DNA from: an uncultured Rhizobiaceae bacterium
GTDB taxonomy: Bacteria > Pseudomonadota > Alphaproteobacteria > UBA828
Assembly (NCBI GenBank): GCA_964429775.1
Contig: CAYSDJ010000003.1
Location: 75,129 to 139,128 of the forward strand
Length of the DNA: 64,000 nt
Direction: 5' to 3'
Shown here: piece by piece, positions 1 to 64,000 of the stretch
Position numbering within the stretch: the stretch's first letter is position 1
Layout of the letters: each line of letters begins with the position of its first letter
The notes under the pieces: model-generated
The model's database searches: none
Seen by the model: the letters and a program-made list of their open reading frames with translations, nothing else
What the model was told of the DNA's origin: nothing
Position numbers and translations under genes: made by a program

Positions 1-478
1 CCTTGGTGAAGCCGTGGATACCCGATTTGGCGGCGGCATAATTGACCTGGCCATATTGCCCGGCCTGGCCGTTGATCGAGCCGACATTGACGATTCTGCC
101 GAAGCCGCCGGCGCGCATGGCGTCGATGACACAGCGGCACATGTTGAAGCACGAGCCGAGATTGGTATCGAGAACGGCCTGCCATTGATCCGGCGCCATG
201 CGCTGCAGGGTCGCGTCGCGCGTGATGCCGGCATTGTTGACCAATATTTCGACCGGCCCCAAATCCTCCGTCACACGTTCGATTCCTTCCCGACATTGTT
301 CGAAATCGCCGACATCCCATTTGTAGACGGCAACACCCGTCTCCTGGTGAAAGCGCTCGGCTGCCGCATCGTCATTGGCATAATTTGCCGCCACCTTGTA
401 GCCCGCGTCGTGCAACGATTTCGCAATGGCGCCGCCGATACCCCGCGTGCCGCCACTAACCAGTGCCACTCTTGCCAT
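1..478 (-). CDS. phaB: Acetoacetyl-CoA reductase (PhaB), C-terminally truncated by the window edge
   Basis: The reverse complement from 478 reads MARVALVSGGTRGIGGAIAKSLH..., the classic SDR/PhaB N-terminus with a TGxxxGIG motif. The ORF runs off the window start and is not in the ORF track. The plus ORF 14..559 is antisense to it. Confidence 0.8.
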   Translation of the reverse strand, partial: MARVALVSGGTRGIGGAIAKSLHDAGYKVAANYANDDAAAERFHQETGVAVYKWDVGDFEQCREGIERVTEDLGPVEILVNNAGITRDATLQRMAPDQWQAVLDTNLGSCFNMCRCVIDAMRAGGFGRIVNVGSINGQAGQYGQVNYAAAKSGIHGFTK

Positions 479-524
479 TATTCTCGTCCTTTTTCATTTT
501 CGCCGACAGATATGGCGCGCCGTC

Positions 525-1550
525 TCAACGAATGCAAGCCATCCCCTCCTCTGACGTGATCCAATTGGCGAGCTTGCGCCACAGAGTGCGTTTGGCGCGC
601 GGGCTGGCGATCATGCCGATATGGCCAAGCGCCGGGCGCCAGGTCTCGGCGTTGGGGATCAGGGCGCTTAGCGGTTCGGCCGATTCGGGCGGTACAATGC
701 GGTCGCGCGCCGGCACAATATTCAGTACCGGCTGGGGCAGGCGCTGAGGATGAATGGTCTGGCCGGCGATTTGCCAGCGCCCGTGCGCCGGCCTGTTTTC
801 CTCATACCAGCCAAACAGGCAGTCGCGCGCCACGCCGGCGGAAAGATCGACGCCGTCATTGAGCCAATCCTCAAGGGCGACAAAATTGCGTGCCGCCGCG
901 CTGTTCGTCGCGAGCCCGTTAAAACGGCTGAATTTGCGCGCCGCCAGCAGCGGATCGAGGGCGGCGAACAGCGCCTGGATGGCATCGACCGGCAGGACGC
1001 CGAGCGTCGTTATCATCGTTTCGAATGCCGGCTTGCAGACGGCGATGATGTCGCGCTGCCGGCCGGTATGAAAATCCCACGGTGTCGCCATCAAGATCAG
1101 CGACGAGATATCCGCCGGCCGCGCCAGGGCGAGCGGCATGGCCAACAGGCCGCCCATGCAATAGCCGGCCAGACCGATCGGCTGGCCGGCCGAGACAAGC
1201 GCTGCGTCGAGTGCCTGGTTGAGGCGCCCGGCAATATAATCATCGAGGCTGAAGCCTCGTTCCGCGCCAACCGGTGCGCCCCAATCGAGCAGCAGCGGAC
1301 GCACGCCTGAATCGGCCAGATAGCGCATCAGGCTGCGCTGGCGCGAAAGGTCGAGAATATAGCCGCGGTTGATCAGCGACGGCACGAACAGCACCGTCTT
1401 CACGTTCTGGCCGGTGAGGTCCGGACCATAATCGAGCAACGTGCTTGAGCCGTCCCGCCACAGGGTGGCTGGCGCGCTGAACGCGGCGCTGTAGCGGCGG
1501 CGATAGGGATGATGCTGATAGTCTTCGATGCCGCCGACAAAATCGGCCAT
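525..1550 (-). CDS. phaC: Poly(3-hydroxyalkanoate) synthase, class III/IV-type catalytic subunit PhaC
   Basis: Lipase box AGYCMGG and motifs LINRGYILDL, LLLDWGAP, FSLDDYI and MATPWDFH align with class III PhaC. The start is set at ATG 1550, the first ATG after the upstream ORF's stop. The track ORF extends to 1808 but overlaps the upstream gene. Confidence 0.8.
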   Translation of the reverse strand: MADFVGGIEDYQHHPYRRRYSAAFSAPATLWRDGSSTLLDYGPDLTGQNVKTVLFVPSLINRGYILDLSRQRSLMRYLADSGVRPLLLDWGAPVGAERGFSLDDYIAGRLNQALDAALVSAGQPIGLAGYCMGGLLAMPLALARPADISSLILMATPWDFHTGRQRDIIAVCKPAFETMITTLGVLPVDAIQALFAALDPLLAARKFSRFNGLATNSAAARNFVALEDWLNDGVDLSAGVARDCLFGWYEENRPAHGRWQIAGQTIHPQRLPQPVLNIVPARDRIVPPESAEPLSALIPNAETWRPALGHIGMIASPRAKRTLWRKLANWITSEEGMACIR

Positions 1551-1590
1551 GCGGCGGCGGATTTCGCCGCCGAGCGCGGCGCTGAGCGCC

Positions 1591-2016
1591 TCAGGACTTT
1601 GTTTTTCGAGGGCGCTTGCGAGTGCTTCCGCTTCCGCCTTTAGTTCCTTTTTCCAGGGCAGCGAGCCGTTCTTCGCAAGCGGCAAGGCGGCGAGTGAGCT
1701 CGTCCAGTTCGTCGCCGCGCTGGCGAGATGGAGGGCCAGCGGCCGCGGCCCCGCGCGCGGCATCTGATTCGGCTGATTTGCCTCTTTTTGTGCTGTCTTG
1801 ATCGTCATCCGAGTTACCGTTTTGCTCTTGCCCGCTGCCGGCTTGCGCGCCCGGCGCCATAAACCCGCTAAACGCCGTCATCATTTCGCGCAGTGCCGGG
1901 TCATCGGCCATGATTTCAAGCTGGCGTTGCCATAAATCGACGAAGCGCGAGGCCAGCGCCTGTATCTCGTCTTCTTTTCCGCTTGCCGCGCCGTCGCCGC
2001 CGTTCTGCTCATTCAT
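1591..2016 (-). CDS. Hypothetical protein, possibly a PhaE-like partner subunit of class III PHA synthase
   Basis: The ORF lies immediately upstream of phaC on the same strand, which is the phaE-phaC order. Its C-terminus is coiled-coil and charged/Gly-rich (ELDELTRRLAACEERLAALEKG). The start is set at ATG 2016 because the longer ORF to 2214 would overlap the phaR start head-to-head. Function is an inference only. Confidence 0.35.
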   Translation of the reverse strand: MNEQNGGDGAASGKEDEIQALASRFVDLWQRQLEIMADDPALREMMTAFSGFMAPGAQAGSGQEQNGNSDDDQDSTKRGKSAESDAARGAAAAGPPSRQRGDELDELTRRLAACEERLAALEKGTKGGSGSTRKRPRKTKS

Positions 2017-2149
2017 GGCCGCAATATAACCCAATCTGGTGCCGCGGTCGCCAATGACGCGCCGCAACATTGATTTGCGCAATGCAGCAATTGCTGCCAG
2101 ACTAATTTGATCCTCGATAATGGCCGAGTTGGCCCCGGCAGGCGAGTGC

Positions 2150-2794
2150 ATGACAGAAGAAAACTTTTCAGGTGGCACTGACAGCGAATCGGTGATCATC
2201 AAAAAATATGCCAATCGGCGCCTCTATAACACCGCGACCAGCAGTTACGTCACGCTCGATCATCTCAGCCAGATGGTCAAGGACGGCACCGAATTTATCG
2301 TGCGCGACGCCAAGACGGGCGAAGATATCACCCATCAGGTGCTGACACAGATTATCGTCGAGGAGGAGGCCAAGGGCCACAATCTGCTGCCCATCAGCTT
2401 CCTGCGCCAGCTTATCCGCCTCTATGACGATTCGATGCAGGCCTTTGTGCCGCGCTATCTCGAACTCACCATGGAAAATTTCAGCCACAATCAGGAGCGC
2501 ATGCGCTCGCGCGTCGATGAGGCGTTTGGCGGAATTTTTCCGGTGGCTGAGTTTGAGGAAATGGGCCGCCAGAACATGGCCGCCTTTCAAAAGGCGCTCA
2601 ATTTATTCTCACCGCTGGGCGCCGGTAATCAGCGAAGCGGCGAAACCGCCGCGTCGCAACCTGAAGCCAAACCTGGCGAGGCGGCTGATGAAGGCCAAGA
2701 AGAGGGGGATGAAATCTCCCTGTTGAAGGGCCAGCTCGACGATATGCAGGCGCAGCTCGATAAGCTCGCACGCCGGTCGGGCGGCGCGAAGTAG
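2150..2794 (+). CDS. phaR: PHA synthesis repressor PhaR
   Basis: The VIIKKYANRRLYNT...YVTLDHLSQMVKDG...DAKTGEDITHQVLTQII block is the PHB_acc_N signature. An alternative start is ATG 2120. Confidence 0.9.
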   Translation: MTEENFSGGTDSESVIIKKYANRRLYNTATSSYVTLDHLSQMVKDGTEFIVRDAKTGEDITHQVLTQIIVEEEAKGHNLLPISFLRQLIRLYDDSMQAFVPRYLELTMENFSHNQERMRSRVDEAFGGIFPVAEFEEMGRQNMAAFQKALNLFSPLGAGNQRSGETAASQPEAKPGEAADEGQEEGDEISLLKGQLDDMQAQLDKLARRSGGAK

Positions 2795-2820
2795 GGCAAA
2801 AAGCCCCTCAGCAATTTAGT

Positions 2821-2890
2821 TTCAGTGACGGGTCGTCGCATTTTATTCAGTGACGGGTCGTCGCACTTTATTCAGTGACGGGTCGTCACC
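2821..2890. repeat. Three tandem copies (two full, one partial) of a 25-bp unit TTCAGTGACGGGTCGTCGCAYTTTA
   Basis: Copies lie at 2821-2845, 2846-2870 and 2871-2890 (diverged). Each contains the GTGACG-GGT-CGTC(G)CAC inverted repeat followed by TTTA. Copy 3 supplies the last six codons and the stop of the downstream minus-strand gene. Confidence 0.85.
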
Positions 2891-4656
2891 AGGCTGATGA
2901 CTTTTCCGCCTGCCGGTAAGGTCGGTTGATTGCGCTTCTGCACGCCGAACTGTTCCGCGGTGGCGTCTTTCGGAACGACCTGAAGGGCCGGTGCCTTGGG
3001 GTTCCACGGCCGGTTCGCGGTCGGTGCGCCATAATGATAACCCTGCATGTAAGAGACGCCGTAGCGCAGCAGGAGCTCAGCGACGCGTTTCGTTTCGACG
3101 CACTCGGCGACGGTTTCCAGGCCGAGGCCGTCGGCAAAGGATTGCAGGGTCTCGATAAACAATTGCGAGTTGGCGTTTTCTTCCACCGTTTTGACGAACG
3201 ATCCGTCGATTTTAACGACATCGACGGCGAGCTCCTGTAAATGGCGGAACGAGGTGTAGCCGGCGCCGAAATCGTCGAGCGCCACGCGGCAGCCCATTTC
3301 CTTCAAAGCGGCGATAAAACGTGTCGTTTCCTTCATGTCATGCAGCGCCGTGGTCTCGGTAATCTCAATCAACAGGCGCTCGGCGAAATTCTCGCGCTCC
3401 TTGATGTGGGCGGTGAGGGCCCTGAGCCAGGAGGGGTCGGTGGTAGACAAGCTGGAGATGTTTACGGCGAGGCAAACATCGGGGCTTGAGTCCAATTCTT
3501 CGATCGCGGCGTCGAGGACGAAACGGTCAATCGAGCGAATCAGGCCCATTTTCTCGGCGATTGGGAGGAATTCTCCGGCCGGGAGCAAGGTTCCCGCCTC
3601 ATCGAACATGCGCAGCAGGCACTCATGATATTTCGGCTTCTGGTCTTCCGCGCTGACAATCGGTTGGAAATAAAGCTGGAAGCTCTTGTTTCTGAGCGCG
3701 GTCTGCACCAGGCCGGCGGCGGCGAGATTGTCGCGCAAATCCGACATTTGCTGTTCGGAAAGGTTATAGAGGTTGAAGCTGCTGGCGCCGGAGCGGCGCG
3801 CCTTTTCAAGCGCGATATCGGCTTTGGCCATGGCGTCATAAGAGGTGCGCACGGCGTCCGGAAAAGAAACCGCGCCGACCGAGGCGGTAATCGGAATATG
3901 GCCCTTATCGGTCATCACCGTCGATTGCTGCACGGCGAGCAGAAGTTTTTCGCCGGCGGAGGAGACGTCCTGGGTCGCACATCCGCTGAGGACGATGCCG
4001 AATTGATCATGCGCAATGCGGCCGACCACGTCGCTGGCGCGCAGCGAACGGTCGAGTTCGCGGCTTACCGCGACGAGGGATTGCTCGGCAATATCGCGGC
4101 CATAGGTGTCATGGATGAGGGGCAAATTATCGATGCCGAGCTGGAGAAAGGCGCCGGTCGAATCGTAACGGAGCGCGTATTCAATCGCGTGTTCGAGCGA
4201 TTCGCGCAACCGCCCGCGATTATATTGTCCCGTTAAATCGTCGAAATTGACCTGCCGCGCGGCGCGCATGTCGCTCGGGCGCGATTGGTCGAGGCAACGA
4301 AGGGTGCCCAAAATGCGTATCGGCTCACCATCCGGCGAGCAAATGAAGCGGCCGCGGTCCTCGACCCAAATAACGGATCGGTCACCACGGCGAAGTTCAT
4401 AGCTGCAGGTAAAACGCGCACCGGTCTGGGCGCGCTCGGTATGGGTGCGGCGCAACTCGCCAATGCAGGCGCGGCTGACACGTGACAGATATTGTTCGGC
4501 CTGGCCGATTTCGGCAACATCGCGAATACCTAAAACATCACAGGCATTGGCCAGCCATTGGATTGCGCCAGAACGCAAATCCCAATCGTAGACCGCGTCT
4601 CCGGACGCATCTATAGCGTCGCCTATCGTGTCAGAATATGTGCGCTCGGTTTCCAT
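2872..4656 (-). CDS. PAS sensor protein with degenerate GGDEF (HDQFG) and intact EAL phosphodiesterase domain
   Basis: HDQFGIVL replaces GGDEF. EAL-type motifs ECLLR, EITETT, DDFGAGYTSF, KIDGSF, ECVE and QGY are present. Confidence 0.85.
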   Translation of the reverse strand: METERTYSDTIGDAIDASGDAVYDWDLRSGAIQWLANACDVLGIRDVAEIGQAEQYLSRVSRACIGELRRTHTERAQTGARFTCSYELRRGDRSVIWVEDRGRFICSPDGEPIRILGTLRCLDQSRPSDMRAARQVNFDDLTGQYNRGRLRESLEHAIEYALRYDSTGAFLQLGIDNLPLIHDTYGRDIAEQSLVAVSRELDRSLRASDVVGRIAHDQFGIVLSGCATQDVSSAGEKLLLAVQQSTVMTDKGHIPITASVGAVSFPDAVRTSYDAMAKADIALEKARRSGASSFNLYNLSEQQMSDLRDNLAAAGLVQTALRNKSFQLYFQPIVSAEDQKPKYHECLLRMFDEAGTLLPAGEFLPIAEKMGLIRSIDRFVLDAAIEELDSSPDVCLAVNISSLSTTDPSWLRALTAHIKERENFAERLLIEITETTALHDMKETTRFIAALKEMGCRVALDDFGAGYTSFRHLQELAVDVVKIDGSFVKTVEENANSQLFIETLQSFADGLGLETVAECVETKRVAELLLRYGVSYMQGYHYGAPTANRPWNPKAPALQVVPKDATAEQFGVQKRNQPTLPAGGKVISLVTTRH

Positions 4657-4968
4657 GCCCTACCTGAGCAACCGTCATTTGTTCGACCCCGCGCTACGCC
4701 GGAAAACATATTTCATACCAGCGCGTGGGGTGATACTAGGCCAGATTCTCTTAACAAAGGTTGAATCTGACAATTTAATAAATACAAAGTTATAGTTAGC
4801 TAAAGGTAAATTGTTTAATAGTTACACCGGAGAACTACTAAGTTCCTGCGGAGTCTTGGTGATTGGAAATACATTAAATTTATTATATTTTTTCTTTAAA
4901 CTTTTTTAATTTATTGTATATATTACAGCATGAGAATCGCAGCGATATGTATTCGGTTATAGATTGAA

Positions 4969-5421
4969 ATGACGCCACTTAGCGCGCCAGCCGCACAATT
5001 TCGTCATTCAGCTCCGGCCAACGGGACGGCGCTTGCCGTATATGTGGAATCCACGCCGCAATCCGTGCGCCGCGCACAACCGGTCGAAAAAGTTCATGCG
5101 CCGGCTTTCCGTGCGCCACGCCAACAAACGCATCAGGGTGTCGCCCACCAGGCTTCGCAAGCGCTTAAGCTGCTGCCCGAAAGCGACGACAGACGCGCGC
5201 TCAGAAAATCAAGCGATCGCCTTTCGCCGGTCGCGAAATTTGGCGATTCAGCGCCGACCATGGCCCAACTCATCGCCCATCAAGGCGGCCATTTGCGCGC
5301 CTACATGCCGAATGAAATGAGCGGCTTTTCACGCGATCTGCCGACCGAGGCCTATCAGGCAACGCTCGACCGTTCGCGCTTCTTCATGATGGATCATCCG
5401 CCGCTTCACGTCGCGGCTTAG
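4969..5421 (+). CDS. Hypothetical protein
   Basis: A 150-aa ORF with no recognisable motifs. Two GC hairpins follow its stop. It could be non-coding. Confidence 0.3.
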   Translation: MTPLSAPAAQFRHSAPANGTALAVYVESTPQSVRRAQPVEKVHAPAFRAPRQQTHQGVAHQASQALKLLPESDDRRALRKSSDRLSPVAKFGDSAPTMAQLIAHQGGHLRAYMPNEMSGFSRDLPTEAYQATLDRSRFFMMDHPPLHVAA

Positions 5422-5430
5422 GACCAACCG

Positions 5431-5490
5431 GCCGCTTTAGCGGCCCGTTCTATCTGCCCTCAAACGCCGGGCGGCCGCATCCGCGGCTTT
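5431..5490 (+). terminator. Two tandem GC hairpins: CCGGCCGC-TTTA-GCGGCCCG and GCCGC-ATCC-GCGGC followed by TTTGGCTT
   Basis: Inverted repeats read directly, immediately 3' of ORF 4969..5421. The second hairpin has a weak U-tract. Confidence 0.3.
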
Positions 5491-5630
5491 GGCTTGGGCA
5501 CGCTTACCAAATGGCGATAAGCGATGCTCCTCTCTTTCTTGAACAAGCAAACAACTTTCAGGTTTCTTCGACCCCGGCGCTCGGGCATATTGCGCCCCAT
5601 CAGCATTTTGAAGGATGGGGTGACTAAACT

Positions 5631-7154
5631 ATGAACGATGCCATAACTCTGGCCGAACTGATAGCGCGCGGCGACAAGGATGCGCCGGCGATCCGCGCAC
5701 CCGAACGGGATGCGTTGAGCTATGCCGGCCTGCAGGCGCTGAGCTCGCAAACTGTTGGCGCCCTCAATGGCGCCGGGATCGGGCGCGGCGACCGGGTCGC
5801 GATCGTGTTGCCCAACAGTCCTGAGATGGCGGCTGCGTTTGTCTCGGTCGCCGCCGGCGCCACCGCCGCCCCCCTGAACCCGGCCTACAAGGCTGAGGAA
5901 TTTGAATTTTATTTGTCCGATCTCGCCGCCAAGGCGGTGATCGTATTGGCGGGTGACGATTCGCCGGTCATTGCAGCGGCCGGCAAACTGAATATTCCGC
6001 TCATTCCACTCACGCCCGATGCGCAAGGACCGGCCGGTGCCTTCACGCTCTCTCCACCCGCCGGACCGGCGGCCGCCGCCGCCGGTTTTGCCGGGGCCGA
6101 TGATATTGCGCTTATTCTGCATACCTCCGGCACCACATCGCGGCCCAAGATCGTTCCGCTCAGCCAAACAAATGTGTGCGCCTCGGCACGCAATATCTCG
6201 GCCTGGCTGGAGCTGACGCCGGAAGACAGCTGCCTCAATGTGATGCCGCTCTTTCATATTCACGGCCTGATCGCCGCCGTTCTTTCCTCGCTTTATGCCG
6301 GCGCCAATGTGGCCTGCTCGCCCGGCTTCAATGCGCTCAAATTTTTCGCCTGGCTCGATGAAATCAAGCCAAGTTGGTACACGGCGGTGCCGACCATGCA
6401 TCAGGCAATTCTGGCCCGCGCCGGGCGCAATGAGGAAATTGTCGCGCGTAACCCGTTGCGCTTGATTCGCTCCTCCTCTTCGTCCCTGCCGGCGCCGGTG
6501 ATGACGGAGTTGGAAGAGGTGTTTTCCGCACCCGTGATCGAAGCCTATGGCATGACCGAAGCGGCGCATCAAATGGCGTGCAATCCGCTGCCGCCGCGTG
6601 AGCGCCGGCCGGGCTGTGTCGGCATTGCCGCCGGGCCCGAGGTCGCGATCATGAATCCCGCCGGCGAATTGCTGAGCCCCGGCGCGACCGGTGAGATCGT
6701 CATTCGCGGCGATAACGTCACGGCCGGTTATGAGAATAACGAGAAGGCCAATGCGGAGAATTTCACCAATGGCTGGTTCCGTACCGGCGACCAGGGCGTG
6801 ATGGACGGCGAGGGTTATGTTACGCTGACCGGCCGCCTCAAGGAGATCATCAACCGGGGTGGTGAAAAAATTTCGCCGCGCGAAGTCGATGATGTGCTGA
6901 TGACCCACCCTGCCGTGGCTCAAGCGGTTGTCTTCGCCATGCCGCACAACAAGCTCGGCGAGGATGTTGCCGCCGCCATCGTGTTGCGCGAGGGCAAGGA
7001 GGCGAGCGACAAGGATATCCGGGAATTTGCCGCCGAACGGCTCGCTGCCTTCAAGGTGCCGCGCAAGATCGTTTTGCTGGAGGAGATCCCGAAAGGTGCC
7101 ACCGGCAAGCTGCAGCGCATCGGATTGGCCGAAAAACTCGGCCTGGTCGGGTGA
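5631..7154 (+). CDS. AMP-dependent acyl-CoA synthetase/ligase (Pcs60/AAE3-like, possibly oxalate-CoA ligase)
   Basis: The AMP-binding motif LHTSGTTSRPK is present. The protein is about 507 aa and ends ...IPKGATGKLQR. Confidence 0.85.
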   Translation: MNDAITLAELIARGDKDAPAIRAPERDALSYAGLQALSSQTVGALNGAGIGRGDRVAIVLPNSPEMAAAFVSVAAGATAAPLNPAYKAEEFEFYLSDLAAKAVIVLAGDDSPVIAAAGKLNIPLIPLTPDAQGPAGAFTLSPPAGPAAAAAGFAGADDIALILHTSGTTSRPKIVPLSQTNVCASARNISAWLELTPEDSCLNVMPLFHIHGLIAAVLSSLYAGANVACSPGFNALKFFAWLDEIKPSWYTAVPTMHQAILARAGRNEEIVARNPLRLIRSSSSSLPAPVMTELEEVFSAPVIEAYGMTEAAHQMACNPLPPRERRPGCVGIAAGPEVAIMNPAGELLSPGATGEIVIRGDNVTAGYENNEKANAENFTNGWFRTGDQGVMDGEGYVTLTGRLKEIINRGGEKISPREVDDVLMTHPAVAQAVVFAMPHNKLGEDVAAAIVLREGKEASDKDIREFAAERLAAFKVPRKIVLLEEIPKGATGKLQRIGLAEKLGLVG

Positions 7155-8140
7155 AGCTCTGCATCTTCGGAGCCGGAGCAATCGGCGCCTATCTCGGCGT
7201 CGAACTTAAGCGCGGCGGCGTTGACGTCACCCTGATCGCGCGCGGGCCGCATCTTCAGGCGATGAAGAAATACGGCGTGACGCTGCGGATCGGCGATGAG
7301 GAGCATACCGAGCATCCCCACTGCAGCGACGATCCGGCGGAAGTCGGGCCGCAGGACTATGTCCTGGTTACGTTGAAGGCGCATTCCGTGCCTGGGGTGT
7401 GTGCCGCGATGCAGCCCTTGCTCGGGCCTGAGAGCGCGGTGGTGACCGCCGTCAACGGCATACCCTGGTGGTATTTCCATAAGCTCGACGGCCCGTGGCA
7501 GGACCATCGCCTCAAGATGGTGGATCCGGACGATGTGCAGTGGCAGCGCCTCGGGCCGGAGCGCGCCATCGGCTGCGTGGTTTATCCGGCAGCCGAAATC
7601 GTGGCGCCGGGCATTGTCGAGGTGCAACCCCATCTCAGCCAAAACCGGCTGCCCATTGGCGAGCCCGACGGCAGCCGATCGGAGCGCGCCAAGGCGTTAT
7701 CCCAGGCGCTGATCTCGGCCGGCTTCAAGGCGCCGGTACGCACCGACATCCGCTCCGATATCTGGGTCAAGCTGTGGGGCAACCTCGCTTTTAATCCGAT
7801 CAGTGCGCTTACTGGTGCAACGCTCGAGGATATCGCCAAGGATACGGAGACGCGCGCCCTGGCGCGGGCGATGATGGTTGAGGGCCAGGCGGTCGCCGAA
7901 AAGCTCGGCGCGCGCTTCGCCATCGATGTCGACAAGCGCATCAACGGCGCCGAGCAGGTCGGCGCGCACCGCACCTCGATGTTGCAGGATCTCAGTCTCG
8001 GCCGGCCGATGGAGATCGATGCGCTGGTCGGCGCCGTGGCCGAGCTCGGCCGCCTGGTCGGCATCGCCACACCGACGATTGACGCGGTTTATGCCCTGGT
8101 GCGCCGCCGCGCCATCGAAGCGGGCTGCTACCCAGGTTAA
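7151..8140 (+). CDS. panE: 2-dehydropantoate 2-reductase (ketopantoate reductase)
   Basis: The N-terminal Rossmann motif MKLCIFGAGAIGAYLG marks the ApbA/PanE family. The GTG start overlaps the upstream stop as GTGA. Confidence 0.8.
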   Translation: MKLCIFGAGAIGAYLGVELKRGGVDVTLIARGPHLQAMKKYGVTLRIGDEEHTEHPHCSDDPAEVGPQDYVLVTLKAHSVPGVCAAMQPLLGPESAVVTAVNGIPWWYFHKLDGPWQDHRLKMVDPDDVQWQRLGPERAIGCVVYPAAEIVAPGIVEVQPHLSQNRLPIGEPDGSRSERAKALSQALISAGFKAPVRTDIRSDIWVKLWGNLAFNPISALTGATLEDIAKDTETRALARAMMVEGQAVAEKLGARFAIDVDKRINGAEQVGAHRTSMLQDLSLGRPMEIDALVGAVAELGRLVGIATPTIDAVYALVRRRAIEAGCYPG

Positions 8141-8141
8141 C

Positions 8142-8528
8142 CTATTTGGCGGCGATGGCCTCTATCTCGACCAGCCACTGAGGCATCACCAGGGCGGGAA
8201 CGATGATCGCGGTCGAGGCGGGTCGGGTATCGCCGAGCACTTTCTTGCGCGCCGCGGCATAGGCCGAAAAATTTTCCGCGCCGACAACATAGCCGTTGAT
8301 TTTGACGATATCGTCGATGCCCATGCCGCCTTCTTCCAACAGCGCCAAAATGTTGGCCCAGGTTTGTGCCACCTGGTCTTCGAACGAGTCCGACGTGCTG
8401 CCGTCCGGCGCGGCGCCGACCTGGCCGGCGGTAAACAGCCAGCGTTTGTTGGGATCGACTTCGAGCGCCTGGCTGTAACCCTTGCCGAACGCTTCGACGA
8501 CGGTGTCCGGATTGTGACGTCTATGCAT
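8142..8528 (-). CDS. ridA: RidA/YjgF family reactive-intermediate deaminase
   Basis: A 128-aa protein with a YjgF-like fold signature (GQVG...PALVMP...VEIEAIA). Confidence 0.8.
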   Translation of the reverse strand: MHRRHNPDTVVEAFGKGYSQALEVDPNKRWLFTAGQVGAAPDGSTSDSFEDQVAQTWANILALLEEGGMGIDDIVKINGYVVGAENFSAYAAARKKVLGDTRPASTAIIVPALVMPQWLVEIEAIAAK

Positions 8529-8578
8529 GCTGTCCTCCCTGTTGATGCTGTCGCGAGGACGATGCTAGCAGAGCCCTC

Positions 8579-10168
8579 TCAATAGCCCAACGCGCAACCG
8601 TCCTTGCGCGGGTCCGAGCCGCCGGAAAGGGTGCCGCGGTGCCAGTCGATGTGAATCGCCTGGCCGCCGCCGATCGGCACCTCGGCGGCTTTGACTTTGT
8701 GTCCCTTCGCTTCGAGCGCGGCTTTGGTGGCTTTGCTGAGACCATTTTCGACCGCGAGCTCGCCTTCGTAATGAAAGGCACGCGGCGCATCGAGCGCTTC
8801 CTGCGGATCCATGCCGAAATCGATGAAATTGGTCAGGAAATGGGCATGCCCGACCGCTTGATAATGCCCGCCCATGACGCCGAACGGCATGATCGCGCGG
8901 CCACCCTCGGCCAGCATGCCTGGAATGATGGTATGCATCGGCCGTTTGCCCGGTGCGATGTGGTTGGGGTGATCCGCGTCGAGCACGAAGCTCGACCCGC
9001 GGTTTTGCAACATCACGCCGCTTTGCGGTGCGCAAATGCCGCTGCCGAAGGAGTGGAAGGTCGAGTTGATGAAGGAGATGGCGTTGCGTTCGCTGTCTAC
9101 CACGGTGAGGTAAACCGTATCGCGGTGCTCGGTAACACCGGCGATGGGAAGATGTGCCAAGGCACGCTCCGGCGTGATCAGGGAGCGCAGGCCTTCGGCA
9201 TAGGCCGGCGAAAGCAAATGCGCGCTCGGCACCTGAACCGCGTCCGGGTCGGCGATCAGCGCCGCGCGGTCGCGGTAGGCGAGGCGTGCCGCCTCTGCTT
9301 CAAGGTGTAGGCGCTCGGCACCATTGGGGTCGAACGATGCCAAATCATAGCCCTGCAGAATATTGAGCATAATGAGGGCAATGATGCCCTGGCCGTTGGG
9401 CGGGCATTCGAAAACCTCATGGCCGCGATAATCGGCCTTGATCGGCTCGACATATTGGGCGCGGTAGTCGGCGAAATCCTGCGCGCTCATCAGGCTGCCG
9501 AGGCTGTGCAGATGGTTGACGATGTCCTCGCCGATAGCGCCTTGGTAGAAGGCATCGCGGCCATCTTTGGCGATCGATTTAAGGCTATTCGCCAATTCCG
9601 GCTGGCGGTGTATGTCGCCGACTTGCGGCGCATCACCGCCGGGCAGAAAAATTCGCTTGGCGGTCGGGCAATCCGCGAGTTTCTCGGCATTGGCGGCCCA
9701 ATCCATGGCGACTCGCGGCGATATCGCGTAACCCTCCTCGGCAAAGCGGATCGCCGGCTGCAGCAGTTCGGCAAAGTCCTTGCTGCCGTGATCGGCCAGC
9801 AGTTGCGACCAGGCATCGACGGCGCCCGGCACCGTCACGGCATGCGGGCTCTGATACTCGATTTCGCTGAGGCCCAATTCACGTAGGCGCTCGACGGTCG
9901 CCGCCAGCGGTGCCCGGCCGGAGCCGTTCATGGCAATCGGCGGCACGCGGCCCTTGGGCGCGTAGAGGACGAAACAATCGCCGCCGATCCCGGTCGATTG
10001 CGGCTCGACCACGCCGAGAACGGCACACGCCGCCACCGCCGCGTCGACCGCATTGCCGCCTGATTTCAGGACATTCAAGGCGGTCATGGTGGCGAGCGGC
10101 TGTGATGTCGCCGCCATGCCGTGTATACCGTGCGCGGTCGAGCGCCCGGGTAATTGAAAGTCGCGCAT
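8579..10168 (-). CDS. ggt: Gamma-glutamyltranspeptidase family protein
   Basis: GGT motifs GIGGDCF, the TTHxS-like region and PGKRPMHTIIP are present. No signal peptide is seen. Confidence 0.9.
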   Translation of the reverse strand: MRDFQLPGRSTAHGIHGMAATSQPLATMTALNVLKSGGNAVDAAVAACAVLGVVEPQSTGIGGDCFVLYAPKGRVPPIAMNGSGRAPLAATVERLRELGLSEIEYQSPHAVTVPGAVDAWSQLLADHGSKDFAELLQPAIRFAEEGYAISPRVAMDWAANAEKLADCPTAKRIFLPGGDAPQVGDIHRQPELANSLKSIAKDGRDAFYQGAIGEDIVNHLHSLGSLMSAQDFADYRAQYVEPIKADYRGHEVFECPPNGQGIIALIMLNILQGYDLASFDPNGAERLHLEAEAARLAYRDRAALIADPDAVQVPSAHLLSPAYAEGLRSLITPERALAHLPIAGVTEHRDTVYLTVVDSERNAISFINSTFHSFGSGICAPQSGVMLQNRGSSFVLDADHPNHIAPGKRPMHTIIPGMLAEGGRAIMPFGVMGGHYQAVGHAHFLTNFIDFGMDPQEALDAPRAFHYEGELAVENGLSKATKAALEAKGHKVKAAEVPIGGGQAIHIDWHRGTLSGGSDPRKDGCALGY

Positions 10169-10334
10169 TCACTGTTCTCCTGCTTTCAGCCGGGGCCACT
10201 ATGCATGGCAGGATTGGCATTGCAACGACACAGGAATTTATCCAGTAAACCGGTCACCAACCGGACACGGAGAATTTATCTCACGGTGGAGGAAAATATA
10301 TTAGCTTCGGCTCAGAAACATTAGGGGAAAGACA

Positions 10335-10781
10335 GTGCTACGAGTGCGGAAATACCTTTTGTATAGTGCGGCGATCGCACTTTCGGCCCTATTGATGGCG
10401 CCCTGGGCGGCCCATGCCGGGCAGCCAAAGCGCGTCACGGTGACCGGCGAGATTATCGATCCCTGGTGCTATCTCAGCGATATCATGTGGGCGACGGGCA
10501 GCGCCCATCATCAATGCGCCGTGTGGTGCGCGCGCGGCGGCATTCCGGTCGGTATTCTCGGCGACGATGAGCAGGTCTATATCGTGCTCAAGATGCAGAA
10601 CGACCCCGACGTGATTGGCCATCACGGAATTCTCCGCATGCAGAGCAACGAAGTGGTGGTCGAGGGCGACCTCTATGAGCGCGACTCGATCAAATATCTC
10701 GCCATCGACACCATCATCGACGATCACGGCATCGTTAATCACAGCCATGATGAATTCGACATTCAGCCGTTTGGAGAATAG
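10335..10781 (+). CDS. Secreted hypothetical protein with a 4-Cys motif (paralog 1)
   Basis: GTG start with a GGGGAAAG ribosome-binding site. The signal peptide ends AHA-G. Cys pattern is DPWCYLSD...HHQCAVWCARGG. Confidence 0.6.
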   Translation: MLRVRKYLLYSAAIALSALLMAPWAAHAGQPKRVTVTGEIIDPWCYLSDIMWATGSAHHQCAVWCARGGIPVGILGDDEQVYIVLKMQNDPDVIGHHGILRMQSNEVVVEGDLYERDSIKYLAIDTIIDDHGIVNHSHDEFDIQPFGE

Positions 10782-10784
10782 GCC

Positions 10785-11324
10785 ATGAACAAAACATATA
10801 TATCCTTCGTCGCCGGCCTGTTTGCGCTTGCGCTGTTCACGTTACCGGGCGTGGCGGCTGCCGCCGATAGCTGGGGTTTGCCGGGCGAGGAAGAAGTCCG
10901 CTTCGATGCCAAGGTCACCGATGTGCTGTGCGTTCTTTCGGGCGATTGTCCTCCCGATTGCGGCGCCGGCAAACGGGTGCTCGGCCTGTTAAAGGCCGAT
11001 GGCGAGCTGGTGCTGCCGGTCAAGAATGGCGGCCCCTTTACCGGCGCCGTGGCTGATCTGCTGCCTTATTGCGGCACCACCGTCACCGCCGACGGCCTGT
11101 TCACGATCAATTACGGCGTTAAAACCTTCGCCATGCAATTTGTTAAGCCGCAAGAGGCCAAATGGCGCCGCGCCAATCAGTTCGTCAAGGACTGGGCGGC
11201 CGCGCATGGGCTGGACGCCAAGGATAAAAAGGCACGCCGCTGGTTCCGCAATGACGAAACAATTGTGGAGATCATCGGCGAGCAGGGTAAACTGGGACTG
11301 AAAGATAAAGGGATCGAACCCTAA
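10785..11324 (+). CDS. Secreted hypothetical protein with a Cys motif (paralog 2 of the upstream gene)
   Basis: The signal peptide ends VAAA-AD. The shared pattern is V.D.LC.LS...C...C..G...G.L..DGE.V. Confidence 0.6.
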   Translation: MNKTYISFVAGLFALALFTLPGVAAAADSWGLPGEEEVRFDAKVTDVLCVLSGDCPPDCGAGKRVLGLLKADGELVLPVKNGGPFTGAVADLLPYCGTTVTADGLFTINYGVKTFAMQFVKPQEAKWRRANQFVKDWAAAHGLDAKDKKARRWFRNDETIVEIIGEQGKLGLKDKGIEP

Positions 11325-11366
11325 CCGCGCGGGCCGCCACTCGCCGCCCGCGGCGGGAGTGCCTGT

Positions 11367-11987
11367 GTGAACGAGACGCCGAACGAATACGAAATCCTTG
11401 AGCGCAAGACGCCGTTCCAAGGCTATTTTCGGATCGATAAATACAAGCTTCGCCACCGCTGTTTTGCCGGCGGCTGGACGGAACCCTTCTACCGCGAAGT
11501 ATTCGAGCGTGGTCACGCCGCTGCTGTGCTGCCCTATGATCCGGCGCGCGATGTGGTGGTGTTACAGGAGCAATTTCGAATCGGCGCCCTCGACGCGCCC
11601 GGCAGCCCGTGGTTGCTTGAGATCGTCGCCGGCATCATTGATGCCGGCGAGGAGGTCGAGGATGTAGCGCGCCGCGAAGCGGTTGAGGAAGCCGGCCTGG
11701 AGCTGGGAGAACTCCTCCATATTCAAAATTACTTTGCCTCGCCAGGTGGAACTTCAGAGAGAATTTCGCTTTTTGTCGGGCGCGTCGATTCGACAAAAGC
11801 TGGCGGGATTTTTGGCGTGGCTTCGGAGGCTGAAGATATTCGTGTGCGCGTGCTGCCGTTCGAGCAGGCCATGGCCGAGCTTGCGCGCCGGCCGATAAAC
11901 GCAGCCACAGTTATCATCGCCATGCAGTGGCTGGCGCTCAACCGGGATATGCTGCGCCAACTTTGGTCGGAGGCGCCGGCGCTGTGA
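11367..11987 (+). CDS. nudF: ADP-ribose pyrophosphatase (Nudix hydrolase)
   Basis: A Nudix box region REAVEEAGLELGEL is present. The start is GTG. Confidence 0.8.
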   Translation: MNETPNEYEILERKTPFQGYFRIDKYKLRHRCFAGGWTEPFYREVFERGHAAAVLPYDPARDVVVLQEQFRIGALDAPGSPWLLEIVAGIIDAGEEVEDVARREAVEEAGLELGELLHIQNYFASPGGTSERISLFVGRVDSTKAGGIFGVASEAEDIRVRVLPFEQAMAELARRPINAATVIIAMQWLALNRDMLRQLWSEAPAL

Positions 11988-13366
11988 TAAACCGCTTCAC
12001 CTATTGGGTCTTGCTGATCGTATTGGCATTGGCGCCACTGCCGTTTGGCGCCAACCGCCCGTGGTCGTGGAGTTTTCTGAGCCTTGTCATCGGCATACTG
12101 CTCATTCTCTGGGTGCTGACGGCGCTGCGCGATCCGGGCAGAGTCCGTGCCGCCTGGCAGCAGCATTGGATCGCCACCTGCCTCTTTCTCCTGGTCATGT
12201 TATGGGCCGCTATTCAGGCCGCGGGGTGGACGCCGGCAGCGTGGCACCACCCGCTCTGGGGCGAGGCGGGCGCGGCGCTCGGCACTGAGTTGCGCGGCGC
12301 CATAAGCCTTGAGCCTGACGCCGGTATCGAGACGATCATGCGTCTCTTGGCTTATGCCGGCGTTTTCTGGCTGGCCCTGCAATATTGCCGCAGCGGCCGG
12401 CGTGCGCGCGCGCTTTTCCAGGCCATCGCCTTTTCGGGTTTCGTTTATGCCGCCTACGGCCTGATCGTCACCTTGGGCGGCAATGACAGCATCCTGTGGT
12501 TTGAACGCTGGGCCTATACCCATTCGCTCACTAGCACTTTCGTCAATCGCAACAGCTTTGCTACTTATGCCGGCCTCACGCTGATATCGAGCTTTGTCAT
12601 TTTATTCAGCGGCGAAGGCAGTCGCGCATCGACCAATCCGTTTAGCCGCCAAGGTGCAATGGCGATGATGGATAAATTCTCCCATGGCGGCTGGGTCTAT
12701 GGCTTGATCATTGCGGTCAGTGCTGCGGCGCTGTTTCTCAGCCATTCGCGTGCCGGTATCGCCGCGGTCGCGCTTGGCATGGTGGTGTTCTTCGCCGCTC
12801 TCGCCGCCGGCCGCCGCCTGGCCGGCAAGGCGATCGCGCTCTTTGGCGGTATCGTTGCGGTGCTTGCGGTGGTCATCATTCTGGTTGCCGGACAGGCGGC
12901 GGATCGTGTCGATCGCTCGATCGAGCGCGAGGAACGCGGCGTCCTCTTCGGCTATAGCGTTGACGCCATCGAAGACTATCCGCTCGAGGGCTCTGGCTTC
13001 GGCGCCTGGTCGGAAGTTTTCCGCCTCTACCGCGACGAGACGTTGGTGCGGGGCTATCAACGGGCGCATAACAGCTACCTCGAATGGGCCTCCGAGTTGG
13101 GCCTGCCGGCGACGGCGTTGATGGTGGGCGCGCTGCTTGGTCTGGGTGTGGTGTGTTTTATCGGCGTCCGCCGACGGCGTCACAATCAATCCTACCCGGC
13201 AGCCGGCGTGGCCGCCGGGGTATTGGTGGCAAGCCATTCGATCGTCGATTTCAGTTTGCAAATTCCGGCTGTCAGCGTGGTCTTCGCCGCCATGCTCGGC
13301 GCCGCGTGCGCCCAATCCCGCCCCAGCAACGAGGCCGAGCCCTATCTCGGGCGTATGCGCCGCTGA
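11984..13366 (+). CDS. O-antigen ligase family membrane protein (Wzy_C domain)
   Basis: The protein is polytopic. A Wzy_C-like region carries a conserved His (SHSRAG...) and a large periplasmic loop. The start is GTG 11984 overlapping the nudF stop; an alternative ATG is at 11927. Confidence 0.75.
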   Translation: MINRFTYWVLLIVLALAPLPFGANRPWSWSFLSLVIGILLILWVLTALRDPGRVRAAWQQHWIATCLFLLVMLWAAIQAAGWTPAAWHHPLWGEAGAALGTELRGAISLEPDAGIETIMRLLAYAGVFWLALQYCRSGRRARALFQAIAFSGFVYAAYGLIVTLGGNDSILWFERWAYTHSLTSTFVNRNSFATYAGLTLISSFVILFSGEGSRASTNPFSRQGAMAMMDKFSHGGWVYGLIIAVSAAALFLSHSRAGIAAVALGMVVFFAALAAGRRLAGKAIALFGGIVAVLAVVIILVAGQAADRVDRSIEREERGVLFGYSVDAIEDYPLEGSGFGAWSEVFRLYRDETLVRGYQRAHNSYLEWASELGLPATALMVGALLGLGVVCFIGVRRRRHNQSYPAAGVAAGVLVASHSIVDFSLQIPAVSVVFAAMLGAACAQSRPSNEAEPYLGRMRR

Positions 13367-13384
13367 GGTGCGCGCCGCTTTGCT

Positions 13385-14089
13385 CTAACCTCGCGGGTGA
13401 TTTTTTACCGCGCGTTCGAACTTCGCCAATAATTTCGGCTGGTGGCGCAGCGCCCGGCGGACAATTGGCGACGCGTGCAACCTTTCGGAAATGGCGACCA
13501 GGCGGCTGGTGCGTTGCACGACGGCGAATGCGAACTGTTCGCCCGCCGCCTTGCGGGTCTCGCTGTCGAGCTTGGCCCAGGAAACAAAGGCCAGCTCGGA
13601 CATGGCGTATACGGTGAAGCGGTTATAGCGCCCGGTGCGATAGGCCATGGCCAGCGCCCGGATCATTTGCGGCGAAACCCGGTTGAGGGCGAATTCGGAT
13701 TGCGCCAGGCGCAGCCACGGCTCGGGCAGGGCGGGGTTGAGCGCGATCGCGCGCCGGCTCGCTTCCTGGCTGTGGCGTAATCCCGCTTCGCGGTCCGCGC
13801 TGCCTGGGTCGGCGAGCAGGGCGCGGGCATAATGGAGGCGGGCCATGGCCGACCAGCGCGCCGCGCTATCGACCCAGCCATTGGCGGCATCGAAGGATTG
13901 CATCGCCGATTTTATCGTCGCGTCGGATATCGGCGCACCTTCGCGCAATTCATTGATGGTCAGGGTGCCGTGCAATTCCGCCAACCCGGCGGCGGTGCGC
14001 GGCAGGGCGAGGACGACCAGAATAATGCCGACGGTGAGAGCCGCAGTGAGGGAGAGAATATATCCGGGTGCGAAGCGTCGCGGCGCCAT
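13385..14089 (-). CDS. Hypothetical membrane-anchored protein (single N-terminal TM, helical/TPR-like periplasmic part)
   Basis: It is the last gene of the minus-strand export operon, after wzc. It has no catalytic motifs. Confidence 0.5.
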   Translation of the reverse strand: MAPRRFAPGYILSLTAALTVGIILVVLALPRTAAGLAELHGTLTINELREGAPISDATIKSAMQSFDAANGWVDSAARWSAMARLHYARALLADPGSADREAGLRHSQEASRRAIALNPALPEPWLRLAQSEFALNRVSPQMIRALAMAYRTGRYNRFTVYAMSELAFVSWAKLDSETRKAAGEQFAFAVVQRTSRLVAISERLHASPIVRRALRHQPKLLAKFERAVKNHPRG

Positions 14090-14094
14090 GATGA

Positions 14095-16434
14095 TCAGGT
14101 TTCAGAGTAATAGTTTTTATACTGCCCTGCATAATGACCGCCATCGCTGCCATAGTAACGCTCAAATTTCTTCACATCGACCTGCGAGAGCACCACCCCG
14201 GCAACATCGGCGCCAGATGCAACAATTTGTTTTAGGGCATTGGCGGCGGCACTGCGGCGGGTCTTGTTCCATTCGATGATGAAAACGGTCTTATCGACCT
14301 GGCGGCCGAGGACGAGGGTATCCGACACGGCGAGAACCGGTGGCGTGTCGAGCACGACGAGGTCATACGTATCGGCAAGCGCTTCAAGCAGCTCGCTCAT
14401 GAGATTGGACGCGAGCACATCGGTGGCGTTGGAAACGGTGGGCCCGGCGAGAATGTAGTGCGCCTCCGATTTGAAATCGATCTCGATTATGTCCTCAAGC
14501 TCTTTCTCGTGCGATAGATAATCGACAATGCCCTGGCTGTTCGGCACTTGTAGCGCTTTGTGCAGGGACGGTTTGCGCAGATCGCAATCGATAATCAACA
14601 CTTTCTGGCCGGACTTTGCCGCCGCACGGGCGAGCGATAATGACGCCGTCGTCTTTCCTTCGCTTGGCACCGAAGAGGTGATAGAAATTGTCCGGGGCGG
14701 CCGATCGACATCGGAAAGCAGCAATGCCGTCCGGAGCGTGCGCATGGCCTCTGAATAGGATGAGGTCGGCTTGTCGATGACCAAATCATAAGGCGCCTTG
14801 CCTTCCTTGTTGGCGCCGGTAACGCGCGGCAGCATGGCGATGGCCGGAATGCCGGTCGCGTCCTCGACCTGGTCGATGGTGCGGAAACCGGATTCCAATT
14901 GCTCGCGGACAAAAGCCAGCAGGAAGCCGATCAGGCCCGAGAGAATGAGCCCGGCACCGATAATCAATCCCTTGCGCGGCCGCGACGGGCCATTTGGTGC
15001 GGTGGCATAGGAAATGACACGCGCATCCGGTTCGATAATCTGTTGCTGCTGGGTATCTACCTGTTTGAAGCGTGCCAAAACGGTTTCATATAGCTCCCGG
15101 TCAGCGAGCGCGACGCTCGACAGTTCGCCCAGTTTCACTTCCGCCTGGTTCTGTTCGCCGACCCGTTCCTGCAATTTCTCAACCTCGGCAATCAGTTTGT
15201 CCTGGCGAATTTCGGTGATCTCCAGCTCGTTGCCGAGATTGATCGCGACCTTGTTGACTTCCTGGTTGATCTTCTTCTGCAGGTCTTCCAATTCGCTCCG
15301 CGCCAGCATCATTTTGGGATGGGCGTCGCGATACTGCGTTTCAAGTTCGGCAATGTTTCGGGTCAGCTCCGATTCCTGTTCGCGCAGGCGCTGGATAAGC
15401 GGCGATTCCAACACGGCGGCGGCCGAATCAAGACCGCCCGGCGTTTCCAATAGGCGCTGCACTTGATTGTAGCGCGCCTCGGCTTCGGCCAGAACGGTGC
15501 GCGATGCGATCAGTTGGGAATTTAGTTCGGCCAATTGCTGGGCGTAGAGTGTGGTATCGCCGATATTCACCAATCCGGCGCGGCGGCGGAAGGATTCGAG
15601 ATTGCGGCTCGAGGCCTCGACCCTGAGGCGCAGCTCGCCGACCCGGTCCGCCAGCCAGCGGTTGGCCCGTTCGGTGGCCTCATATTTGGCGTTGAGCTGC
15701 TCCAGGATATAGATATCGGCCACCGTATTGGTCGCCAACGCCGCCATCTCGGGATCGGGCGAAATATAAGAAATATCGATCACCAGCGATGTGCCGCCGG
15801 CCTCAACCGACAGTCCGGACAAGAACATATCAACCAGATATTGCCTGAGCGCCTCTTCCTTTTGCGCCTTGGTCAACACCACCGGCGCTTCAACCTCTTC
15901 CTCAGTCATGCCGAGGGAGGCGCGCCAGCTCTCGGGGAATATTTCCTTGAAGCTGGCAATGCCGAGCGCCTTTTTCAGCGAGCCCATCAGGCCGATCTTG
16001 GGCTCGCTCAGCTGCGGGTTATAAAGCGGATTGTTCACCAGGTCCAATTGCTCGACGACCTTTAAGGCGAGCGTGCGCGAGCGGATAATCTCGGCCTCGG
16101 TTTCATTGGTATAGAAATCGACGTTGAGGCCCTGAACCACGGATTCCGCCGACCGTCCGCCGGCATTGATCTGTTGGCGTTGCAGTACCAGGCTGGCTTC
16201 GGCGCTGTAGAGCGGTGTCATGCGCTGCACCATGAATATCGAGAGCAGCGTACCGATTATGATGACGCCGATAATCAGCATCTTGTTGCGTAAGAGGATG
16301 GCGAAGAATTGGCTGAGGTCGAATTCGCGCTTGGCCTGTGCCGGCGCTGGTGCGCCCACATCCTCGACCGGGACGAAGGTTAACTCCTCCGGTTCCTGGC
16401 GCGGCATGCGCGCCACTTTGCCTGGACTAGCCAT
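14095..16434 (-). CDS. wzc: Polysaccharide co-polymerase / tyrosine autokinase (Wzc/ExoP/GumC family)
   Basis: An N-terminal Wzz domain with two TMs is followed by a long coiled-coil. The C-terminal P-loop is SEGKTTASLSLA, with Walker B VLIIDCDLRKP. Confidence 0.9.
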   Translation of the reverse strand: MASPGKVARMPRQEPEELTFVPVEDVGAPAPAQAKREFDLSQFFAILLRNKMLIIGVIIIGTLLSIFMVQRMTPLYSAEASLVLQRQQINAGGRSAESVVQGLNVDFYTNETEAEIIRSRTLALKVVEQLDLVNNPLYNPQLSEPKIGLMGSLKKALGIASFKEIFPESWRASLGMTEEEVEAPVVLTKAQKEEALRQYLVDMFLSGLSVEAGGTSLVIDISYISPDPEMAALATNTVADIYILEQLNAKYEATERANRWLADRVGELRLRVEASSRNLESFRRRAGLVNIGDTTLYAQQLAELNSQLIASRTVLAEAEARYNQVQRLLETPGGLDSAAAVLESPLIQRLREQESELTRNIAELETQYRDAHPKMMLARSELEDLQKKINQEVNKVAINLGNELEITEIRQDKLIAEVEKLQERVGEQNQAEVKLGELSSVALADRELYETVLARFKQVDTQQQQIIEPDARVISYATAPNGPSRPRKGLIIGAGLILSGLIGFLLAFVREQLESGFRTIDQVEDATGIPAIAMLPRVTGANKEGKAPYDLVIDKPTSSYSEAMRTLRTALLLSDVDRPPRTISITSSVPSEGKTTASLSLARAAAKSGQKVLIIDCDLRKPSLHKALQVPNSQGIVDYLSHEKELEDIIEIDFKSEAHYILAGPTVSNATDVLASNLMSELLEALADTYDLVVLDTPPVLAVSDTLVLGRQVDKTVFIIEWNKTRRSAAANALKQIVASGADVAGVVLSQVDVKKFERYYGSDGGHYAGQYKNYYSET

Positions 16435-16592
16435 GCGGCTTCTCCCAGCGCGTGCACAGCTTGATCGACCAAATAATCATCTGTTCCCGCTTCGACCGAA
16501 TGCCCTCGGACAGAATGAGGGCCAACAAGTTAGTTTTGTTAACATCTTAGTGGCAAGTCCTGTTCTCATATGTGGCTTTCATCACAGCGGCG

Positions 16593-17342
16593 CTAGAACA
16601 GCCGGCGATAGACCTCAATTGTATCGCCCGGCAGGACGACGGTTTTCAGATAGCCTTCGATATCGATAAGCTCGTCCAGCGTGGTGCGCGTAATCGACAC
16701 CGGCTCTTCGCTGGCGCGCCGCGTATAGCCGCCGGCGAGCGCGATTGCTTGGCGCACTGTCATACCGCTGACATAGGGATAGCTGCCCGGCTTATTGACT
16801 TGGCCATAAATGTAAAATGGCCGGTAATTGGTGACTTCAACACTGATTCTCGGATCGATCAGATAATCGCCGGCGTAAAGGTCGGTGACGATCTGCTGCA
16901 ATTCGTTGACAGTTTTGCTTTGCGCCTGCACCTGGCCAATGAGCGGCAAGGAGATGCGGCCCTGGCCGTCCACCGCGAGCTCGCCGGAAAGATCATCCTG
17001 GCCAAACACGACGACCGACAGCCGGTCGCCCGGTCCAAGCCGGTATTCCTGCAATCCCGACTTATCGATCAGTTCATCCCTTACGGCTTCGGCTTTTGCC
17101 GCGGCTGCTTCGTCTGCTGTCTCGCCGCTTTCGGCATCTTCTTCAGCGGCCTGTTCTTCCGCCCCCAGGACCTTGTCCGGATCGTCGTTCTTGAAAGATT
17201 CAAGTTCGAGCAATTCGTCGTCATCGATTTCGAGGTCCAAACTTTGATTGCGCGGATCCTGAGCGCTGGCGATGAACGGCAATGCCGCCACGCCTGCGGC
17301 CAAAATGAAGGCCAATATCCCGATGCGCAAGGTGCCGTACAT
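16593..17342 (-). CDS. wza: Polysaccharide export outer-membrane lipoprotein Wza (Poly_export/SLBB)
   Basis: The signal peptide is followed by the Poly_export motif PGDRLSVVVFG...YRPFYIYGQVNKPGSY and a C-terminal SLBB domain. Confidence 0.9.
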   Translation of the reverse strand: MYGTLRIGILAFILAAGVAALPFIASAQDPRNQSLDLEIDDDELLELESFKNDDPDKVLGAEEQAAEEDAESGETADEAAAAKAEAVRDELIDKSGLQEYRLGPGDRLSVVVFGQDDLSGELAVDGQGRISLPLIGQVQAQSKTVNELQQIVTDLYAGDYLIDPRISVEVTNYRPFYIYGQVNKPGSYPYVSGMTVRQAIALAGGYTRRASEEPVSITRTTLDELIDIEGYLKTVVLPGDTIEVYRRLF

Positions 17343-17344
17343 TT

Positions 17345-18670
17345 CTAGATCTGCCCCAAAATGCGGAAGGTGACGGCATTATTGTCAAAGCTTGAACCGG
17401 CCTCGGAGGATTGGCGTTCGCTGTGCCGGTAGTCACCGCGGAACGAAAGCTGCCGGTTCATGAAATAGCGAAAGCCGAGAAAAGCTTCCCAATCGGTGTC
17501 GTCGCGCGGTTGCTCGACAAACTCGTTTATTTCATATGTGGCGCCGGCCGAGAGCAGCAGGCTGTAGAGAAGTTCATGGTCGATCTGCAGGTCGCCGCCG
17601 GTGGCTTGAATTTGCGACGCGCCGGCCAGATTCGTGCCTTCAAAATTATGGTGGACGCCCGCCGTCACCGTCGTCAGCCCGGTGACGTTCCAGATCATCT
17701 GGCCATCCATCGTCAGGCCGTCGACATCATCGAAGGTGGGGTCGGTGAAGGAGCGTTTGATGTAGCCGCCATTGAAGGCAAGGAATGTCACGCCCGAATA
17801 ATCGATGGTCAGGCCGGCCAACATTTGCCAGGCGAAGGAATCGCGGTTCTCAAGATCATCGTCAAACGAATCGACAAATCTCTGAACATTGATCGAGGGT
17901 TCGAGAAAAAAGCGCGAGCCCGGCACATCCTCATAGGTCCAGCGATTCCTGACAAAATATTCATCGCGATCACGGTCGTCATGATTGAGGTCGTTATCGC
18001 CGTAATTCAGCCTTTGTATCTTTGCACTCGCCTCGGTGCTGATAATGCTGCCGCCGCCATATTCGCCACCGATTTCAGCGCTGGTGTCAAAAAATGTCGT
18101 GACCGTCTGGCCGCCCTCATCGTCGACGGCGCCGCGACCTTCATGGGCGCGGCCATGGCGTAATTCGACAAACGCACTTGAGCGCTCATCGATATCGACG
18201 CGCAATTTGGCGCGAAAACTGAAATCGTCAAAATCCTCGCTGTCGAATTCCTGCCAACGTTGAAAATGCGCTTTGCTTTCAAATTCGAACTGATGGCTCT
18301 CCCAATTCGACTTGATCGACAGACTCGGCAGGAAGGCGAGGAAATAATCTGATTTTTCGTCGGTCTCGGTGCGGAACAGATTGTCCTCATAGCCGAAGCG
18401 CACCTCAGCCTTGGGGAATTCTTCAAATGACGGCAGATATTCGGTCTCCACGCCGATCGCCTTGAATTCCGGACGCACGCGGCCGAGCACTGATTCCTTG
18501 CGTGCCTGTTCGGCAAAATCAATGCTCAGTTCCTGCAATTGCGCCCGCGCCTCGCCACGCCACAGGCACAAGCCGGCAGAAAGCAGCAGCCCAAAGGCGA
18601 GCAAGCGAACAGCAATCATCAGTTTGGGCCTTATTACAGGCGTTATCACAGGCACGGAATTGTCACGCAA
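17345..18670 (-). CDS. Outer-membrane beta-barrel protein (BBP2/OmpL-like) of the polysaccharide export operon
   Basis: The signal peptide ends ARA-QL. The D/N/Y-rich strands alternate and the C-terminus is aromatic-containing. The start could alternatively be the internal Met at about 18619. Confidence 0.6.
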   Translation of the reverse strand: MRDNSVPVITPVIRPKLMIAVRLLAFGLLLSAGLCLWRGEARAQLQELSIDFAEQARKESVLGRVRPEFKAIGVETEYLPSFEEFPKAEVRFGYEDNLFRTETDEKSDYFLAFLPSLSIKSNWESHQFEFESKAHFQRWQEFDSEDFDDFSFRAKLRVDIDERSSAFVELRHGRAHEGRGAVDDEGGQTVTTFFDTSAEIGGEYGGGSIISTEASAKIQRLNYGDNDLNHDDRDRDEYFVRNRWTYEDVPGSRFFLEPSINVQRFVDSFDDDLENRDSFAWQMLAGLTIDYSGVTFLAFNGGYIKRSFTDPTFDDVDGLTMDGQMIWNVTGLTTVTAGVHHNFEGTNLAGASQIQATGGDLQIDHELLYSLLLSAGATYEINEFVEQPRDDTDWEAFLGFRYFMNRQLSFRGDYRHSERQSSEAGSSFDNNAVTFRILGQI

Positions 18671-19186
18671 AATTAATTAACCCAGCATAAAGGCTTTGGC
18701 TGAAACACGCCGCTCAAAAAGGAAGGCGAAAAAAAACGCCCCGGCGTATCCATCCAGGCACAAACAAAAGCTAACGGCTGCCGCGGCAGCCGTGTGTAAT
18801 CCAAATACAAAAACTATCCCCTGCTCAAACAGCCAATCCGTAATGATACAAATAGGAAAAAATATTCTCTAACAGCTTATTACAAGGATAGTTTAAGGTC
18901 AAAAATTAGAAATCGTCAATTATCGCGTAACATCGTAAGGTCTGGCCCGATTGATTCGGCGAGCCGTTACAGACGACGAAAATTCATGTTAATAGGATTA
19001 ACATTGCGTTATTAGCATAGCCGGTCGGGCAAATATTACAACAAGCTGTATTTGGCCGATTTTGCCGTCGGGTCCAACTGGTGCACCCGGCGCTGCGGTA
19101 GCAATTGTGGGAAGCGTTGAATAATGACCTCGACCGACGGCGGAATTCCTGGCACTTATCGAGCGCGATCTCACTTTTAGCGGAAT
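18671..19186. promoter_or_regulatory. AT-rich divergent control region between the export operon (minus) and the gmd operon (plus)
   Basis: About 520 bp at roughly 40% GC. It contains the perfect palindrome GGCTGCCGCGGCAGCC (18776-18791), GGCG-A8-CGCC, and the inverted repeat CATGTTAAT-AGG-ATTAACATTG (18985-19006). Confidence 0.45.
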
Positions 19187-20260
19187 ATGAATGACATGAC
19201 CCGTAAAACTGCCTTGATCACCGGCGTAACCGGCCAGGATGGCGCCTATCTTGCCGAACTGCTGCTCAGCAAGGGTTATGAGGTGCATGGTATCAAGCGG
19301 CGTTCCTCCTCCTTCAACACAGAGCGCGTCGATCACCTTTACCGCGACCTCCATTCGGGCGAGGCGCGCTTCCGTCTTCATTTCGGTGATATGACCGATG
19401 CGACGAATTTGATTCGCCTGTTGCAGGAAACCAAGCCCAGCGAAATTTACAATTTGGCGGCGCAAAGCCATGTCGCTGTAAGCTTTGAGACGCCGGAATA
19501 TACCGCCAATTCCGATGCCCTCGGCACCCTGCGGCTGCTCGAAGCCATGCGCATTCTCGATTTCGGCAAGGAGACCCGGTTTTATCAGGCATCGACATCG
19601 GAGCTTTATGGCAATGCGCCGCAATCGCCGCAAAATGAGGATACGCCCTTTGCGCCGCGCAGTCCCTATGCGGCGGCCAAGCTGTATGCCTATTGGATCA
19701 CCGTTAATTACCGCGAGGCCTACGGCTTTCACGCCTCGAACGGCATTCTGTTCAACCATGAAAGCCCGGTGCGCGGCGAGACGTTCGTGACGCGCAAGAT
19801 TACCCGTGCCGTTGCCGCGATTAAGCTCGGGCTGCAGGACAAGCTCTATCTCGGCAACCTCGATGCCAAGCGGGATTGGGGCCATGCGCGCGACTATGTT
19901 GAAGGCATGTGGCGGATATTGCAACAGGACAAGCCGGGTGATTATGTCTTGGCGACGGGGGAGAATCACTCCGTGCGTGAATTCGTCGAAATCGCCTTTG
20001 CCCGCATCGAACGGCAGATAGAATGGCGCGGCGAGGGGCTCAATGAGGAGGGCCTGGACAGCGCCAGCGGCGAGGTTTTGGTGAAGATCGATCCGCGTTA
20101 TTTCCGCCCGACCGAAGTCGATAGTCTGCTCGGCGATCCGGCCAAGGCGCATGACATACTCGGCTGGCGCCACCAAACGAGCTTCGCCCAGCTGGTTTCG
20201 GAAATGCTCGATGCGGATTTTAAAAAAGTCGCCGAACAGCAGCGTTCGGGCCATGAATAA
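19187..20260 (+). CDS. gmd: GDP-mannose 4,6-dehydratase
   Basis: Near-colinear with E. coli Gmd: [37 protein letters not shown] and [19 protein letters not shown]. Confidence 0.95.
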
Positions 20261-21228
20261 TGGCTAAATCCGAGCCCGCCTATTCACTCGCTGGCAAAAG
20301 GGTGTGGGTGGCCGGCCATCGCGGCCTGGTCGGCTCTGCCCTGGTAAAGCGCCTGGATGAAGAGCAATGTGAGCTGGTTTCCGCTGATCGCACCCGGCTC
20401 GACCTTAGGCGCCAGGCGGATGTCGAGGATTGGCTCAGCGAAGCGCGGCCCGAGGCTATTTTTCTCGCCGCCGCGACAGTCGGCGGCATTCACGCCAACG
20501 ATAGCCGACCGGCTGAATTCCTCTATGACAATATGATGATCGAGGCCAACGTTATCCACGCCGCCCAGCGCGTCGGTGTCGAGAAATTGCTGTTTCTCGG
20601 CTCAACCTGCATCTATCCCAAATTTGCCCCGCAACCGATCGCCGAAGGGGATCTTCTGACCGGCCCGCTTGAGCCCACCAATCAATGGTATGCGCTGGCG
20701 AAAATCGCCGGCATTTATCTTTGCCAAGCCTATCGCCGGCAACATGGCTGTAATTTTATTTCGGCCATGCCGACCAATCTATACGGCCCCGGTGATTTTT
20801 TTGAGGCCGAGAACAGTCACGTGATCCCGGCGCTGATGGGAAAAATTCATCATGCCGTCAGGAAAAACGCGTCCGAAGTGGAAATTTGGGGCAGCGGGGA
20901 GCCCTACCGCGAGTTTCTCTATTCGGAGGACGCGGCGGATGCATTGGTTTTCCTTATGCAAGCCTATTCCGGTGACACGCATGTCAATATCGGTACCGGA
21001 GAAGAGCTCAAGATAATTGAACTGGCGCAGCTGATCGCCGATGTCGCCGGCTATCGCGGTGGCTGGAGATTCGACCGCAGCCGGCAGGACGGCACGCCGC
21101 GCAAACTGTCCGATGTCCGCCTCCTAAAAGCACTCGGTTGGACTCGGCCGACGGCGTTGCGTGAGGGCCTGCAAACGACTTACGACTGGTTCCAAGGTGC
21201 GCTTGCGGCGGGGCAAATTCGCGTTTAA
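20260..21228 (+). CDS. fcl: GDP-L-fucose synthase (GDP-4-keto-6-deoxymannose 3,5-epimerase/4-reductase)
   Basis: WcaG/Fcl-type SDR. The ATG overlaps the gmd stop as TAATG. Confidence 0.9.
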   Translation: MAKSEPAYSLAGKRVWVAGHRGLVGSALVKRLDEEQCELVSADRTRLDLRRQADVEDWLSEARPEAIFLAAATVGGIHANDSRPAEFLYDNMMIEANVIHAAQRVGVEKLLFLGSTCIYPKFAPQPIAEGDLLTGPLEPTNQWYALAKIAGIYLCQAYRRQHGCNFISAMPTNLYGPGDFFEAENSHVIPALMGKIHHAVRKNASEVEIWGSGEPYREFLYSEDAADALVFLMQAYSGDTHVNIGTGEELKIIELAQLIADVAGYRGGWRFDRSRQDGTPRKLSDVRLLKALGWTRPTALREGLQTTYDWFQGALAAGQIRV

Positions 21229-21247
21229 AGGGCGCGCGGCAGATTCT

Positions 21248-21901
21248 ATGAACAGAGTGGAATTTCCTCTTGATGATCGTGGTATGTGGTGTGAGATTCG
21301 CCACGCCGTCGGCGCCGTTGCGCCGCGCCCGGCGCTGTTTCTGGACCGCGACGGCACGCTGATCGAATTGGTTGATTATCTTTGCCGGGCCGAGGAAGTG
21401 CGCCCGATCCCTGAAGCAATTGCCCTGACCGCCCGGGCTCGGGCGAACAATATGCCGGCCATTATGGTGACCAACCAGTCAGGCGTCGGGCGTGGTTATT
21501 ATGGCTGGCATGAATTCGCGGCCGTGCAACAGGCGGTGCATGCCGCGGTGGCGGCGGGTGGTGGACAAATCGATGCGGTGTACGCTTGTCCGGCGATGCC
21601 CGAGAGCGGCGCCGCCTGCCGTAAGCCGAATCCCGGTATGCTGTTGGCGGCGGCGGATGACCTTTCCCTTGATCTCAGCCAAAGCTGGATTGTCGGCGAT
21701 GCGGCGAGCGATTTGGCCGCTGGCATGCGGGCCGGGCTGCGGCGCGGCTGGCTCGTCGCCACAGGCTATGGCGCGGCGGAGCGCGATCAGGCATTGCATC
21801 TCAGAAGCAGCGGCTTCGATGTCACGGTTGAGCGGCCCTTGAGTGAGCTGGCGGAGCTGTTGCCGTCTTGTCGAACGCCCGAGCAGAAGGTAAACCTGTA
21901 A
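21248..21901 (+). CDS. gmhB: HAD-IIIA phosphatase, D,D-heptose 1,7-bisphosphate phosphatase-like (GmhB)
   Basis: Motifs LFLDRDGTLI, KPNPGML and IVGDAASD. The start is set at ATG 21248, after the fcl stop. Confidence 0.75.
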   Translation: MNRVEFPLDDRGMWCEIRHAVGAVAPRPALFLDRDGTLIELVDYLCRAEEVRPIPEAIALTARARANNMPAIMVTNQSGVGRGYYGWHEFAAVQQAVHAAVAAGGGQIDAVYACPAMPESGAACRKPNPGMLLAAADDLSLDLSQSWIVGDAASDLAAGMRAGLRRGWLVATGYGAAERDQALHLRSSGFDVTVERPLSELAELLPSCRTPEQKVNL

Positions 21902-21930
21902 CTCCCAATGAGCGATATTAGCGGCGGCGC

Positions 21931-22554
21931 ATGAGCACTTTTCCTGAGCGACCTTACACCTCAATCGGCAGCTATTGTGATGATTATGTCGCGCAATTGG
22001 CGCGCGCCAGCGGCTCGATTGATCATGACCGGTTGGCGGCGGCCGGCGATATTTTGAATCAGGCGTTTGAGCGTGGCGCATGGCTCTATGTTTGCGGCAA
22101 TGGCGGCTCGGCGGCGATCGCCAATCACCTGCTGTGCGATTTCGCCAAGGGCATCCAGACCGATACCGAGCTCTTGCCGCGTGTCATTTCGCTCAGCGCC
22201 AATCTCGAACTGATCACCGCCATCGCCAATGATATCACCTTCGAGGATTGCTTCGTCTATCAGCTTCGCACAGCGGCGCGTCCCGGCGATGTGCTGCTGA
22301 CGATCAGCAGCTCGGGCGATTCCGAAAATGTCGTACGCGCCGTTGAATGGGCCAGCGCGAACGAGGTCCAGTCGATCGCGTTAACCGGATTTGACGGCGG
22401 GCGCTCGGCCCGTCTGGCCGCCGTCAACATCCATGTGAGCGGCGATAATTATGGCGTGGTCGAAGATACCCACCAGTCGATCATGCATATTTTTTCACAA
22501 TATTTGCGCCAAGCGAGAATGTCGGACTCGCTGATCACGTCGCGTAAATTCTAA
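21931..22554 (+). CDS. gmhA: SIS-domain phosphoheptose isomerase (GmhA)
   Basis: Motifs VCGNGGSAAIANHL and ISSSGDSENV. Confidence 0.8.
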   Translation: MSTFPERPYTSIGSYCDDYVAQLARASGSIDHDRLAAAGDILNQAFERGAWLYVCGNGGSAAIANHLLCDFAKGIQTDTELLPRVISLSANLELITAIANDITFEDCFVYQLRTAARPGDVLLTISSSGDSENVVRAVEWASANEVQSIALTGFDGGRSARLAAVNIHVSGDNYGVVEDTHQSIMHIFSQYLRQARMSDSLITSRKF

Positions 22555-22583
22555 CCGAGCACGAATTACCCCTGGAGACGATC

Positions 22584-23606
22584 ATGGCGAGCGACGCCAC
22601 ATCGGCACGCGTTGGAGTTATCGGTCTTGGCTATTGGGGCCCCAATCTGGTGCGCAATTTCGCCGCTGCCGAGGGCGCCCGGCTAACCGCTCTCTGCGAC
22701 CTGGATGAGGCCGCTCTCAACCGCCAGCTGGAGCGCTATCCCGAGGCCCGCGGAACGCGAAATCTCGACGAAATTATTGCCGCCCCCGATGTTGATATCG
22801 TTGTTGTCAGCACCAGGCCGAGCGAGAATTTCCGCCTTTGCAAGGCATCGCTCGAGGCCGGGCAACATGTCTTTGCCTGCAAGCCATTGAGCCAGAATCC
22901 CGAGGAGGCACGCACCCTTGCGGCGTTGGCAGAGGCGCGTGGTTTGGTTCTGCATACCGATCTCACTTTTCTCTACACTGCGGCGGTGCGCAAACTGCGC
23001 GATATCTTGGAGAGTTCGGTTTGCGGCGAACTGAACTATATTGAATCCGTCCGCACGCAGGCGCCGTGGCGTGCCGACATCAATGTGGTCTGGGATCTGG
23101 TGCCGCACGATATCGCCATATTGGGCCATGTGTTGCAGCAGATGCCGGTCGAAGTCAGCGCGCAATTTGCGGCGCGCCGTCTGGCCGCCGTCGAACATGC
23201 GGCGTTTGTCGTTTTGAATTATGCCGACGGACTTCAAGCGCGCCTCAATCTGAACTGGTTGAGCCCCGAGAAAGTCCGGCGCATGGTTTTTTGCGGTGAT
23301 AAAGCGGCGCTGGTATATGACGAGATGGAAGACGAAAAGAAATTGCGCATCTATAGCGGCGGTTTCGATATTGCCGGGGAAGACGGCGCGGAAAAATTGA
23401 CCACGCAATATCGTGCCGATGGCGTGGAAACGCCGGCGCTCAGCGGCACGGAAGCGCTTGCCCTGGAATGCCAGGAATTTATAAATGCGGTGGCCACCGG
23501 CGGTGCGACATTGAGCAGCGGTGAGGCGGGCTACCGCAACGCGCTCGTTTGTGCCGCGATTGACCGCAGTTTGAAAGCAGGCGGCGCCGCCATCGAAGTG
23601 GCGTAG
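22584..23606 (+). CDS. Gfo/Idh/MocA family NAD-dependent sugar oxidoreductase (WbpB-like 3-dehydrogenase candidate)
   Basis: N-terminal Rossmann motif VGVIGLGYWGPN. It is paired with a DegT aminotransferase. Confidence 0.85.
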   Translation: MASDATSARVGVIGLGYWGPNLVRNFAAAEGARLTALCDLDEAALNRQLERYPEARGTRNLDEIIAAPDVDIVVVSTRPSENFRLCKASLEAGQHVFACKPLSQNPEEARTLAALAEARGLVLHTDLTFLYTAAVRKLRDILESSVCGELNYIESVRTQAPWRADINVVWDLVPHDIAILGHVLQQMPVEVSAQFAARRLAAVEHAAFVVLNYADGLQARLNLNWLSPEKVRRMVFCGDKAALVYDEMEDEKKLRIYSGGFDIAGEDGAEKLTTQYRADGVETPALSGTEALALECQEFINAVATGGATLSSGEAGYRNALVCAAIDRSLKAGGAAIEVA

Positions 23607-23671
23607 ACGCGATGCATAAATGATGGGAAAACTAAGGTGCGAGAGAAAATGAATTTGGGAGCGTATCTATC

Positions 23672-24778
23672 GTGAGCGTGCCTTTTGTCGATTTAGCGGC
23701 GGCCTTCGCCGATATTGAAGCCGAGGTGGAGCCGGTCTTGCACGATTTGATGGCGCGCGGCGCCTTCATTCTGGGACGTGAACTGATCGAGTTCGAGAGC
23801 GCCTTTGCTGGATTTTGCGAGGCACAGAGTTGCGCCGGCGTCGAGAACGGCACGACGGCGCTCTCCCTTTCGCTAGAAGTATTGGGTGTTGGCGCTGGCG
23901 ATGAAGTGGTGGTGCCGGCCAACACCTTTGCCGCCACGGCTGCCGCCGTCTGCCACACCGGCGCCCAGGTGGTGTTTGCCGATGTCGATCCGGTCACCTT
24001 GACGCTCGATCCCATGTCGCTCGAAGCGGCAATCGGTCCCGCGACCAAGGCGGTGATTCCGGTTCATCTCTACGGCCAGCCGGCCGACATGCGGCCGATC
24101 AACGAGATTGCCCGCGCGGCGCGCCTCAAGGTTATTGAGGATGCAGCGCAGGCTCATGGCGCGCGCTATTTCGGCCGCCGTGTCGGTGCGCTCGCCGATA
24201 TTTCCGGGTTCAGTTTTTATCCCTCCAAGAATCTCGGCGCGTTCGGCGATGGCGGCGCCGTGACCGGCAACAACAAGGATTTGATCGAGCAGGTGCGCCT
24301 CTTGCGCCACCACGGCCAGTCGGCAAAAAATATACATTCCGTGGTCGGTGAGACGGCGCGTCTCGATAATCTTCAAGCCGCCGTATTGGCCATCAAGTTG
24401 AAGGATCTCGACCGCCGCAATGCGGCGCGCCGGCGCGTCGCGGCGGCCTACCAGGAGCAGCTCGCGGATCAGAGCAGTTGGCTCGAACTGCCGGCGATTG
24501 GTGAGGGACGCGAACATGTCTGGCATCTTTATGTCGTTCATTTGGATAATCGCGATGCGCTGGCGGCGGCGCTGAAGGAGGCGCAAATCGGTTACGGCAT
24601 GCATTATCCCATTGCGCTGCATCACCAGGCTGCCTTCGAGCAGGCACGCATCGGCGCGCCGCTTGCGGTTTGCGAACGCTCGGCGGCGCGGCTTTTTTCG
24701 CTGCCGATGTATCCCGAAATGAGCGACGATCAGATCGATTCCGTGGTGCGCGCGGTGCGCGCCTTTGGCGGCGGCTGA
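23672..24778 (+). CDS. DegT/DnrJ/EryC1/StrS PLP-dependent sugar aminotransferase
   Basis: The PLP-lysine region is [15 protein letters not shown]. The start is GTG. Confidence 0.9.
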
Positions 24779-24792
24779 GGGTGAGGTAAGAG

Positions 24793-25783
24793 ATGGCGAA
24801 TTTGCTCGAGGGTTTCGCGGTATTGGTCACCGGTGGCGCCGGATTTTTAGGCTCCCATCTGTGCGACCGTTTGATCGGCGATGAGCACGAGGTTCTTTGC
24901 CTCGATAATTTCGTCACCGGCAGTAAAAACAATATCGCGCATCTTCTGGATAGTCGCCGCTTCGAGCTGGTGCGTCACGATGTGTCCTTTCCCTATTACG
25001 CCGAAGTCGGCGGCATCTACAATCTCGCCTGTCCGGCTTCGCCGCGGCACTATCAGCGCGATCCGATGTTTACCATCAAGACCTCGGTGATGGGTGCGAT
25101 CAACATGCTGGGCCTGGCCAAGCGGCGTGGCGCGCCAATTTTTCAGGCCTCGACGTCGGAAGTCTACGGCGATCCGACCATCCATCCCCAACCCGAAAGC
25201 TACACCGGCAACGTCAATCCGATCGGTATCCGAGCGTGTTATGACGAAGGCAAACGCTGCGCCGAAACATTGTTCTTCGATTATCACCGCCAGAACGGAG
25301 TCAATATCCGTGTCGCGCGCATCTTCAATACCTATGGGCCGCGCATGGCGGTGGGCGACGGGCGGGTGGTCAGTAATTTTATCGTTCAGGCGTTGCGCGG
25401 CGAGGATTTAACCGTTTACGGCGATGGCTCCCATTCGCGCTCTTTTTGTTATGTCGATGATCTGGTGGACGGCATTCTCAGGCACATGGCCCATCGATGA
25501 TCTGGTGGACGGCATTCTCAGGCACATGGCCCATCCAAGCGAAACCGGGCCGGTAAATCTCGGCAATGAAAACGAATTTACCATGCTGGAATTGGCCGAG
25601 ACGGTGGTTCGTCTGATTGGCGGTTCTTCGCGCATTGTTTTCGAAAAAATACCCGAGGATGATCCGAGCCAACGCCAGCCCGATATTTCCAAGGCGCGCG
25701 AGACGCTCGGCTGGGAGCCGCAGGTGAATCTCGAAGACGGTCTCAAAGAGACGATAGATTATTTTCGTATGCAGCTCGCCTGA
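24793..25783 (+). pseudogene. uxs: UDP-glucuronate decarboxylase (UDP-xylose synthase, uxs), frameshifted by a 40-bp tandem duplication
   Basis: ORF 24793..25500 carries the N-terminal three quarters ([12 protein letters not shown]...YDEGKR) and ends ...MAHR*. ORF 25424..25783 carries the C-terminus in another frame. Both contain [13 protein letters not shown]. Deleting one repeat copy restores a UXS of about 316 aa. Confidence 0.8.
25455..25534. repeat. Perfect 40-bp head-to-tail tandem duplication (CGATGATCTGGTGGACGGCATTCTCAGGCACATGGCCCAT x2)
   Basis: Copies lie at 25455-25494 and 25495-25534 and are identical. 40 is not a multiple of 3. Confidence 0.95.
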
Positions 25784-25786
25784 GGT

Positions 25787-27010
25787 GTGAAAACCGGCGT
25801 CGTGGCCGCTCCCAAAAAAATTCTGATGATTAGTCATCACCGGCTCTTTAAGTCCTGGTTGCGGCCCGGCATTCTTGCCCGTGGACTTGTCCAGAATGGC
25901 CATCAGGTGACGATGATGGTGGTGGCGGAGAATGCCCGCTTTCATTTTAAGCGCAGCCTTATCGACGGCGTCGATGTGATCGAGGCGCCGGATCTGACGT
26001 CGGGGCGGTTGCGCTCGGGCTGGGACCCGGTCTCGATTTGGCGCCGCATCCGTTGCGTGCGCCGCCTCGATACGGACTATGATCTGATCCATCTGTTTGA
26101 AACCCGGCCGGCGACAATCTATCCCGGCCTCGCCGCGCGCCGCCGCATGAAGGTGCCGATGCTGATCGACTGGATCGATTGGTGGGGCCGGGGCGGGCTG
26201 ATCGAGATCAACCGTCCGGCATGGTATCGGTTGCTGTTTGGCGGCATGGAAACATATTACGAGGAACATTTCCGCACCCTGGCGGACGCCAACACCGTCA
26301 TGTGCCATGGCCTTGTGGAACGCGCCGTCGGTCTCGGTGTGCCGCGCGAGACGATTTTGCACCTTCGCAATGGCGCCGATCACGAACGGTTTTGCCCGCG
26401 CCCGATGGCCGATGTGCGCAGCCAGCTTGGCCTCGCACCGGATACCTTCATCGCCGGCTTCGCCAGCCTCGATTCGTTTTACGATCTTGAGCAGATTTTG
26501 CGCGGCATGAAACAATTGCTCGCCGGCGGCACGCCGGCGCGGCTTCTTTTGATCGGCAAATCCGATGCAGGGGTGCGAAGTCGGGTCGCGGCGATGGGTC
26601 TTGCCGAACATACCGATTATTCGGGCTTTGCTCCGGATGATATCTATCCGCTTTATCTCAACGCCTGCGACGTCCTGCTCATGCCGTTTCCCGAGACCAA
26701 TTACAATATCGGACGCTGGCCCAACAAATTCGGCGAATATCTCGCCAGTGGCCGGCCGGTTATTTTTAATTCGGTGGGCGATTTGCAGGATTTCGATCTG
26801 CCCGGGTCCGAAGCGGTGGGCATTGCCTGCGAATTTTCCGCCGAAGCATTTGCGGCCGCGATGCGGCAATTGTATGAATCTCCGGAATTGGCTGACCGGC
26901 TTGGCGATAACGCACGCCAGGCGGCCCTGCGCGAGTTGAATTGGCCGCACCAAATCGGACGGCTCGAAGCTCTCTATACCAGCCTTACGCATGAGAACGG
27001 GGCGGCTTAG
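25787..27010 (+). CDS. Glycosyltransferase family 4
   Basis: The C-terminal GT4 region has the E..E-type motif (...FPETNYNIGRWPNKFGEYLASGRPVI). The start is GTG with a GAGG ribosome-binding site. Confidence 0.85.
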   Translation: MKTGVVAAPKKILMISHHRLFKSWLRPGILARGLVQNGHQVTMMVVAENARFHFKRSLIDGVDVIEAPDLTSGRLRSGWDPVSIWRRIRCVRRLDTDYDLIHLFETRPATIYPGLAARRRMKVPMLIDWIDWWGRGGLIEINRPAWYRLLFGGMETYYEEHFRTLADANTVMCHGLVERAVGLGVPRETILHLRNGADHERFCPRPMADVRSQLGLAPDTFIAGFASLDSFYDLEQILRGMKQLLAGGTPARLLLIGKSDAGVRSRVAAMGLAEHTDYSGFAPDDIYPLYLNACDVLLMPFPETNYNIGRWPNKFGEYLASGRPVIFNSVGDLQDFDLPGSEAVGIACEFSAEAFAAAMRQLYESPELADRLGDNARQAALRELNWPHQIGRLEALYTSLTHENGAA

Positions 27011-27013
27011 GAA

Positions 27014-28630
27014 ATGACGGCAAACAGCGCATCTGTGCAGAGCGGTCGGCAGGGCACGTTTTTCTATCGCTTGGCCCTGGTGACCGTCGATTTGGCGTCG
27101 ATCGGCCTTCCCGCCTGGCTTTTCATTGACAGTGTCTCCTTCGCCTATGGCCTGGTGATTGCCCTGATGCAGACTTTCGTCTTTCGTGAAAATTCGCTCT
27201 ATTGGCGCCATTCCGCTCTCTATAAGGCGTTTTGGCCGCAATTTACCGCGGTGCTGCGCTCCTATATTCCGATCTTCATTATCTTTTGCGTCATATCCTT
27301 TATTTCCCAAGCTTTCGGCTCACGCCCCCAGCCGGGTGACCTGTTACTGTTGTTCGCTGTCGTGGTTGGCTTGACCATCGCCATGCGTTTCGTCCTCACT
27401 GCCTTGATCAAACTGACCTCGTTCGGGCTCGCGCCGGGCTGGCTGGTTATCGGCGCCTCGCCGCGGGCGCGCTTGATTGCCGAGGAGATCAAGAGCGAGA
27501 CCGGCAAGATGCGTTTTCTCGGTTTTGTCGTTGAGCGCCGTGATGCCGAGGCCGGGGATATTCCGGGCGACGAAATCGCCGCATCGATTGATGGGCTGGA
27601 AGACGCGATCACCATCACCGGTGCCTCGAATGCGGTGGTTGTGGCTGACGACAAACCGATTGGCGAGGTTCTCGAAATTGTTGACCGTGTTGGCGCCTGC
27701 CCGGTGGTCGGTTTCATCTATAACGAGGCGTTCGATATTGTCCGCCAGCGGTACAAGAGCCTGCCGATTGGCGACTACACAGTAACCTCTATCGAAACCG
27801 GCGCGCGTTCGGACGTCGATGCCATGCTGTCGCGCAGCATGGATTTTGTCGGCGCCGGCTTTTTTCTCGCTCTCTTCTCGCCGCTCTTTTTGGTGATTGC
27901 GCTGGCCATCAAACTAAGCAGTCCGGGGCCGGTGTTTTTTCTCAGCGACCGCGTGCGCGACCGCGCCGGCCACACCTTCCGGTTCTATAAATTCCGCTCC
28001 ATGCGGGTGCGCAGCGCCGATCCGGCAGCGGAGCGCGATGAAGATATGGACAAGCTCTTTGCCGGCACCGTGGCGGACAAGGAAAATACCAAGATCAAGC
28101 CCAAGGGCGCGGTCACCGGCGTTGGCGGCTTCCTGCGCAAATACAGCCTCGACGAATTGCCGCAACTGATCAATGTGCTGAAAGGCGATATGAGCCTGGT
28201 CGGGCCGCGTCCGTGCCTAAAATATGAATATGAGCGCTACCAGGAATGGCACAAGCGCCGCCTCGACGCCAAGCCCGGTATGACAGGTCTATGGCAAGTG
28301 GTGGCGCGCAGCAAAACCAATTTCGACGAACAGGCCATTCTTGATATCTATTACAACGACCACCGCACCGTGTGGTTTGATATCGAGATTCTGCTGAAGA
28401 CAATACCGGTTGTCTTAATATGGCCGCGGCGGCGGCTGAGTGACGAGCGGGGCCGGCGTGACATCCTCGCGGCGTTCAGGGCGCAATTCGATTTACGGCC
28501 TTTTGGGGTTCGCGATTCCGGCGTTGGTGCAGATCGCCGCATACCCCATTCTCATCCATCATCTCGGCCCCGAGATTGTCGGCATTTATTTGCTCGCGAC
28601 CGTCTTGAGCGGTGCCTGGATGTTTTTTGA
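27014..28630 (+). CDS. Polyprenyl-phosphate sugar-1-phosphate transferase (WbaP/ExoY family, Bac_transf)
   Basis: N-terminal TMs precede a catalytic domain: ...[27 protein letters not shown]...[21 protein letters not shown]. The roughly 60-aa low-complexity tail after ...IPVVL overlaps wzx by 190 nt, so the 3' end is uncertain. Confidence 0.85.
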
Positions 28631-29849
28631 TTTCGGCGTCAACGCCGCGACCTTGAAATTCGTCGCCGAGGATATCGCCGCCGGCAATCACCGCGCGGCG
28701 GAACGTGTCGTGGCCACATCGCTTTCCTTTTATGCTTTGATCGGCGTCTTTGGCGCGCTCGTCATCTGGTTCCTGGCGCCGTTGCTGAGCGACTGGTTTT
28801 CGATCAAGGATGATATGCGGAGCGATGCGGAGTGGGCGTTTCGCATTGCCGGCGTGCGCTTCGCCGCCTTCTTTCTCACCATGGTATTGATCTCCCTGTT
28901 CAAGGGGCTTCACCGCTTCGAATATTCGATGGTGATCCTCTCGATCCTTCAGGTGATCACATTTGGCGGCGCCATATTGGGCGTGCTAATCGCCGATGCC
29001 GGTCTGGTCGGTATTTCCCTCATCGGCATGACGGCAAATTTGATCATTCTGATTCTGTCACTGGTGCTGGCTTTTCGCCTGAGTGCGCGGAACGGAATAT
29101 TCCTCAGCCGGGCGAGACCCTCGATCGCCACCTTTCGCCGTACATTTTCCTATGGCGCCTTCATGGGTCTAAACGGTATTGCCTCGACCCTGACGCAGAT
29201 GGTGCAGCGCGGGCTGGTCGCGGCCATTTTGGGACCCGGTGCGGTGACCGTGTTCAGCATTGCCGCGATGATTGCGCAGCGCGCCAATCAGGCCTATGCC
29301 GCGCTGTTCGAGTTTATCGTGCCGACCGTATCGGCGATGACGGGCGACCTCAATGACGAAACCAAGCGGCGCCAGACGGAGCGCCGATTGCGCCGGCTCT
29401 ATTTGCTGTCTTTCTCCGGCGCCGCGGCTCTCGCCCTGGCCGCCGCCATCCTGCTTTATTTCATTGCGCCCTTCATCATCCCCCTGTGGCTGAATTCGGA
29501 GGAAATCAATGAAGAGGTGATATTGCTTGTTCGCCTGTTTTGCCCGGCGATCGCCGCCTATGGCATCATCGCGCCGGGCTATCACATGCTGAATGGTCTC
29601 GGCCGGCCTCACCTCAACACGATTTTCCGCCTCGCCACACCGGCGTTGCTTTACGCGATACTCGCCGGACTGTGGATCGACGAGCTGGTTCTGGAGGAAT
29701 TCGCAATCGCGCAATCAGGCGCCCTGGTCGTTGTCGCGCTCGGTTTTATCGCCTTCTTGGAAATCGTGGTGTGGCGCGGCTGGATTCGAAAAAACAAAAT
29801 CATGGTCAAAACTAGACCGGACAGCTCTGCAAAAATTATGGACGGCTAG
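28440..29849 (+). CDS. wzx: Wzx-type polysaccharide flippase (MOP superfamily)
   Basis: About 12 TMs with PST-family topology. The start is GTG 28440; an alternative GTG is at 28458. Confidence 0.8.
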   Translation: MTSGAGVTSSRRSGRNSIYGLLGFAIPALVQIAAYPILIHHLGPEIVGIYLLATVLSGAWMFFDFGVNAATLKFVAEDIAAGNHRAAERVVATSLSFYALIGVFGALVIWFLAPLLSDWFSIKDDMRSDAEWAFRIAGVRFAAFFLTMVLISLFKGLHRFEYSMVILSILQVITFGGAILGVLIADAGLVGISLIGMTANLIILILSLVLAFRLSARNGIFLSRARPSIATFRRTFSYGAFMGLNGIASTLTQMVQRGLVAAILGPGAVTVFSIAAMIAQRANQAYAALFEFIVPTVSAMTGDLNDETKRRQTERRLRRLYLLSFSGAAALALAAAILLYFIAPFIIPLWLNSEEINEEVILLVRLFCPAIAAYGIIAPGYHMLNGLGRPHLNTIFRLATPALLYAILAGLWIDELVLEEFAIAQSGALVVVALGFIAFLEIVVWRGWIRKNKIMVKTRPDSSAKIMDG

Positions 29850-31263
29850 AGCTGCTGCGCGTTGCCACGCTACCGGGCGTCGGTTGCGGAACGCCGCCGG
29901 GCGGTGCGGCAGGCGTTGCGGCACGCTGGACGCGCACTTTCTTCACCGGGCGGTAAACGCCATTCAAAATATTCTGGCCATAGGCAAGGGTCACGCCCCA
30001 CAGGAAATAGAACGGGATGGTGTGATAGGGCTTCTCGAACGTGTCCTGGTTGGTCGCCACGATCCAGGTGAAGAGAAAATAGAGAAACAATATGAGAAGG
30101 CGATTTTGGCCGATAGCCCAGCCCATCTTGCCGCATGCCCGATAGGCGCGGTGCCATGACCGGATCAGCAAAATGGCAATCATGAGATAGGCGGCGAGAC
30201 CGATAGCGCCGATGCGGGCGCCAATCGAAATATAGGAATTATGCGGTTCGCGCACGATCACATCGCCAACCTGGAAATTGACTAGCGGCTCGCCGTAACC
30301 CAGGCCGAACAACAGAGTCATCGGTTTAGACGAAACTTCGCGCCATATCTGCATCCACCAAAAGGCGCGCAGGCTGTTGCCCGAGGCCGCGCCTTCGGTG
30401 CCTTCATTTGAAATGCCGGCGATCGCCAGGATGTGATTGAGGACAAATTCGATGTCGACCGTTTTGCCCAACCGCCCTTTCATTTCGACGCCCAATTCAG
30501 GCAGGGCAATCAGGGCGCCGATCAGCAGGCTTATCATAATTCCGATACGGCGGAAGGCTCGGCCATGGGTCACGCTGAGAACCAGCGCCATGGCAAAAAT
30601 CTGCAAGTAGACGGTACGCGATTGGAACAGCATGGCGACGAGGCTGGTGAGAATCGTCGCCGCAAGGATGACCCAGGGCCCGGCCTTCTTGGGTTGGAAT
30701 ACAAACAGGTAGGCCACCGCGATCAGTGCGGTCAGGGAGATGCTTTGGAAGCGGAAAAAGAGCGTGCGCTGTTCGCCGGCGGCGGCGACCAGGGTGGGTG
30801 AAAATTCGGCCAAGTCTTCGCGCAGCGGATACAGCAGCGCATAAAATCCGACGATAACCAAAATCTTCGGCAACCAGCGAAAAACGCGCTCGCATTGCTG
30901 CGCATTGATCGCCATGGCAAAGCCGACATAGAGATAAAGCGATTCGATTACATGCGCGGCATCGCGAATTGCCCAGAAGCCATGGTCGGGAAAGGCGAGA
31001 ATGACGCGCGTGACGCCCAGCACCCACCACAGGATCAGCGGCCAGATGAAGATGCTGCGCACGAATTGCGGCATCACTTTCATGTGATTGATGCTGCACA
31101 AGGCCATCAGCAGCACCAGTTCGCCGATCGGCGCGCCGCTGCCGGGCGGAATGCGCAGCTGCATAAAGCCCTGGTTGAGGACGATATAGCAGCCGACGGT
31201 AAACAGCAGCACGCCGTTGCGGAAATTGACGAGATTCATGTGTTTCTTCGCGCGCCTTCGCAT
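29836..31263 (-). CDS. wzy: Wzy-type polysaccharide polymerase / O-antigen-ligase-like membrane protein (Wzy_C)
   Basis: The protein is polytopic. The Wzy_C motif VREPHNSYISIGARIG sits in a periplasmic loop. It converges on wzx with a 14-nt overlap. Ligase and polymerase cannot be told apart from sequence. Confidence 0.7.
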   Translation of the reverse strand: MRRRAKKHMNLVNFRNGVLLFTVGCYIVLNQGFMQLRIPPGSGAPIGELVLLMALCSINHMKVMPQFVRSIFIWPLILWWVLGVTRVILAFPDHGFWAIRDAAHVIESLYLYVGFAMAINAQQCERVFRWLPKILVIVGFYALLYPLREDLAEFSPTLVAAAGEQRTLFFRFQSISLTALIAVAYLFVFQPKKAGPWVILAATILTSLVAMLFQSRTVYLQIFAMALVLSVTHGRAFRRIGIMISLLIGALIALPELGVEMKGRLGKTVDIEFVLNHILAIAGISNEGTEGAASGNSLRAFWWMQIWREVSSKPMTLLFGLGYGEPLVNFQVGDVIVREPHNSYISIGARIGAIGLAAYLMIAILLIRSWHRAYRACGKMGWAIGQNRLLILFLYFLFTWIVATNQDTFEKPYHTIPFYFLWGVTLAYGQNILNGVYRPVKKVRVQRAATPAAPPGGVPQPTPGSVATRSSSSRP

Positions 31264-31324
31264 TGCTCGGCAGTTGCGGTCGGTTTGAATATAGCATAAC
31301 CGGCGAAAGCGCGGTCCATAGACA

Positions 31325-32506
31325 ATGCTATGGTTTCAAACAATGAGCAAACCGCCCAGATTCGCGCCTGGCCGTCACTGGCCGGCTTTTGCCGCCGCCG
31401 CCCTGGCGCTGCTCACGCTGCTGTTCTTCACGCAATATGACGGGTTCGAGCCGCGCAGCGGAAACCTTCTCGGCAATGGCGATTTTTCACAAGGGTTGCG
31501 CGGCTGGCACCAGCGCGGCGCGTCGGACGCGGTGCGTGCGGTGGCGGGCACGCCCGGTTATGCCGAAATCAGCAATAACGACCCGTCGCGCTCGGTTCAT
31601 CTCTGGCAGGCCATCGGGCAGCCGGGGCGCTTTGATTATGTCAGTGTCGAATTTGAGCTTTGGCTGGAAGATGTCGCGCGCGGCCAAAGGCCAGAGCAAC
31701 AAGCGCGCATAATCTTGGCCAGCTATGACAGCGCCGGCAACGGCTTGTGGCATCATCCCCACATCGTCCTGGTGGCGGACGGCAGCCGGGGTTGGACGCA
31801 TTACCGCGCCTCGTTTCCGGTTGGGCATGATGTGCATGAAATGCGTTTGAACGCGGAGCTCAAGCGCGCCACCGGGCGCTTGCGGGTGCGCGGCCTTTCC
31901 CTTCGCGGGGCGGCGGCGGAGCCGGCTTGGCTCGCCTGGCGCGCTCTGTTGATCGCGCTTTGGGCCGTACTCGGATTGGTTTTGGCGCGCAATCTACTGA
32001 GCGCCAGGCCGGGCCGCTGGGCCGGTCTGGTCGCAATTGCGTTGGCCGCGGTTTTCCTGCTTGGCACGCTCAGCCCCAAGCAATTTCAGCACGTTGCCGA
32101 GAATGAAATTGTCAGTTGGTTTGCAGCCGATCAGGAGAGTGGCGAGGTGCAAGAGAAGCGGCGGGAACCGGCTTCAAGTCGTTCAAACACCTCAAGTGCC
32201 AAACCGCACGCGCCGCGGCCGCCGGATTTTGAGCTATTGCGGCCGGGCAAGTTTGCTCATCTGCTGTTGTTTGCCCTGTTCGGCGGCGCGCTGGCTTTGT
32301 CGCGGCCAGGCGCGGCGGCCAGAACAATTCTGGCGTCTTTGTTATTGGCTGCGGCCGTGGCCGAAATGTTGCAATTTTTTGCCCACGGCCGCACGCCGGC
32401 GCTTGAAGACATTGCCATCAACGCGCTCGGCGCTTTCGCCGGCGGCGGAGTAATGTTGCTGGCCTTGCGCTTCGGCCTTGATCGCGTTGGCTTGCGCACA
32501 CCATGA
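31325..32506 (+). CDS. VanZ-like family membrane protein with an N-terminal periplasmic domain
   Basis: The C-terminal region KFAHLLLFALFGG...FFAHGRTPALEDIAINALGAFAGG matches the VanZ signature R....D...N..G. The N-terminus has a TM and a roughly 180-aa extracytoplasmic domain. Confidence 0.5.
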   Translation: MLWFQTMSKPPRFAPGRHWPAFAAAALALLTLLFFTQYDGFEPRSGNLLGNGDFSQGLRGWHQRGASDAVRAVAGTPGYAEISNNDPSRSVHLWQAIGQPGRFDYVSVEFELWLEDVARGQRPEQQARIILASYDSAGNGLWHHPHIVLVADGSRGWTHYRASFPVGHDVHEMRLNAELKRATGRLRVRGLSLRGAAAEPAWLAWRALLIALWAVLGLVLARNLLSARPGRWAGLVAIALAAVFLLGTLSPKQFQHVAENEIVSWFAADQESGEVQEKRREPASSRSNTSSAKPHAPRPPDFELLRPGKFAHLLLFALFGGALALSRPGAAARTILASLLLAAAVAEMLQFFAHGRTPALEDIAINALGAFAGGGVMLLALRFGLDRVGLRTP

Positions 32507-32565
32507 TATTCGCCACTATTCCGCGCTATAGTGGTGTGCAAGATGATTAAGCGTAGTTTTTAAAT

Positions 32566-33738
32566 ATGACGATGAGCGATGCCGCGCCGGATAGCCGGCG
32601 ATGCGAAACCAGCAACGACCCGGCAAGCCTGATCGATTGCCTGTTTGCCGCGCAACTGGGCGAGGAAAAATCCAAGCCCGGGCCGGCAGTCGATTTCGGT
32701 GCTTTCGCGTCTTCCGAACGGTTGCGCTGGTTATTTCCCTGTGATGCACGGGTGCGCGAGTTCTTGTGTGCCTGGCAGCCTGCGGGCAGGTTGCGCGCCC
32801 TGATATGGCGCACCGCCGTGCGCGCCTCGACAGCCGGTTTGGCCGGATTGATGCCGGGCATAACGCGCCATGCGGTTGATGGCGCTGCCGTCGCCCGTCT
32901 TGCGCATCGCTTCGGTCACGAGACGGCGGAATGTCTGCCGGCGATTTATATCGGCACCATCGGCTATCGGCGAAAGGCGGTTGTCGGCTGGATGGATCGG
33001 CGTGGCGCCTGCGTTGCGGTCGGGAAGTTTCCGCTCGGGCGGCGCGCGGCTGAGGCATTGGCCAACGAGGCCAAGGCACTGACCGGTCCGGCCGCGAAAC
33101 TGGGCATTGCCATGCCCGCCTTGCGCCATTGGGATGAGGCGGCCGGGCTGTTATTGCAAAGCAGTGTCGCGGGGCGCAATTGTCCGGCGCCGTTCGATGC
33201 GCGCCATGCTTCCCTGCTGGTGAAACTGGTGAGCCCGGAAGCGCGCTTGGCAGCGGCGGTATATGCCGAGCTACTGGAGAGCAACGATGCGCGAATTGCC
33301 GCATCGGCGAAAATCTTATTGGCCGGGTATGAGAATGAAAATGTCTGTCCGGCGCAAATGCACGGTGATTTCACCCAGGCCAATCTGAAGCAAATTGGCG
33401 GGCGGGAATTGGCCGTGGTGGATTGGGAATATTATTCGCCCGTGGGCGCACCTTTGGCGGACGCAATCTATTTTCAATTATTTAGGAGCTATTTTATCAA
33501 TCACCTCAGCGGCCCGGCGCTGCTGCGCGAGCTGTTGCGTTTTATTGACAGCGGGCATATTGCGCGCTTGTGTGAAGTGGCGGGCATTGGATTGGCGGCG
33601 CGCCGCCGTTTCGCCTGCCTTGGGCTTTTGGCTGTCGCGCAGTCCCGTGTCCGAGACGGCGAGGATGAAAACGATGCGGCGCGCGTCACCATTCTCGATG
33701 TCGTGGATCGAATGGCAAAGGAACTTTCAGCCGGATGA
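32566..33738 (+). CDS. Aminoglycoside-phosphotransferase-like (protein-kinase-fold) phosphotransferase
   Basis: Catalytic loop HGDFTQANL and Mg-binding VVDWEY match APH/choline-kinase motifs. A candidate nucleotide-binding Lys lies in AVGKFP. Confidence 0.6.
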   Translation: MTMSDAAPDSRRCETSNDPASLIDCLFAAQLGEEKSKPGPAVDFGAFASSERLRWLFPCDARVREFLCAWQPAGRLRALIWRTAVRASTAGLAGLMPGITRHAVDGAAVARLAHRFGHETAECLPAIYIGTIGYRRKAVVGWMDRRGACVAVGKFPLGRRAAEALANEAKALTGPAAKLGIAMPALRHWDEAAGLLLQSSVAGRNCPAPFDARHASLLVKLVSPEARLAAAVYAELLESNDARIAASAKILLAGYENENVCPAQMHGDFTQANLKQIGGRELAVVDWEYYSPVGAPLADAIYFQLFRSYFINHLSGPALLRELLRFIDSGHIARLCEVAGIGLAARRRFACLGLLAVAQSRVRDGEDENDAARVTILDVVDRMAKELSAG

Positions 33739-35162
33739 AACATCGGAAATCAGAGATAGGCCCACGCCGTTTTGGCTTGTTTCGCGGTGGCGTGTTTTCG
33801 GTAATATTCCATGCGGGAATTATCCTGGTGATTGCCGTGGTGGTTGTCTATTTGCTCAACATGTCGCCCGCGGAGGACACCGGCGCGCCCGAAACGGCGC
33901 ACGATTCGGCGGGCCAGCAGGAAGCCGCCACAGAGCCTGCCGCGCCCGTTGTTCAAACTGCGAACCAGACTGTCGTTCAGAACAATGAAACCGATGCGCC
34001 CAAAACGTTGCAGGAGGTTTCCGAACGAATCGATGAATTGTTTCTCGAAATTATCAGCGGCTTCGATCCTGCCGATCCAGAATCGCGGGAATATCTGAAG
34101 CGTTTGATCCGCGATGCCACAGCCGGTTATGTCGATGAACAATTTCTCGTTGGCGAATTTTACCTGGCTGGAACAGGGGTGAAAAAGAGCGAGAAGCGGG
34201 CCGCCGAACTGCAGTTGAAATCGGCTGAGAAAAAACTTGTCGATGCGCAAATCCGCATGGGCTCACTTTACGCGCTCGGCCGCGGCGTGCCGGTTAATGT
34301 CGCGCGCGCACATATGTGGTGGAGCCTCGCCGCCGAAACCGGCGATACATTGGCGGCGCAGGCGGCGCATCTCATGCGCCCCATGATGACTCACACGGAT
34401 TTCTCAAATTCGGCGCGCGATGCCCTTGAGTTGAAGCAATATTGGGATTCCTGGCAGCGCTTCGCCATCATCAATAATCCGCAATTGAGCAATCAGCTTC
34501 TCGCTGCGGCGCGTGCCGGCAACGCGGTGCGGATTCGCCGCCTGCTTGATCAGGGCGCGGATCCCAATATCGAGGACCGCAAGGGGCGCGCGGCGTTGCT
34601 GCTGAGCGCCAAGGGTGGCCACGGCGATTCGGCGCAGGCGCTTCTGGCGCGTGGCGCCGATGCCAATGCGACCGACGAGAACGGCAAGAGCGTGCTCATG
34701 TATGCAGCCGAAAATGGCGACGGTAAATTGGTGAAAGCGCTGTTGCAGCGAAAGGTCGATGTCAACGCCGCCAATAAATTCGGTGAAACGGCGTTGATCA
34801 ATGCCGCCTGGCGCGGCAGAAAATCGGTCGCCAACACACTTATTGAGCGTGGTGCGGAAGTTGATCTGCCCGACAAGCAGGGCGGGACAGCGCTAATCTG
34901 GGCTGCCATTAACGGCCATACGGACGTGCTCGAACTGTTGGTCGACCGCCGTGCGAAAATCGATTGGATCGATAATTCCGGTTTGACGGCGCTCTCCCGG
35001 GCGGCGTGGAACGGCGAAATCGATGCGGTCGATACCTTGCTTGACCTTGGTGCCGATCCGTTGGTGCGCGACAAAGAGGGCATGACGGCCGCCATTCGGG
35101 CCGAATCGGAAGGCCACGAAGATATCGTATCAAGACTGTCGCGCTCAGCGCGCGGCGGATAG
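33735..35162 (+). CDS. Membrane-anchored Sel1-repeat plus ankyrin-repeat protein
   Basis: An N-terminal TM (VIFHAGIILVIAVVVVYLL) is followed by two Sel1-like repeats (...YLAGTGVKKSEKRA..., ...YALGRGVPVNVARA...) and at least five ANK repeats (G.TALI.AA..GH..V...L). The ATG overlaps the upstream stop as ATGA. Confidence 0.8.
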   Translation: MKHRKSEIGPRRFGLFRGGVFSVIFHAGIILVIAVVVVYLLNMSPAEDTGAPETAHDSAGQQEAATEPAAPVVQTANQTVVQNNETDAPKTLQEVSERIDELFLEIISGFDPADPESREYLKRLIRDATAGYVDEQFLVGEFYLAGTGVKKSEKRAAELQLKSAEKKLVDAQIRMGSLYALGRGVPVNVARAHMWWSLAAETGDTLAAQAAHLMRPMMTHTDFSNSARDALELKQYWDSWQRFAIINNPQLSNQLLAAARAGNAVRIRRLLDQGADPNIEDRKGRAALLLSAKGGHGDSAQALLARGADANATDENGKSVLMYAAENGDGKLVKALLQRKVDVNAANKFGETALINAAWRGRKSVANTLIERGAEVDLPDKQGGTALIWAAINGHTDVLELLVDRRAKIDWIDNSGLTALSRAAWNGEIDAVDTLLDLGADPLVRDKEGMTAAIRAESEGHEDIVSRLSRSARGG

Positions 35163-35259
35163 GGCTATTGCTTTAGGCCTTATATGCACTGGTCAAAAGA
35201 ACTGTTTTTTGCGAAATTAACCGAATATTTTCAATTTGGAAGCGACAGTTACAAAGATT

Positions 35260-35313
35260 TGATGACGTAAGACAGTCATCATGTTGACATTGTTTGCTTT
35301 GGTACAATATATA
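35260..35313 (+). promoter_or_regulatory. Sigma70-like promoter with an upstream inverted repeat
   Basis: The inverted repeat TGATGAC-N8-GTCATCA lies at 35260-35281. TTGACA is at 35284-35289. After an 18-nt spacer, TATATA is at 35308-35313. Confidence 0.35.
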
Positions 35314-35383
35314 AGCTGTGAGCAAACAGCGCTTTCCCGGTCAATGGCCGGGAGGTGCCCCATATGGAGATTGATGGCCCAGT

Positions 35384-35533
35384 ATGAGTGATGGACAGAC
35401 ACGTAGAGCTATCATTAAGCGCATGGCCGCGCTGGCGGCGCTTGGCTATGTGGCGCCTCAGGTCGTCACCATCAGAGATGCGGCGGCCAAAAAGAAAAAG
35501 AAAAAAGCCCCGCCTTCGGCGCCTAGAAACTAA
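35384..35533 (+). CDS. Small protein (49 aa) MSDGQTRRAIIKRMAALAALGYVAPQVVTIRDAAAKKKKKKAPPSAPRN, translationally coupled to a 7-codon uORF
   Basis: It is shorter than 60 aa and so absent from the ORF track. The uORF ATG at 35364 follows GGGAGG at 8-nt spacing and encodes MEIDGPV*. The uORF stop overlaps the main ATG as ATGA. The N-terminus has the Tat-like motif TRRAIIK plus AALAALG, and the C-terminus is K6. A T6 run follows at 35560-35565. Confidence 0.35.
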   Translation: MSDGQTRRAIIKRMAALAALGYVAPQVVTIRDAAAKKKKKKAPPSAPRN

Positions 35534-35572
35534 CCTGGCTACGGCACGGCTGCGCCCCTTTTTTACGGACTA

Positions 35573-36055
35573 TTATAACCGAGGGTCCTGCACTGCGTGC
35601 AGGCGGCTCGCGGCGATTCGCGCGAAGCGAAGCGTTTGTTTTCTGCGCCCGCCTGCCGGCATCGCCTCGCGCGGCGCTTCCCGGGTGCATTCGGCGCCGT
35701 AGCTGTCGGCCAACATGACGCCGCATTCCGCCGGCAGCACCGCCACCGGAAAATCCCCCGCCACAGCGAAATAGAAGTGATCGCAATGGGCCAAATAGTC
35801 GGGCCATTTCGAATCGGCGCGAAAATCCGCAAGGCTGCTTTTGATTTCGACGATGATAAAGCTGCCGCGCCGGTCGAGTGCGAGAACATCGGCGCGCCGG
35901 CCGGATGAAAGGGGAAATTCGGCCAACGCAACGCAATCCATCGCTTCTAGCAAACGGCAGACTCCGCGTACGAGCCCTTGGGCATTCTTCTCCACCTGCC
36001 ACGGCCGGGCTAAATCAAGCGCGAGCTCGACTGGTGTGATCATGACTTTGCGCAT
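35573..36055 (-). CDS. MmcB-like PD-(D/E)XK nuclease family protein
   Basis: The core ADVLALD...FIIVEIKSSLADF is a PD-(D/E)XK core of the MmcB type. Confidence 0.6.
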   Translation of the reverse strand: MRKVMITPVELALDLARPWQVEKNAQGLVRGVCRLLEAMDCVALAEFPLSSGRRADVLALDRRGSFIIVEIKSSLADFRADSKWPDYLAHCDHFYFAVAGDFPVAVLPAECGVMLADSYGAECTREAPREAMPAGGRRKQTLRFARIAASRLHAVQDPRL

Positions 36056-36197
36056 CCCGGGTTTATGCGGTTTTTGCTCTAGTTAAGACAATCGAAATAA
36101 AAACATAGCCTAATGCAGTTGAGCCGGTTGGTGGTGAGAAATCGCGCCTCTTTGGCGATCTCGCCTAGCCCGGCGGATTGGGTTTCAGACGTGGAGA

Positions 36198-37490
36198 GTG
36201 GTCGACAATGTTGCACGAACCGGTGATAAGGCGGTCAATCAAATGAGCCCCGCCACGCGCGCGACCAGCCACGAGGTAATCCTTCTCGATGTGGCTTACC
36301 GTATTGCCAAAACAAGTGAGCTGGAACCACAAATTGCGATTCATATGCATTTGTCCAATTTGCAGCCGCGCTGGCGCTCGGAAGCCTTTATCCGTGTTGC
36401 CGCCAGTACTTTTGAGCCGCTCGTGCAGAAGCGCTCGGGCCAGGTATTTGTGCTCGCGAGCGGCGATATCGTTTTTCTCGGTGGCCGTTCCAGCAACGAG
36501 GAAGTTGAAGACATTCTAACCAAACTTCAGCAAATGTTTGGCGAAGATCCATGGTTCCACGACACCAAGAAGGCAACCACGCTGCCATTCGCGACATGGT
36601 ACAGGTTGCCGGCGGACGCGGAAGCCTTTGTCACCACATGCGAGCAGTTAAACACATCGGTTGGGCAATACCGTGCGGCGGTATCCGCACAACGGAGAGG
36701 CCAAAGCGCCATGGCCAACTTGCCTGAAGCCGGCGCTGCCGAGCTTGATGATGCGCTGCACAAGATTGACGATGTCGATATGAAGCTGTCGCTGCGCCGC
36801 CAGTCGATCGGAATATTCCTGCCCGGGCAGCCGGTGAAGCGGCTTTTTTCGGAGCTTTATGTTTCTGTCTATGATTTGCACAAACGATTGGCGATGGAAG
36901 CCGATCTTGCGCAAAACCGGTGGCTCTTCCAGCATTTTACCTTGGCAATGGATGAAGCTGTACTGGCCAATTTTATCGAAAACGGAATTCCGGGCAAAAC
37001 CGGCAGTATCAGCCTCAATATCAATGTTGCGACCATTTTGTCGGCGCAATTTCTCGATTTTGATCAGGCATGGCGCCGAGGTGCCGAGGATAAAATGATA
37101 CTCGAACTGCACCAGGTCGACATTTTCGATGATATGCCGGCCTACAAATTCGCCTGTAATTTTCTCCGTATGCGGGGCTACGCAATTTGTGTCGATGGGG
37201 TGACTCATCTGACATTCCCGTTTACCGACCGCGAGAGCCTGGGCGCGGATTTCATAAAAATTGTCTGGAGTCCGGATATGGCCGGCAATCGCGAAGACAA
37301 TCTCACTCAGCGCATGAAGGCTTATGTCGCCAAGGCCGGTGCCGGCAATGTGATCCTCTGCCGCTGCGATACAAAGGAAAGTATCGAGTGGGGCCAAATG
37401 GTTGGGATCAGATTATTCCAGGGCCGCATCGTCGAAACCCTGCTCGAATCCACCGCCAATGCCGGACGACAGGCTGGCGTCGCTTCGTAA
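36198..37490 (+). CDS. Hypothetical protein with degenerate GGDEF-like and degenerate EAL-like domains (candidate c-di-GMP effector)
   Basis: The C-terminus aligns to EAL with catalytic motifs mutated: ILELHQ for EITE, CVDGVTH for DDFG, FIKIVWS for KID, and CDTKESIEW...FQGR. The N-terminus has a GGDEF-like block FVLASGDIVFL. GC is about 52%, lower than neighbouring genes. The start is GTG 36198; an alternative ATG is at 36243. Confidence 0.5.
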   Translation: MVDNVARTGDKAVNQMSPATRATSHEVILLDVAYRIAKTSELEPQIAIHMHLSNLQPRWRSEAFIRVAASTFEPLVQKRSGQVFVLASGDIVFLGGRSSNEEVEDILTKLQQMFGEDPWFHDTKKATTLPFATWYRLPADAEAFVTTCEQLNTSVGQYRAAVSAQRRGQSAMANLPEAGAAELDDALHKIDDVDMKLSLRRQSIGIFLPGQPVKRLFSELYVSVYDLHKRLAMEADLAQNRWLFQHFTLAMDEAVLANFIENGIPGKTGSISLNINVATILSAQFLDFDQAWRRGAEDKMILELHQVDIFDDMPAYKFACNFLRMRGYAICVDGVTHLTFPFTDRESLGADFIKIVWSPDMAGNREDNLTQRMKAYVAKAGAGNVILCRCDTKESIEWGQMVGIRLFQGRIVETLLESTANAGRQAGVAS

Positions 37491-37498
37491 GAAATTTT

Positions 37499-37514
37499 AG
37501 CGCGGTTTCGCGCT
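37499..37514. terminator. Hairpin AGCGCG-GTTT-CGCGCT at a convergent gene junction
   Basis: A perfect 6-bp stem lies between the stop of the EAL-like gene (37490) and the regA stop (37515). No clear U-tract is present. Confidence 0.3.
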
Positions 37515-38090
37515 CTATTCCGGCTTCTGTTCCTGCGGCGAGTGCTTGCTGAGAATGCGCTGCAAGGTGCGGCGGTGCATATTGAGGCGCCGCGCCGTTT
37601 CCGAAACATTGCGGTCGCATTGCTCGAACACGCGCTGGATATGTTCCCAACGGACGCGGTCCGCCGACATCGGATTTTCCGGCGGCGGCGGGAACGGCCG
37701 GTCACCGACATTCAGTGCCCGGTGGATTTCATCGGCATCGGCCGGTTTGGCGAGATAATCGACCGCGCCAACCTTAACCGCCGCCACCGCTGTTGCGATG
37801 TTGCCATATCCGGTCAGGATGACGATGCGCATATTTTCACGCGCCTGGCGCAGCGTTTTGACGACATCGAGGCCGCTGCCGTCCGGCATGCGCAAATCCA
37901 CCACGGCGAATTCCGGCTTTACTTCATGCGCCTTTTCCTGCGCCTCGGATACCGAGCCGGCGGCGGTGACCGCATAGCCGCGCTTTTCCATGGCGCGCAC
38001 CAAGCGGTTTCGAAAGGCGTCGTCATCATCGACCAGCAGAAGCGTTCTCTTCTGGTCTTCCGTCTCTGGTTCGTTCACCTCTGCCCCCAA
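37515..38090 (-). CDS. regA: Redox-responsive response regulator RegA/PrrA/ActR
   Basis: A REC domain (LLLVDDDD...D) is followed by the invariant C-terminal HTH PMSADRVRWEHIQRVFEQCDRNVSETARRLNMHRRTLQRIL. Confidence 0.9.
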   Translation of the reverse strand: MGAEVNEPETEDQKRTLLLVDDDDAFRNRLVRAMEKRGYAVTAAGSVSEAQEKAHEVKPEFAVVDLRMPDGSGLDVVKTLRQARENMRIVILTGYGNIATAVAAVKVGAVDYLAKPADADEIHRALNVGDRPFPPPPENPMSADRVRWEHIQRVFEQCDRNVSETARRLNMHRRTLQRILSKHSPQEQKPE

Positions 38091-38092
38091 CC

Positions 38093-39448
38093 CTAACCGT
38101 TCAACTTAACGTCACGCTGGTCGGCGCTAAGCGCTTCCAGCACCTGGCGCGGCCATGTAATAACGATACGGGCGCCATATTGGCGGCCATTGAAAAACGA
38201 CATCGACGCGCCGGTCCGCTCCAACAGCGTCTTGGCGATAAACACCCCCAACCCCATGCGGCCGCTCTTGCGGCGCGACGACACATAGGGTTCGCCGAGC
38301 CGCATCAACACAGAGGGCGCAACGCCGGGGCCATCGTCCATGACCTCCATTGTGATCAAGTGGTCGTCCCAGGTCACCACGACTTCAACTCGATTCGTGC
38401 AGAACTGTACGGCGTTTTCTATTACATTGCCGAGGCCGTGTAAAATTTCCGCCCGCCGGGGGGCGCTCGGCTCGGCCGCGTCCGAGCCTTCCGACGGCGT
38501 GGCGATGACCTCAAGTGTAACATTGTCATTGCGGTGCGGTGCCGCAGCCGCTTCAGCCAAACCGCTTACCGGCAGGCGGCCAAAGGGTTCCACCTCCTCG
38601 CCTTCGCCGAGTGCCGACAGCCGGCCAAGAATCTCTCGGCAACGCGCGACCTCACTCACCAGCAATTTGGCGTCCTCGAGATGCGGGCTGTTGGCCGGTA
38701 AGTCGCTTTCCAACTCGCGCGAAACCACGGCGATGGTCGCGAGCGGTGTGCCGAGCTGGTGCGCGGCGGCGGCGGCGAGCGCGCCCAAGGCCGAAAGACT
38801 CTGCTCCTCGGAAAGCGCCATTTGCGTGGCACTAAGCGCATTCGCCATACGCCGCGCCTCGCTGGCGACGCGCCACGCATAGGCGGTGATAAATAAAGTG
38901 CCCAACACCAGGGCGACCCAGAGGGCGAGCAAGTAGAGCGACGGCAGGCTGGGCGCGATGCCGAGCCACGGCAGGGGTTGGTGGAGAAAAGCGACAAGGG
39001 TTGCGCAAATAATCACCAGCGAGGTAATCGCAGCCGCGGAGCGCAAGCTCAGGATGGTTGCCGAAATGGCGGCAGGAACGAGAAAAAGAATGGCGAACGG
39101 ATTTTCCAGGCCGCCGGTGAGGGCGATGAGAAAAGCCAGTTGGATGACGTCATAGCCGAGAAACAGTGCCGCTTCGCCGTCGCTGAGACGGGAATCCGCC
39201 GGGCGCAGGACCGTGGCCAGCAAATTGATCGCGGCGGAGAGCGCCACGGCGCCCAAGAGCGGCACCAGCGGCAGTGAAAAGCTCAGGGCAAAATGGACCA
39301 CGAGGATGCTGACAAGCTGGCCGCTCACCGCCACCCAGCGGATCAGAATGAGCGTGCGCAGGCGCACATGGCGCGCTTCAGGCAGCCTGTCCTGGCCGGC
39401 TTCGTTCACCGTGCCGATTTGCCCATCTCGGGAAACAGTCTCGCTCAA
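38093..39448 (-). CDS. regB: Sensor histidine kinase RegB/PrrB/ActS
   Basis: The N-terminus has the RLRTLILIRW motif, followed by about six TMs, the H-box HQLGTPLATIAV and an HATPase_c domain. The start is TTG 39448 with an AAGAGG ribosome-binding site. The longest ORF to ATG 39544 would leave no divergent promoter space. Confidence 0.8.
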   Translation of the reverse strand: MSETVSRDGQIGTVNEAGQDRLPEARHVRLRTLILIRWVAVSGQLVSILVVHFALSFSLPLVPLLGAVALSAAINLLATVLRPADSRLSDGEAALFLGYDVIQLAFLIALTGGLENPFAILFLVPAAISATILSLRSAAAITSLVIICATLVAFLHQPLPWLGIAPSLPSLYLLALWVALVLGTLFITAYAWRVASEARRMANALSATQMALSEEQSLSALGALAAAAAHQLGTPLATIAVVSRELESDLPANSPHLEDAKLLVSEVARCREILGRLSALGEGEEVEPFGRLPVSGLAEAAAAPHRNDNVTLEVIATPSEGSDAAEPSAPRRAEILHGLGNVIENAVQFCTNRVEVVVTWDDHLITMEVMDDGPGVAPSVLMRLGEPYVSSRRKSGRMGLGVFIAKTLLERTGASMSFFNGRQYGARIVITWPRQVLEALSADQRDVKLNG

Positions 39449-39549
39449 CGGTATCGCGCCTCTTTTGCAATATGGAGCGCGGATAATGCGCCGTAATGGC
39501 GGCGACGACAATTGGCCTCGTCTACGCGATCCGGCATAGTGCATCCGCC

Positions 39550-40308
39550 ATGTCGGAATCCGCGCTCGAAATAGAGGTTTTATGCAAGCGGTTCGGCCCG
39601 GTCCAGGCGGTGGACGGGCTGAGCCTCGCGGTGCGGCGTGGCCACGTCACGGCGCTCTTGGGCGGCAATGGCGCCGGCAAGACAACGACCATGGCGATGA
39701 TGCTCGGCTTGGTCCTGCCGAGCTCGGGGAGGATTCGAATCTTCGGCGAAGATCTCGCCCGCAACCGCTACCGCCTATTGGTGCGAATGAATTTTTCTTC
39801 GCCCTATGTTGATTTGCCGCACCGCCTCACGGTCAAAGAGAATTTGACCGTTTATGCCCGCATTTACGGTGTGGCAAAGGTACGCGATCGAATCCAACAA
39901 TTGGCCGAGGATTTGGAATTCGCGGAGTTTCTGAAACGCCCGGTGGGCAAGCTTTCGGCCGGCCAGCGTACCCGTGTCGCCCTGGCCAAGGCATTGATCA
40001 ACAATCCGGAACTTTTGTTGCTCGACGAGCCCACCGCCTCGCTCGATCCCGACAGCGCCGATTGGGTGCGCAGCTATCTCGAAAACTGGCAGCAGAAAAG
40101 TGGCGCGACCATTTTACTTGCCTCGCACAATATGGCTGAGGTTGAGCGTCTCTGCGGCCATGTCTTCATGCTGCGCCAGGGCCGCCTGGTCGATAGCGGC
40201 AGTCCGTCCGCTCTGATTGCGCGGTTTGGCCGAGAATCGCTTGAGGAGGTTTTTCTCGATATCGCCCGCGCGGCCACGGGCGGGGCAGGCCCCGTGACAG
40301 GCCAATGA
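39550..40308 (+). CDS. ABC transporter ATP-binding protein (ABC-2 exporter type)
   Basis: Walker A GGNGAGKTT, signature LSAGQRTRVALA, and Walker B LLLLDEPT. Confidence 0.85.
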   Translation: MSESALEIEVLCKRFGPVQAVDGLSLAVRRGHVTALLGGNGAGKTTTMAMMLGLVLPSSGRIRIFGEDLARNRYRLLVRMNFSSPYVDLPHRLTVKENLTVYARIYGVAKVRDRIQQLAEDLEFAEFLKRPVGKLSAGQRTRVALAKALINNPELLLLDEPTASLDPDSADWVRSYLENWQQKSGATILLASHNMAEVERLCGHVFMLRQGRLVDSGSPSALIARFGRESLEEVFLDIARAATGGAGPVTGQ

Positions 40309-41132
40309 GGATGGAGCGGGTGCAGCACGGGCCGGTACGCGCCTCGGCTGGCAGAATCGCCGCCATCGCGCTGCGTCACCTTTATCTCCTGCGCACCTCC
40401 TGGCCGCGTCTTTTGGAACTGATGTATTGGCCCACTGTGCAGATGATCCTGTGGGGGCTGGTGTCGCAGTTCCTCCTCACCAACAGCTCGTGGCTCGCCC
40501 AGGCCAGTGGCGTGCTGCTCGCCGGTGTGATTTTGTGGGACGTGCTGTTCCGCGGCCAACTTGGCCTCTCGCTGGTGTTTCTTGAGGAGATGTGGTCGCG
40601 CAATCTGGGCCATCTCTTTTCCAGCCCGCTCCGGCCATGGGAACTGATCTTCGCCTTGATGCTGATCAGTCTGTTGCGCACTTTGATTGGCATGGGCGCA
40701 GCCGTTGGCTTTGCCTATTTGCTCTATCATTTTTCCATTTTCGAGCTCGGCCTGCCGCTGATCGCCTTCTTCTTCAATCTGATCATTATGGGCTGGGCGA
40801 TTGGCTTGGTGGTGTGCGGGCTGGTGCTGCGCTTCGGCCTTGGCGCGGAGAGCCTTGCCTGGTTTCTGATTTTCGCCTTCGCACCGGTGAGCTGCATCTA
40901 CTATCCGATGACGATTTTGCCCGAATGGCTAAAATATATTGCCGCCGCACTTCCCTCGGCGCTGGTCTTCGAAGGCATGCGGGCGGTGATGTTTGACGGC
41001 GTTTTCCGCCACGACTTGCTGTGGCGAGCACTTGGCCTGAATGCGCTCTATCTGGCCCTCGGCATCGCCGTGTTCATGGCCTTCTTTCAATCCGCACGGA
41101 AGCGCGGACTGCTGCATCAGATCGGCGAATAG
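40305..41132 (+). CDS. ABC-2 family transporter permease
   Basis: Six TMs. The ATG overlaps the upstream stop as ATGA. Confidence 0.8.
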   Translation: MRMERVQHGPVRASAGRIAAIALRHLYLLRTSWPRLLELMYWPTVQMILWGLVSQFLLTNSSWLAQASGVLLAGVILWDVLFRGQLGLSLVFLEEMWSRNLGHLFSSPLRPWELIFALMLISLLRTLIGMGAAVGFAYLLYHFSIFELGLPLIAFFFNLIIMGWAIGLVVCGLVLRFGLGAESLAWFLIFAFAPVSCIYYPMTILPEWLKYIAAALPSALVFEGMRAVMFDGVFRHDLLWRALGLNALYLALGIAVFMAFFQSARKRGLLHQIGE

Positions 41133-41138
41133 ATTTAC

Positions 41139-42161
41139 CTACGCCGCCGGGCCGCTAACGCCGGCGCTCTCGAAGGTCGCCATGCCGTTATGCGTTAGCG
41201 CCGCCGCGCGCACCAGCCCGGCCGCCAGCGCCGCGCCCGATGCCTCGCCGAGACGGAGAGAAAAATCGAGCAAGGGCTGTTGGCCTATTTTTTCCAACAG
41301 GCGTGCATGGCCGGGTTCGACCGAATTGTGCGAGACAAGGCAATGATCGAGGCCATCCGGGCGCACGGCGTGGAGAAGCGCTGCTGCCGTGCTGCAGGCA
41401 AAGCCGTCGAGCAGCACCGGGACGCGACCCTGGCGGGCGGCCAGCGTGGCGCCGGCAATGGCGGCGAACTCGCGCCCACCGAGCCGGCGCAGCGCTTGCA
41501 AAGGATCGCCGAGATGATCTTTGTGCCGCGCCAGGGCAGCGTCGATGGTGCCGGCTTTGCGCGCCAGGCCTTCATCGTCGATGCCGGTTCCGCGCCCGGC
41601 CCAATCGGCGCCCGTGCCGCCAAAGAGTGCCGCCGATAGGGCCGAGGCAATGGTCGTGTTGCCGATACCCATCTCGCCGAGACAGACCAGATCGGCCTCG
41701 TCATCGAGCGCCGCCATGCCGTCCTGCCACGCCGCGAGACAAGCAGCCTCGTCAAGTGCGGCTTCCTCGGTGATATCGCCGCTTGGCTCCTCAAGGGCCA
41801 AGGGAATTACCGTAAGGGACGCATCGAGCCAACCGCTCAACTGGTTGATGGCGGCGCCGCCGGCGGCAAAATTAGCCACCATCTGCGCCGTCACCGCGCT
41901 CGGATAGGCCGAGACACCGCGTGCCGCGACGCCATGATTGGCGGCGAAAACGATAATCTGGATGTTTTCGGCACGCGGCGGATGGCGCCCCTGCCAGGCG
42001 GCCAGCCACTCGGCGATCCGTTCGAGGCGGCCCAATGAGCCGGCCGGTTTTGTGAGCACGGCCTGGCGCGCGCGTGCCGCCTGAAGCGCGTTTTCATCGC
42101 CGGCGGGCACTGCCGCTATCAGCTTGTGCAGGTCTTGCAGGGATTGGGGAGCGTCACTCAT
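41139..42161 (-). CDS. cobT: Nicotinate-nucleotide--dimethylbenzimidazole phosphoribosyltransferase
   Basis: Motifs VFAANHGV and GEMGIGNTT in a protein of about 340 aa. Confidence 0.9.
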   Translation of the reverse strand: MSDAPQSLQDLHKLIAAVPAGDENALQAARARQAVLTKPAGSLGRLERIAEWLAAWQGRHPPRAENIQIIVFAANHGVAARGVSAYPSAVTAQMVANFAAGGAAINQLSGWLDASLTVIPLALEEPSGDITEEAALDEAACLAAWQDGMAALDDEADLVCLGEMGIGNTTIASALSAALFGGTGADWAGRGTGIDDEGLARKAGTIDAALARHKDHLGDPLQALRRLGGREFAAIAGATLAARQGRVPVLLDGFACSTAAALLHAVRPDGLDHCLVSHNSVEPGHARLLEKIGQQPLLDFSLRLGEASGAALAAGLVRAAALTHNGMATFESAGVSGPAA

Positions 42162-42271
42162 TTAGCCGAACCTTTACACGTTACCCGCGCGAGCGTGCTT
42201 GGCGCTTCGCCCGGGCTGTCCTATAACCGGTGGGGAGGATTCCCATACAACTAAATCTGAGGCAAGGGCGA

Positions 42272-43144
42272 ATGCCTTTCGAATCGGAGCCCGAGGGAAA
42301 ATTTGAGCGCAAGGCGTATTTTACCGCCCGCGCCTGGTGGCAGGATCTGGTAAATGCATTGCGCTTTTTGACGCGTATTCCCCTGCCGCACGCACACGCT
42401 TCGGCCCGCCCTGGTTTTCCTGATGAGGCTGAAGATGCGGCGGACACCGCAGAAGAAGTCGGAGACGCGCCGGCGCTGAAGCCGCTCGGGCGCACGGTGC
42501 GCGCCTTTCCTCTGGTTGGTGCGCTGCTCGGTATCATCGCCGGGCTGGCTTTTGCCATCGCCACCGGCCTCGGTCTGCCGGATCTGGTTGCCGGCGTAAT
42601 TGCCGTTGCCTTGCTCGCGCTGGCGACCGGCGCGCTGCATGAGGACGGTCTGGCCGATATGGCGGATGGTTTTGGCGGCGGGCATAATGTTGAGAAGAAA
42701 CTTGCCATCATGCGCGACAGCCGCATCGGCGCCTATGGTGTCATCGCGCTGGTACTGGTGCTGGCGGCGAAGGTTGGCGCGCTGGCCGATCTCTCCGATA
42801 TCGGTGTTGTGATGTCGGCTTTGATCTGTGCCGCCGCGACATCGCGCGCGGCCATGCCGGCAATGATGCGCTGGATGGATCCGGCGCGCAGCGACGGCCT
42901 CGGCGCCGGCGCCGGGCGGCCGGCGGGTGAGCATGTCTGGACCGGTATCATTATTGCCGCCATTCTTTGCGTCTTGCTGCTCACCTGGTCGGGTTTGGTG
43001 GCGTTGCTGATTGCCGCCCTCGGCGCCATGGCCGTCGGCGTTCTTGCGCGCCGCCAGATCGGCGGATATACCGGCGATGTGCTCGGTGCCACGCAACAAA
43101 TTTCCGAGCTCATTTTCCTTCTCACACTGGCGGCCATTAGATGA
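42272..43144 (+). CDS. cobS: Adenosylcobinamide-GDP ribazoletransferase (cobalamin synthase)
   Basis: The N-terminal FLTRIPLP motif is followed by multi-TM segments. An alternative start is GTG 42230. Confidence 0.85.
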   Translation: MPFESEPEGKFERKAYFTARAWWQDLVNALRFLTRIPLPHAHASARPGFPDEAEDAADTAEEVGDAPALKPLGRTVRAFPLVGALLGIIAGLAFAIATGLGLPDLVAGVIAVALLALATGALHEDGLADMADGFGGGHNVEKKLAIMRDSRIGAYGVIALVLVLAAKVGALADLSDIGVVMSALICAAATSRAAMPAMMRWMDPARSDGLGAGAGRPAGEHVWTGIIIAAILCVLLLTWSGLVALLIAALGAMAVGVLARRQIGGYTGDVLGATQQISELIFLLTLAAIR

Positions 43145-43815
43145 ATGCTTTAAACGACAGCACCGTGACGAGCTGGTGGTGGATTCGCCACGCGCCCGTG
43201 ACCAGCCATCACGGCCGCCTCTACGGCAATACCGATGTGTCGGCAAATACCGATGACGTCGAGGCTTATGAGGGCCTGGCGGCGCAATTGCCCGAGGGCG
43301 CGCTTTGGGTTGCCAGCCATTTGCAGCGCACCCACCAAACAGCGAACGCCATCGCCAAAGCCGGCCACCCGGTAGCCGAGCCCCTGGTGGAGGAGGATTT
43401 GGCCGAGCAGTGTTTTGGCGATTGGCAGGGCCTTACCTATGCCGAGGTTGCCGCTGACCGGGCGGGCAAGGATCACCCTTTCTGGATCGCGCCGGCGCAG
43501 TTCGCCGCGCCGGGTGGCGAAAGTTTCGCCGACGTCATGGCGCGTGTGTCGAATACGGTCGCGCGTCTCAGTGCCGATCATGCCGGGCGCGATATCGTCG
43601 CCGTCGCCCATGGCGGCTCGATCCGCGCCGCGCTCGGCCATGCTCTCGGCATCGCCCCGGATCAGGCGCTTTCCTTCACCGTCGACAATCTCTCGATCAC
43701 CCGCATCGACTGTTTTCATGGCACCGGCGGGCGCGTGGACTGGTGCGTCATCGGCGTCAATTTGCCGCCTAGCAAAAGCGCGCCACATGGAGTAGTTTTC
43801 CCGCCAAGACGCTGA
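43141..43815 (+). CDS. cobC: Alpha-ribazole phosphatase (histidine phosphatase family)
   Basis: WIRHAPV...HGRLYG is the RHG motif, with a second His in AVAHGGSIRA. Confidence 0.8.
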   Translation: MNALNDSTVTSWWWIRHAPVTSHHGRLYGNTDVSANTDDVEAYEGLAAQLPEGALWVASHLQRTHQTANAIAKAGHPVAEPLVEEDLAEQCFGDWQGLTYAEVAADRAGKDHPFWIAPAQFAAPGGESFADVMARVSNTVARLSADHAGRDIVAVAHGGSIRAALGHALGIAPDQALSFTVDNLSITRIDCFHGTGGRVDWCVIGVNLPPSKSAPHGVVFPPRR

Positions 43816-44023
43816 GTCAGGGAAGCCGGTGAAACCCTTAAATTAATAGGGCCATTCCGGTGCTGCCCCCGCAACTGTAAGCGGCGAGGTAACCCTCTTT
43901 TGTACAGGGTAAGACCCCTTTGCAAGCCACTGGCGGCGCAAGCTGCCGGGAAGGTGAGGGCCAGCCTTTGACCCCAAGCCAGGAAACCTCCTTGGCGTCG
44001 CCCCGGAACGATCCTCGGAGGGA
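43816..44023 (+). promoter_or_regulatory. Cobalamin (AdoCbl) riboswitch
   Basis: GGGAAGCCGGTGAAA, the core AATAGGG...CCGGTGCTGCCCCCGCAACTGTAAGCGG, and the B12 box AGCCACTGG...GGGAAGG. CCTCC at 43987-43991 can pair with the GGAGG ribosome-binding site at 44017-44021. Confidence 0.85.
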
Positions 44024-44025
44024 GG

Positions 44026-44559
44026 ATGATGCCGCCATCAACGGATATGTCGCGCACGACCCTGATATTGGGCGGCGCGCGTTCAGGTAAAAGCCGCTAT
44101 GCGGAAGAGCTGCTCACGGCGGCGGATGGCGCTCGCGTCTACATTGCCACGGCGGAGGCGCGTGACGATGAAATGACAGCGCGTATCCTAGAACACCAGG
44201 CGCGGCGCGGCGATACGTGGCGCACGGTTGAGCAACAGCTCGACCTGGTCGCCGCATTACATGAAAATTGCCGTGCCGACGCAGCGGTCCTGGTTGATTG
44301 CCTTACCTTGTGGCTGGCCAATCTGATGGCGGCTTCGCGCGATATTGGCGCGGAAACCAGCCAACTGGTGCACGCTTTGCCCGGGTTTGAGGGCCGCCTG
44401 GTGCTGGTCTCGAATGAAGTCGGCCAGGGTATCGTGCCGGAAAATGCCCTGGCGCGGGAATATCGCGATCATGCCGGGCGGCTCAATCAGGCGGTTGCCG
44501 CCGCCGTTGACGAGGTGGTGTTGGTCACTGCCGGCCTGCCGCTCCGGATCAAGCCATGA
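44026..44559 (+). CDS. cobU: Adenosylcobinamide kinase / adenosylcobinamide-phosphate guanylyltransferase
   Basis: P-loop LILGGARSGKS. About 175 aa. Confidence 0.9.
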   Translation: MMPPSTDMSRTTLILGGARSGKSRYAEELLTAADGARVYIATAEARDDEMTARILEHQARRGDTWRTVEQQLDLVAALHENCRADAAVLVDCLTLWLANLMAASRDIGAETSQLVHALPGFEGRLVLVSNEVGQGIVPENALAREYRDHAGRLNQAVAAAVDEVVLVTAGLPLRIKP

Positions 44560-45500
44560 GCGCAGAGGATCTTCGCATCGTTAGCCTGCTGCCAAGTGCG
44601 ACGGAAATTGTCGCCGCACTTGGCCTCGCTGATCGGCTGGTCGGGCGTTCGCACGAATGCGACTTCCCGGCTGATGTCGCGGCGCTGCCTGTTTGCACCC
44701 GCCCGCGCCTGACGTTGGATGGCGGCAGCGCGGGGATTGACGCGAAAGTGTCTGATTTCGCCGGCCAGGCCCTCAGCATCTATGAGCTCGATATGGATGC
44801 GCTCAGCGCCGCCCGGCCGACCCATATCGTCACGCAAGATCAGTGCGAGGTCTGCGCTGTGGGCCTGAAAGATGTCGAGGCCGCGCTGGCCGGGGATTTG
44901 CAGGGGCCGGTTGAAATCGTCTCGCTCAGCCCGATGCGGCTCGGCGAAGTGTGGGCCAGCATTCGCCAGGCTGGGCGCGCACTCGATGCGGATGCGGACG
45001 ATCTCTGCCGCTCCCTGACCGGGCGCATTGCGCGCATTGCCGCCGGCGGCATGGACATGCCCGCCGGACCGCCGAGCGTCGCCACCATCGAGTGGAGCGA
45101 CCCCCTGATGGCGGCGGGAAATTGGCTGCCGGAGCTTGTCGCTATCGCCGGGGGAAATAATTTATTGGGCGATGCCGGTACCCATTCGCCAAAATTCGAA
45201 TTCGCCGATCTCCTCACCGCCGACCCCGATATCATTGTCTTCATGCCGTGCGGTTACGATCTGGCGAAAACGGCGGCGGAGGCCGAAAAGCTGATACGCG
45301 ACCCGGCCTGGGCGGCGCTAAGTGCCGTTCAGGGCGGACAAGTCTATGCGGTTGACGGCAACGCCTATTTCAACCGGCCGGGGCCGCGGCTGGTGGAATC
45401 GGCGGAAATACTGGCCGAGATTTGCCACCCGGATATGTACCAATTCGGCCACGAAGGAACAGGCTGGCGCCGCCTTGGCCCCGGCGCGGAGAACAAATAG
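44556..45500 (+). CDS. Cobalamin-binding (BtuF-like) protein without a signal peptide
   Basis: A class-III periplasmic-binding-protein fold is apparent (LRIVSLLPSATEIVAALG...IVFMPCGYD). It is the cob-cluster cytoplasmic variant. Confidence 0.65.
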   Translation: MSAEDLRIVSLLPSATEIVAALGLADRLVGRSHECDFPADVAALPVCTRPRLTLDGGSAGIDAKVSDFAGQALSIYELDMDALSAARPTHIVTQDQCEVCAVGLKDVEAALAGDLQGPVEIVSLSPMRLGEVWASIRQAGRALDADADDLCRSLTGRIARIAAGGMDMPAGPPSVATIEWSDPLMAAGNWLPELVAIAGGNNLLGDAGTHSPKFEFADLLTADPDIIVFMPCGYDLAKTAAEAEKLIRDPAWAALSAVQGGQVYAVDGNAYFNRPGPRLVESAEILAEICHPDMYQFGHEGTGWRRLGPGAENK

Positions 45501-45502
45501 AC

Positions 45503-46537
45503 ATGCAAAGCCGCAAGATTCCAACCACCGTCATTTCCGGCTTCCTCGGCGCCGGCAAAACCAGCCTCATACGCCATGTGCTGGCGACGGCGAATGGCCG
45601 CCGTGTCGCGCTGATCATCAATGAGTTTGGCGATCTTGGTGTCGATGAATCATTGCTGCGTGGCTGCGGCGACGCGGCCTGCGAAGACGGTGAGATTATC
45701 GAGCTCGCCAATGGCTGCATCTGCTGCACCGTGGCCGATGATTTTGTCCCCACCATAGAGGCACTGTTGGCGCGCGATCCGGCGCCCGAGCATATCGTTA
45801 TCGAGACCTCCGGCCTGGCCCTGCCGAAGCCGCTCGTCGCCGCCTTCAACTGGCCGGAAATACGCAACCGGGTGACGGTCGATGGCGTGGTCGCGGTGGT
45901 TGATGGCCCGGCCCTGCTGGATGGCCGCTTCGCCGCCGACCCGGCCGCCTTGCAGGCGCAACGCGAAGCCGATGACGCGCTCGATCACGAAAGCCCACTG
46001 GAAGAAGTATTTGAGGACCAGCTTTCCTGCGCCGATCTGGTGGTGCTCAACAAGGTCGATCAACTCGATAATGCGGCATGCGCAGAGACGCGCTCGCTAT
46101 TGGCTGGAGAATTACGCCCCGGGGTGAAGGTCGTCGAGGCCGAGCAGGCGCGCATCGATGCCGATATCCTGCTCGGGCTGGCTGCCGCGGCGGAAGATGA
46201 TCTGGCCGCGCGGCCCTCGCATCACGATGAATTCGACGGCGAGCATGACCATGACGAATTCGACAGTTTTATCCTTGAGTTAGGCCCCATCGCCGAGCCT
46301 GAGGCGCTCGAAGCGCGCCTGATCGCCGCCATTGAGGAGCACGATATTTTGCGCATCAAGGGCTTTGTCGATGTGCCGGGCAAGCGCCGCCGTCATGTCA
46401 TTCAGGCGGTCGGCACGCGCGTCGCGCGCCATTTTGATCGTGATTGGGGCACAGACGAAACGCGCCAAAGCCGCCTCGTCGTCATCGGCCTCAGCCCGCT
46501 TGACCGCGCCGCCATCAGCGCAGCGTTGGTGGCCTAA
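45503..46537 (+). CDS. cobW: CobW (COG0523 GTPase) cobalamin biosynthesis protein
   Basis: P-loop GFLGAGKTS, motif GCICCT, and a His-rich stretch HHDEFDGEHDHDEFD. Confidence 0.9.
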   Translation: MQSRKIPTTVISGFLGAGKTSLIRHVLATANGRRVALIINEFGDLGVDESLLRGCGDAACEDGEIIELANGCICCTVADDFVPTIEALLARDPAPEHIVIETSGLALPKPLVAAFNWPEIRNRVTVDGVVAVVDGPALLDGRFAADPAALQAQREADDALDHESPLEEVFEDQLSCADLVVLNKVDQLDNAACAETRSLLAGELRPGVKVVEAEQARIDADILLGLAAAAEDDLAARPSHHDEFDGEHDHDEFDSFILELGPIAEPEALEARLIAAIEEHDILRIKGFVDVPGKRRRHVIQAVGTRVARHFDRDWGTDETRQSRLVVIGLSPLDRAAISAALVA

Positions 46538-46541
46538 ATAG

Positions 46542-49500
46542 ATGCATCTTCTGGCAGCACAACCGGGCGGTATCGCCGATGGCGGCGAGGCGGTCGATCT
46601 CGGCCAGTCGCCCGGCGATATCGTCTTTGCTTCTGCTGCCGATACGGAGCTCGCCTGTTTCGCCCGCGCCCAAGCTTCTCTCGGCGAAGGGGCACCGAGC
46701 CTGCGTCTCGCCAATTTGATGAATCTCAGCCATAACCTGTCAGTCGATAACTGGCTCGAGGCGACCGTCTCCGGCGCTCGCCTGGTGATCATCCGCGTGC
46801 TTGGCGGCGAGAGCTACTGGCCCTACGGCGTCGAGCGCTTAACGCAATTGTGCCGCGACAAGGATATCGCGCTCGCCCTCCTGCCCGGCGATGACAAGCC
46901 CGATAGCGAACTGGCCCGGCGCGTTACCTTGCCGCCGGAAGCCTGCGAGCGCCTGTGGCGTTACTGCATCCATGGCGGCCTGGAAAATGCCAGCGAATGT
47001 TTGCGCTACGGTGCCCATCTAATCGGCATGCCCGCCGCGCGGGCCTGGCGCGAGCCGGCGCCGCTCGCCCGGGCGGGGCTCTACCGGCCTGGCGCCGGGC
47101 AAGTGGATTTGGACGAGATTGTTGCCGCGCGCACGCGTGAGAATCGCCCGCTCGCTTTGCTGCTGTTCTACCGCGCCCTGGTTCAGGCGGCGGATACAGC
47201 ACCTGTCGATGATTTGCTCGCCTCATTGGAAAGCCACGGGCTCGCCGCCGTGGCGCTGTTTGTTTCCAGCCTCAAGGACCCGCCCTCGGCACGCTTCGTC
47301 GAAACCGTACTCGACGCTGCCGGGCCCGACATCATCCTCAATGCCACTGGCTTTTCCGTCTCGCGCCCCGGCAGCGCGCAACCAAGCCCGCTTGACCGCT
47401 CCGGCGCGCCGATCCTGCAAGTGGTGTTCGCCGGCGGCACGGAGGCCGCCTGGGCGGCGGGCACGCGCGGCCTCTCGGCGCGCGATATCGCCATGAATGT
47501 CGCCCTGCCGGAAGTCGACGGAAGGATTCTCAGCCGCGCTGTCTCGTTCAAGAGCGAGCGCCGCTTCGATGCGGCGACGGAAAGCGGCATTGTCGCCCAC
47601 ACGCCGCGCGCCGACCGCATCGATTTCGTTGCCCGGCTGGCAAAAAACTGGGCCCGCCTGGCCCGTGCCGACATATCCGAGCGCCGCGTCTGCCTGGTGC
47701 TCGCCAACTATCCCAACAAGGATGGCCGCATCGGCAACGGCGTTGGTCTCGATACACCGGAAAGTGCGGCGCGTTTGCTGCTTGCTATGCAGGAAGAAGG
47801 TTACGGCGTCGATTCGCCGCCGGCCGACAGCGCCGCCCTGATGGCGGTGCTTCAGGCCGGGCCGACCAATGCGCATGGTTTGCGCCACAAGTGCGGCGCC
47901 GGCACGCGCTTTGGCCTGGACGAATATCTTGCTTACTTTGAGGGCCTCGACCCGGAGGCGCGCGCGCTGGTAAGCGCACGCTGGGGCGCGCCGGAGGATG
48001 ATCCATTCTTCCGCGCCGATGAAAATAAATTCGTTTTGCCGGTGTTGCAGCTCGGCAATGCGGCTTTGGCGATTCAGCCGGCGCGTGGCTACAACATCGA
48101 TCCCGCCCAAAGCTATCACGATCCCGACCTGCCGCCGCCGCACGGCTACCTTGCCTTTTATGCCTGGCTGCAGCGCCGCTTTGATGCTCATGCCGTGATT
48201 CACTTCGGCAAGCATGGCAATCTCGAATGGCTGCCAGGCAAGGCGCTGGCACTCTCCGCCGCCTGCTTCCCCGAAGCCGCGCTCGGGCCGCTGCCGCATA
48301 TCTATCCCTTTATCGTCAACGATCCGGGCGAAGGCAGCCAGGCCAAGCGGCGCAGTGCGGCGGTGATTATCGATCACCTGACGCCGCCGCTCACCCGGGC
48401 CGAAAGCTACGGCGCCTTGCGCGAGCTTGAAGCGCTGGTCGATGAATATTACGAGGCGAGCAATCTTGATCCGCGCCGCTGCGTGACTCTGGCCGAGAGC
48501 ATTTTGGAAATCGCGCGCAGCGAAGGTATCGATATCGATTGCGGCATCGCGCCGGGAGATGACAGCGCGAAGGCCTTGACCAAGCTCGACGCCTATATGT
48601 GCGAGCTCAAGGAAATGCAGATCAGAAACGGCCTGCATATTTTTGCCGAAGCACCGAAGGGTGCATTACGCGCGGATTTGTTGTTGGCATTGGCACGCAG
48701 CCCGCGCGGCGCGGCCGAGGGTGAAGCCTCGCTGACTCGGGCCTTGGCCAGCGATCTCGGCATGGCGTTCGACCCGCTCGATTGCGATATGGCGGCGCCA
48801 TGGCAGGGCGCCCGTCCGGATTGCCTGGAAAGCATAGATAACTGGCGTAGCCATGGTGACAGCGTTGAACGCCTGGAAGAGTTGGCAGGCGCTTTGATTG
48901 CCGGTGAGCGGGAGCCAGCACCGGAGTGGCGCGCCACTACCGCAGTATTGCAAGAGGTGTCAGAGCGCATCGCTCCGGCGCTCGATGCTTGCGGCTCAGG
49001 TGAAATGGCAGGCATCCAGCGGGCGCTTTCCGGCCGCTTTGTAAAGCCCGGACCGTCTGGTGCGCCGAGCCGGGGGCGGCCTGAGGTTCTTCCCACCGGG
49101 CGCAATTTCTATTCGCTCGATAGCCGTGCCGTGCCGACGCAAGCGGCCTGGCAATTGGGCTGGAAATCGGCCCAGCGCCTGGTTGAGTACCATGCCCAGC
49201 GCCATGGCGACTGGCCGCGTCACATGGCGCTCAGCGCCTGGGGCACGTCCAACATGCGCACCGGCGGCGACGATATCGCCCAGGCCCTGGCTCTCCTCGG
49301 CGTGCGGCCGCGCTGGGAGACCGCCAGCGGGCGGGTGGTCGGCTTCGAAGTTCTGCCGCTCTCTTTACTCGACCGGCCGCGCGTTGACGTCACCTTGCGC
49401 ATCTCCGGCTTTTTCCGCGATGCCTTTCCGGCGTTGATCGATCTTTTCGATTCGGCGGTGCGTGCCGTCGCGGCATTGGACGAGCCCGAAGCCGACAATC

Positions 49501-50300
49501 CGCTTGCTGCCGAAGTCGCGCGCGAGACGGCGGCTCTGGTTGCGGATGGGTCGTCCCCCGACGATGCGGCGCTGCGCGCCGGCTGGCGCGTGTTCGGCTC
49601 CAAGCCGGGCGCATACGGCGCCGGCCTGCAAGCCCTGATCGATGAAGGCGGCTGGGGCGCGCAGGCGGATCTGGCCGATGCCTATCTCGCCTGGGGCGGT
49701 TGGGCTTACGGTGCGGGAACGGAAGGTGTGGCAGGGCGGACCAGTTTTGAGCGCCGCCTCGGCGCCGTTGAAGCGGTGGTGCAGAATCAGGACAACCGCG
49801 AGCACGATCTTCTCGACAGCGACGATTATTACCAGTTCGAAGGCGGCTTGGCGGCGGCGGTAACCTCACTTTCGGGCCGCGCACCGGCGTCCTATCACAA
49901 TGATCATTCACTGCCGGAGAACCCCAAAATCCGCACGCTTGAAGATGAGATCGGCCGGGTGGTGCGGGCACGCGTGGTCAATCCCAAATGGCTCGCCGGT
50001 ATCATGCGGCACGGCTATAAGGGCGCCTTCGAGATGGCGGCGACGGTGGATTATCTGTTTGCCTTCGCGGCGACCACCGGCGCGGTCAAGGATCATCATT
50101 TCGATGCCGTGTTCGACGCCTATATCGCCGACGAAAAGATGCGTGGTTTCATGGCCGACGCAAATCCGGCGGCATTGGCGGAAATAGCGGCGCGGCTCAG
50201 GGAAGCTCTGGAGCGTGATCTCTGGAAACCGCGCTCGAACCGGGCACCCGGTCTGCTGGAGAGTTTGGCGGCAACAAATTATGGGGAGGCGGCGCAATGA
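46542..50300 (+). CDS. cobN: Cobaltochelatase subunit CobN
   Basis: A CobN/Mg-chelatase H-type protein of 1252 aa. Confidence 0.95.
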   Translation: MHLLAAQPGGIADGGEAVDLGQSPGDIVFASAADTELACFARAQASLGEGAPSLRLANLMNLSHNLSVDNWLEATVSGARLVIIRVLGGESYWPYGVERLTQLCRDKDIALALLPGDDKPDSELARRVTLPPEACERLWRYCIHGGLENASECLRYGAHLIGMPAARAWREPAPLARAGLYRPGAGQVDLDEIVAARTRENRPLALLLFYRALVQAADTAPVDDLLASLESHGLAAVALFVSSLKDPPSARFVETVLDAAGPDIILNATGFSVSRPGSAQPSPLDRSGAPILQVVFAGGTEAAWAAGTRGLSARDIAMNVALPEVDGRILSRAVSFKSERRFDAATESGIVAHTPRADRIDFVARLAKNWARLARADISERRVCLVLANYPNKDGRIGNGVGLDTPESAARLLLAMQEEGYGVDSPPADSAALMAVLQAGPTNAHGLRHKCGAGTRFGLDEYLAYFEGLDPEARALVSARWGAPEDDPFFRADENKFVLPVLQLGNAALAIQPARGYNIDPAQSYHDPDLPPPHGYLAFYAWLQRRFDAHAVIHFGKHGNLEWLPGKALALSAACFPEAALGPLPHIYPFIVNDPGEGSQAKRRSAAVIIDHLTPPLTRAESYGALRELEALVDEYYEASNLDPRRCVTLAESILEIARSEGIDIDCGIAPGDDSAKALTKLDAYMCELKEMQIRNGLHIFAEAPKGALRADLLLALARSPRGAAEGEASLTRALASDLGMAFDPLDCDMAAPWQGARPDCLESIDNWRSHGDSVERLEELAGALIAGEREPAPEWRATTAVLQEVSERIAPALDACGSGEMAGIQRALSGRFVKPGPSGAPSRGRPEVLPTGRNFYSLDSRAVPTQAAWQLGWKSAQRLVEYHAQRHGDWPRHMALSAWGTSNMRTGGDDIAQALALLGVRPRWETASGRVVGFEVLPLSLLDRPRVDVTLRISGFFRDAFPALIDLFDSAVRAVAALDEPEADNPLAAEVARETAALVADGSSPDDAALRAGWRVFGSKPGAYGAGLQALIDEGGWGAQADLADAYLAWGGWAYGAGTEGVAGRTSFERRLGAVEAVVQNQDNREHDLLDSDDYYQFEGGLAAAVTSLSGRAPASYHNDHSLPENPKIRTLEDEIGRVVRARVVNPKWLAGIMRHGYKGAFEMAATVDYLFAFAATTGAVKDHHFDAVFDAYIADEKMRGFMADANPAALAEIAARLREALERDLWKPRSNRAPGLLESLAATNYGEAAQ

Positions 50301-50923
50301 CGGCAAAGAAAGACATGACCGAGGCCGAGCGCGATCGCCATCACGCCGAGCGCATGGGCAAGCGCAAGGCGGCGCGCGACCGTATGCTGGCGACCAAGAC
50401 CGAGGAGAAGGGCCTGCTGATGGTCCATACCGGCAAGGGCAAGGGCAAATCGACGGCGGCATTTGGACTCGCGGTGCGGGCCATGGGCAACGATATGCGG
50501 GTCGGCGTGGTGCAATTCGTCAAAGGCAAATGGCAAACCGGCGAGCGCGCCATTCTCGAGCATTTCCCCGAGCGCGTGACGATTCGCACCATGGGCGAGG
50601 GCTTTACCTGGGATACCCAGGACCGTCAGCGCGATATCGCCGCCGCCAAGGCCGCCTGGCAGGCGGCTGAGGAGATGATGGCCGATGAGAGCTACGATCT
50701 AATAGTCCTCGACGAGCTTAATATCGTGCTGCGCTACGATTATCTGCCGCTGGCGGAAATCGTCGCGGCGCTCGAGGCGCGGCGTGACGGCCTGCACATT
50801 ATCGTCACCGGACGCAATGCCAAGCAAGAGCTGATCGAGGCCGCCGATATGGTGACCGAAATGACGGAGATCAAACATCACTTCAAGGCCGGCGTGAAAG
50901 CGCAGACCGGCATTGAATTTTGA
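50297..50923 (+). CDS. cobO: Cob(I)yrinic acid a,c-diamide adenosyltransferase
   Basis: Motif [14 protein letters not shown] of the CobO/BtuR family. Confidence 0.9.
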
Positions 50924-50933
50924 GGAATTGATC

Positions 50934-52415
50934 GTGACGCGCACGGCATCTCTCATGCTCCAGGGCACCGGCTCTCATGTCGGCAAGTCGCTGCTCGTCG
51001 CCGGGCTGTGCCGTGCCTATGTTAATCGAGGTTTCAAAGTCCGCCCGTTTAAGGCGCAGAACATGTCGAACAATGCGGCGGTAACGGGGAGCGGCGCCGA
51101 GATCGGCCGCGCCCAGGCCTTGCAGGCGCGCGCCGCCGGGGTCGCGCCAAGTACGGACATGAACCCGGTACTGCTCAAGCCGGAAAGCGAGACCGGCGCC
51201 CAGGTGATCGTTCAGGGCAAGGTAAGCGGCCAGGCGGACGCGCGCGCTTATCATGAGCTAAAGCCGCGCCTCATTCCTGCCGTGCTGGAAAGCTTCGAAC
51301 GCCTTTCGGAGCAAGCCGATATTGTTCTGGTCGAGGGCGCGGGCAGCCCGGCGGAGGTCAATTTGCGCCACGGTGATATCGCCAATATGGGCTTTGCACT
51401 CGCCGCCCGGGTGCCGGTAGTTCTGATCGGCGATATCGAACGCGGCGGCGTTATCGCCAGCTTGATCGGCACCGCGCATTTGCTCGAAGCGGCGGAGCGC
51501 GCCCTGATCAAGGGTTGCGTGGTTAATAAATTCCGCGGTGATCCGAGCCTGTTCGACGATGCCATTCCGGTGATCGAACAGGGCCTCGGCGCGCCTTGTC
51601 TCGGCGTTGTACCGTATTTTGCCAAGGCCGGTCTGTTGCCGGCGGAGGATGCGGTCAGCCTCGATGGCGCCGGAACGAGCCTCGCGCCTGGCGGCGAGCG
51701 GGCAATTCGCATCGTCGTGCCGCGCCTGCCGCGCATCGCCAATTTTGACGATCTCGATCCACTGCGCGCCGAGCCGGATGTCGATCTGGTCATTGTCGAG
51801 CCGGGCCGGGCGCTGCCGGGAAATGCCGATCTGGTGTTGCTGCCGGGCTCGAAATCGACGCGCGCCGACCTGGCCGAGCTCCGCACGCAGGGCTGGGATA
51901 TCGATATCCAGGCCCATCTCCGGCGCGGCGGCAGCGTGCTTGGCCTGTGCGGCGGCTATCAAATGCTCGGCCACAAGATCGCCGACCCAGGTGGCGTCGA
52001 AGGTGTTGCCGGAGTCTCCGAGGGGCTTGGCCTGCTAGATGTGGAAACGCTGCTAAACGATGACAAGCGCCTCGAAGCGGTGAACGGGCGCGAACTGGCG
52101 AGCGGTGAAGAAGTGCGCGGCTATGAAATGCATATGGGCACGACCGAAGGGCCGGACGCAGCGCGGCCGATGCTCGAACTCGGCCATGGCCGCGAAGGCG
52201 CCTGCTCCGCCGATGGCAAAATCTCCGGCAGCTATGTCCATGGCCTGTTCGCTGCCGATGAGTTCCGCCACGCCTTTCTCAGCCGCCTCGCCGCGCGGGG
52301 GCGGTCGCCCCTGTTCTGGGAAGCCAGTATTGATAGCACCCTCGACGCACTGGCCCGGCATCTCGAAGAAGCGCTCGATCTCGACCGGATGTTGGAGATC
52401 GCCCGTGCCGCGTAA
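50934..52415 (+). CDS. cobQ: Cobyric acid synthase
   Basis: Motif [13 protein letters not shown] and a C-terminal GATase domain. The GTG start has a GAGGA ribosome-binding site; an alternative ATG is at 50913. Confidence 0.9.
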
Positions 52416-52422
52416 TTGCGCT

Positions 52423-53451
52423 TCAAAGCGCCTGCAGCAACAGGGCAATCAGCGCGACAAGCGCGCTGGCGAGAAAACAGGCGATGACAAACAGCGCCAG
52501 CATGCGGCGCATGTCCGCCACCGTCGCGCGCGCCCGCCCATCGCCGAGCCAGGCCGATTTGGTGACGCCGCCGGCATAGCGCACCGGGCCGATCAGGGCG
52601 AGATCGAGCGCACCGGCGCTCGCCGCTTCCGGCCAGCCGGCATTGGGCGAGACATGCTTGCCGGCATCGCGCAACATGGTGGCGAACGCCTTCCAGGGCC
52701 GGGCGCGTGGCACGAACAAGGCGGCGCAAACGATCAGCAGGCCGGCGAGGCGCGCCGGCAGCCAATTCAGCGCATCGTCGAGGCGCGCCGCCACCATACC
52801 GAAGGCAGCGTAGCGCTCGCTCTTGTGGCCGATCATGCTGTCCATGGTGTTGACCGCCTTATAGGCCGCGAGGCCGGGCAGGCCGAGCAGGAGATACCAC
52901 AAGACCGGCGCGACGACGCCGTCGGAATAGCTTTCGGCGCAGCTCTCGATGGCGGCACGGGCGACGCCATGTTCGTCGAGCTCCTTGGTTTCGCGCCCGA
53001 CGATGCGGGCGACCGCTCGGCGGCCCCCCGCCACGCCGTCCTTCTTGAGGGCGCGGATGACGCGAATCGTATGGCCGAGCATGCCGCGCTGGGCGATGAG
53101 CAGGCTCACCAGGGCCAGTTCCGCCACCCAACCATAGGGCAGGGTGCCGACATAATTGGCCACCGCCCAGCCCGCCACGGCGGAGAGCCCAACCACCGCA
53201 ACAACCGCCAACAGGCCGCGAATGACGCGCTCGCCGTCGCTGCGTTTGGCGCGGTTGAGACGGGCATCGAGAAAGGCGGTGAGATTTCCCATCCATCGCA
53301 CCGGATGGGGCAGCCAGCGCGGATCGCCGATCAGCCAATCCAATCCGAGGGCAAGCAGCAGCATGATAGCGCCGCCGGGCCCGGCGGCCCAATCGAGGCC
53401 GGCGAGCGCCGGCAATTGCCACACGCCCCAGATATCTTGCGCAAATTCCAT
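52423..53451 (-). CDS. cobD: Adenosylcobinamide-phosphate synthase CobD/CbiB
   Basis: A multi-TM CobD_Cbib family protein. Confidence 0.9.
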   Translation of the reverse strand: MEFAQDIWGVWQLPALAGLDWAAGPGGAIMLLLALGLDWLIGDPRWLPHPVRWMGNLTAFLDARLNRAKRSDGERVIRGLLAVVAVVGLSAVAGWAVANYVGTLPYGWVAELALVSLLIAQRGMLGHTIRVIRALKKDGVAGGRRAVARIVGRETKELDEHGVARAAIESCAESYSDGVVAPVLWYLLLGLPGLAAYKAVNTMDSMIGHKSERYAAFGMVAARLDDALNWLPARLAGLLIVCAALFVPRARPWKAFATMLRDAGKHVSPNAGWPEAASAGALDLALIGPVRYAGGVTKSAWLGDGRARATVADMRRMLALFVIACFLASALVALIALLLQAL

Positions 53452-53510
53452 GATTTGAGCATGGGTGCGTATAACCGAACCGTCAACGCAACAAAGAAAA
53501 GAGCAATATC

Positions 53511-54440
53511 ATGAACCAACCCGCCATTCTGTTATGCGGCCATGGCAGCCGCGATGTGGAGGCGATCACCGAGTTCGAGGCGTTGGCCGGCCATATTTCG
53601 CGCCACTTGCCGGAGCGCAAAGTGATGCATGGCTTTCTCGAATTTGCCCGCCCGACCATCGGCGAGCGGCTGGACGATCTCAGAAATGGCGGCGCCAACG
53701 ATATCCTCGCCGTGCCCGGCATGCTGTTCGCCGCCGGCCATGCCAAAAACGATATTCCCTCGGTCTTGAATGATTATGCCGCGAGCCATGACGGCTTCTC
53801 GATCCGCTATGGCCGCGAATTGGCGGTCGATATCAAATTGCTGGCGGCGGCACACGAACGCATCGCCGCCGCCGAGGCCGAAGCCGGCGACAAAATATCC
53901 CGTGCCGATACCATGCTGGTTGTCGTCGGGCGCGGCACCAATGATCCGGACGCCAACTCAAATGTTTCCAAGGTCGCCCGCATGTTGTGGGAAGGCATGG
54001 GCTTCGGCTGGACCGAGACCTGCTATTCCGGCGTTGCCCAGCCGCTTGTGGCAGACGCGCTTGAGCGTGTTGTGCGCCTCGGCTTCCGCCGCATCATCGT
54101 CTTCCCCTATTTTCTTTTCACCGGCATTCTGGTGAAGCGCATCTATAGTGCCGCTGATATTTTGGCCGAGGCCCACCCCGAGGTCGAGGTGATCAAGGCC
54201 AGCTATCTCAATGATCATCCCTTGGTGATCGATGCCTTTCTCGAACGCCTCGAGGAAATACCCGGCGGCGATAATCTGATGAATTGCCAGCTGTGCAAAT
54301 ACCGCGAGCAGATTATCGGCTACGAGAAGGACAAGGGCGCGGCGCAGGTTGGCCATCATCACCATGTCGAAGGCATCGGCACCGATGCCGATCATGGTCA
54401 TGGCCACCATCATCATCACGGCCATGATGACGATGCATAA
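53511..54440 (+). CDS. cbiX: Sirohydrochlorin cobaltochelatase, long form CbiXL (MxCxxC plus His-rich tail)
   Basis: Two CbiX halves are followed by MNCQLC and the tail HHHHVEGIGTDADHGHGHHHHHGHDDDA. Confidence 0.85.
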   Translation: MNQPAILLCGHGSRDVEAITEFEALAGHISRHLPERKVMHGFLEFARPTIGERLDDLRNGGANDILAVPGMLFAAGHAKNDIPSVLNDYAASHDGFSIRYGRELAVDIKLLAAAHERIAAAEAEAGDKISRADTMLVVVGRGTNDPDANSNVSKVARMLWEGMGFGWTETCYSGVAQPLVADALERVVRLGFRRIIVFPYFLFTGILVKRIYSAADILAEAHPEVEVIKASYLNDHPLVIDAFLERLEEIPGGDNLMNCQLCKYREQIIGYEKDKGAAQVGHHHHVEGIGTDADHGHGHHHHHGHDDDA

Positions 54441-55065
54441 TTATGAGCGCGATCCCAAGGAGATCACGCGGCAAAGCTTTGCCGCGATCCGGCGCGAGGC
54501 CGATTTCATCGGTATGCCGGAAGATATTGTGCCCATGGCGCTCCGGATGATCCATGCCTGCGGCATGGTCGATCTGCCCGCCGATCTCGCCTATTCAAAA
54601 AGTGCCGGTGCGGCGGGCCACGCCGCCTTGGCTGCCGGTGCGCCCGTCCTGTGCGATGTGGAGATGGTGGCGCGCGGCATCGCCGCCCGCCGCCTGCCGG
54701 CGGACAATAAAGTGATCTGCATGCTCGGCGAGGACGGTGTGGCGGAACGGTCGCGCGCCGCAGGAATGACTCGTTCGGCGGCGGCGGTCGAGCTTTGGCA
54801 GCCAATGTTGGCCGGCGCCATCATCGCCATCGGCAATGCGCCGACGGCGTTGTTTCGCCTGTTGGAGATATTTGCCGAGCAGGCATCTCGCCCGGCTCTG
54901 GTAATTGCCACGCCGCCCGGCTTTATCGGTGCGGCGGAATCAAAAGACGCGTTGATCGCAAACGAGTTCGATGTGCCTTATGTTGCGCTGCGTGGCCGGC
55001 GCGGCGGCAGCGCGCTCGCCGCCGCCGCCGTCAACGCCCTGGCATTGAGAGAGAAAGCGGCATGA
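54424..55065 (+). CDS. cobH: Precorrin-8X methylmutase
   Basis: A CobH/CbiC fold begins at MMTMHNYERDPKEITRQSF. The track ORF start at 54349 is an artefact of reading the cbiX His-codon repeats in another frame. Confidence 0.9.
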   Translation: MMTMHNYERDPKEITRQSFAAIRREADFIGMPEDIVPMALRMIHACGMVDLPADLAYSKSAGAAGHAALAAGAPVLCDVEMVARGIAARRLPADNKVICMLGEDGVAERSRAAGMTRSAAAVELWQPMLAGAIIAIGNAPTALFRLLEIFAEQASRPALVIATPPGFIGAAESKDALIANEFDVPYVALRGRRGGSALAAAAVNALALREKAA

Positions 55066-56276
55066 GCATCGAGACTCCCTGGCTGACCGTCATCGGCTTG
55101 GGCGAAGACGGCATCGAGGCCTTGCCGGCAACGGCCCGCGCCCTGATCGATAGCGCCGAGGTGCTGCTCGGCGGCAAGCGCCATCTCGCCATGATTCCCG
55201 AGAATGGCGCCATACGCCTGACCTGGCGCATTCCGCTGATTGACAGCATGGCCGATATCGAAGCGCATCGCGGCAAACGCGTTGTCGTCATGGCAACCGG
55301 CGATCCGATGCATTACGGCATCGCCGTCACTTTGGCGCGGCATTTTTCGCAGCATGAGATGCTGGTGTTGCCGAGCGCCGGGGCGCTCAGCCTGGCCTGC
55401 GCGCGCATGGGCTGGCCGGTGGCGAGCGTCGAATGCCTCACCCTGCATGGCCGGCCGTTGGAAACGCTGCGCGCCTATCTCGCGCCGGAGCACAAGCTGG
55501 TCATTCTCTCGCATGACGGCACAACGCCCGCGGCAGTGGCGGCGGAACTGTACGATGCCGGTTACGGCGCCAGTGAGATAACGGTGTTCGAGCATATGGG
55601 CGGCGACAAGGAGCGTCGCGTTGAGGGAAAGGCCGAGAGCTGGACCGAACAGGAAATCGCCGATCTCAACACCATCACCGTTTTTTGCCAGGGCGGCAGC
55701 CGGGCAAGGCGCTATTTCGGAGCGCCGGGCCTGCGCGACAAAACATTCGAGAATGACGGCCAACTGACCAAGCGCGAAATCCGCACTCTGACCCTTAGCT
55801 CTCTCGCGCCGTCGCCCGGCGCGCTCTTGTGGGACGTCGGTGCCGGTGCCGGCTCGGTGGCGATTGAATGGATGCTGGGAGCGCGCGGCGCCGAAGCGAT
55901 TGCCATTGAGCGTGATGCGGAACGCATCGCCCGCATCGCGCGCAACGCCGCATCGCTCGGCGTACCCGGCCTGAAGCCGGTGCATGGCGAAGCGCCCGAT
56001 GTAATGGAGCTGCTGCCCCAACCCAACGCCGTATTTATCGGCGGTGGCCTGGGTGTGCCGGGCATGGTCGAGACCTGCTGGGCCCGCCTCAAGCCGGGCG
56101 GGCGGCTGGTCGCCAATGCGGTTAGCCTGGAAAGCGAAGCCCTGCTGGCGCGCTGGCGCGACGAGCTTGGCGGCACCATGGTGCGCGTCAATATTTCACG
56201 CGCCAAGGGCGTCGGCGAGCGCCGCTTGTGGCGGCCGCTCACACCTGTGACACAGTGGGCGGCGATAAAGGATTAA
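55062..56276 (+). CDS. cobL: Precorrin-6Y C5,15-methyltransferase (decarboxylating)
   Basis: N-terminal CbiE-like and C-terminal CbiT-like methyltransferase domains. The ATG overlaps the cobH stop as ATGA. Confidence 0.9.
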   Translation: MSIETPWLTVIGLGEDGIEALPATARALIDSAEVLLGGKRHLAMIPENGAIRLTWRIPLIDSMADIEAHRGKRVVVMATGDPMHYGIAVTLARHFSQHEMLVLPSAGALSLACARMGWPVASVECLTLHGRPLETLRAYLAPEHKLVILSHDGTTPAAVAAELYDAGYGASEITVFEHMGGDKERRVEGKAESWTEQEIADLNTITVFCQGGSRARRYFGAPGLRDKTFENDGQLTKREIRTLTLSSLAPSPGALLWDVGAGAGSVAIEWMLGARGAEAIAIERDAERIARIARNAASLGVPGLKPVHGEAPDVMELLPQPNAVFIGGGLGVPGMVETCWARLKPGGRLVANAVSLESEALLARWRDELGGTMVRVNISRAKGVGERRLWRPLTPVTQWAAIKD

Positions 56277-56279
56277 GCG

Positions 56280-56999
56280 ATGAACAATAACAACTACGCG
56301 CCGGGCACGCTCTATGGCCTCGGCGTCGGTCCCGGCGATCCGGAACTCTTAACTCTGAAGGCACTTAGAATTTTGCGCGCCGCTCCGGTGCTGGCTTATC
56401 CGGCGCCGAGCGAAGGCGAGAGCCTGGCGCGCGCCATTTCCGCACCGCATCTGCCGGGCGGCCAGATCGAGATCGCCATCCGCATGCCGCTCGACGCCAA
56501 GCAGTTTCCGGCCGAAGATGTCTATGGTCCGGCGGCGCGTGAAATCGCCGAGCACCTGCAAGCCGGGCGCGATGTGGCGGCGCTGTGTGAGGGCGATCCG
56601 TTTTTCTACGGCTCCTTCATGTATCTGTTTGAGCGCTTGGCCGGCGACCACAAAATTGAAGTGGTGCCCGGCGTCTCTTCGCCGATGGCCTGCGCGGCGG
56701 CATTGGCGGCGCCGTTGGCGGCGCGCAACGATGTGCTTAGCGTTTTGCCGGCGCCCTTGGATGAGAACAGTTTGACGGCGCGGCTCGAAAATTGCGATGC
56801 GGCGGCAATCGTCAAGGTCGGGCGGCATATCGGCAAGGTGCGGCACATTTTACAGAGGCTCGATTTGGAAACGCGCGCGCGCTATATCGAGCGCGCCAGC
56901 CTGCCGGCGGAGCGTATCCTGCCGCTCTCACAGGCACCGGACCCGGCGCCCTATTTCTCCATGGTGTTGGTGCACCGGCGCGGTGAGGCATGGAAATGA
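56280..56999 (+). CDS. cobI: Precorrin-2 C20-methyltransferase
   Basis: Motif LYGLGVGPGDPELLT, the TP-methylase signature. Confidence 0.9.
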   Translation: MNNNNYAPGTLYGLGVGPGDPELLTLKALRILRAAPVLAYPAPSEGESLARAISAPHLPGGQIEIAIRMPLDAKQFPAEDVYGPAAREIAEHLQAGRDVAALCEGDPFFYGSFMYLFERLAGDHKIEVVPGVSSPMACAAALAAPLAARNDVLSVLPAPLDENSLTARLENCDAAAIVKVGRHIGKVRHILQRLDLETRARYIERASLPAERILPLSQAPDPAPYFSMVLVHRRGEAWK

Positions 57000-58816
57000 G
57001 TTCTGCTCCGGCAATCATTGTCCTCGGGCCGTCCGGTCTGGAGACGGCGCGCCGTGCCCAGGCGGTGTTGCCCGGCGCGGAGTTGCATGGCCTGGCCAAA
57101 CGGGTGAGCGAGGCGGATGTCTATTTCGACCACACCGCCCAGCATCTCGGCGCGCTCTTCCTGGCCGGGCGGCCGATCATTGCGCTGGCTGCCGCCGGTA
57201 TCGTCATTCGCTGTCTGGCAACGCATCTTGCTGATAAGACGCAGGAGCCGCCGGTTGTTGCCCTTGCCGAAGACGGCAGCCATGCCGTGCCGTTGCTCGG
57301 CGGCCATCACGGCGCCAACCGCTTGGCCCGGGAATTGGCGGCGGCGCTCGGTGGCCGGGCGGCGATTACCACGGCGGGCGAACTGGCTCTTGGATTGTCC
57401 TTCGATGACCCACCCGAGGGCTGGCGGATGGAGCCCGGTGGTGCGGCTAAAAAAGCGACGGCTGCGCTGTTGGCGGGAGAGGCTGTGGCGCTTGATGATC
57501 CGTTCGGGCTTGCGGATTGGCTGCGTGACAGCCCTGCTATATTTGATGGCAGCGCGCCCCGCAATGTGGCGGTCTCGGTAAATGTCGAAACCCCGGCCGA
57601 TATTACCCTCCGACCGCAAATATTGGCGCTCGGCATTGGCTGCGAACGCGGCGCGGCGGCGGAGGAAGTTTCGGCACTGATCGCGCGAACGCTCGCCGAG
57701 GCCGGGCTCAGCCCGCTCGCCGTCGCCTGTATGGCCTCGGTCGATGTCAAAATGGACGAACCGGCGCTGCGCCGCGTCGCGCGGCAGTCCGGATTGGCGC
57801 TGCGCTTTTTCGATGCGGCGCGCCTGGAGGAGGAGACGCCGCGCCTCGCCAACCCGTCCGATACGGTGTTCCGCGCGGTCGGCTGTCATGGTGTTGCCGA
57901 AGCGGCGGCGCTGGCGTGCAGCGGCACCGATGGCGAGTTAGTCGTGACAAAACAAAAATCAGCTCGCGCGACCTGTGCCGTGGCGCGGGCCAACGCGATC
58001 ATCCAGCCCGATCTGCTCGGGCGTGGCCTCGGGCGGCTGACCATTGTCGGCATCGGGCCGGGCGATGCCGCATGGCGCACACCGGCGGTGAACGAGGCAT
58101 TGCTACGGGCCGGCGATGTCGTCGGTTACGGCCTCTATCTCGATCTTGTCGCACCGCTGATAGCCGGTAAACAACGCCATGAATTTGCCCTCGGTGAGGA
58201 GGAACGGCGTGTCCGCGCCGCGTTAGATTTGGCGGCCGAGGGGCGCGAAGTGGCGTTGGTTTCATCGGGTGACGCCGGCATATTCGCCATGGCGGCGCTC
58301 GCTTTTGAGCTTTTGGATCGAGAGGCGGCGCCCGAATGGCGCGCCATTGAAATCAGCGTCGAACCGGGAATATCGGCCTTGCAGGCGGCGGCGGCGCGGG
58401 CCGGCGCGCCGCTCGGCCATGATTTCTGCGCCATCTCGCTGTCCGATCTGATGACGCCTTGGGCGGTTATCGAAAAGCGGCTCCAGGCAGCAGCGTCGGC
58501 GGATTTCGTTGTGGCGCTCTATAATCCGGCATCAAAGAAACGCCGTCAAGGTTTGGCCCGGGCGGTGGAGATTTTCGCCGACGCGCGGCCCGCCGATTGC
58601 CCGGTTATCGTCGCGCGAAATCTCGGCAGGGCCGGTGAGCATGTCGAGATCATTGCACTGAGCGAATTTGATCCCGATTCCATCGACATGCTGACATTGG
58701 TGATGATCGGCGGCAGCGAGACGCGGGCGATCGACAGTGGCGACGGAAAGCGCGTCTATACGCCGCGTGGTTATGGCGATGCGGCAAAACAAAAAGCAAA
58801 GCGGCAGGCACTATGA
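56990..58816 (+). CDS. cobJ: Fusion of CbiG-like (cobalt-precorrin-5A hydrolase / CobE) with precorrin-3B C17-methyltransferase CobJ
   Basis: The N-terminal roughly 330 aa are CbiG N and C domains. The C-terminal roughly 260 aa form a TP-methylase (LTIVGIGPGDAAW). Confidence 0.85.
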   Translation: MEMSSAPAIIVLGPSGLETARRAQAVLPGAELHGLAKRVSEADVYFDHTAQHLGALFLAGRPIIALAAAGIVIRCLATHLADKTQEPPVVALAEDGSHAVPLLGGHHGANRLARELAAALGGRAAITTAGELALGLSFDDPPEGWRMEPGGAAKKATAALLAGEAVALDDPFGLADWLRDSPAIFDGSAPRNVAVSVNVETPADITLRPQILALGIGCERGAAAEEVSALIARTLAEAGLSPLAVACMASVDVKMDEPALRRVARQSGLALRFFDAARLEEETPRLANPSDTVFRAVGCHGVAEAAALACSGTDGELVVTKQKSARATCAVARANAIIQPDLLGRGLGRLTIVGIGPGDAAWRTPAVNEALLRAGDVVGYGLYLDLVAPLIAGKQRHEFALGEEERRVRAALDLAAEGREVALVSSGDAGIFAMAALAFELLDREAAPEWRAIEISVEPGISALQAAAARAGAPLGHDFCAISLSDLMTPWAVIEKRLQAAASADFVVALYNPASKKRRQGLARAVEIFADARPADCPVIVARNLGRAGEHVEIIALSEFDPDSIDMLTLVMIGGSETRAIDSGDGKRVYTPRGYGDAAKQKAKRQAL

Positions 58817-59571
58817 CGGTACATTTTATTGGCGCCGGCCCGGGCGCGGCCGATTTGATGACATTGCGCGGCATGAAGCTATTGCGTGAAGCGCAGGTAG
58901 TGCTCTTTGCCGGCTCGCTCATTCCCGAGGAATTAGTCGCCGAGGCGGACAAACGCGCACGGGTGATCGATACCGCTCCGCTCAATTTGGATGAAATTAT
59001 TGCCGAGATGGAGGTGGCGCATGCGGCCAGTCATGATGTGGCGCGTCTCCATTCCGGCGACCCGTCGCTTTATGGCGCCATCGCCGAACAGATGCGGCGC
59101 TTGAAAGCGCTCGGTATCGATTATGATATTATCCCCGGCGTGCCCGCTTACGCCGCCGCCGCCGCGGCGCTCGGACGCGAGCTCACGCTCCCCGGAATCG
59201 TCCAAACCATTATTCTCACCCGCACGGCGGTGCGCGCCTCAGCCATGCCGCCCGGTGAGGAGCTGGAAAATCTTGCCGCCACCGGGGCGACGCTGGCGAT
59301 CCATCTCTCGATCAACAATTTGGTTCCGGTGATACGGCAGCTGACGCCGCATTATGGCGATGATTGTCCGGTCGCCATTGCCTATCGGGTGAGCTGGCCG
59401 GATGAGCAGCTGATTAGCGGCACACTCAGCACCATCCGCGACAAGGTCAAGCCGCTTGGCCTCACCCGCACCGCTCTCATTCTTGTCGGCCAGGCGCTGG
59501 GTGGTGCGGCGTTCGACGATAGCCAATTATACAACCCAAGCCACAGCCACGTGCTGCGCCCGCCTAAGTAA
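58813..59571 (+). CDS. cobM: Precorrin-4 C11-methyltransferase
   Basis: Motif VHFIGAGPGAADLMT, the TP-methylase signature. Confidence 0.9.
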   Translation: MTVHFIGAGPGAADLMTLRGMKLLREAQVVLFAGSLIPEELVAEADKRARVIDTAPLNLDEIIAEMEVAHAASHDVARLHSGDPSLYGAIAEQMRRLKALGIDYDIIPGVPAYAAAAAALGRELTLPGIVQTIILTRTAVRASAMPPGEELENLAATGATLAIHLSINNLVPVIRQLTPHYGDDCPVAIAYRVSWPDEQLISGTLSTIRDKVKPLGLTRTALILVGQALGGAAFDDSQLYNPSHSHVLRPPK

Positions 59572-60319
59572 CGCGCAACCAATCGAGCGCCGCGTCGATG
59601 GTCTCCACAGTGTCGCCCGGTGGCGGCGCGGGACGGCGCAGCATGATAACAGGTATATCAAGCGCCCGCGCGGCGTCGATTTTTCCCTTGGTGGCCTCGC
59701 CGCCGCTCGCCCGGGTGACGAGCAAATCAATGCGGTGCTGTTTGAGAAGCTGCTGCTCGCTCGCGGCGTCGAATGGCCCACGGCCAAGAATAAGTTCGGC
59801 CTGATCGAGCGGCAGCGCTTCCTCTGGCGCGTCGATCAGGCGCACTAAAAACCACGTGTCTCGAAGCCCAGCGAAATGTTCGAGGGCGCGTGTGCCGAGG
59901 CTGAGAAACGCGCGCCGGCCAAGGGTGGGAATCATCTCCGCCGCTGCTGCCATATCCGCTGCCTCATGCCAGCGGTCGCCTTCTTCCTTGCTCCAGGGCG
60001 GGCGCAACAGGGTGAGGCACGGCGTCGCCGTGGCGGCGGCAGCGAGGCAGGCATGCTTGCTGATCTCGGCAGCGAAGGGGTGGCTGGCGTCGATCAGATA
60101 ATCGGCGGAGATATCTCTTAGATAGCTGGCCAGCCCCGCCACACCTCCGAAGCCGCCCGTGCGTACCTCGCCGCTAATGCTGCCCGGCGCGGCGGTGCGT
60201 CCGGCGAGGGAGGAAATCACCCGCAAATCATCGCCAAAGGCTGCCGTGACTGCCTCGGCCAATTCAATCGCCTCGCCGGTGCCGCCGATGATGAGCAATG
60301 TGGGCTTATGGCTGGGCAT
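59564..60319 (-). CDS. cobK: Precorrin-6A reductase
   Basis: CobK/CbiJ family (LLIIGGTGEA...). The gene converges with cobM with an 8-nt overlap. Confidence 0.9.
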   Translation of the reverse strand: MPSHKPTLLIIGGTGEAIELAEAVTAAFGDDLRVISSLAGRTAAPGSISGEVRTGGFGGVAGLASYLRDISADYLIDASHPFAAEISKHACLAAAATATPCLTLLRPPWSKEEGDRWHEAADMAAAAEMIPTLGRRAFLSLGTRALEHFAGLRDTWFLVRLIDAPEEALPLDQAELILGRGPFDAASEQQLLKQHRIDLLVTRASGGEATKGKIDAARALDIPVIMLRRPAPPPGDTVETIDAALDWLRVT

Positions 60320-61391
60320 GGCCGATCAACTTTCCCGAACGGTCGAAGACCGCCACATCGACGTCAATATCAGCCTCACCCAACCGGTCCTTAATCACGC
60401 TGAGCGCTTCCGCCGCGACCCGCCCGGCGAGCGGCAAATCACCGGCCAAGGCAAGAATGGCTCCGGCAGAAGCAGAATCGCGCGCTTGGTCGATCTTTTC
60501 CGATGCCGCCCCGAGTTCGGACAGTTGTGCCGCCAGGGCATCGATATCCACTTCGCTGCGTCCGGAATGAAGATCCATATGGCCCTGAGCGAGCTTGGAT
60601 ATCTTGGCGAAGCCGCCGGCGATGGTGAGCCGGGGCACCGGATGGCGACGGAGATATTTTAGCAGCGCACCGGCAAAATCGCCCATCTCCAGGAGCGCCT
60701 GTTCATCCAGCCCATGCAGCTCGCGCACCGCCGCTTCCGAAGTCTTGCCCGTGGCGCCGGCGACATGTTTGAGGCCTGTGGCGCGGGCCACATCCACACC
60801 TTGATGGATCGACGCAATCCAAGCCGAGCAGGAATAGGGCGTGACGATGCCGGTGGTGCCGAGGATCGAGAGGCCGCCGACGATGCCGAGGCGGGCATTC
60901 ATGGTGCGTGCGGCGAGCTTTTCACCCTCGGCGACGGAGATGGTAATTTCGACATCGCCTGGCGCGCCGTGCGCTGCCGCAAGCTGTGCGATCGCCGCCG
61001 TCATCATGCGGCGCGGCACCGGATTGATCGCCGGCTCACCGACCGCCACGGGCAGGCCGGGCAGGGTCACGGTGCCGACGCCTTCACCGGCGCGGAAAGA
61101 GACGCCGCTGCCGGCCTCGCCGAGGCGGACTTTGGCCCAGATCAGCGCCTGGTGCGTTACATCCGGATCGTCGCCGGCGTCCTTGATAATGGCGGCGCTC
61201 GCGGCCTTTGCCGAAAGTTTCGTTTCGGCCAGGGCGAAGGCCGGCGTTTCGCCGCGCGGCAGGGTGATCGTCACCGGGTCTTCGAAATGGCCGGTGAGCA
61301 GTGCGCCATAGGCGGCTTGCGCCGCGGCGGTGGCGCAGGCACCGGTGCTCCAGCCCTTGCGTAAGCGTGATTTCTTGGAATCGTCATCCAT
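60306..61391 (-). CDS. cbiD: CbiD-type C1 methyltransferase (cobalt-precorrin-5B methyltransferase homolog, substituting for CobF)
   Basis: Motif LRKGWSTGACATAAAQAA, the CbiD N-terminal signature. Confidence 0.9.
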   Translation of the reverse strand: MDDDSKKSRLRKGWSTGACATAAAQAAYGALLTGHFEDPVTITLPRGETPAFALAETKLSAKAASAAIIKDAGDDPDVTHQALIWAKVRLGEAGSGVSFRAGEGVGTVTLPGLPVAVGEPAINPVPRRMMTAAIAQLAAAHGAPGDVEITISVAEGEKLAARTMNARLGIVGGLSILGTTGIVTPYSCSAWIASIHQGVDVARATGLKHVAGATGKTSEAAVRELHGLDEQALLEMGDFAGALLKYLRRHPVPRLTIAGGFAKISKLAQGHMDLHSGRSEVDIDALAAQLSELGAASEKIDQARDSASAGAILALAGDLPLAGRVAAEALSVIKDRLGEADIDVDVAVFDRSGKLIGHAQP

Positions 61392-61440
61392 GGCCGCAGT
61401 TTAGCTCGCCGCCCCCCGGGCGCGCGTGTAAAATCGCCGC

Positions 61441-62283
61441 ATGAGTGACGCCAATTCGAATTTTCCGGAAATGCCGGCTTTCGAGCCCGGCAGCGTGTGG
61501 CTGGTCGGCGCCGGCCCGGGCGATCCCGGCCTGTTGTCGCTGCTTGCCTTTCACGCTCTGGGTGAAGCCGATGATATTGTTTATGACGCCCTGGTGGGCG
61601 AGGGCATTCTCGCTTTGGCGCGGCCCGAGGCGGTGCTGCATCATGCCGGCAAGCGCGGCGGCAAGCCCTCGGCCAAACAGGCAGATATCACCGAGAAACT
61701 GATCGAATTGGCGCGCGCCGGGCGCAAGGTGCTGCGCCTCAAGGGCGGCGATCCGTTCATTTTCGGGCGCGGCGGCGAGGAAGCGCTGGCGCTCGCGGCA
61801 GCAGCGGTGCCGTTTCGCCTCGTGCCGGGTATCACGGCGGCGGTGGCCGGCCTTGCCTATGCCGGCATTCCGATCACCGACCGGCGGGTTAATTCCGCCG
61901 TCACCTTTATTACCGGGCATGAAGCCGGCGGCGGGCCGCCCGAGGGCCTCGATTGGCCGGCGCTGGCAAGCGGTGCGCCGGTGCTGATCCTCTATATGGC
62001 GCTCAAGCATCTCGCCTGGATGGCCGAGCGCCTGATTGGCGCCGGGCTAAACCCCGACACGGCAGTGGTGTTGATCAGCAAGGCGACCACCCGGGATCAG
62101 CATATTGTTGAGACCCACCTCGCGGCGGCGGCGGCCGATGCCGAGGCGGCCGGCATCGAAGCGCCGGCGATTGTCGCGATCGGCGATGTGGTCGATTTGC
62201 GCGCCGCGCTTGACCCCAACGCCACGCCCGAGGCGCGCGCCCACGCGGTACGGGAGCTCGGCCACCGGTGCGATGACGATTAG
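61441..62283 (+). CDS. cobA: Uroporphyrinogen-III C-methyltransferase (SUMT)
   Basis: Motif VWLVGAGPGDPGLLSL. Confidence 0.9.
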   Translation: MSDANSNFPEMPAFEPGSVWLVGAGPGDPGLLSLLAFHALGEADDIVYDALVGEGILALARPEAVLHHAGKRGGKPSAKQADITEKLIELARAGRKVLRLKGGDPFIFGRGGEEALALAAAAVPFRLVPGITAAVAGLAYAGIPITDRRVNSAVTFITGHEAGGGPPEGLDWPALASGAPVLILYMALKHLAWMAERLIGAGLNPDTAVVLISKATTRDQHIVETHLAAAAADAEAAGIEAPAIVAIGDVVDLRAALDPNATPEARAHAVRELGHRCDDD

Positions 62284-62336
62284 CGCCCGCCACACCGCTT
62301 GATGCGCTTGTCACGGGCGCTTATCTTTACGGCCAA

Positions 62337-63023
62337 ATGGATTTTCTTAAACTTCAAAGACCGCGTGACGGTGGCCCTGGCGGCGAAGGCGGCCCTGGTG
62401 ACCCGAACGACCCACGCCGGCTGCGGCGCAATCCGCTGGTCTGGATCGCCGTGATCGGCGCCATTCTTCTCTATACCCAATATGAAGGCGGTGGTTTGCC
62501 CGGCAGCCAGGATGAAACGCGCGCGCGCATCGATCAGATAACCGATGTCGGCGGCCCGTTTGAATTGACCGATCACAATGGCCGCATGGTGAGCGCCGCA
62601 AGTTTCCAGGGCGACTACATGCTGGTTTATTTTGGCTACACCTGGTGCCCCGATGTTTGCCCGGTCGACGTGCTGGTGATGGGCCAGGCGGTGGAGATGC
62701 TGGGCGGGGCCGGTGAGCAGGTGCAGCCGCTCTTTATCACTGTTGACCCGGCGCGCGACACGGTGAGTTCGCTGGCCAAGTTCGCCGCCCATTTTCATCC
62801 CCGCCTGCTTGCCCTGACCGGCAACGAGGCGCAGGTCGCAGCGGCGGCGGAGGCCTATAAGGTCTATTACGGCAAGGGCGAGGAGCGTGAATCGCCTGAC
62901 GATTATCTCGTCGATCACACCGATTATATGTATCTCATGGGCCCCGACGGCGCCTTTCTCGAGGTTTTTCCGCATGGCATGAGGCCAGCGGAGATCGCTC
63001 ACGCCATAGGGCAGTATTTGTGA
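62337..63023 (+). CDS. SCO1/SenC family copper chaperone / thiol-disulfide oxidoreductase
   Basis: A TM is followed by the thioredoxin-like YFGYTWCPDVCP (CxxxC) and a conserved His region. Confidence 0.85.
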   Translation: MDFLKLQRPRDGGPGGEGGPGDPNDPRRLRRNPLVWIAVIGAILLYTQYEGGGLPGSQDETRARIDQITDVGGPFELTDHNGRMVSAASFQGDYMLVYFGYTWCPDVCPVDVLVMGQAVEMLGGAGEQVQPLFITVDPARDTVSSLAKFAAHFHPRLLALTGNEAQVAAAAEAYKVYYGKGEERESPDDYLVDHTDYMYLMGPDGAFLEVFPHGMRPAEIAHAIGQYL

Positions 63024-64000
63024 GTATCGCGCCGGGGCTGATTATCGCGGCGCCGGCTTCCGGCTCCGGCAAGACGGTTCTCACATTGGGGTTGCTGCGC
63101 CACTGGCAGCGCTCCGGCATCGCGGTTGCGCCTTTTAAAGCCGGCCCGGATTATATCGATGCCGCCTTTCATAGCGCGGCGGCGGGGCGCGCCTGCGTCA
63201 ATCTCGACATCTGGGCGATGCGCGAAGAAATTCTGGCTTCTTGTGCCGACGCTCTCTCCAGGGATGCGGCGTTTGTTCTCGGCGAAGGCGTGATGGGGCT
63301 GTTTGACGGCGCCGTCGAGGGCGGCGGGGCAAGTGCCGATCTCGCCGCCCGGCTCGGCATACCGGTCGCGCTTGCTGTCGATGTGCGCGGCCAGGGCGCT
63401 TCGGTGGCGGCGCTGGTCGAGGGCTTTGCCCGCCATCGCGCCGATGTCGATGTGGCGGCAGTTATTCTCAATCATGTCGCCAGCGCCCGCCACGAAGCGA
63501 TGCTGTGCACCGCATTGGCGCCAACCGGCGTGCCGGTATTGGGCGCCGTTCCACGCGCCCCATCTCTGGCTTTGCCGGCACGCCATCTCGGTTTGGTTCA
63601 GGCCGGTGAGCGGGATGACCTGCACACATTCCTCGATGCCGCCGCCGATCTGGTGGCAGAACATGTCGATGGCGATGCCTTGCGCGCCCTCGGCCGGCCA
63701 TTGAGCGAGCCGTCGGACGCTGCGCCGCCCGTTCCATTGCCGCCGCTCGGCCAGCATATCGCCGTGGCGCGCGATCAGGCATTTGCCTTCAGCTATGAGG
63801 CGGTGCTGGCCGGCTGGCGCCGGGCCGGGGCAGCGCTCAGTTTTTTCTCGCCGCTCGCAGACGAAGCGCCGGCGGTGGACGCCGATGCGGTCTATTTGCC
63901 TGGCGGCTATCCCGAATTACAAGCCGGGCGGCTCGCCGCCAATGAGCGCTTCTGGGGCGGCTTGCGCGGCGCGGCGGAGGCCGGCGCCTGGGTTTACGGC
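63020..64000 (+). CDS. cobB: Cobyrinic acid a,c-diamide synthase, 3' end beyond the window
   Basis: The N-terminus is ...GLIIAAPASGSGKTVLTLGLL... The GTG start overlaps the SCO1 stop as GTGA. The ORF is absent from the track because no stop lies in the window. Confidence 0.85.
   Translation, partial: MSIAPGLIIAAPASGSGKTVLTLGLLRHWQRSGIAVAPFKAGPDYIDAAFHSAAAGRACVNLDIWAMREEILASCADALSRDAAFVLGEGVMGLFDGAVEGGGASADLAARLGIPVALAVDVRGQGASVAALVEGFARHRADVDVAAVILNHVASARHEAMLCTALAPTGVPVLGAVPRAPSLALPARHLGLVQAGERDDLHTFLDAAADLVAEHVDGDALRALGRPLSEPSDAAPPVPLPPLGQHIAVARDQAFAFSYEAVLAGWRRAGAALSFFSPLADEAPAVDADAVYLPGGYPELQAGRLAANERFWGGLRGAAEAGAWVYG

Follow-up and report, generated by a model that had tools for sequence, protein, structure and literature searches.

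A perfect 40-nt tandem duplication breaks the reading frame of a predicted UDP-xylose synthase gene (uxs) in the polysaccharide operon of an uncultured alphaproteobacterium. It lies in the 64-kb stretch of DNA analysed here, referred to as the window. Both this two-copy allele, which is dominant in most of the sampled populations, and the exact one-copy allele were found in metagenome assemblies. Taken as a whole, the observations are best read as a spontaneous, microhomology-mediated, and revertible knockout of uxs that segregates in a wild population, not as a locus built for switching, and this reading is considered probable.

The 40-nt duplication and the identity of the interrupted gene

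Direct reading and a script both gave zero mismatches between nt 25455–25494 and nt 25495–25534, and Tandem Repeats Finder, on nt 25454–25535, returned a period of 40, 2.0 copies, 100% matches, and a score of 164. The perfect head-to-tail duplication of 40 bp that the first-pass annotation had placed at 25455–25534 was thus exact to the base. Period-40 identity extended over 82 nt (25454–25535), one base past the repeat on each side, and the duplication junction had a microhomology of 2 nt (T..C). The uxs repeat was the sole exact tandem duplication of at least 18 nt in the 64-kb window, and chance is therefore excluded. The features of this region are as follows.

23672–24778, + strand: DegT/DnrJ/EryC1 aminotransferase gene of the same operon, upstream of uxs
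24793–25500, + strand: N-terminal uxs fragment ORF, 235 aa; Rossmann domain with GGAGFLG at 14–20, T121/S122/E123, and Y150/K154; ends ...MAHR-stop
25455–25494, + strand: copy 1 of the 40-nt unit, CGATGATCTGGTGGACGGCATTCTCAGGCACATGGCCCAT; encodes a 13-aa peptide, alpha-helix 221–233
25495–25534, + strand: copy 2 of the 40-nt unit, matching copy 1 at every base (100%); frame +1 as counted from the start of uxs
Junction of copy 1 and copy 2, short form: GGCCCAT/CGATGATC
Junction of copy 1 and copy 2, longer form: ...CACATGGCCCAT/CGATGATCTGG...
One-copy allele: a single unit flanked as TTATGT-unit-CCAAGC
25498–25500, + strand: premature stop TGA, from out-of-frame reading of copy 2
25496–25783, + strand: genuine coding sequence of the UXS C-terminus, shifted here to the +1 frame within ORF 25424–25783; holds the essential Arg281 (equivalent to human UXS1 Arg277) and 27 family-invariant positions
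25526–25783, + strand: possible restart ORF, 85 aa (MAHPSETG...); ATG 25 nt past the premature stop, weak AGG upstream, called by some gene callers
25787–27010, + strand: GT4 glycosyltransferase gene, starting 4 nt past the normal uxs stop

Through the frameshift, translation stops after residue 234 and 82 C-terminal residues are lost. ORF reading agreed with the first account that the uxs frame ends at TGA 25498–25500. Translation likewise placed the UXS C-terminus in another frame, ORF 25424–25783, which comprises the duplicated peptide and the remainder of the UXS protein in the +1 frame, and recovered the duplicated 13-aa peptide in both fragments. When one copy was deleted in silico, an intact UXS ORF of 316 aa was obtained, the length that had been anticipated, and its product aligned with human UXS1 from end to end.

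The 316-aa reconstruction matched PF01370 (1.1e-46) and PF16363 (5.7e-46) over its full length, and its residues 10–315 aligned with human UXS1 (hUXS1) chains 4gll/2b69 with E = 3.6e-117. In hUXS1, Thr118/Tyr147/Lys151 constitute the SDR triad, while Ser119/Glu120/Arg277 are specific to UXS and separate decarboxylases from epimerases (PMC3438964). The reconstruction possessed the NAD-binding GxxGxxG motif as GGAGFLG at residues 14–20, the triad as T121, Y150, and K154 (hUXS1 T118, Y147, and K151, respectively), and the UXS-specific residues as S122, E123, and R281 (hUXS1 S119, E120, and R277, respectively). T121, S122, E123, Y150, K154, and R281 were invariant in an alignment of 23 homologues. 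Many homologues carry the source name UDP-glucuronate decarboxylase. None of the NCBIfam equivalog models reached its cut-off with the UXS protein, and no UXS above 73% identity turned up when the GTDB representative genomes were scanned with the protein as guide. The end-to-end alignment with human UXS1 and the presence of all six signature residues bear out the earlier naming of the gene, which is predicted to encode a UDP-glucuronate decarboxylase (UDP-xylose synthase). End-to-end homology, the GxxGxxG motif, the Thr/Tyr/Lys triad, and the Ser/Glu/Arg set are thus shared with the human enzyme (PDB 2B69/4GLL; PMC3438964). Unlike that enzyme, the window allele, known here from sequence, is broken after residue 234 and is without the loop carrying the Arg277 equivalent.

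The one-copy allele and possible reversal of the duplication

The reconstructed 316-aa protein was found exactly (P0122) on a Logan contig, L011, from run SRR9166051. Alignment of L011 with window nt 22090–26704 showed 0 mismatches over 4,575 bp and one clean gap of 40 nt. The evidence for the one-copy allele consists of this single k=31 contig, and the one-copy and two-copy contigs come from different runs. L011 starts at 22090, as does contig L018, and ends at 26704, as does contig L105, which marks both ends as branch points of the graph common to the two runs and not as coverage drop-outs. The break points 22090 and 26704 are shared across Logan runs, although the contigs fetched did not differ from one another at these positions; they imply either further strain variants or sequence common to co-occurring relatives.

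In Logan contigs no 31-mer may repeat, and the k-mers have each been seen at least twice (PMC12424806). For a k=31 graph that includes the junction, the computed boundaries were an upstream contig end at 25483 and a downstream contig start at 25506. These are the positions at which L018 (SRR8062318) ends and at which L105 (SRR8062318) and L106 (SRR8062341) start. A Logan contig cannot hold the two-copy allele, and the junction path was therefore absent or pruned in SRR9166051. The assembler Minia3 prunes connections only when they are about 4-fold below their neighbours; by this rule a pure two-copy population should break, as in the other two runs, and not collapse. It is likely that L011 reflects a sample dominated by the one-copy allele, and unlikely that it is a collapse artefact from a junction path lost at low coverage or pruned. 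Because the background of the one-copy allele is identical except for the 40-nt gap, the two alleles probably segregate in one near-clonal population. The one-copy allele may be either the ancestor, still present, or a form that has re-arisen by reversion.

A repeat tract was found neither in the one-copy allele nor in the orthologues; the ancestral sequence had only a TC...TC microhomology 40 nt apart. DNA folding of the ancestral region was no better than that of shuffles (z = +1.45), and no nearby direct or inverted repeats able to seed a duplication were found. As the ancestral uxs had no repeat, the forward mutation was not facilitated. A rare replication slippage or microhomology event would have duplicated 40 bp in the uxs gene of this Wzx/Wzy-type operon. 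The duplication copies the codons of one alpha-helix, shifts the frame, and stops translation after residue 234; the 82 residues removed include the Arg by which the active site of UXS is closed, and the enzyme would be knocked out. Precise deletion between perfect adjacent repeats is intrinsically far more frequent than the forward duplication. The perfect 40-nt direct repeat thus renders the lesion intrinsically revertible, and the one-copy allele could be restored by precise loss of one repeat through replication slippage or recombination.

A reversible ON/OFF switch was one of three readings offered in the first-pass annotation. The exact one-copy allele on an identical background lends it partial support, but the locus showed none of the marks of a dedicated switch. 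Genuine phase variation, with xylose turned OFF by the duplication and ON by its precise loss and the mixture kept by fluctuating selection (phage, grazers), appears unlikely. Such variation would accord with the occurrence of both alleles on an identical background (0 SNPs in 4.6 kb), with a perfect 40-nt direct repeat that is a substrate for precise deletion, and with a surface-polysaccharide gene as the target, and has precedents in pneumococcal cap3A, cap8E, and tts. However, the forward step is without a hypermutable substrate, the microhomology being 2 nt, such that the ON to OFF change should be rare here. Moreover, the junction does not vary among the two-copy contigs, as would fit a single origin, and the surviving ancestor may be all that the one-copy allele represents. 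In a sister lineage, uxs was lost not by duplication but by a +1 insertion where a few A residues follow one another (A4 to A5 region).

The pneumococcal precedents are the closest known system. As cited in PMC4243769, PMC4022640, and PMC11163986, Waite 2001 (PMID 11886554) and 2003 (PMID 12624211) described ON/OFF switching of the capsule through tandem duplications that arise spontaneously in the genes cap3A (type 3), cap8E (type 8), and tts (type 37), and the acapsular strains with these duplications revert by precise deletion. To the extent that these citing papers describe it, the system shares with uxs a perfect tandem duplication within the ORF of a polysaccharide gene, restoration of the ORF by precise loss of one copy, and no need for a pre-existing repeat tract, and cap3A likewise encodes a nucleotide-sugar enzyme. 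In uxs, a frame-destroying perfect duplication is situated in a polysaccharide ORF, and its exact one-copy restoration is an existing allele. According to the same citing papers, switching in pneumococcus was seen in cultured cells, its frequencies were measured, and the capsule phenotype was observed, whereas the uxs allele is known from assemblies alone and has a single junction. Simple sequence repeat (SSR) contingency loci, in which LOS and capsule genes of Neisseria, Haemophilus, and Campylobacter undergo slipped-strand phase variation (review PMC4235727), also resemble uxs in the reversible frameshifting of a surface-glycan gene by gain or loss of a repeat unit. In those loci, however, an evolved multi-copy homopolymer or short-unit tract is present in both states, whereas the uxs ancestor and its relatives are without a repeat. 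As no repeat tract was seen in the one-copy allele and the orthologues, uxs was not assigned to this class.

Truncated product and operon context

The 82 residues cut off hold R281 and 26 other positions that were invariant in the 23-homologue alignment, and in hUXS1 the change R277Q leaves only traces of UDP-xylose (PMC3438964). Because R281 and the 26 other invariant positions are removed, the 235-aa product should be inactive, as judged from the biochemistry of the family, and activity would be lost in vivo. The knockout would be weakened if the genome had another uxs outside this locus or if the split enzyme were functional; neither a second uxs nor a UDP-glucose dehydrogenase gene (ugd) was found among the window ORFs scanned.

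A split but functional UXS would require re-initiation at ATG 25526 (or a start at ATG 25424, 25451, or 25457) and reassembly of the 235-aa piece with a piece of roughly 85 aa, and this is very unlikely. In the AF2 model of an intact orthologue with 95% identity (pTM 0.82), the duplicated peptide (residues 222–234) falls on helix 221–233, which is followed by a loop and then by strand 241–243; the predicted break would thus lie exactly at a helix/loop boundary, which speaks for a split enzyme. There is also an in-frame ATG 25 nt past the stop, and the C-terminal ORF is intact and undecayed, with an ORF being called there by gene callers. An intact C-terminal ORF is, however, equally expected from a recent lesion, and a convincing Shine-Dalgarno sequence such as the GGTGAGG of uxs is missing before the ATG, where AGG stands at -7 to -5. 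In addition, the C-terminal piece comprises a strand of the central sheet and the loop with the active-site Arg, which makes non-covalent assembly demanding. To our knowledge, no natural split UXS exists.

On the + strand, uxs is preceded in the operon by gmd, fcl, gmhB-like, and gmhA-like genes, a GFO/IDH/MocA oxidoreductase gene, and the DegT aminotransferase gene, and is followed by genes for the GT4 glycosyltransferase, a Bac_transf phosphoglycosyl transferase (PGT), and a Wzx-type flippase. Genes for Wzy_C proteins, Wzz/tyrosine kinase, Poly_export, and a BBP2_2 porin flank the operon. The normal uxs stop abuts the GT4 start, whereas the premature stop is 285 nt away from it. In the duplicated allele, translational coupling of the GT4 gene would be lost, and through polarity the glycosyltransferase, phosphoglycosyl transferase, and flippase genes that follow uxs may be expressed less.

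Several other differences and features were observed in the same region. Compared with contigs L012 and L023, the PGT gene (27014–28630) has a +1 A insertion at 28412–28423 (GTCTTA-TATGG to GTCTTAATATGG), by which the last 6 residues are replaced and the ORF is extended from 474 to 538 aa, crossing the flippase start. In L012, a segment of 867 nt (13612–14478) with a gene for a 250-aa SAM-methyltransferase lies between the PGT and flippase genes; it is missing from the window (about 28440–28444), a further remodelling of the uxs operon. At the edge of the polysaccharide locus, nt 33735–35162 encode a protein of 475 aa that combines Sel1 repeats with multiple ankyrin repeats and is conserved in the related lineage of L012; being eukaryote-like, these repeats may point to life in association with a host. 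The polysaccharide region is followed directly by a large aerobic-type cobalamin cluster (41139–59571), containing genes for a CobT-like DBI_PRT protein, CobW, CobN, a CobQ/CobB-like amidotransferase, CbiG, and several TP_methylases. CobN from the window shares 94% identity with a protein named 'MAG: Rhodospirillaceae bacterium', and the bacterium is taken to be Rhodospirillaceae-like. Near the start of the window, at 2821–2887, 2.7 copies of a 25-nt unit (TTCAGTGACGGGTCGTCGCACTTTA) follow one another with 97% identity, each unit having a small GTGACG/CGTCAC hairpin. This array is located between a convergent PhaR-like gene (2120–2794) and a PAS-GGDEF-EAL gene (2872–4656, minus strand) and resembles a stack of terminator hairpins.

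Distribution and age of the two-copy allele

The exact 235-aa truncated product was encoded by 15 contigs. The perfect double unit was present in all of the 10 JGI/ENA loci fetched, which belong to nine assemblies (JGI 3300008735, 3300007508, and 3300007509, together with six from ENA that belong to the series SUTE22-1 and SCRA20-1) and were 99.84–100% identical to the window. Exact-match scans with the 40-nt unit gave no match in metagenome_contigs and genome_contigs, two collections from which this lineage is absent. That the true genome is one-copy and the duplication was introduced by assembly or scaffolding, as had been considered in the first reading, is rejected. Assemblers can be confused by tandem repeats, and the sole one-copy contig came from a different assembler, but single-copy reads cannot create the junction k-mer. 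The junction, moreover, is present in JGI and ENA assemblies of nine samples, and the junction-dependent breaks in the two k=31 Logan assemblies, with each k-mer seen at least 2 times, support it as well. Least credible of all is programmed +1 ribosomal frameshifting in the duplicated segment, giving a full-length UXS with a 13-aa helix insertion: the +1 frame is open over 25412–25780 (stops at 25409 and 25781) and a slip before 25498 would yield 329–330 aa, but by inspection there was no slippery or prfB-like (CUU UGA) motif before the stop (codons ...GCC CAT CGA TGA) and no SD-like stimulatory element upstream, and the one-copy ancestor needs no such device.

Comparison with close relatives, as the first-pass annotation had advised, revealed intact single-copy orthologues of about 89–91% nucleotide identity in a syntenic operon, i.e., P0125 (on L012–L014) and P0001 (on L015); the duplication is therefore derived. 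Over 12.7 kb, the contigs are identical apart from a 9-nt indel (21974–21982), a SNP at 28200, and two singletons, and the sampled population is nearly clonal. The 9-nt indel (ATTGTGATG) is in frame within the gmhA-like SIS gene and polymorphic, being absent in L003 and L009. Not being a clean tandem duplication, it was ruled out as the same mutational signature. Together with the SNP at 28200 it constitutes a second micro-haplotype, and the duplication is found on both micro-haplotypes; the two-copy allele has therefore persisted through at least a little diversification. This persistence would fit selection for the OFF state or a low reversion rate alike.

Relative to L012, dN/dS was 0.34 in the cut-off C-terminal codons and 0.04 in the N-terminal part. 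Decay after inactivation was rejected as the explanation, because changes polarised with L022 were about equal on both branches and the window residues were those of the family consensus. The absence of lineage-specific decay from the C-terminal codons points to a recent origin. The suggestion of a recent inactivating lesion, made at the outset, is well supported and is the favoured one.

In the sister lineage, uxs is interrupted in another way. Relatives of 275 aa (P0008 and P0009, 93% identical) leave the frame after ...TMLELAE, and a +1 A (GAGA to GAAAA) is present at about codon 256 (L022 nt 8282–8299), ahead of the codon equivalent to Arg281. Three assemblies show it, L022 (JGI 3300045738), L023 (Logan SRR28417441), and L024 (ENA ERZ791561). 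The clade has thus seen two independent disruptions of uxs, which suggests that it tolerates, or is favoured by, the loss of UDP-xylose synthesis. In this respect the window allele resembles ordinary frameshift pseudogenes of O-antigen and capsule loci, represented here by the sister +1 A in L022–L024, in which loss of a sugar-precursor gene remodels or abolishes the polysaccharide and recurs across related lineages. Unlike point-indel pseudogenes, its perfect 40-nt duplication would revert far more readily, and the wild-type allele is still detectable. The mutation is of an ordinary type, set slightly above a routine pseudogene by the presence of two alleles and by the frameshift that arose in parallel in the sister lineage.

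In practice, uxs is annotated by pipelines as two 'hypothetical' pieces, and lesions of this type either cause a break in k=31 assemblies or are hidden there. It is doubtful, although worth considering, that a free-living uncultured alphaproteobacterium uses or benefits from a Waite-type duplication that toggles the xylose of its polysaccharide, with both states maintained across wild samples. If so, duplication-based phase variation would extend from cultured pathogens to natural communities, and toggling of this kind would be detectable in metagenomes through its k-mer break signature. If the two alleles co-occur and interconvert, uxs would represent a natural case of reversible surface-glycan remodelling outside the host-pathogen setting, readable from public metagenomes.

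Follow-up and report, generated by a model that had tools for sequence, protein, structure and literature searches.

The VanZ and APH families were first known from antibiotic resistance, and we know of no VanZ member whose enzymatic activity has been demonstrated. VanZ proteins in exopolysaccharide loci were reported in 2025 in a study of the Lipocone superfamily (Burroughs, Nicastro & Aravind, eLife 2025; PMC12419801), in which VanZ-1 is significantly linked with exopolysaccharide genes. In the same study VanZ proteins were proposed or predicted to act on the flipped head groups of lipid-linked polysaccharide intermediates, and an architecture of a transmembrane (TM) helix, an extracytoplasmic ligand-binding domain, a further TM helix and VanZ was described. 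An APH-like kinase was paired there with the related Skillet-DUF2809 lipocones; the context tables of the study give no other link for APH-like kinases, and the one link that they give for ankyrin repeats is to CapCone-2 toxins.

The APH/choline-kinase family (PF01636), which has a eukaryotic-like kinase fold, includes the choline kinase LicA from Streptococcus pneumoniae, APH(2''), MTR kinase and the N-terminal kinase of ACAD10/11. LicA also serves in the decoration of surface glycopolymers. Lipid-linked glycans are phosphorylated by the LPS-core sugar kinases WaaP, WaaY and KdkA and by the kinase domain of WbdD, all of the eukaryotic-like-kinase fold. WbdD is a chain terminator of ABC-transporter pathways, in which the chains grow in the cytoplasm, whereas in the Wzx/Wzy pathway the chains are polymerised in the periplasm and Wzc/Wzz sets their length. 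Several polysaccharide systems contain periplasmic alpha-solenoids, namely ExoR (Sel1 repeats; ExoS/ChvI, succinoglycan), AlgK and the TPR domains of PgaA, PelB and BcsC, and AnkB of Pseudomonas aeruginosa is a periplasmic ankyrin protein. Ankyrin and Sel1 repeats are also typical of effectors of symbionts and pathogens.

The three-gene locus and its membrane proteins

The surface-polysaccharide locus lies in a 64-kb window (the whole stretch of DNA analysed) from an uncultured marine alphaproteobacterium, is of the Wzx/Wzy/Wzc/Wza type and has the three genes at its edge. The initial annotation counted one GT4 and one initiating transferase (Bac_transf), and this count holds within the 64 kb. 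The features of the three genes considered here and of the adjoining wzy gene are as follows.

29836..31263, minus strand: wzy-like gene, Wzy_C / O-antigen ligase family (Pfam Wzy_C, E 1e-10)
31264..31342, no strand: short intergenic region separating the divergent wzy and VanZ-like genes (from ORF coordinates)
31325..32506, plus strand: VanZ-family (Lipocone superfamily) membrane protein, 393 aa, ORF1 (Pfam VanZ, NCBIfam vanZ_1)
31436..31921, plus strand: extracytoplasmic domain of the VanZ-like protein, aa 38-199, between TM helices (hydropathy scan)
32219..32479, plus strand: VanZ / Lipocone core helices, aa 299-385 (Pfam match and TM segments)
32503..32532, plus strand: promoter-like site in the spacer between the VanZ-like and kinase genes (consensus scan and spacer alignment; a hint only)
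32566..33738, plus strand: predicted cytoplasmic APH-fold small-molecule kinase, 390 aa, ORF2 (profile search, AlphaFold, Foldseek)
33361..33429, plus strand: kinase catalytic loop H266-G-D268-x4-N273 and Mg-binding D286-W-E288 (50-sequence family alignment)
33735..35162, plus strand: membrane-anchored Sel1 and ankyrin repeat protein, 475 aa, ORF3 (Pfam Ank_2, Sel1)
33792..33857, plus strand: signal-anchor TM helix of the Sel1/ankyrin protein, aa ~20-41 (hydropathy scan)
34134..34349, plus strand: two Sel1 repeats, aa ~134-205 (matches to Sel1-repeat proteins in the PDB)
34485..35144, plus strand: about seven ankyrin repeats, aa ~251-470 (Pfam Ank families; repeat period read from the sequence)

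Three co-directional genes had been described as following wzy. The three ORFs are indeed all on the plus strand, but wzy is on the minus strand, runs divergently from them, is outside their transcription unit and is context only. Both the wzy and VanZ-like promoters are presumably located in 31264..31342; a sigma-70 consensus scan of this region gave no convincing match. The conserved Met7 at 31343, giving a protein of 387 residues, is the more likely start of the VanZ-like protein than 31325.

The Pfam VanZ match of ORF1 covers residues 299-379 only (E 9e-9, 36.4 bits against a cutoff of 30.1), and NCBIfam vanZ_1 also matches. ORF1 retains all conserved polar residues; K309xxH312, E347xxQ350 and R356...D362xxxN366xxG369 do not vary across five orthologues. 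A hydropathy scan gives a TM helix at residues 18-37, a hydrophilic domain of about 160 residues (38-199) and then two further TM helices; the TM segments of the core are at residues 330-354 and 363-385. The N-terminal helix and hydrophilic domain preceding two further helices show that the extra periplasmic domain is real, and together with the Pfam match they bear out the earlier description of a VanZ-like protein with such a domain. The extracytoplasmic domain begins NGDFSxGLxGW and may be a carbohydrate-binding beta-sandwich. All of its profile matches are non-significant; they include the CBM-like domain of Cry1A protoxin (E 0.11) and, over the full length, CBM70 of hyaluronate lyase 4d0q (E 0.17).

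The protein resembles the Lipocone VanZ families in its Pfam match, its conserved KxxH, ExxQ and DxxxN motifs, its order of TM helix, extracytoplasmic (putatively ligand-binding) domain, TM helix and Lipocone core, and its position in an exopolysaccharide locus with Wzc, flippase and Wzy/WaaL-like genes. However, a neighbourhood of VanZ, APH-kinase and Sel1/ankyrin genes is absent from the tables of PMC12419801.

ORF3 has one N-terminal TM helix, two Sel1 repeats and about seven ankyrin repeats, where at least five had been claimed. Pfam matches it with Ank_2 (E 3e-41) and Sel1 (E 3e-11), and the Sel1 region strongly matches Sel1-repeat proteins in the PDB with E-values from 1.8e-30 to 1e-20. 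The TM helix is basic on its N-terminal side and is followed by an acidic low-complexity linker (residues 42-95). By the positive-inside rule, the repeats are predicted to face the periplasm. The kinase and the repeats would thus be on opposite sides of the membrane. The protein is comparable with ExoR, AlgK, PgaA, PelB, BcsC and AnkB as a predicted periplasmic Sel1/solenoid repeat protein encoded with exopolysaccharide genes, and a weak repeat-level match to AlgK was found in NCBIfam. The likeness is at the level of the repeats only and is not orthology. None of these proteins joins Sel1 and ankyrin repeats on a signal anchor, and ExoR, AlgK, PgaA, PelB and BcsC are parts of synthase-dependent systems or of a two-component switch.

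The kinase and its wider family

ORF2 has no TM helix, and no Pfam or NCBIfam model matches it even at E<=10. The APH fold was therefore established through a profile search and a predicted structure. An exhaustive profile search gave 456 representative relatives at E<=1e-3, and some of the distant ones pass PF01636. The AlphaFold (AF2) model has a pLDDT of 93 and a pTM of 0.91, and its best Foldseek matches, APH(2''), PsiK, LicA and MTR kinase (probability 1.0), are all APH-fold small-molecule kinases. LicA is also the best solved relative by family profile (E 4.5e-5). These results sustain the original assignment of an APH-fold kinase, which could not have been read from a database match. 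The intact HGD...N loop and D-W-E motif reported before are present as H266-G-D268-F-T-Q-A-N273 and D286-W-E288. In an alignment of 50 family sequences D268, N273, D286, W287 and E288 are invariant, while H266, G267, K154 (beta3) and E168 (alphaC) are each at least 90% conserved; K154, E168, D268, N273 and D286 are all intact in ORF2.

The protein shares with the APH/choline-kinase family the bilobal fold, the beta3 Lys, the alphaC Glu, the HGDxxxxN loop and the DWE motif. It differs in an N-terminal extension of about 120 residues with invariant W55, P72 and W81, in the lack of a direct Pfam match, and in TM-scores of only 0.3-0.5. On the model and these comparisons, ORF2 is a very divergent kinase with the APH/choline-kinase fold, soluble and cytoplasmic, whose catalytic residues are intact. 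A fold search had been proposed as a means of separating a sugar kinase from an antibiotic kinase. It confirmed the fold, but LicA, MTR kinase and APH(2'') are all among the top matches, and on the fold evidence the target could as well be a protein or a small alcohol as a free sugar or a glycan.

The 456 representatives form an uncharacterised family spread over Acidobacteriota, Cyanobacteriota, Bacteroidota, Verrucomicrobiota, Planctomycetota and Proteobacteria. In these many phyla it is found almost only in surface-polysaccharide loci. Wzc, Wza, Bac_transf or Wzy markers are present in 61 of the 80 distant kinase loci sampled, with the export genes on one side of the kinase and the GT4/Wzy/GT2 genes on the other. 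It had been stated that such kinases are rare in Wzx/Wzy loci; for the family of ORF2 this is wrong. ORF2 shares with the family full-length homology (E 1e-20 to 1e-44), the N-terminal extension, the catalytic residues and the Wza/Wzc/Wzy locus. The usual partners are a dTMP-kinase-like P-loop protein and a probable nucleotidyltransferase of about 390 residues, adjoining or fused; the latter has a DxD...D pattern, and one member matches PF14907 at E 0.005. Neither partner was found in the window, and the clade of the window pairs the kinase with VanZ and Sel1/ankyrin genes in their place. This suggests that the role of ORF2 may have changed.

Conservation among related lineages

Related marine alphaproteobacteria of at least five lineages keep the order wzy (minus strand), VanZ, kinase, Sel1/ankyrin, with kinase identities as low as 58%. 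This answers the question raised earlier of whether the trio stands beside wzy in relatives. The divergent pair of wzy and VanZ is found in L001, L004, L007, L090-L094 and L095, and wzy adjoins the trio wherever the contig of a lineage is long enough to show it. Planktonic mesopelagic metagenomes are the source of the carriers, which are free-living mesopelagic marine bacteria and include a TARA_037 MES member. It is important to note that the whole neighbourhood is syntenic among the relatives, including the unrelated MmcB, RegA/B-like and CobT genes. By itself, conserved adjacency therefore says little for a functional coupling.

All three genes are under purifying selection (dN/dS 0.12-0.22; 0.21-0.22 for the VanZ-like gene and 0.12 for the Sel1/ankyrin gene). 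The VanZ-like protein and the kinase are the fastest-evolving in the region, with identities of about 60% and 58% against 75-91% for the flanking genes, and this shared elevated divergence is consistent with their co-evolution. The Sel1/ankyrin protein is 76-91% identical among the lineages and its ankyrin region is near-invariant. The overlap of its ATG with the kinase stop as ATGA, pointed out earlier, is present in the window but is shared only with the closest relative L001; gaps are found in L004 and L007. In the spacer before the kinase gene four lineages share a -10 box, TATAGT in the window and TATAAT in relatives. The site at 32503..32532 is a possible internal promoter that would serve the kinase and Sel1/ankyrin genes, which suggests that the VanZ-like and kinase genes need not share a transcript.

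L004 lacks the Epi, GT4 and Bac_transf genes and most of wzx through deletion, and its wzy carries a frameshift, yet the trio is intact. The retention of the trio without the assembly genes weakens a strict tie to this polymer.

Proposed role of the three genes

We tentatively propose, at somewhat short of an even chance, that the trio is a clade-specific accessory module on a Wza/Wzc/Wzx/Wzy-type locus, concerned with tailoring or quality control of the polysaccharide and not with its core synthesis. Tailoring or processing is the most likely role because the kinase family occurs almost only in such loci. The initial annotation had suggested that the module may modify or regulate the polymer by phosphorylation, or act as a scaffold. 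The 61 of 80 loci, the five lineages and the independent prediction that VanZ-type proteins act on lipid-linked polysaccharide intermediates (PMC12419801) support the general idea of a polysaccharide-associated accessory module with an active kinase and a scaffold; L004 loosens the tie.

The kinase would use ATP to phosphorylate a hydroxyl at the cytoplasmic side, either on an undecaprenyl-diphosphate-linked repeat-unit sugar or on a small precursor destined for the polymer. Phosphorylation of a lipid-linked repeat unit is plausible by functional analogy with WaaP, WaaY, KdkA and the WbdD kinase domain, which are likewise cytoplasmic, ATP-dependent, of the same broad fold and encoded in surface-glycan loci; a sequence relationship to ORF2 was not detected in the searches run. 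After the flip, the VanZ-like protein might carry out a release or transfer reaction on the lipid-diphosphate head group of the intermediate, on the outer side of the inner membrane, with its extracytoplasmic domain binding the glycan. The tethered periplasmic Sel1/ankyrin solenoid could keep protein partners in position, for example Wzy, Wzc/Wza or the VanZ ectodomain.

Among the alternatives, it is unlikely that the kinase is a precursor enzyme instead of a polymer modifier, with the VanZ-like and Sel1/ankyrin proteins as functionally separate neighbours. It could be an anomeric sugar 1-kinase similar to NahK, AmgK or MTR kinase, filling a missing heptose kinase step: SIS (GmhA-like) and HAD (GmhB-like) genes adjoin gmd- and fcl-like genes in the locus, and no HddA/HddC-type genes were found in the 64 kb searched. 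It could also be a LicA-like small-alcohol kinase whose product is nucleotide-activated and then moved to the polysaccharide. The best fold or profile matches include MTR kinase and LicA, the usual family set of kinase, nucleotidyltransferase and dTMP-kinase-like protein resembles an activation route, and L004 retains precursor genes along with the trio. However, with the nucleotidyltransferase missing from the window there is no obvious activation route for the kinase product within the locus, and the LicC- or LicD-like partners of the LicA system are absent as well. SIS and HAD genes are essentially missing from the 80 distant loci, which means that heptose is not the common substrate of the family, and the catalytic loop HGDFTQAN departs from the family consensus HGDFAPWN.

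Somewhat less probable still is a general envelope or resistance unit that has nothing specific to do with this polysaccharide and merely stands at a syntenic locus boundary. In such a unit lipid II or a different lipid-linked intermediate would be the substrate of VanZ, and the kinase would serve to inactivate a small molecule, for instance an antibiotic. The survival of the trio in L004, the equally syntenic unrelated flanks, the first discovery of both families in antibiotic resistance and the rapid evolution of the VanZ-like protein and kinase fit this explanation, and most of the best fold matches of ORF2 are antibiotic kinases. By profile, however, ORF2 is nearer to LicA/choline-kinase-type enzymes than to APH resistance enzymes. 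The overwhelming occurrence of its family in exopolysaccharide loci, the constant adjacency of wzy and the free-living mesopelagic habit of the carriers also speak against it.

A protein kinase of the YihE/SrkA, RIO or Bud32 kind, regulating the assembly machinery (Wzc or the initiating transferase, for example) with the Sel1/ankyrin protein as adaptor, is improbable. RIOK2 and the KEOPS Bud32 subunit do appear lower in the Foldseek list, a distant family member weakly matches the YihE-type "serine/threonine protein kinase" model of NCBIfam (E 0.027), and the kinase and Sel1/ankyrin genes overlap in two lineages. Nevertheless, the weak matches are non-significant, the best matches are small-molecule kinases, the adaptor is predicted to be across the membrane, and the family partners are enzymes of nucleotide handling rather than signalling proteins. 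The probability is lower again that the Sel1/ankyrin protein is a eukaryote-like host-interaction effector with the other two genes as bystanders: the NCBIfam repeat-level matches to Legionella Ank effectors are all far below cutoffs, the N-terminus is a signal anchor and not a secretion signal, the sequence is extremely conserved and not diversifying, and the carriers are planktonic.

The comparison with WbdD made in the initial annotation, by which the kinase would set chain length through a phosphate cap at the non-reducing end, has general precedent in that WbdD phosphorylates an O-polysaccharide, but it is rejected as scarcely credible: the locus is of the Wzx/Wzy/Wzc/Wza type without Wzm/Wzt export genes, a cytoplasmic kinase cannot reach an end that grows in the periplasm, and ORF2 has neither the methyltransferase domain (nor any other Pfam domain) nor the coiled coil of WbdD.

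The trio of VanZ, APH-like kinase and periplasmic Sel1/ankyrin protein, which we tentatively regard as an accessory module of the polysaccharide locus, was found only in a narrow clade. Its VanZ aspects were already described in PMC12419801; the combination of the three proteins was not.

Gene organization and conservation of the locus

The VanZ-like gene (ORF1), the kinase gene (ORF2) and the Sel1/ankyrin gene (ORF3) lie at one end of a Wza/Wzc/Wzx/Wzy-type polysaccharide locus, which extends from about 11.4 kb to 35.2 kb according to Pfam scans.

Genes of the locus in order (window positions, strand and assignment)
first in the order: NUDIX gene (Pfam)
11927-13366, + strand: second Wzy_C/WaaL-like gene, at the far end of the locus, flanking the Wzc/Wza pair
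14095-16434, - strand: Wzc-type BY-kinase (Pfam)
16593-17342, - strand: Wza (Pfam)
17345-18670, - strand: BBP2_2 outer-membrane beta-barrel gene, also flanking the Wzc/Wza pair at the far end
after BBP2_2: gmd-like and fcl-like genes (Pfam)
within 19187-22554, + strand: HAD (GmhB-like) and SIS (GmhA-like) genes, directly after the gmd-like and fcl-like genes
after the HAD and SIS genes: GFO oxidoreductase, then DegT aminotransferase (Pfam)
after DegT: epimerase, one GT4 and one Bac_transf, followed by wzx, wzy and the trio (Pfam)
29836-31263, - strand: wzy, Wzy_C family, immediately upstream of the trio (Pfam)
31325-32506, + strand: ORF1, VanZ-like, 393 aa
32566-33738, + strand: ORF2, kinase, 390 aa
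33735-35162, + strand: ORF3, Sel1/ANK, 475 aa
downstream of the trio: small ORF, MmcB, degenerate EAL-like gene, RegA/RegB-like two-component pair, ABC-2 transporter, cobT

The trio marks the edge of the locus because the genes beyond it are MmcB, the EAL-like gene, the RegA/RegB-like pair, the ABC-2 transporter and cobT. The initial annotation described three co-directional genes following wzy. The position is correct, but the transcriptional relation is not: wzy is encoded on the minus strand, so that it converges with wzx (28620-29849) and diverges from the trio, with about 80 bp separating the two. The Pfam scans also recovered the single GT4 and the single initiating transferase noticed earlier. 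The start of ORF3 sits within the stop codon of ORF2 (GGATGAAAC); this ATGA overlap, likewise noticed before, is present in the window and in its closest relative, L001, and is limited to these two. Gene callers place the start of ORF1 on identical metagenome contigs at M7 (31343; 387 aa), a position conserved in the closest relative.

Several features of the surrounding sequence are worth recording. The GmhA/GmhB-like genes following the gmd/fcl-like genes (19187-22554) suggest a GDP-6-deoxy-heptose route. The gene of the NAD-dependent epimerase (24793-25780, + strand) shifts frame near 25494 when compared with the intact 316-aa orthologue in L001, and is either a pseudogene or the product of a sequence error. 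A 250-aa methyltransferase gene located between Bac_transf and wzx in the closest relative (L001:5057-5809) is missing in the window (28418-28630), where the Bac_transf ORF extends to 538 aa and overlaps the start of wzx. Directly 3' of the trio, a separate small gene of 49 aa, MSDGQTRRAIIKRMAALAALGYVAPQVVTIRDAAAKKKKKKAPPSAPRN (35384-35533, + strand), contains a Tat-signal-like TRRxI[IL]KR motif and a poly-lysine tract. It has 80-91% identity in the relatives L001, L004 and L007, with synonymous changes, and is preceded by an invariant promoter-like box TTGACA...CAATATA at about 35281-35312. A 430-aa ORF (36198-37490, + strand) gives an EAL match (E 1e-5) that falls short of the gathering score; L001 has this ORF too, but it went undetected in L004 and L007, which makes the place beside MmcB a variable spot.

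A -10-like box TATAGT (TATAAT in relatives) in the spacer between the VanZ and kinase genes (32503-32532, + strand) is conserved in four lineages while the rest of the spacer is not, and hints that an internal promoter may be present. A hairpin in the same spacer is neither significant (z -1.4) nor conserved. No convincing terminator or promoter bounds the trio, and Rfam gave no match in 31000-36300. Horizontal acquisition as an island was rejected, since the trio, with a GC content of 0.58-0.62, matches the sequence around it and the neighbourhood is syntenic. PADLOC defence models gave no match for the VanZ or kinase proteins, and for the ankyrin protein only repeat-level matches.

Identity of window proteins to the orthologues of the relatives L004 and L007
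VanZ-like: 60-61%
kinase: 57-59%
Sel1/ANK: 76-77%
Wzy: 79-80%
flanking housekeeping genes: 64-91% (most 75-91%; the low values belong to MmcB)

The VanZ and kinase genes are the fastest-evolving in the region and diverge in step. The Nei-Gojobori dN/dS values are 0.21-0.22 for VanZ, 0.19-0.20 for the kinase and 0.12-0.13 for Sel1/ANK, with most neighbours at 0.02-0.15, and all three genes are functional. The order wzy(-)/VanZ/kinase/Sel1-ANK is kept in every lineage whose contig extends far enough. It is important to note that this adjacency alone is weak evidence of coupling, because synteny is just as strong across the entire neighbourhood, unrelated genes among it.

One relative deserves separate description. 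In L004 (GCA_030746645.1, JASLMO010000001.1; L004:6806-8645) residues 1-87 of DegT are joined directly to residues 341-405 of Wzx. The epimerase, GT4, Bac_transf and most of wzx are deleted, and wzy is split between two frames. Despite this loss of assembly genes, VanZ, kinase and Sel1/ANK are all full length. Three explanations are possible: a deletion that is recent or an assembly variant, a trio that serves a different polymer of this genome, or a function of the trio that is independent of the polysaccharide locus.

Structural features of the three proteins

The Pfam VanZ domain (PF04892) is matched in ORF1 at residues 299-379 only (E 9e-9, 36.4 bits against a cutoff of 30.1), spanning profile positions 55-124 of 126; the NCBIfam model vanZ_1 scores 23.5 against a cutoff of 20. 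The hydropathy scan gives a basic N-terminus, a transmembrane helix at 18-37, a hydrophilic section at 38-199, transmembrane helices at about 200-222 and 229-253, then a charged linker and the VanZ helices up to residue 385. The domain of about 160 residues (38-199) is predicted to be extracytoplasmic, and as a prediction the earlier description of a VanZ-like protein with an extra periplasmic domain is upheld. This ectodomain opens with NGDFSxGLxGW, and motifs of this type occur at the start of CBM-like beta-sandwiches. A profile built from four orthologues gave only non-significant matches (E 0.11-0.23) and no Pfam match, the best being the CBM-like domain of the Cry1A protoxin (E 0.11, with the NGDF..GL..W motif) and, over its full length, CBM70 of hyaluronate lyase (E 0.17). 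A carbohydrate-binding role of the ectodomain is a lead suggested by these comparisons and not a result.

The conserved polar VanZ residues K309xxH312, E347xxQ350 and R356...D362xxxN366xxG369 are invariant in five ORF1 orthologues, the KxxH, ExxQ and DxxxN motifs being defined as for VanZ in PMC12419801. In that work VanZ was placed in the Lipocone superfamily (Burroughs, Nicastro and Aravind, eLife 2025, PMC12419801), and VanZ-1 was significantly linked to exopolysaccharide genes (WaaL-like, Wzz, Wzc and flippases); for VanZ, the predicted target is the head group of lipid-linked intermediates after flipping. The same authors describe an architecture consisting of a signal or transmembrane segment, an extracellular ligand-binding domain, a transmembrane segment and the Lipocone, with jelly-roll or other carbohydrate-binding domains as inserts (PMC12419801). 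ORF1 shares this arrangement (TM 18-37, hydrophilic 38-199, TMs from 200). Neither a VanZ protein in an exopolysaccharide locus nor its extra domain is therefore new in kind, because both are found in PMC12419801.

The N-terminus of ORF3 is basic (seven K/R/H in 18 residues) and leads into one strong transmembrane helix (about 20-41). An acidic linker of low complexity (42-95) and a conserved helical section separate this helix from two Sel1 repeats (about 134-205), and about seven ankyrin repeats (about 251-470) follow. The Sel1 score (PF08238) is 43.8 bits against 30.7, that of Ank_2 is 140 bits against 27.3 (PF12796/PF00023 repeats), and the match to Sel1 proteins of the PDB reaches E 1.8e-30. 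The N-terminal membrane helix, the two Sel1 repeats and the at least five ankyrin repeats of the initial annotation are therefore all present. By the positive-inside rule the repeats probably face the periplasm. The ankyrin region is nearly invariant in comparison with the L004 and L007 orthologues, a pattern which fits a scaffold with several binding partners.

ORF2 has no transmembrane helix and no signal sequence. It gave no match to Pfam or NCBIfam even at E<=10, and the gathering score of PF01636 is not reached; distant relatives reached through the ORF2 profile (E ~1e-20 to 1e-24) pass this threshold, so that membership in the APH family PF01636 is, at the level of sequence, transitive only. 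A word-indexed search of 5.8 billion proteins returned four clusters from the single sequence (100, 85, 59 and 58% identity) and 8 clusters with a 50-sequence profile, while an exhaustive HMMER search with the four-cluster profile found 456 representative proteins at E<=1e-3, of which 187 were at E<=1e-10. Members of the family are mostly 340-400 residues long, with some fusions of about 800 residues. ORF2 is homologous to them over its full length, including the N-terminal extension of about 120 residues (W55, P72, W81) and the G130...K137 section.

The catalytic loop H266-G-D268-FTQA-N273 and the metal-binding D286-W-E288 are the equivalents of HxDxxxxN and DWE/DFG. In the 50-sequence alignment of the family D268, N273, D286, W287 and E288 are invariant, as are W55, P72, W81, G130 and K137, while H266, G267, K154 and E168 are at least 90% conserved. 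K154 (strand 149-156 of the AF2 model) and E168 (helix 161-173) occupy the positions of the beta3 Lys and the alphaC Glu. Judged by these residues, ORF2 possesses the full catalytic set of an APH/eukaryotic-like kinase. The AlphaFold model calculated with the 50-sequence alignment (pLDDT 93, pTM 0.91) was used for the fold search; a 4-sequence alignment gave an unusable model (pLDDT 43). Foldseek against the PDB returned 76 matches at E<=1e-3, and the top 50 are nearly all APH-fold kinases with probability 1.00. Among them are APH(2''), PsiK (a tryptamine kinase), LicA (a choline kinase), MTR kinase and macrolide phosphotransferases, but the TM-scores are low (0.3-0.5). The modelled fold is that of a bilobal eukaryotic-like kinase. 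In the profile comparison, LicA (E 4.5e-5) and the ACAD11 kinase domain (E 1e-4) come closest among proteins of solved structure. Profile search, conserved residues, model and fold search confirm the earlier assignment of an APH-fold kinase with an intact catalytic loop.

Distribution of the kinase family and of the trio

A genome scan with one genome per species identified 80 distant loci of the kinase family. The pattern used was HGDF[ATV]PWN, which leaves out the window clade (HGDFTQAN). Most of the loci belong to Acidobacteriaceae, and the other carriers are Cyanobacteriota, Bacteroidota, Verrucomicrobiota, Planctomycetota, Alpha- and Gammaproteobacteria and Vampirovibrio. When these loci were scanned with the proteins of the window itself, a test of low sensitivity, 61 of the 80 were found to carry one or more of Wzc, Wza, Bac_transf, Wzy and GT4, and 53 to carry Wzc or Wza. 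Because of these 61 loci with markers, the family is characteristic of Wzy-type exopolysaccharide loci, and the earlier statement that kinases of this fold are rare in Wzx/Wzy loci does not hold for it.

In acidobacterial loci the genes typically run in the order Bac_transf, Wzc, Wza, a 223-aa P-loop protein, the kinase, a protein of about 390 aa, GT4, Wzy, GT2, GT4 and an fcl-like gene. The P-loop partner resembles thymidylate kinase (PDB E 2e-8) and is present in 55 of the 80 loci. The domain of about 390 aa, often fused to the kinase, occurs in 40 and has a near-invariant DxD...D; one member weakly matches PF14907, 'uncharacterised nucleotidyltransferase' (E 0.005), and the domain has no match among solved structures or in NCBIfam. 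No curated NCBIfam model names the kinase, the P-loop protein or the ~390-aa domain. These usual companions of the kinase suggest nucleotide-dependent chemistry. The conserved triad of P-loop protein, ~390-aa domain and kinase shows variable gene fusions (L047:7313-10228, L038:7908-10292 and L010:5859-9041 among the distant loci), and its culturable carriers include Devosia elaeis S37, Kistimonas scapharcae JCM 17805 and Fibrivirga algicola JA-25.

Both partners are absent from the six-frame translation of the window (best E 0.07 for the P-loop protein and 1.4 for the ~390-aa protein) and are unrelated to VanZ or Sel1/ANK by hhalign. Conversely, VanZ or Sel1/ANK genes like those of the window were found in none of the 80 distant loci. 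The combination of VanZ, kinase and Sel1/ANK was seen only in the loci of close relatives (L001-L009, L090-L095 and P0157-P0162), and the window kinase clade is a derived offshoot. A mesopelagic sample of Tara Oceans is the source of one cluster member, and one relative carries the NCBI label 'Alphaproteobacteria bacterium'. A metagenome scan with patterns of the clade added no further close relatives; the six loci that it returned were distant and uninformative.

The context tables of PMC12419801 connect APH-like kinases only with the related Skillet-DUF2809 lipocones (20 loci, fusions among them) and ankyrin repeats only with CapCone-2 toxins; the trio is not listed. The pairing of a lipocone with an APH kinase therefore has a precedent, because of the Skillet-DUF2809 linkage. 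Literature searches brought up nothing specific beyond PMC12419801 on the trio or on polysaccharide kinases of such a fold in Wzy loci. The components are of known kinds, while their combination is undescribed and narrowly distributed.

Possible function of the trio

In the best-supported reading, the cytoplasmic kinase would phosphorylate a lipid-linked repeat unit or the precursor of a substituent; for the former, the phosphorylation of the LPS core by WaaP, WaaY and KdkA offers an analogue. On the periplasmic side, the VanZ lipocone would have the undecaprenyl-diphosphate head group as its target and its ectodomain would bind the glycan, and the tethered Sel1-ANK solenoid would organise periplasmic partners. 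The analysis shows the fold, the catalytic residues, the predicted topologies, the association of the kinase family with such loci and the conservation; we infer every substrate and every interaction in this three-part mechanism. The observation behind the initial annotation was largely correct, and its interpretation is partly supported.

The proposed comparison with WbdD-type chain terminators could not be retained. WbdD belongs to the ABC-transporter pathway with cytoplasmic chain growth, and its kinase is joined to a methyltransferase and a C-terminal coiled-coil/membrane anchor. Wzy-dependent chains, by contrast, are extended at their reducing end in the periplasm. The present locus contains Wzx, Wzy, Wzc, Wza and a Bac_transf initiating enzyme and does not represent an ABC-transporter (Wzm/Wzt) pathway, and ORF2 (390 aa, no TM) is without methyltransferase domain, coiled coil or membrane anchor. 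The analogy fails because the growing periplasmic chain would be out of reach of a cytoplasmic kinase and because the other domains of WbdD are missing.

ORF2 could instead be a precursor kinase, acting on an anomeric sugar or heptose or, like LicA, on an alcohol. This is possible though unlikely. GmhA/GmhB-like genes stand beside gmd/fcl-like genes, and a kinase or nucleotidyltransferase of the HddA/HddC type is absent throughout the 64 kb. LicA is the best solved relative by profile, but over the catalytic segment only, and it works with the cytidylyltransferase LicC and the transferase LicD, whereas the window yielded neither a nucleotidyltransferase nor a LicD-like gene. The intact trio of L004 would agree with a polysaccharide-independent envelope or resistance unit; beside the persistent position next to wzy, we consider this quite unlikely. 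A role of ORF2 as a protein kinase is very improbable. A host-directed effector role of the Sel1/ANK protein, which carries an N-terminal membrane helix, is likewise very improbable.

A further reading may be considered, speculative and improbable as it is: a trans-envelope device that would link the handling of lipid-linked glycan in the periplasm with phosphorylation in the cytoplasm. In it VanZ, guided by a glycan-binding ectodomain and the Sel1-ankyrin scaffold, would cleave or transfer an undecaprenyl-diphosphate-linked polysaccharide intermediate, and the kinase would then add phosphate to the carrier lipid so released or to the lipid-linked repeat unit. VanZ proteins are widespread, and we know of none for which the biochemistry has been demonstrated. 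If true, such a device would amount to a route of carrier recycling or phospho-tagging not known so far in Wzy-dependent synthesis, and would provide the first biochemical role both for a VanZ protein and for a kinase family of more than 450 sequence clusters from exopolysaccharide loci across phyla.

The immediate impact of the trio is limited, since only a narrow group of uncultured marine alphaproteobacteria carries it and the function proposed for it is inferential. Even so, VanZ beside an intact kinase and a predicted periplasmic scaffold makes a three-protein system for testing the head-group prediction made for VanZ in 2025. The large uncurated kinase family, with 456 representative clusters and named by neither a Pfam nor an NCBIfam model, is the more interesting by-product. 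The kinase, the dTMP-kinase-like protein and the probable nucleotidyltransferase look like an undescribed pathway of polysaccharide decoration or precursor activation, and one that occurs in culturable strains.

Follow-up and report, generated by a model that had tools for sequence, protein, structure and literature searches.

The 49-aa open reading frame at positions 35384-35533 of the window (the whole 64-kb stretch of DNA that was analyzed) is, judged by its coding signature and its syntenic homologs, a real, conserved, and free-standing small protein gene. As far as sequence comparison reaches, its product belongs to a previously unnamed alphaproteobacterial micro-protein family of about 50 sequence clusters with proteins of 46-87 aa. 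With slightly better than even confidence, the gene is read here as a monocistronic unit that would encode a Tat-exported pre-peptide cleaved after residue 35. The locus is composed of the following elements.

35217-35231, plus strand: degenerate CtrA-type box TTAACCGAATATTTT, in a conserved upstream block
35260-35281, no strand assigned: inverted repeat TGATGAC-N8-GTCATCA, abutting the -35 hexamer, at chance level
35284-35313, plus strand: sigma-70-type promoter TTGACA, 18-nt spacer, TATATA, unique and conserved
35329-35358, plus strand: 5'-UTR stem-loop GCGCUU.CCCGGUC-AAU-GGCCGGGAGGUGC, from the minimum-free-energy fold and covariation
35364-35387, plus strand: uORF MEIDGPV*, seven codons (ATG GAG ATT GAT GGC CCA GTA TGA), not conserved
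35384-35533, plus strand: 49-aa small protein gene MSDGQTRRAIIKRMAALAALGYVAPQVVTIRDAAAKKKKKKAPPSAPRN, with coding signature, syntenic homologs, and family
35384-35488, plus strand: codons 1-35, Tat-type signal-like region with TRRAIIK, MAALAALGYVAPQVVTI, R31, and A33-A-A35
35489-35506, plus strand: Lys run of six codons AAA AAG AAA AAG AAA AAA (AAAAAGAAAAAGAAAAAA), followed by conserved APPSxP, in frame in relatives
35559-35564, plus strand: T6 run, 26 nt past the stop codon, with no convincing intrinsic terminator
35573-36055, minus strand: MmcB-like gene, the next gene, convergent with the 49-aa ORF

The coding character of the ORF is apparent from the substitutions between lineages. Across five lineages, pN/pS is about 0.15 in the 49-aa frame as opposed to 0.3-3.2 in the other five frames; pairwise values between lineages in the 49-aa frame range from 0.10 to 0.23, and the variable sites are distributed over codon positions 1, 2, and 3 as 13, 2, and 26. 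The order of Sel1/ankyrin gene, small gene, and convergent MmcB-like gene is common to six close lineages, whose carriers are related marine alphaproteobacterial genomes assembled from metagenomes (MAGs), and the ankyrin neighbor is also retained in the 50%-identical P0005 lineage. The preliminary description had quoted exactly the product found here, and the ORF proves to be both conserved and syntenic in relatives. It had also called the gene unannotated, which holds for the 60-aa ORF track that it used but not for GenBank, where MAGs already list the homolog as "hypothetical protein" (MDP6473391.1 and others). Of the compact small-gene unit proposed there, the strong promoter of its own and the coding 49-aa ORF stand, whereas the features of a regulatory leader are not conserved.

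In the window, the small gene is surrounded by the Sel1/ankyrin and MmcB-like genes, an EAL-like gene, and RegA/RegB-like genes. The neighbors vary by subfamily (ankyrin/MmcB-like, Bax1-I/DUF938, or MR_MLE/Sulf_transp), and the small gene is monocistronic in all contexts seen. No paralogs of the ORF were found in the 64-kb window. A scan of species-representative genomes returned a single locus of the L001 type, and a metagenome scan with alignment A6 returned six loci, one of which (L034) is a doubtful match.

The family was delineated by a full HMM scan of 1.84 billion proteins, which gave 15 matches, and by a profile search, which gave 48 clusters. Four of the deep-search matches lie outside the family, namely the light-harvesting polyproteins P0006 and P0017, the TALE-like repeat protein P0015, and a further repeat protein, P0010. 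They scored spuriously high because of their repeats. All true members are 46-87 aa long, and none of them is functionally named. They share a conserved N terminus of 34-37 residues, which is followed by a hypervariable tail of 12-53 residues. Within the N terminus, the order of elements is the RR pair, an uncharged stretch of 12-18 residues (most commonly 12), GYVAPK, and AxA. R8, Y22, A24, P25, and I30 are invariant across the family, and at least 90% of the members retain R7, A18, V23, A33, and A35; the RR pair and the small-x-small pattern at -3/-1 each occur in 49 of 50. The family is recognizable at the protein level down to approximately 40% identity, whereas the DNA flanks are not conserved. 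Comparison of the 49-aa protein with Pfam and NCBIfam gave nothing meaningful, a profile search of the PDB gave no match for the family, and the literature, searched for Tat-signal RiPP precursors and for the GYVAPK motif, yielded nothing relevant.

The conserved N terminus has the anatomy of a twin-arginine signal. Tat signals carry the motif S-R-R-x-F-L-K and fall below Sec signals in hydrophobicity; positive charges are frequent in their c-region, and LepB processes them (PMC5539426). Residues 6-12 of the window protein are T-R-R-A-I-I-K, fitting S/T-R-R-x-F-L-K, and its uncharged stretch MAALAALGYVAPQVVTI is Ala/Gly-rich. The sequence follows the h-region, c-region, and -3/-1 rules for Tat signals as taken from PMC5539426: its h-region is weakly hydrophobic, its c-region has a basic residue, and the residues at -3/-1 are small; the basic residue is R31 in the window protein and K26 in most family members. 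In an AlphaFold2 model, the protein forms one helix comprising residues 4-21, with the remainder disordered (mean pLDDT of 65).

The Tat-like N terminus noticed in the preliminary description is thus borne out at the level of the family, in which 22 of 50 members match TIGR01409 and 32 of 50 match the N-terminal signal part of TIGR02811, each at E<=0.1. P0014 (17.3 bits) and P0018 (17.6 bits) lie above the TIGR01409 cut-off of 16.7 bits, and one relative has been named a [quoted passage not shown] by PGAP (NCBI). The likeness to the signals of TIGR01409 and PF10518 comprises the RR motif, the weakly hydrophobic and Ala/Gly-rich h-region, the basic residue of the c-region, A-x-A, and a signal length of 34-37 residues in most family members. 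The window member differs by scoring below every Tat HMM, with no match to TIGR01409 or PF10518 at E<=1. Classical Tat cargo is folded and often bears a cofactor, whereas the passenger in this family measures 12-53 residues (14 in the window) and is predicted to be disordered. Unlike in classical Tat proteins, conservation is here stronger in the signal than in the cargo.

TIGR02811 ("formate dehydrogenase region TAT target") describes small uncharacterized Tat-signal proteins of about 66 aa and resembles the family in being a very small protein that is mostly Tat signal (best family E-value 2.6e-05). The two differ in that the family scores only about 13-23 bits against a cut-off of 48.45 bits for the 66-position profile, with matches confined to profile positions of about 3-48, that is, to the signal, and in that the window member gives no match. 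The formate dehydrogenase neighborhood of the TIGR02811 proteins is absent around the family genes, with no formate dehydrogenase gene near the small gene in any context examined. Presumably, the conserved C-terminal motif of TIGR02811 is lacking in the family as well.

The signal-like part is more conserved than a bare targeting signal requires, and GYVAPK is almost invariant. This excess over mere targeting counts against the export reading, as the signal-like part may have a function of its own.

The tail of the window protein is the 14-residue lysine/proline peptide KKKKKKAPPSAPRN. Within the subfamily of the window, APPS is invariant and the Lys run varies in length from 4 to 7, always in frame and mostly with AAG codons. 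The run had been singled out earlier as a slippery stretch. The sequence is present, but the AAG codons and the in-frame length changes of the relatives do not support a functional site. A programmed frameshift at this point was likewise rejected, as the run stays in frame, the relatives mostly use AAG, and no other frame is conserved (pN/pS of 1.0-3.2 in shifted frames).

In the favored reading, the near-consensus sigma-70-type promoter would drive a short mRNA with a conserved 5'-UTR stem-loop, from which the 49-aa pre-peptide (35384-35533) would be translated. The Tat translocase would recognize the pre-peptide through its RR motif, and signal peptidase I would cut after Ala35 to free the polycationic and proline-containing 14-residue peptide KKKKKKAPPSAPRN at the periplasmic face. 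Such a Lys-rich tail would be a poor passenger for the Sec pathway. At 14 residues, the mature peptide would be an unusually small passenger for Tat as well, which counts against the export model.

Alternatively, the product may be a small protein with a membrane-associated or regulatory role that undergoes neither export nor cleavage. In this case, the helix and GYVAPK would be the functional part, with a membrane complex or the Tat receptor itself as the binding partner and the basic tail being cytoplasmic or touching lipid head groups or nucleic acid. Such a protein would be in line with the single helix of the AlphaFold2 model, with an N-terminal region conserved far above the tail and above the usual level of generic signal peptides, and with tails that are of low complexity and vary strongly in charge across the family. 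The uncharged stretch of 12-18 residues, mostly 12, would however not suffice to span a membrane stably and has the length typical of a signal h-region. Moreover, the retention of small-x-small at -3/-1 in 49 of 50 members makes sense only if a signal peptidase cuts there, which argues against an uncleaved membrane protein. In many members, both ends are strongly basic, so that neither orientation would fit the positive-inside rule. Taken together, this alternative is considered unlikely.

The combination of a conserved N terminus with a hypervariable tail is also the layout of RiPP-like or bacteriocin-like precursors, in which the N terminus would be the leader for a modifying or processing enzyme and the tail would be the core peptide. 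Most other subfamilies have tails with His at +2, a pair of Cys residues, PP and Gly runs, or a stretch of poly-Lys/Arg. Of 50 tails, 31 contain Cys pairs and 27 contain His at +2. In the L014, L021, and L027 subfamily, the small gene lies tail-to-tail with an operon for a PqqD-family peptide chaperone and an HprK-like protein. These three loci are closely related, however, and therefore amount to effectively one observation; tblastn found no homolog of the operon in the 64-kb window or in the other loci, and the neighbors differ among subfamilies. The tail of the window protein itself is devoid of Cys, His, Ser/Thr-rich segments, or other typical modification targets save one or two Ser. Bufferins are signal-peptide-bearing RiPP precursors, and most subfamilies resemble them in that a conserved N-terminal region, for export or as a leader, precedes a short variable peptide with Cys. 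They differ from the present case in that, in the window, neither an MNIO (a DUF692-type modifying enzyme) nor any other modifying enzyme accompanies the gene, that the family signal is Tat-like rather than Sec-like, and that the window tail lacks Cys. A role as a modified-peptide precursor is hence quite improbable for the window protein.

Upstream of the gene, all elements listed in the preliminary description are present at the positions assigned to them, and only some of them exceed chance. The near-consensus promoter is one of these. Its hexamers are TTGACA at 35284-35289 and TATATA at 35308-35313, with a predicted transcription start at about 35320. The pattern TTGACA-N16-18-TATAWW occurs once in 64 kb compared with 0.02 expected occurrences, and ATGTTGACA...GCTT...CAATATA is invariant or nearly so in L011, L007, L001, L023, and L029. 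A stricter consensus scan overlooked the promoter because the -10 hexamer lacks the final T.

After the promoter, the most conserved segment of the upstream spacer is the block with the degenerate CtrA-type box. The CtrA consensus is TTAA-N7-TTAAC (PMC7200025). In the window, the half-site TTAACC is intact at 35217-35222, and TTTT stands in place of TTAA in the second half; the homologous position reads TTAACCAAAATTTAA in L023 and TTAACTGTTTTTTAA in L029. Compared with CtrA-regulated promoters, the window thus has merely TTAACC-N5-TTTT, and no full TTAA-N7-TTAA occurs in its 64 kb. Within its subfamily, about 60 nt separate the site from the -35 hexamer downstream instead of the two overlapping, which is a difference from CtrA-regulated promoters. 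An exact TTAA-N7-TTAA is found upstream of the small gene in 8 of 14 lineages, two of them close to the window, and in several lineages the box is TTAA-N7-TTAAC. Eight of the 10 CtrA-type boxes in 178 kb of loci fall within 200 nt upstream of the small gene, where composition predicts 0.045. Because of the boxes in 8 of 14 lineages, these motifs suggest that the small gene was probably under CtrA control ancestrally, with the window keeping the half-site only.

The inverted repeat next to the promoter had been described as operator-like. It is present, but perfect 7-bp inverted repeats with loops of 3-12 nt are common in the window (98 compared with 50-68 in shuffles), and the repeat is poorly kept in relatives: L011 has it with two mismatches, and the others do not retain it as such. 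It is probably incidental. The T6 run was likewise reported correctly, but no terminator hairpin precedes it. No plus-strand terminator was called after the ORF (fold z-score of +0.93), and the 3' flank of the small gene is poorly conserved.

Between promoter and ORF, the minimum-free-energy fold contains a 13-bp hairpin whose 3' arm wholly includes GGGAGG (35350-35355). In the consensus of six sequences, 90% of the cells pair, compared with 27-59% when the partners are slid; compensatory changes occur in 5 of 10 pairs, and whichever measure is used, no more than 5 of 500 shuffles attain the value observed. The relatives retain the structure of the hairpin but not its sequence, and in L011, the closest relative, the hairpin is deleted. 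Its energies compared with shuffles correspond to z-scores from -0.2 to -2.7 and are unremarkable in two of four lineages. GGGAGG belongs to the 3' arm of a conserved 5'-UTR hairpin and is not a conserved ribosome-binding site; it does lie 8 nt before the ATG at 35364 as first noted, but buried in the hairpin rather than free.

This bears on the proposal of the preliminary description that translation of the uORF from GGGAGG controls the 49-aa ORF or a downstream gene via ATGA coupling, as a leader peptide or attenuator. The SD pairing of the uORF, at -13.9 kcal/mol, is the strongest in the region, the TGA of the uORF overlaps the main ATG at 35384 as ATGA, and both L001 and L032 carry a seven-codon uORF ending in ATGA. 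However, this SD is sequestered in the hairpin, which L011 has deleted. The ATG of the uORF is absent in four of the six close lineages (L011, where it is ACG, L007, L023, and L029), and the peptide of L001, MWVGSDK, is unrelated. An ATG-initiated uORF with ATGA overlap also arises in 43% of dinucleotide shuffles of the 64-nt leader. The coupled uORF is present, with neither its start nor its peptide conserved. Nor is it unusual that the 49-aa ORF lacks an SD of its own, since the seven flanking ORFs checked have SD pairing just as weak. There is no codirectional gene downstream; the MmcB-like gene is convergent, so that nothing is left to attenuate. The locus shares with trpL-type leaders and coupled uORFs a short ORF with a strong SD upstream of, and overlapping, another ORF. 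It differs from them in having a single 5' hairpin instead of alternative terminator and antiterminator structures, no regulated downstream gene, and no conserved uORF. Control by such a device is highly improbable. Instead of belonging to a conserved control device, the uORF with its GGGAGG and the inverted repeat are by-products specific to the lineage.

A transcript working chiefly as a small regulatory RNA, with the ORF secondary or not translated, would suit the strong promoter, the short transcript, and the conserved 5' hairpin but is extremely improbable given the clear codon-position pattern of the substitutions with low pN/pS, a protein family recognizable to about 40% identity amid unconserved DNA flanks, and the lack of an Rfam match. 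The Rfam scan covered positions 34800-36200 at E<=10 and yielded chance matches only, all of which fall far short of the gathering scores (best E-value of 1.1): snoTBR7, isrG, and, on the strand complementary to the Lys run, ctRNA_p42d.

Returning to the export reading, a wider version of it can be put forward, tentatively and with low confidence. The family might form a new class of Tat-exported alphaproteobacterial micro-peptides, ancestrally under CtrA, in which a conserved leader delivers a hypervariable envelope peptide of 12-53 residues. This peptide would bear X-His at its N terminus, a pair of Cys residues, Pro-Pro, and/or a stretch of poly-Lys/Arg and could serve as a ligand with metal or redox activity, as a polycation that binds the envelope, or as the core of a modified peptide. 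The Lys6-APPS version of the window would be one derived branch.

The analysis adds a protein-coding gene below the usual annotation threshold of 60 aa and defines a family of about 50 clusters without a Pfam, NCBIfam, or PDB counterpart, in which the conserved part is the export signal rather than the cargo. It also calls for caution, as a textbook-like arrangement of SD, uORF, and ATGA overlap can arise by chance from a structured 5' UTR. If the Tat reading is true, the peptides would be among the smallest natural Tat passengers and a natural test case for how the Tat system deals with cargo that is short, unstructured, and highly charged. Through the CtrA-type boxes, a secreted micro-peptide would then be linked to the cell-cycle and motility program of the Alphaproteobacteria.

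Direct reading of window positions 34900–35900, in which all ORFs of at least 20 aa were listed, recovered every element of the preliminary description in its place. Together with the two flanking genes, the elements are as follows:

33735–35162, plus strand: gene of the Sel1/ankyrin-repeat protein, flanking the small gene
35260–35281: inverted repeat TGATGAC-N8-GTCATCA
35284–35289 and 35308–35313: TTGACA and TATATA, separated by an 18-nt spacer
35350–35355: GGGAGG, 8 nt 5′ of the ATG at 35364
35364–35387: uORF MEIDGPV*, whose TGA overlaps the ATG at 35384
35384–35533, plus strand: 49-aa ORF
35489–35506: Lys run
35559–35564: T6 run
35573–36055, minus strand: gene of the MmcB-like protein, convergent with the small gene

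Judged by its sequence conservation, the 49-aa ORF is a gene. Four clusters (47–50 aa, 78–94% identity) came up in a word-indexed search, all located between ankyrin and MmcB-like genes in marine alphaproteobacterial metagenome-assembled genomes or contigs. The conservation in relatives that had been left to be checked is therefore found, and it is syntenic; the ORF, described as unannotated, already has homologues in GenBank, but these are labeled “hypothetical protein.” Within codons 1 to 35 of five lineages, 13, 2, and 26 variable sites fall on codon positions 1, 2, and 3, and pN/pS amounts to 0.10–0.23 pairwise and 0.15 pooled, as opposed to 0.33–3.2 in the other five frames. The Lys run varies from four to seven codons across lineages (the window and the homologous loci L011, L007, L001, L012, and L029) and always stays in frame, which looks like replication slippage under selection for the reading frame. 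One L001-type small gene, on metagenome contig PVBE011458710.1 (L032:317–352), has codon 12 changed from AAG to TAG with the remaining frame intact; here, either the sequencing erred or the gene has recently become a pseudogene. A weak ctRNA_p42d-like match on the minus strand (35494–35536; 17.2 bits, E = 1.9, gathering score 50), opposite the Lys run and the stop codon region, was judged to be chance, brought about by the T-richness of the complement.

The conserved gene has its own conserved promoter and 5′ hairpin. The near-consensus promoter noticed previously is borne out, since TTGACA-N16–18-TATAWW matches only once in the 64-kb window (0.02 expected) and the promoter region ATGTTGACA...GCTT...CAATATA shows no or almost no variation among close lineages. 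The supposedly operator-like repeat at 35260 is ordinary because the window contains 98 perfect 7-bp inverted repeats with 3- to 12-nt loops, compared with 50–68 in block shuffles. No terminator-like hairpin was found 5′ of the T6 run. The window leader folds into a 13-bp hairpin (35329–35358) that holds GGGAGG wholly inside its 3′ arm; this arm is SD-like in no relative. In the consensus hairpin formed at the same place by six sequences, 90% of cells pair, compared with 27–59% when the partners are slid. Compensatory changes occur in five of 10 pairs, and at most five of 500 shuffles equal the observed value by any measure.

The preliminary description had interpreted the uORF and the overlapping ORF as a coupled, attenuator-type unit. 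It described the 49-aa ORF as having no ribosome-binding site of its own; SD pairing 5′ of the ATG at 35384 is weak, at −6.4 kcal/mol, with poor spacing. Seven flanking ORFs are equally weak (+1.6 to −5.6 kcal/mol, a rough comparison with mechanically assigned starts), and by this comparison a lacking SD is nothing special here. The attenuator and coupled-uORF reading does not hold, given the nonconserved uORF, the lack of any gene downstream, and chance expectation. In the closest relative, L011 (91% aligned protein identity), the hairpin and GGGAGG are deleted and the uORF ATG is ACG; an ATG-uORF in that frame is likewise missing from L007, L023, and L029, and the 7-codon uORF of L001 and L032 encodes a peptide unrelated to that of the window. 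Dinucleotide-preserving shuffles of the 64-nt leader yield an ATG-uORF ending in an ATGA overlap in 43% of cases. Since every close relative has AGY (Ser) as codon 2 of the main ORF, the overlap arises almost automatically. The small gene is real and mildly unusual, and it is not a regulatory leader.

It is monocistronic in every context seen. The MmcB-like gene adjoins it in two subfamilies (convergent in the window group, divergent in L018), and the ankyrin neighbor reaches down to the 50%-identical P0005 lineage. The Sel1/ankyrin protein is probably membrane-anchored, as it starts with a hydrophobic segment (about residues 20–43). Between the MmcB-like and RegA-like genes, window positions 36198–37490 encode a 430-aa protein with a weak, subthreshold EAL match (25.4 bits; cut-off 31.3 bits), present there in the window, L011, and L007 and absent there from L001 and L023. 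The minus-strand pair at 37515–39544, a RegA/RegB-like (ActR/ActS-type) response regulator and sensor kinase named from our own sequence reading and the Pfam domains of homologues, is a conserved neighbor of the locus in most of the relatives. In one subfamily, the small gene is arranged tail-to-tail with an operon (L014:3007–5970, L021:6255–9186, L027:6297–7824) of an HprK-related-kinase-like protein, a PqqD-family peptide chaperone, a 326-aa protein, and a metallophosphoesterase, with a cytochrome c-550-like gene 5′ of it. This operon, of which no homologue was found in the window or the other loci, may be a system for modifying peptides, or its position may be no more than synteny.

The CtrA consensus TTAA-N7-TTAA (PMC7200025) occurs as an exact match within 200 nt 5′ of the small gene in eight of 14 lineages (L023, L029, L024, L014, L021, L027, L016, and L033) and with one mismatch in L026. 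Eight of the 10 motifs in 178 kb of loci fall within these 2.8 kb, where base composition predicts 0.045 (binomial P = 1.6e-13). At the homologous position (35217–35231), the window keeps only TTAACC, and it contains no full box anywhere. Ancestrally, the small gene would have been under CtrA control. A second exact box (TTAAACTTTTCTTAA) between PAS/HD-GYP and Peptidase_C93 genes (L014:8233, L021:11440, L022:7305) may be another CtrA-type site.

Two profile searches, the first a scan of 1.84 billion representative proteins, gave about 50 clusters of 46–87 aa, among which no Pfam domain or functional name was found. They constitute a new family in which a conserved part resembling a Tat signal is joined to a variable tail. 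Four further full-scan matches (P0006, P0017, P0015, and P0010) are spurious repeat proteins. Dinoflagellate-type light-harvesting polyproteins, a TALE-like repeat protein, and another repeat protein match the 49-position profile with E-values from 1e-10 to 1e-3 because they contain many copies of a short similar segment (RR..IKHGR.AMLATMGYITPE), an artefact to watch with micro-protein profiles. In the 50-sequence alignment, R8, Y22, A24, P25, and I30 are invariant and R7, A18, V23, A33, and A35 are conserved to at least 90%, the shared part reading TRRxLxKRLAxxAAAGYVAPKVVxIxxAxA. RR is present in 49 of 50 members, as is small-x-small at −3/−1 (49 of 50), and the uncharged stretch spans 12–18 residues, most commonly 12. 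The tail following AxA (12–53 residues, median 18) is hypervariable, with His at +2 in 27 members, at least two Cys in 31, PP in 32, and at least four consecutive Lys/Arg in 15. That of the window subfamily is minimal (K4–7-APPSxP), with neither His nor Cys.

The N-terminal features of the family agree with Tat signals as published (PMC5539426), which carry the S-R-R-x-F-L-K motif, are only weakly hydrophobic, have positively charged c-regions, and are processed by LepB. Matches at E ≤ 0.1 to TIGR01409 occur in 22 of 50 members, two of which pass its cut-off, and to the N-terminal part of TIGR02811 in 32 of 50; one member is named Tat signal domain protein by NCBI. The window protein itself reaches none of the Tat models. 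AlphaFold2 with the family alignment predicts a helix at residues 4–21 only (mean pLDDT 65), and no related solved structure was found. That the uncharged stretch is short and AxA is conserved speaks for a signal that can be cleaved off and against an anchor in the membrane. Sec would handle strongly basic tails poorly, in keeping with export through Tat. The small protein may be classed as a Tat-signal protein reduced to a micro-peptide, whose pre-peptide would be exported by Tat and cleaved after Ala35, thereby releasing a 14-residue polycationic peptide.
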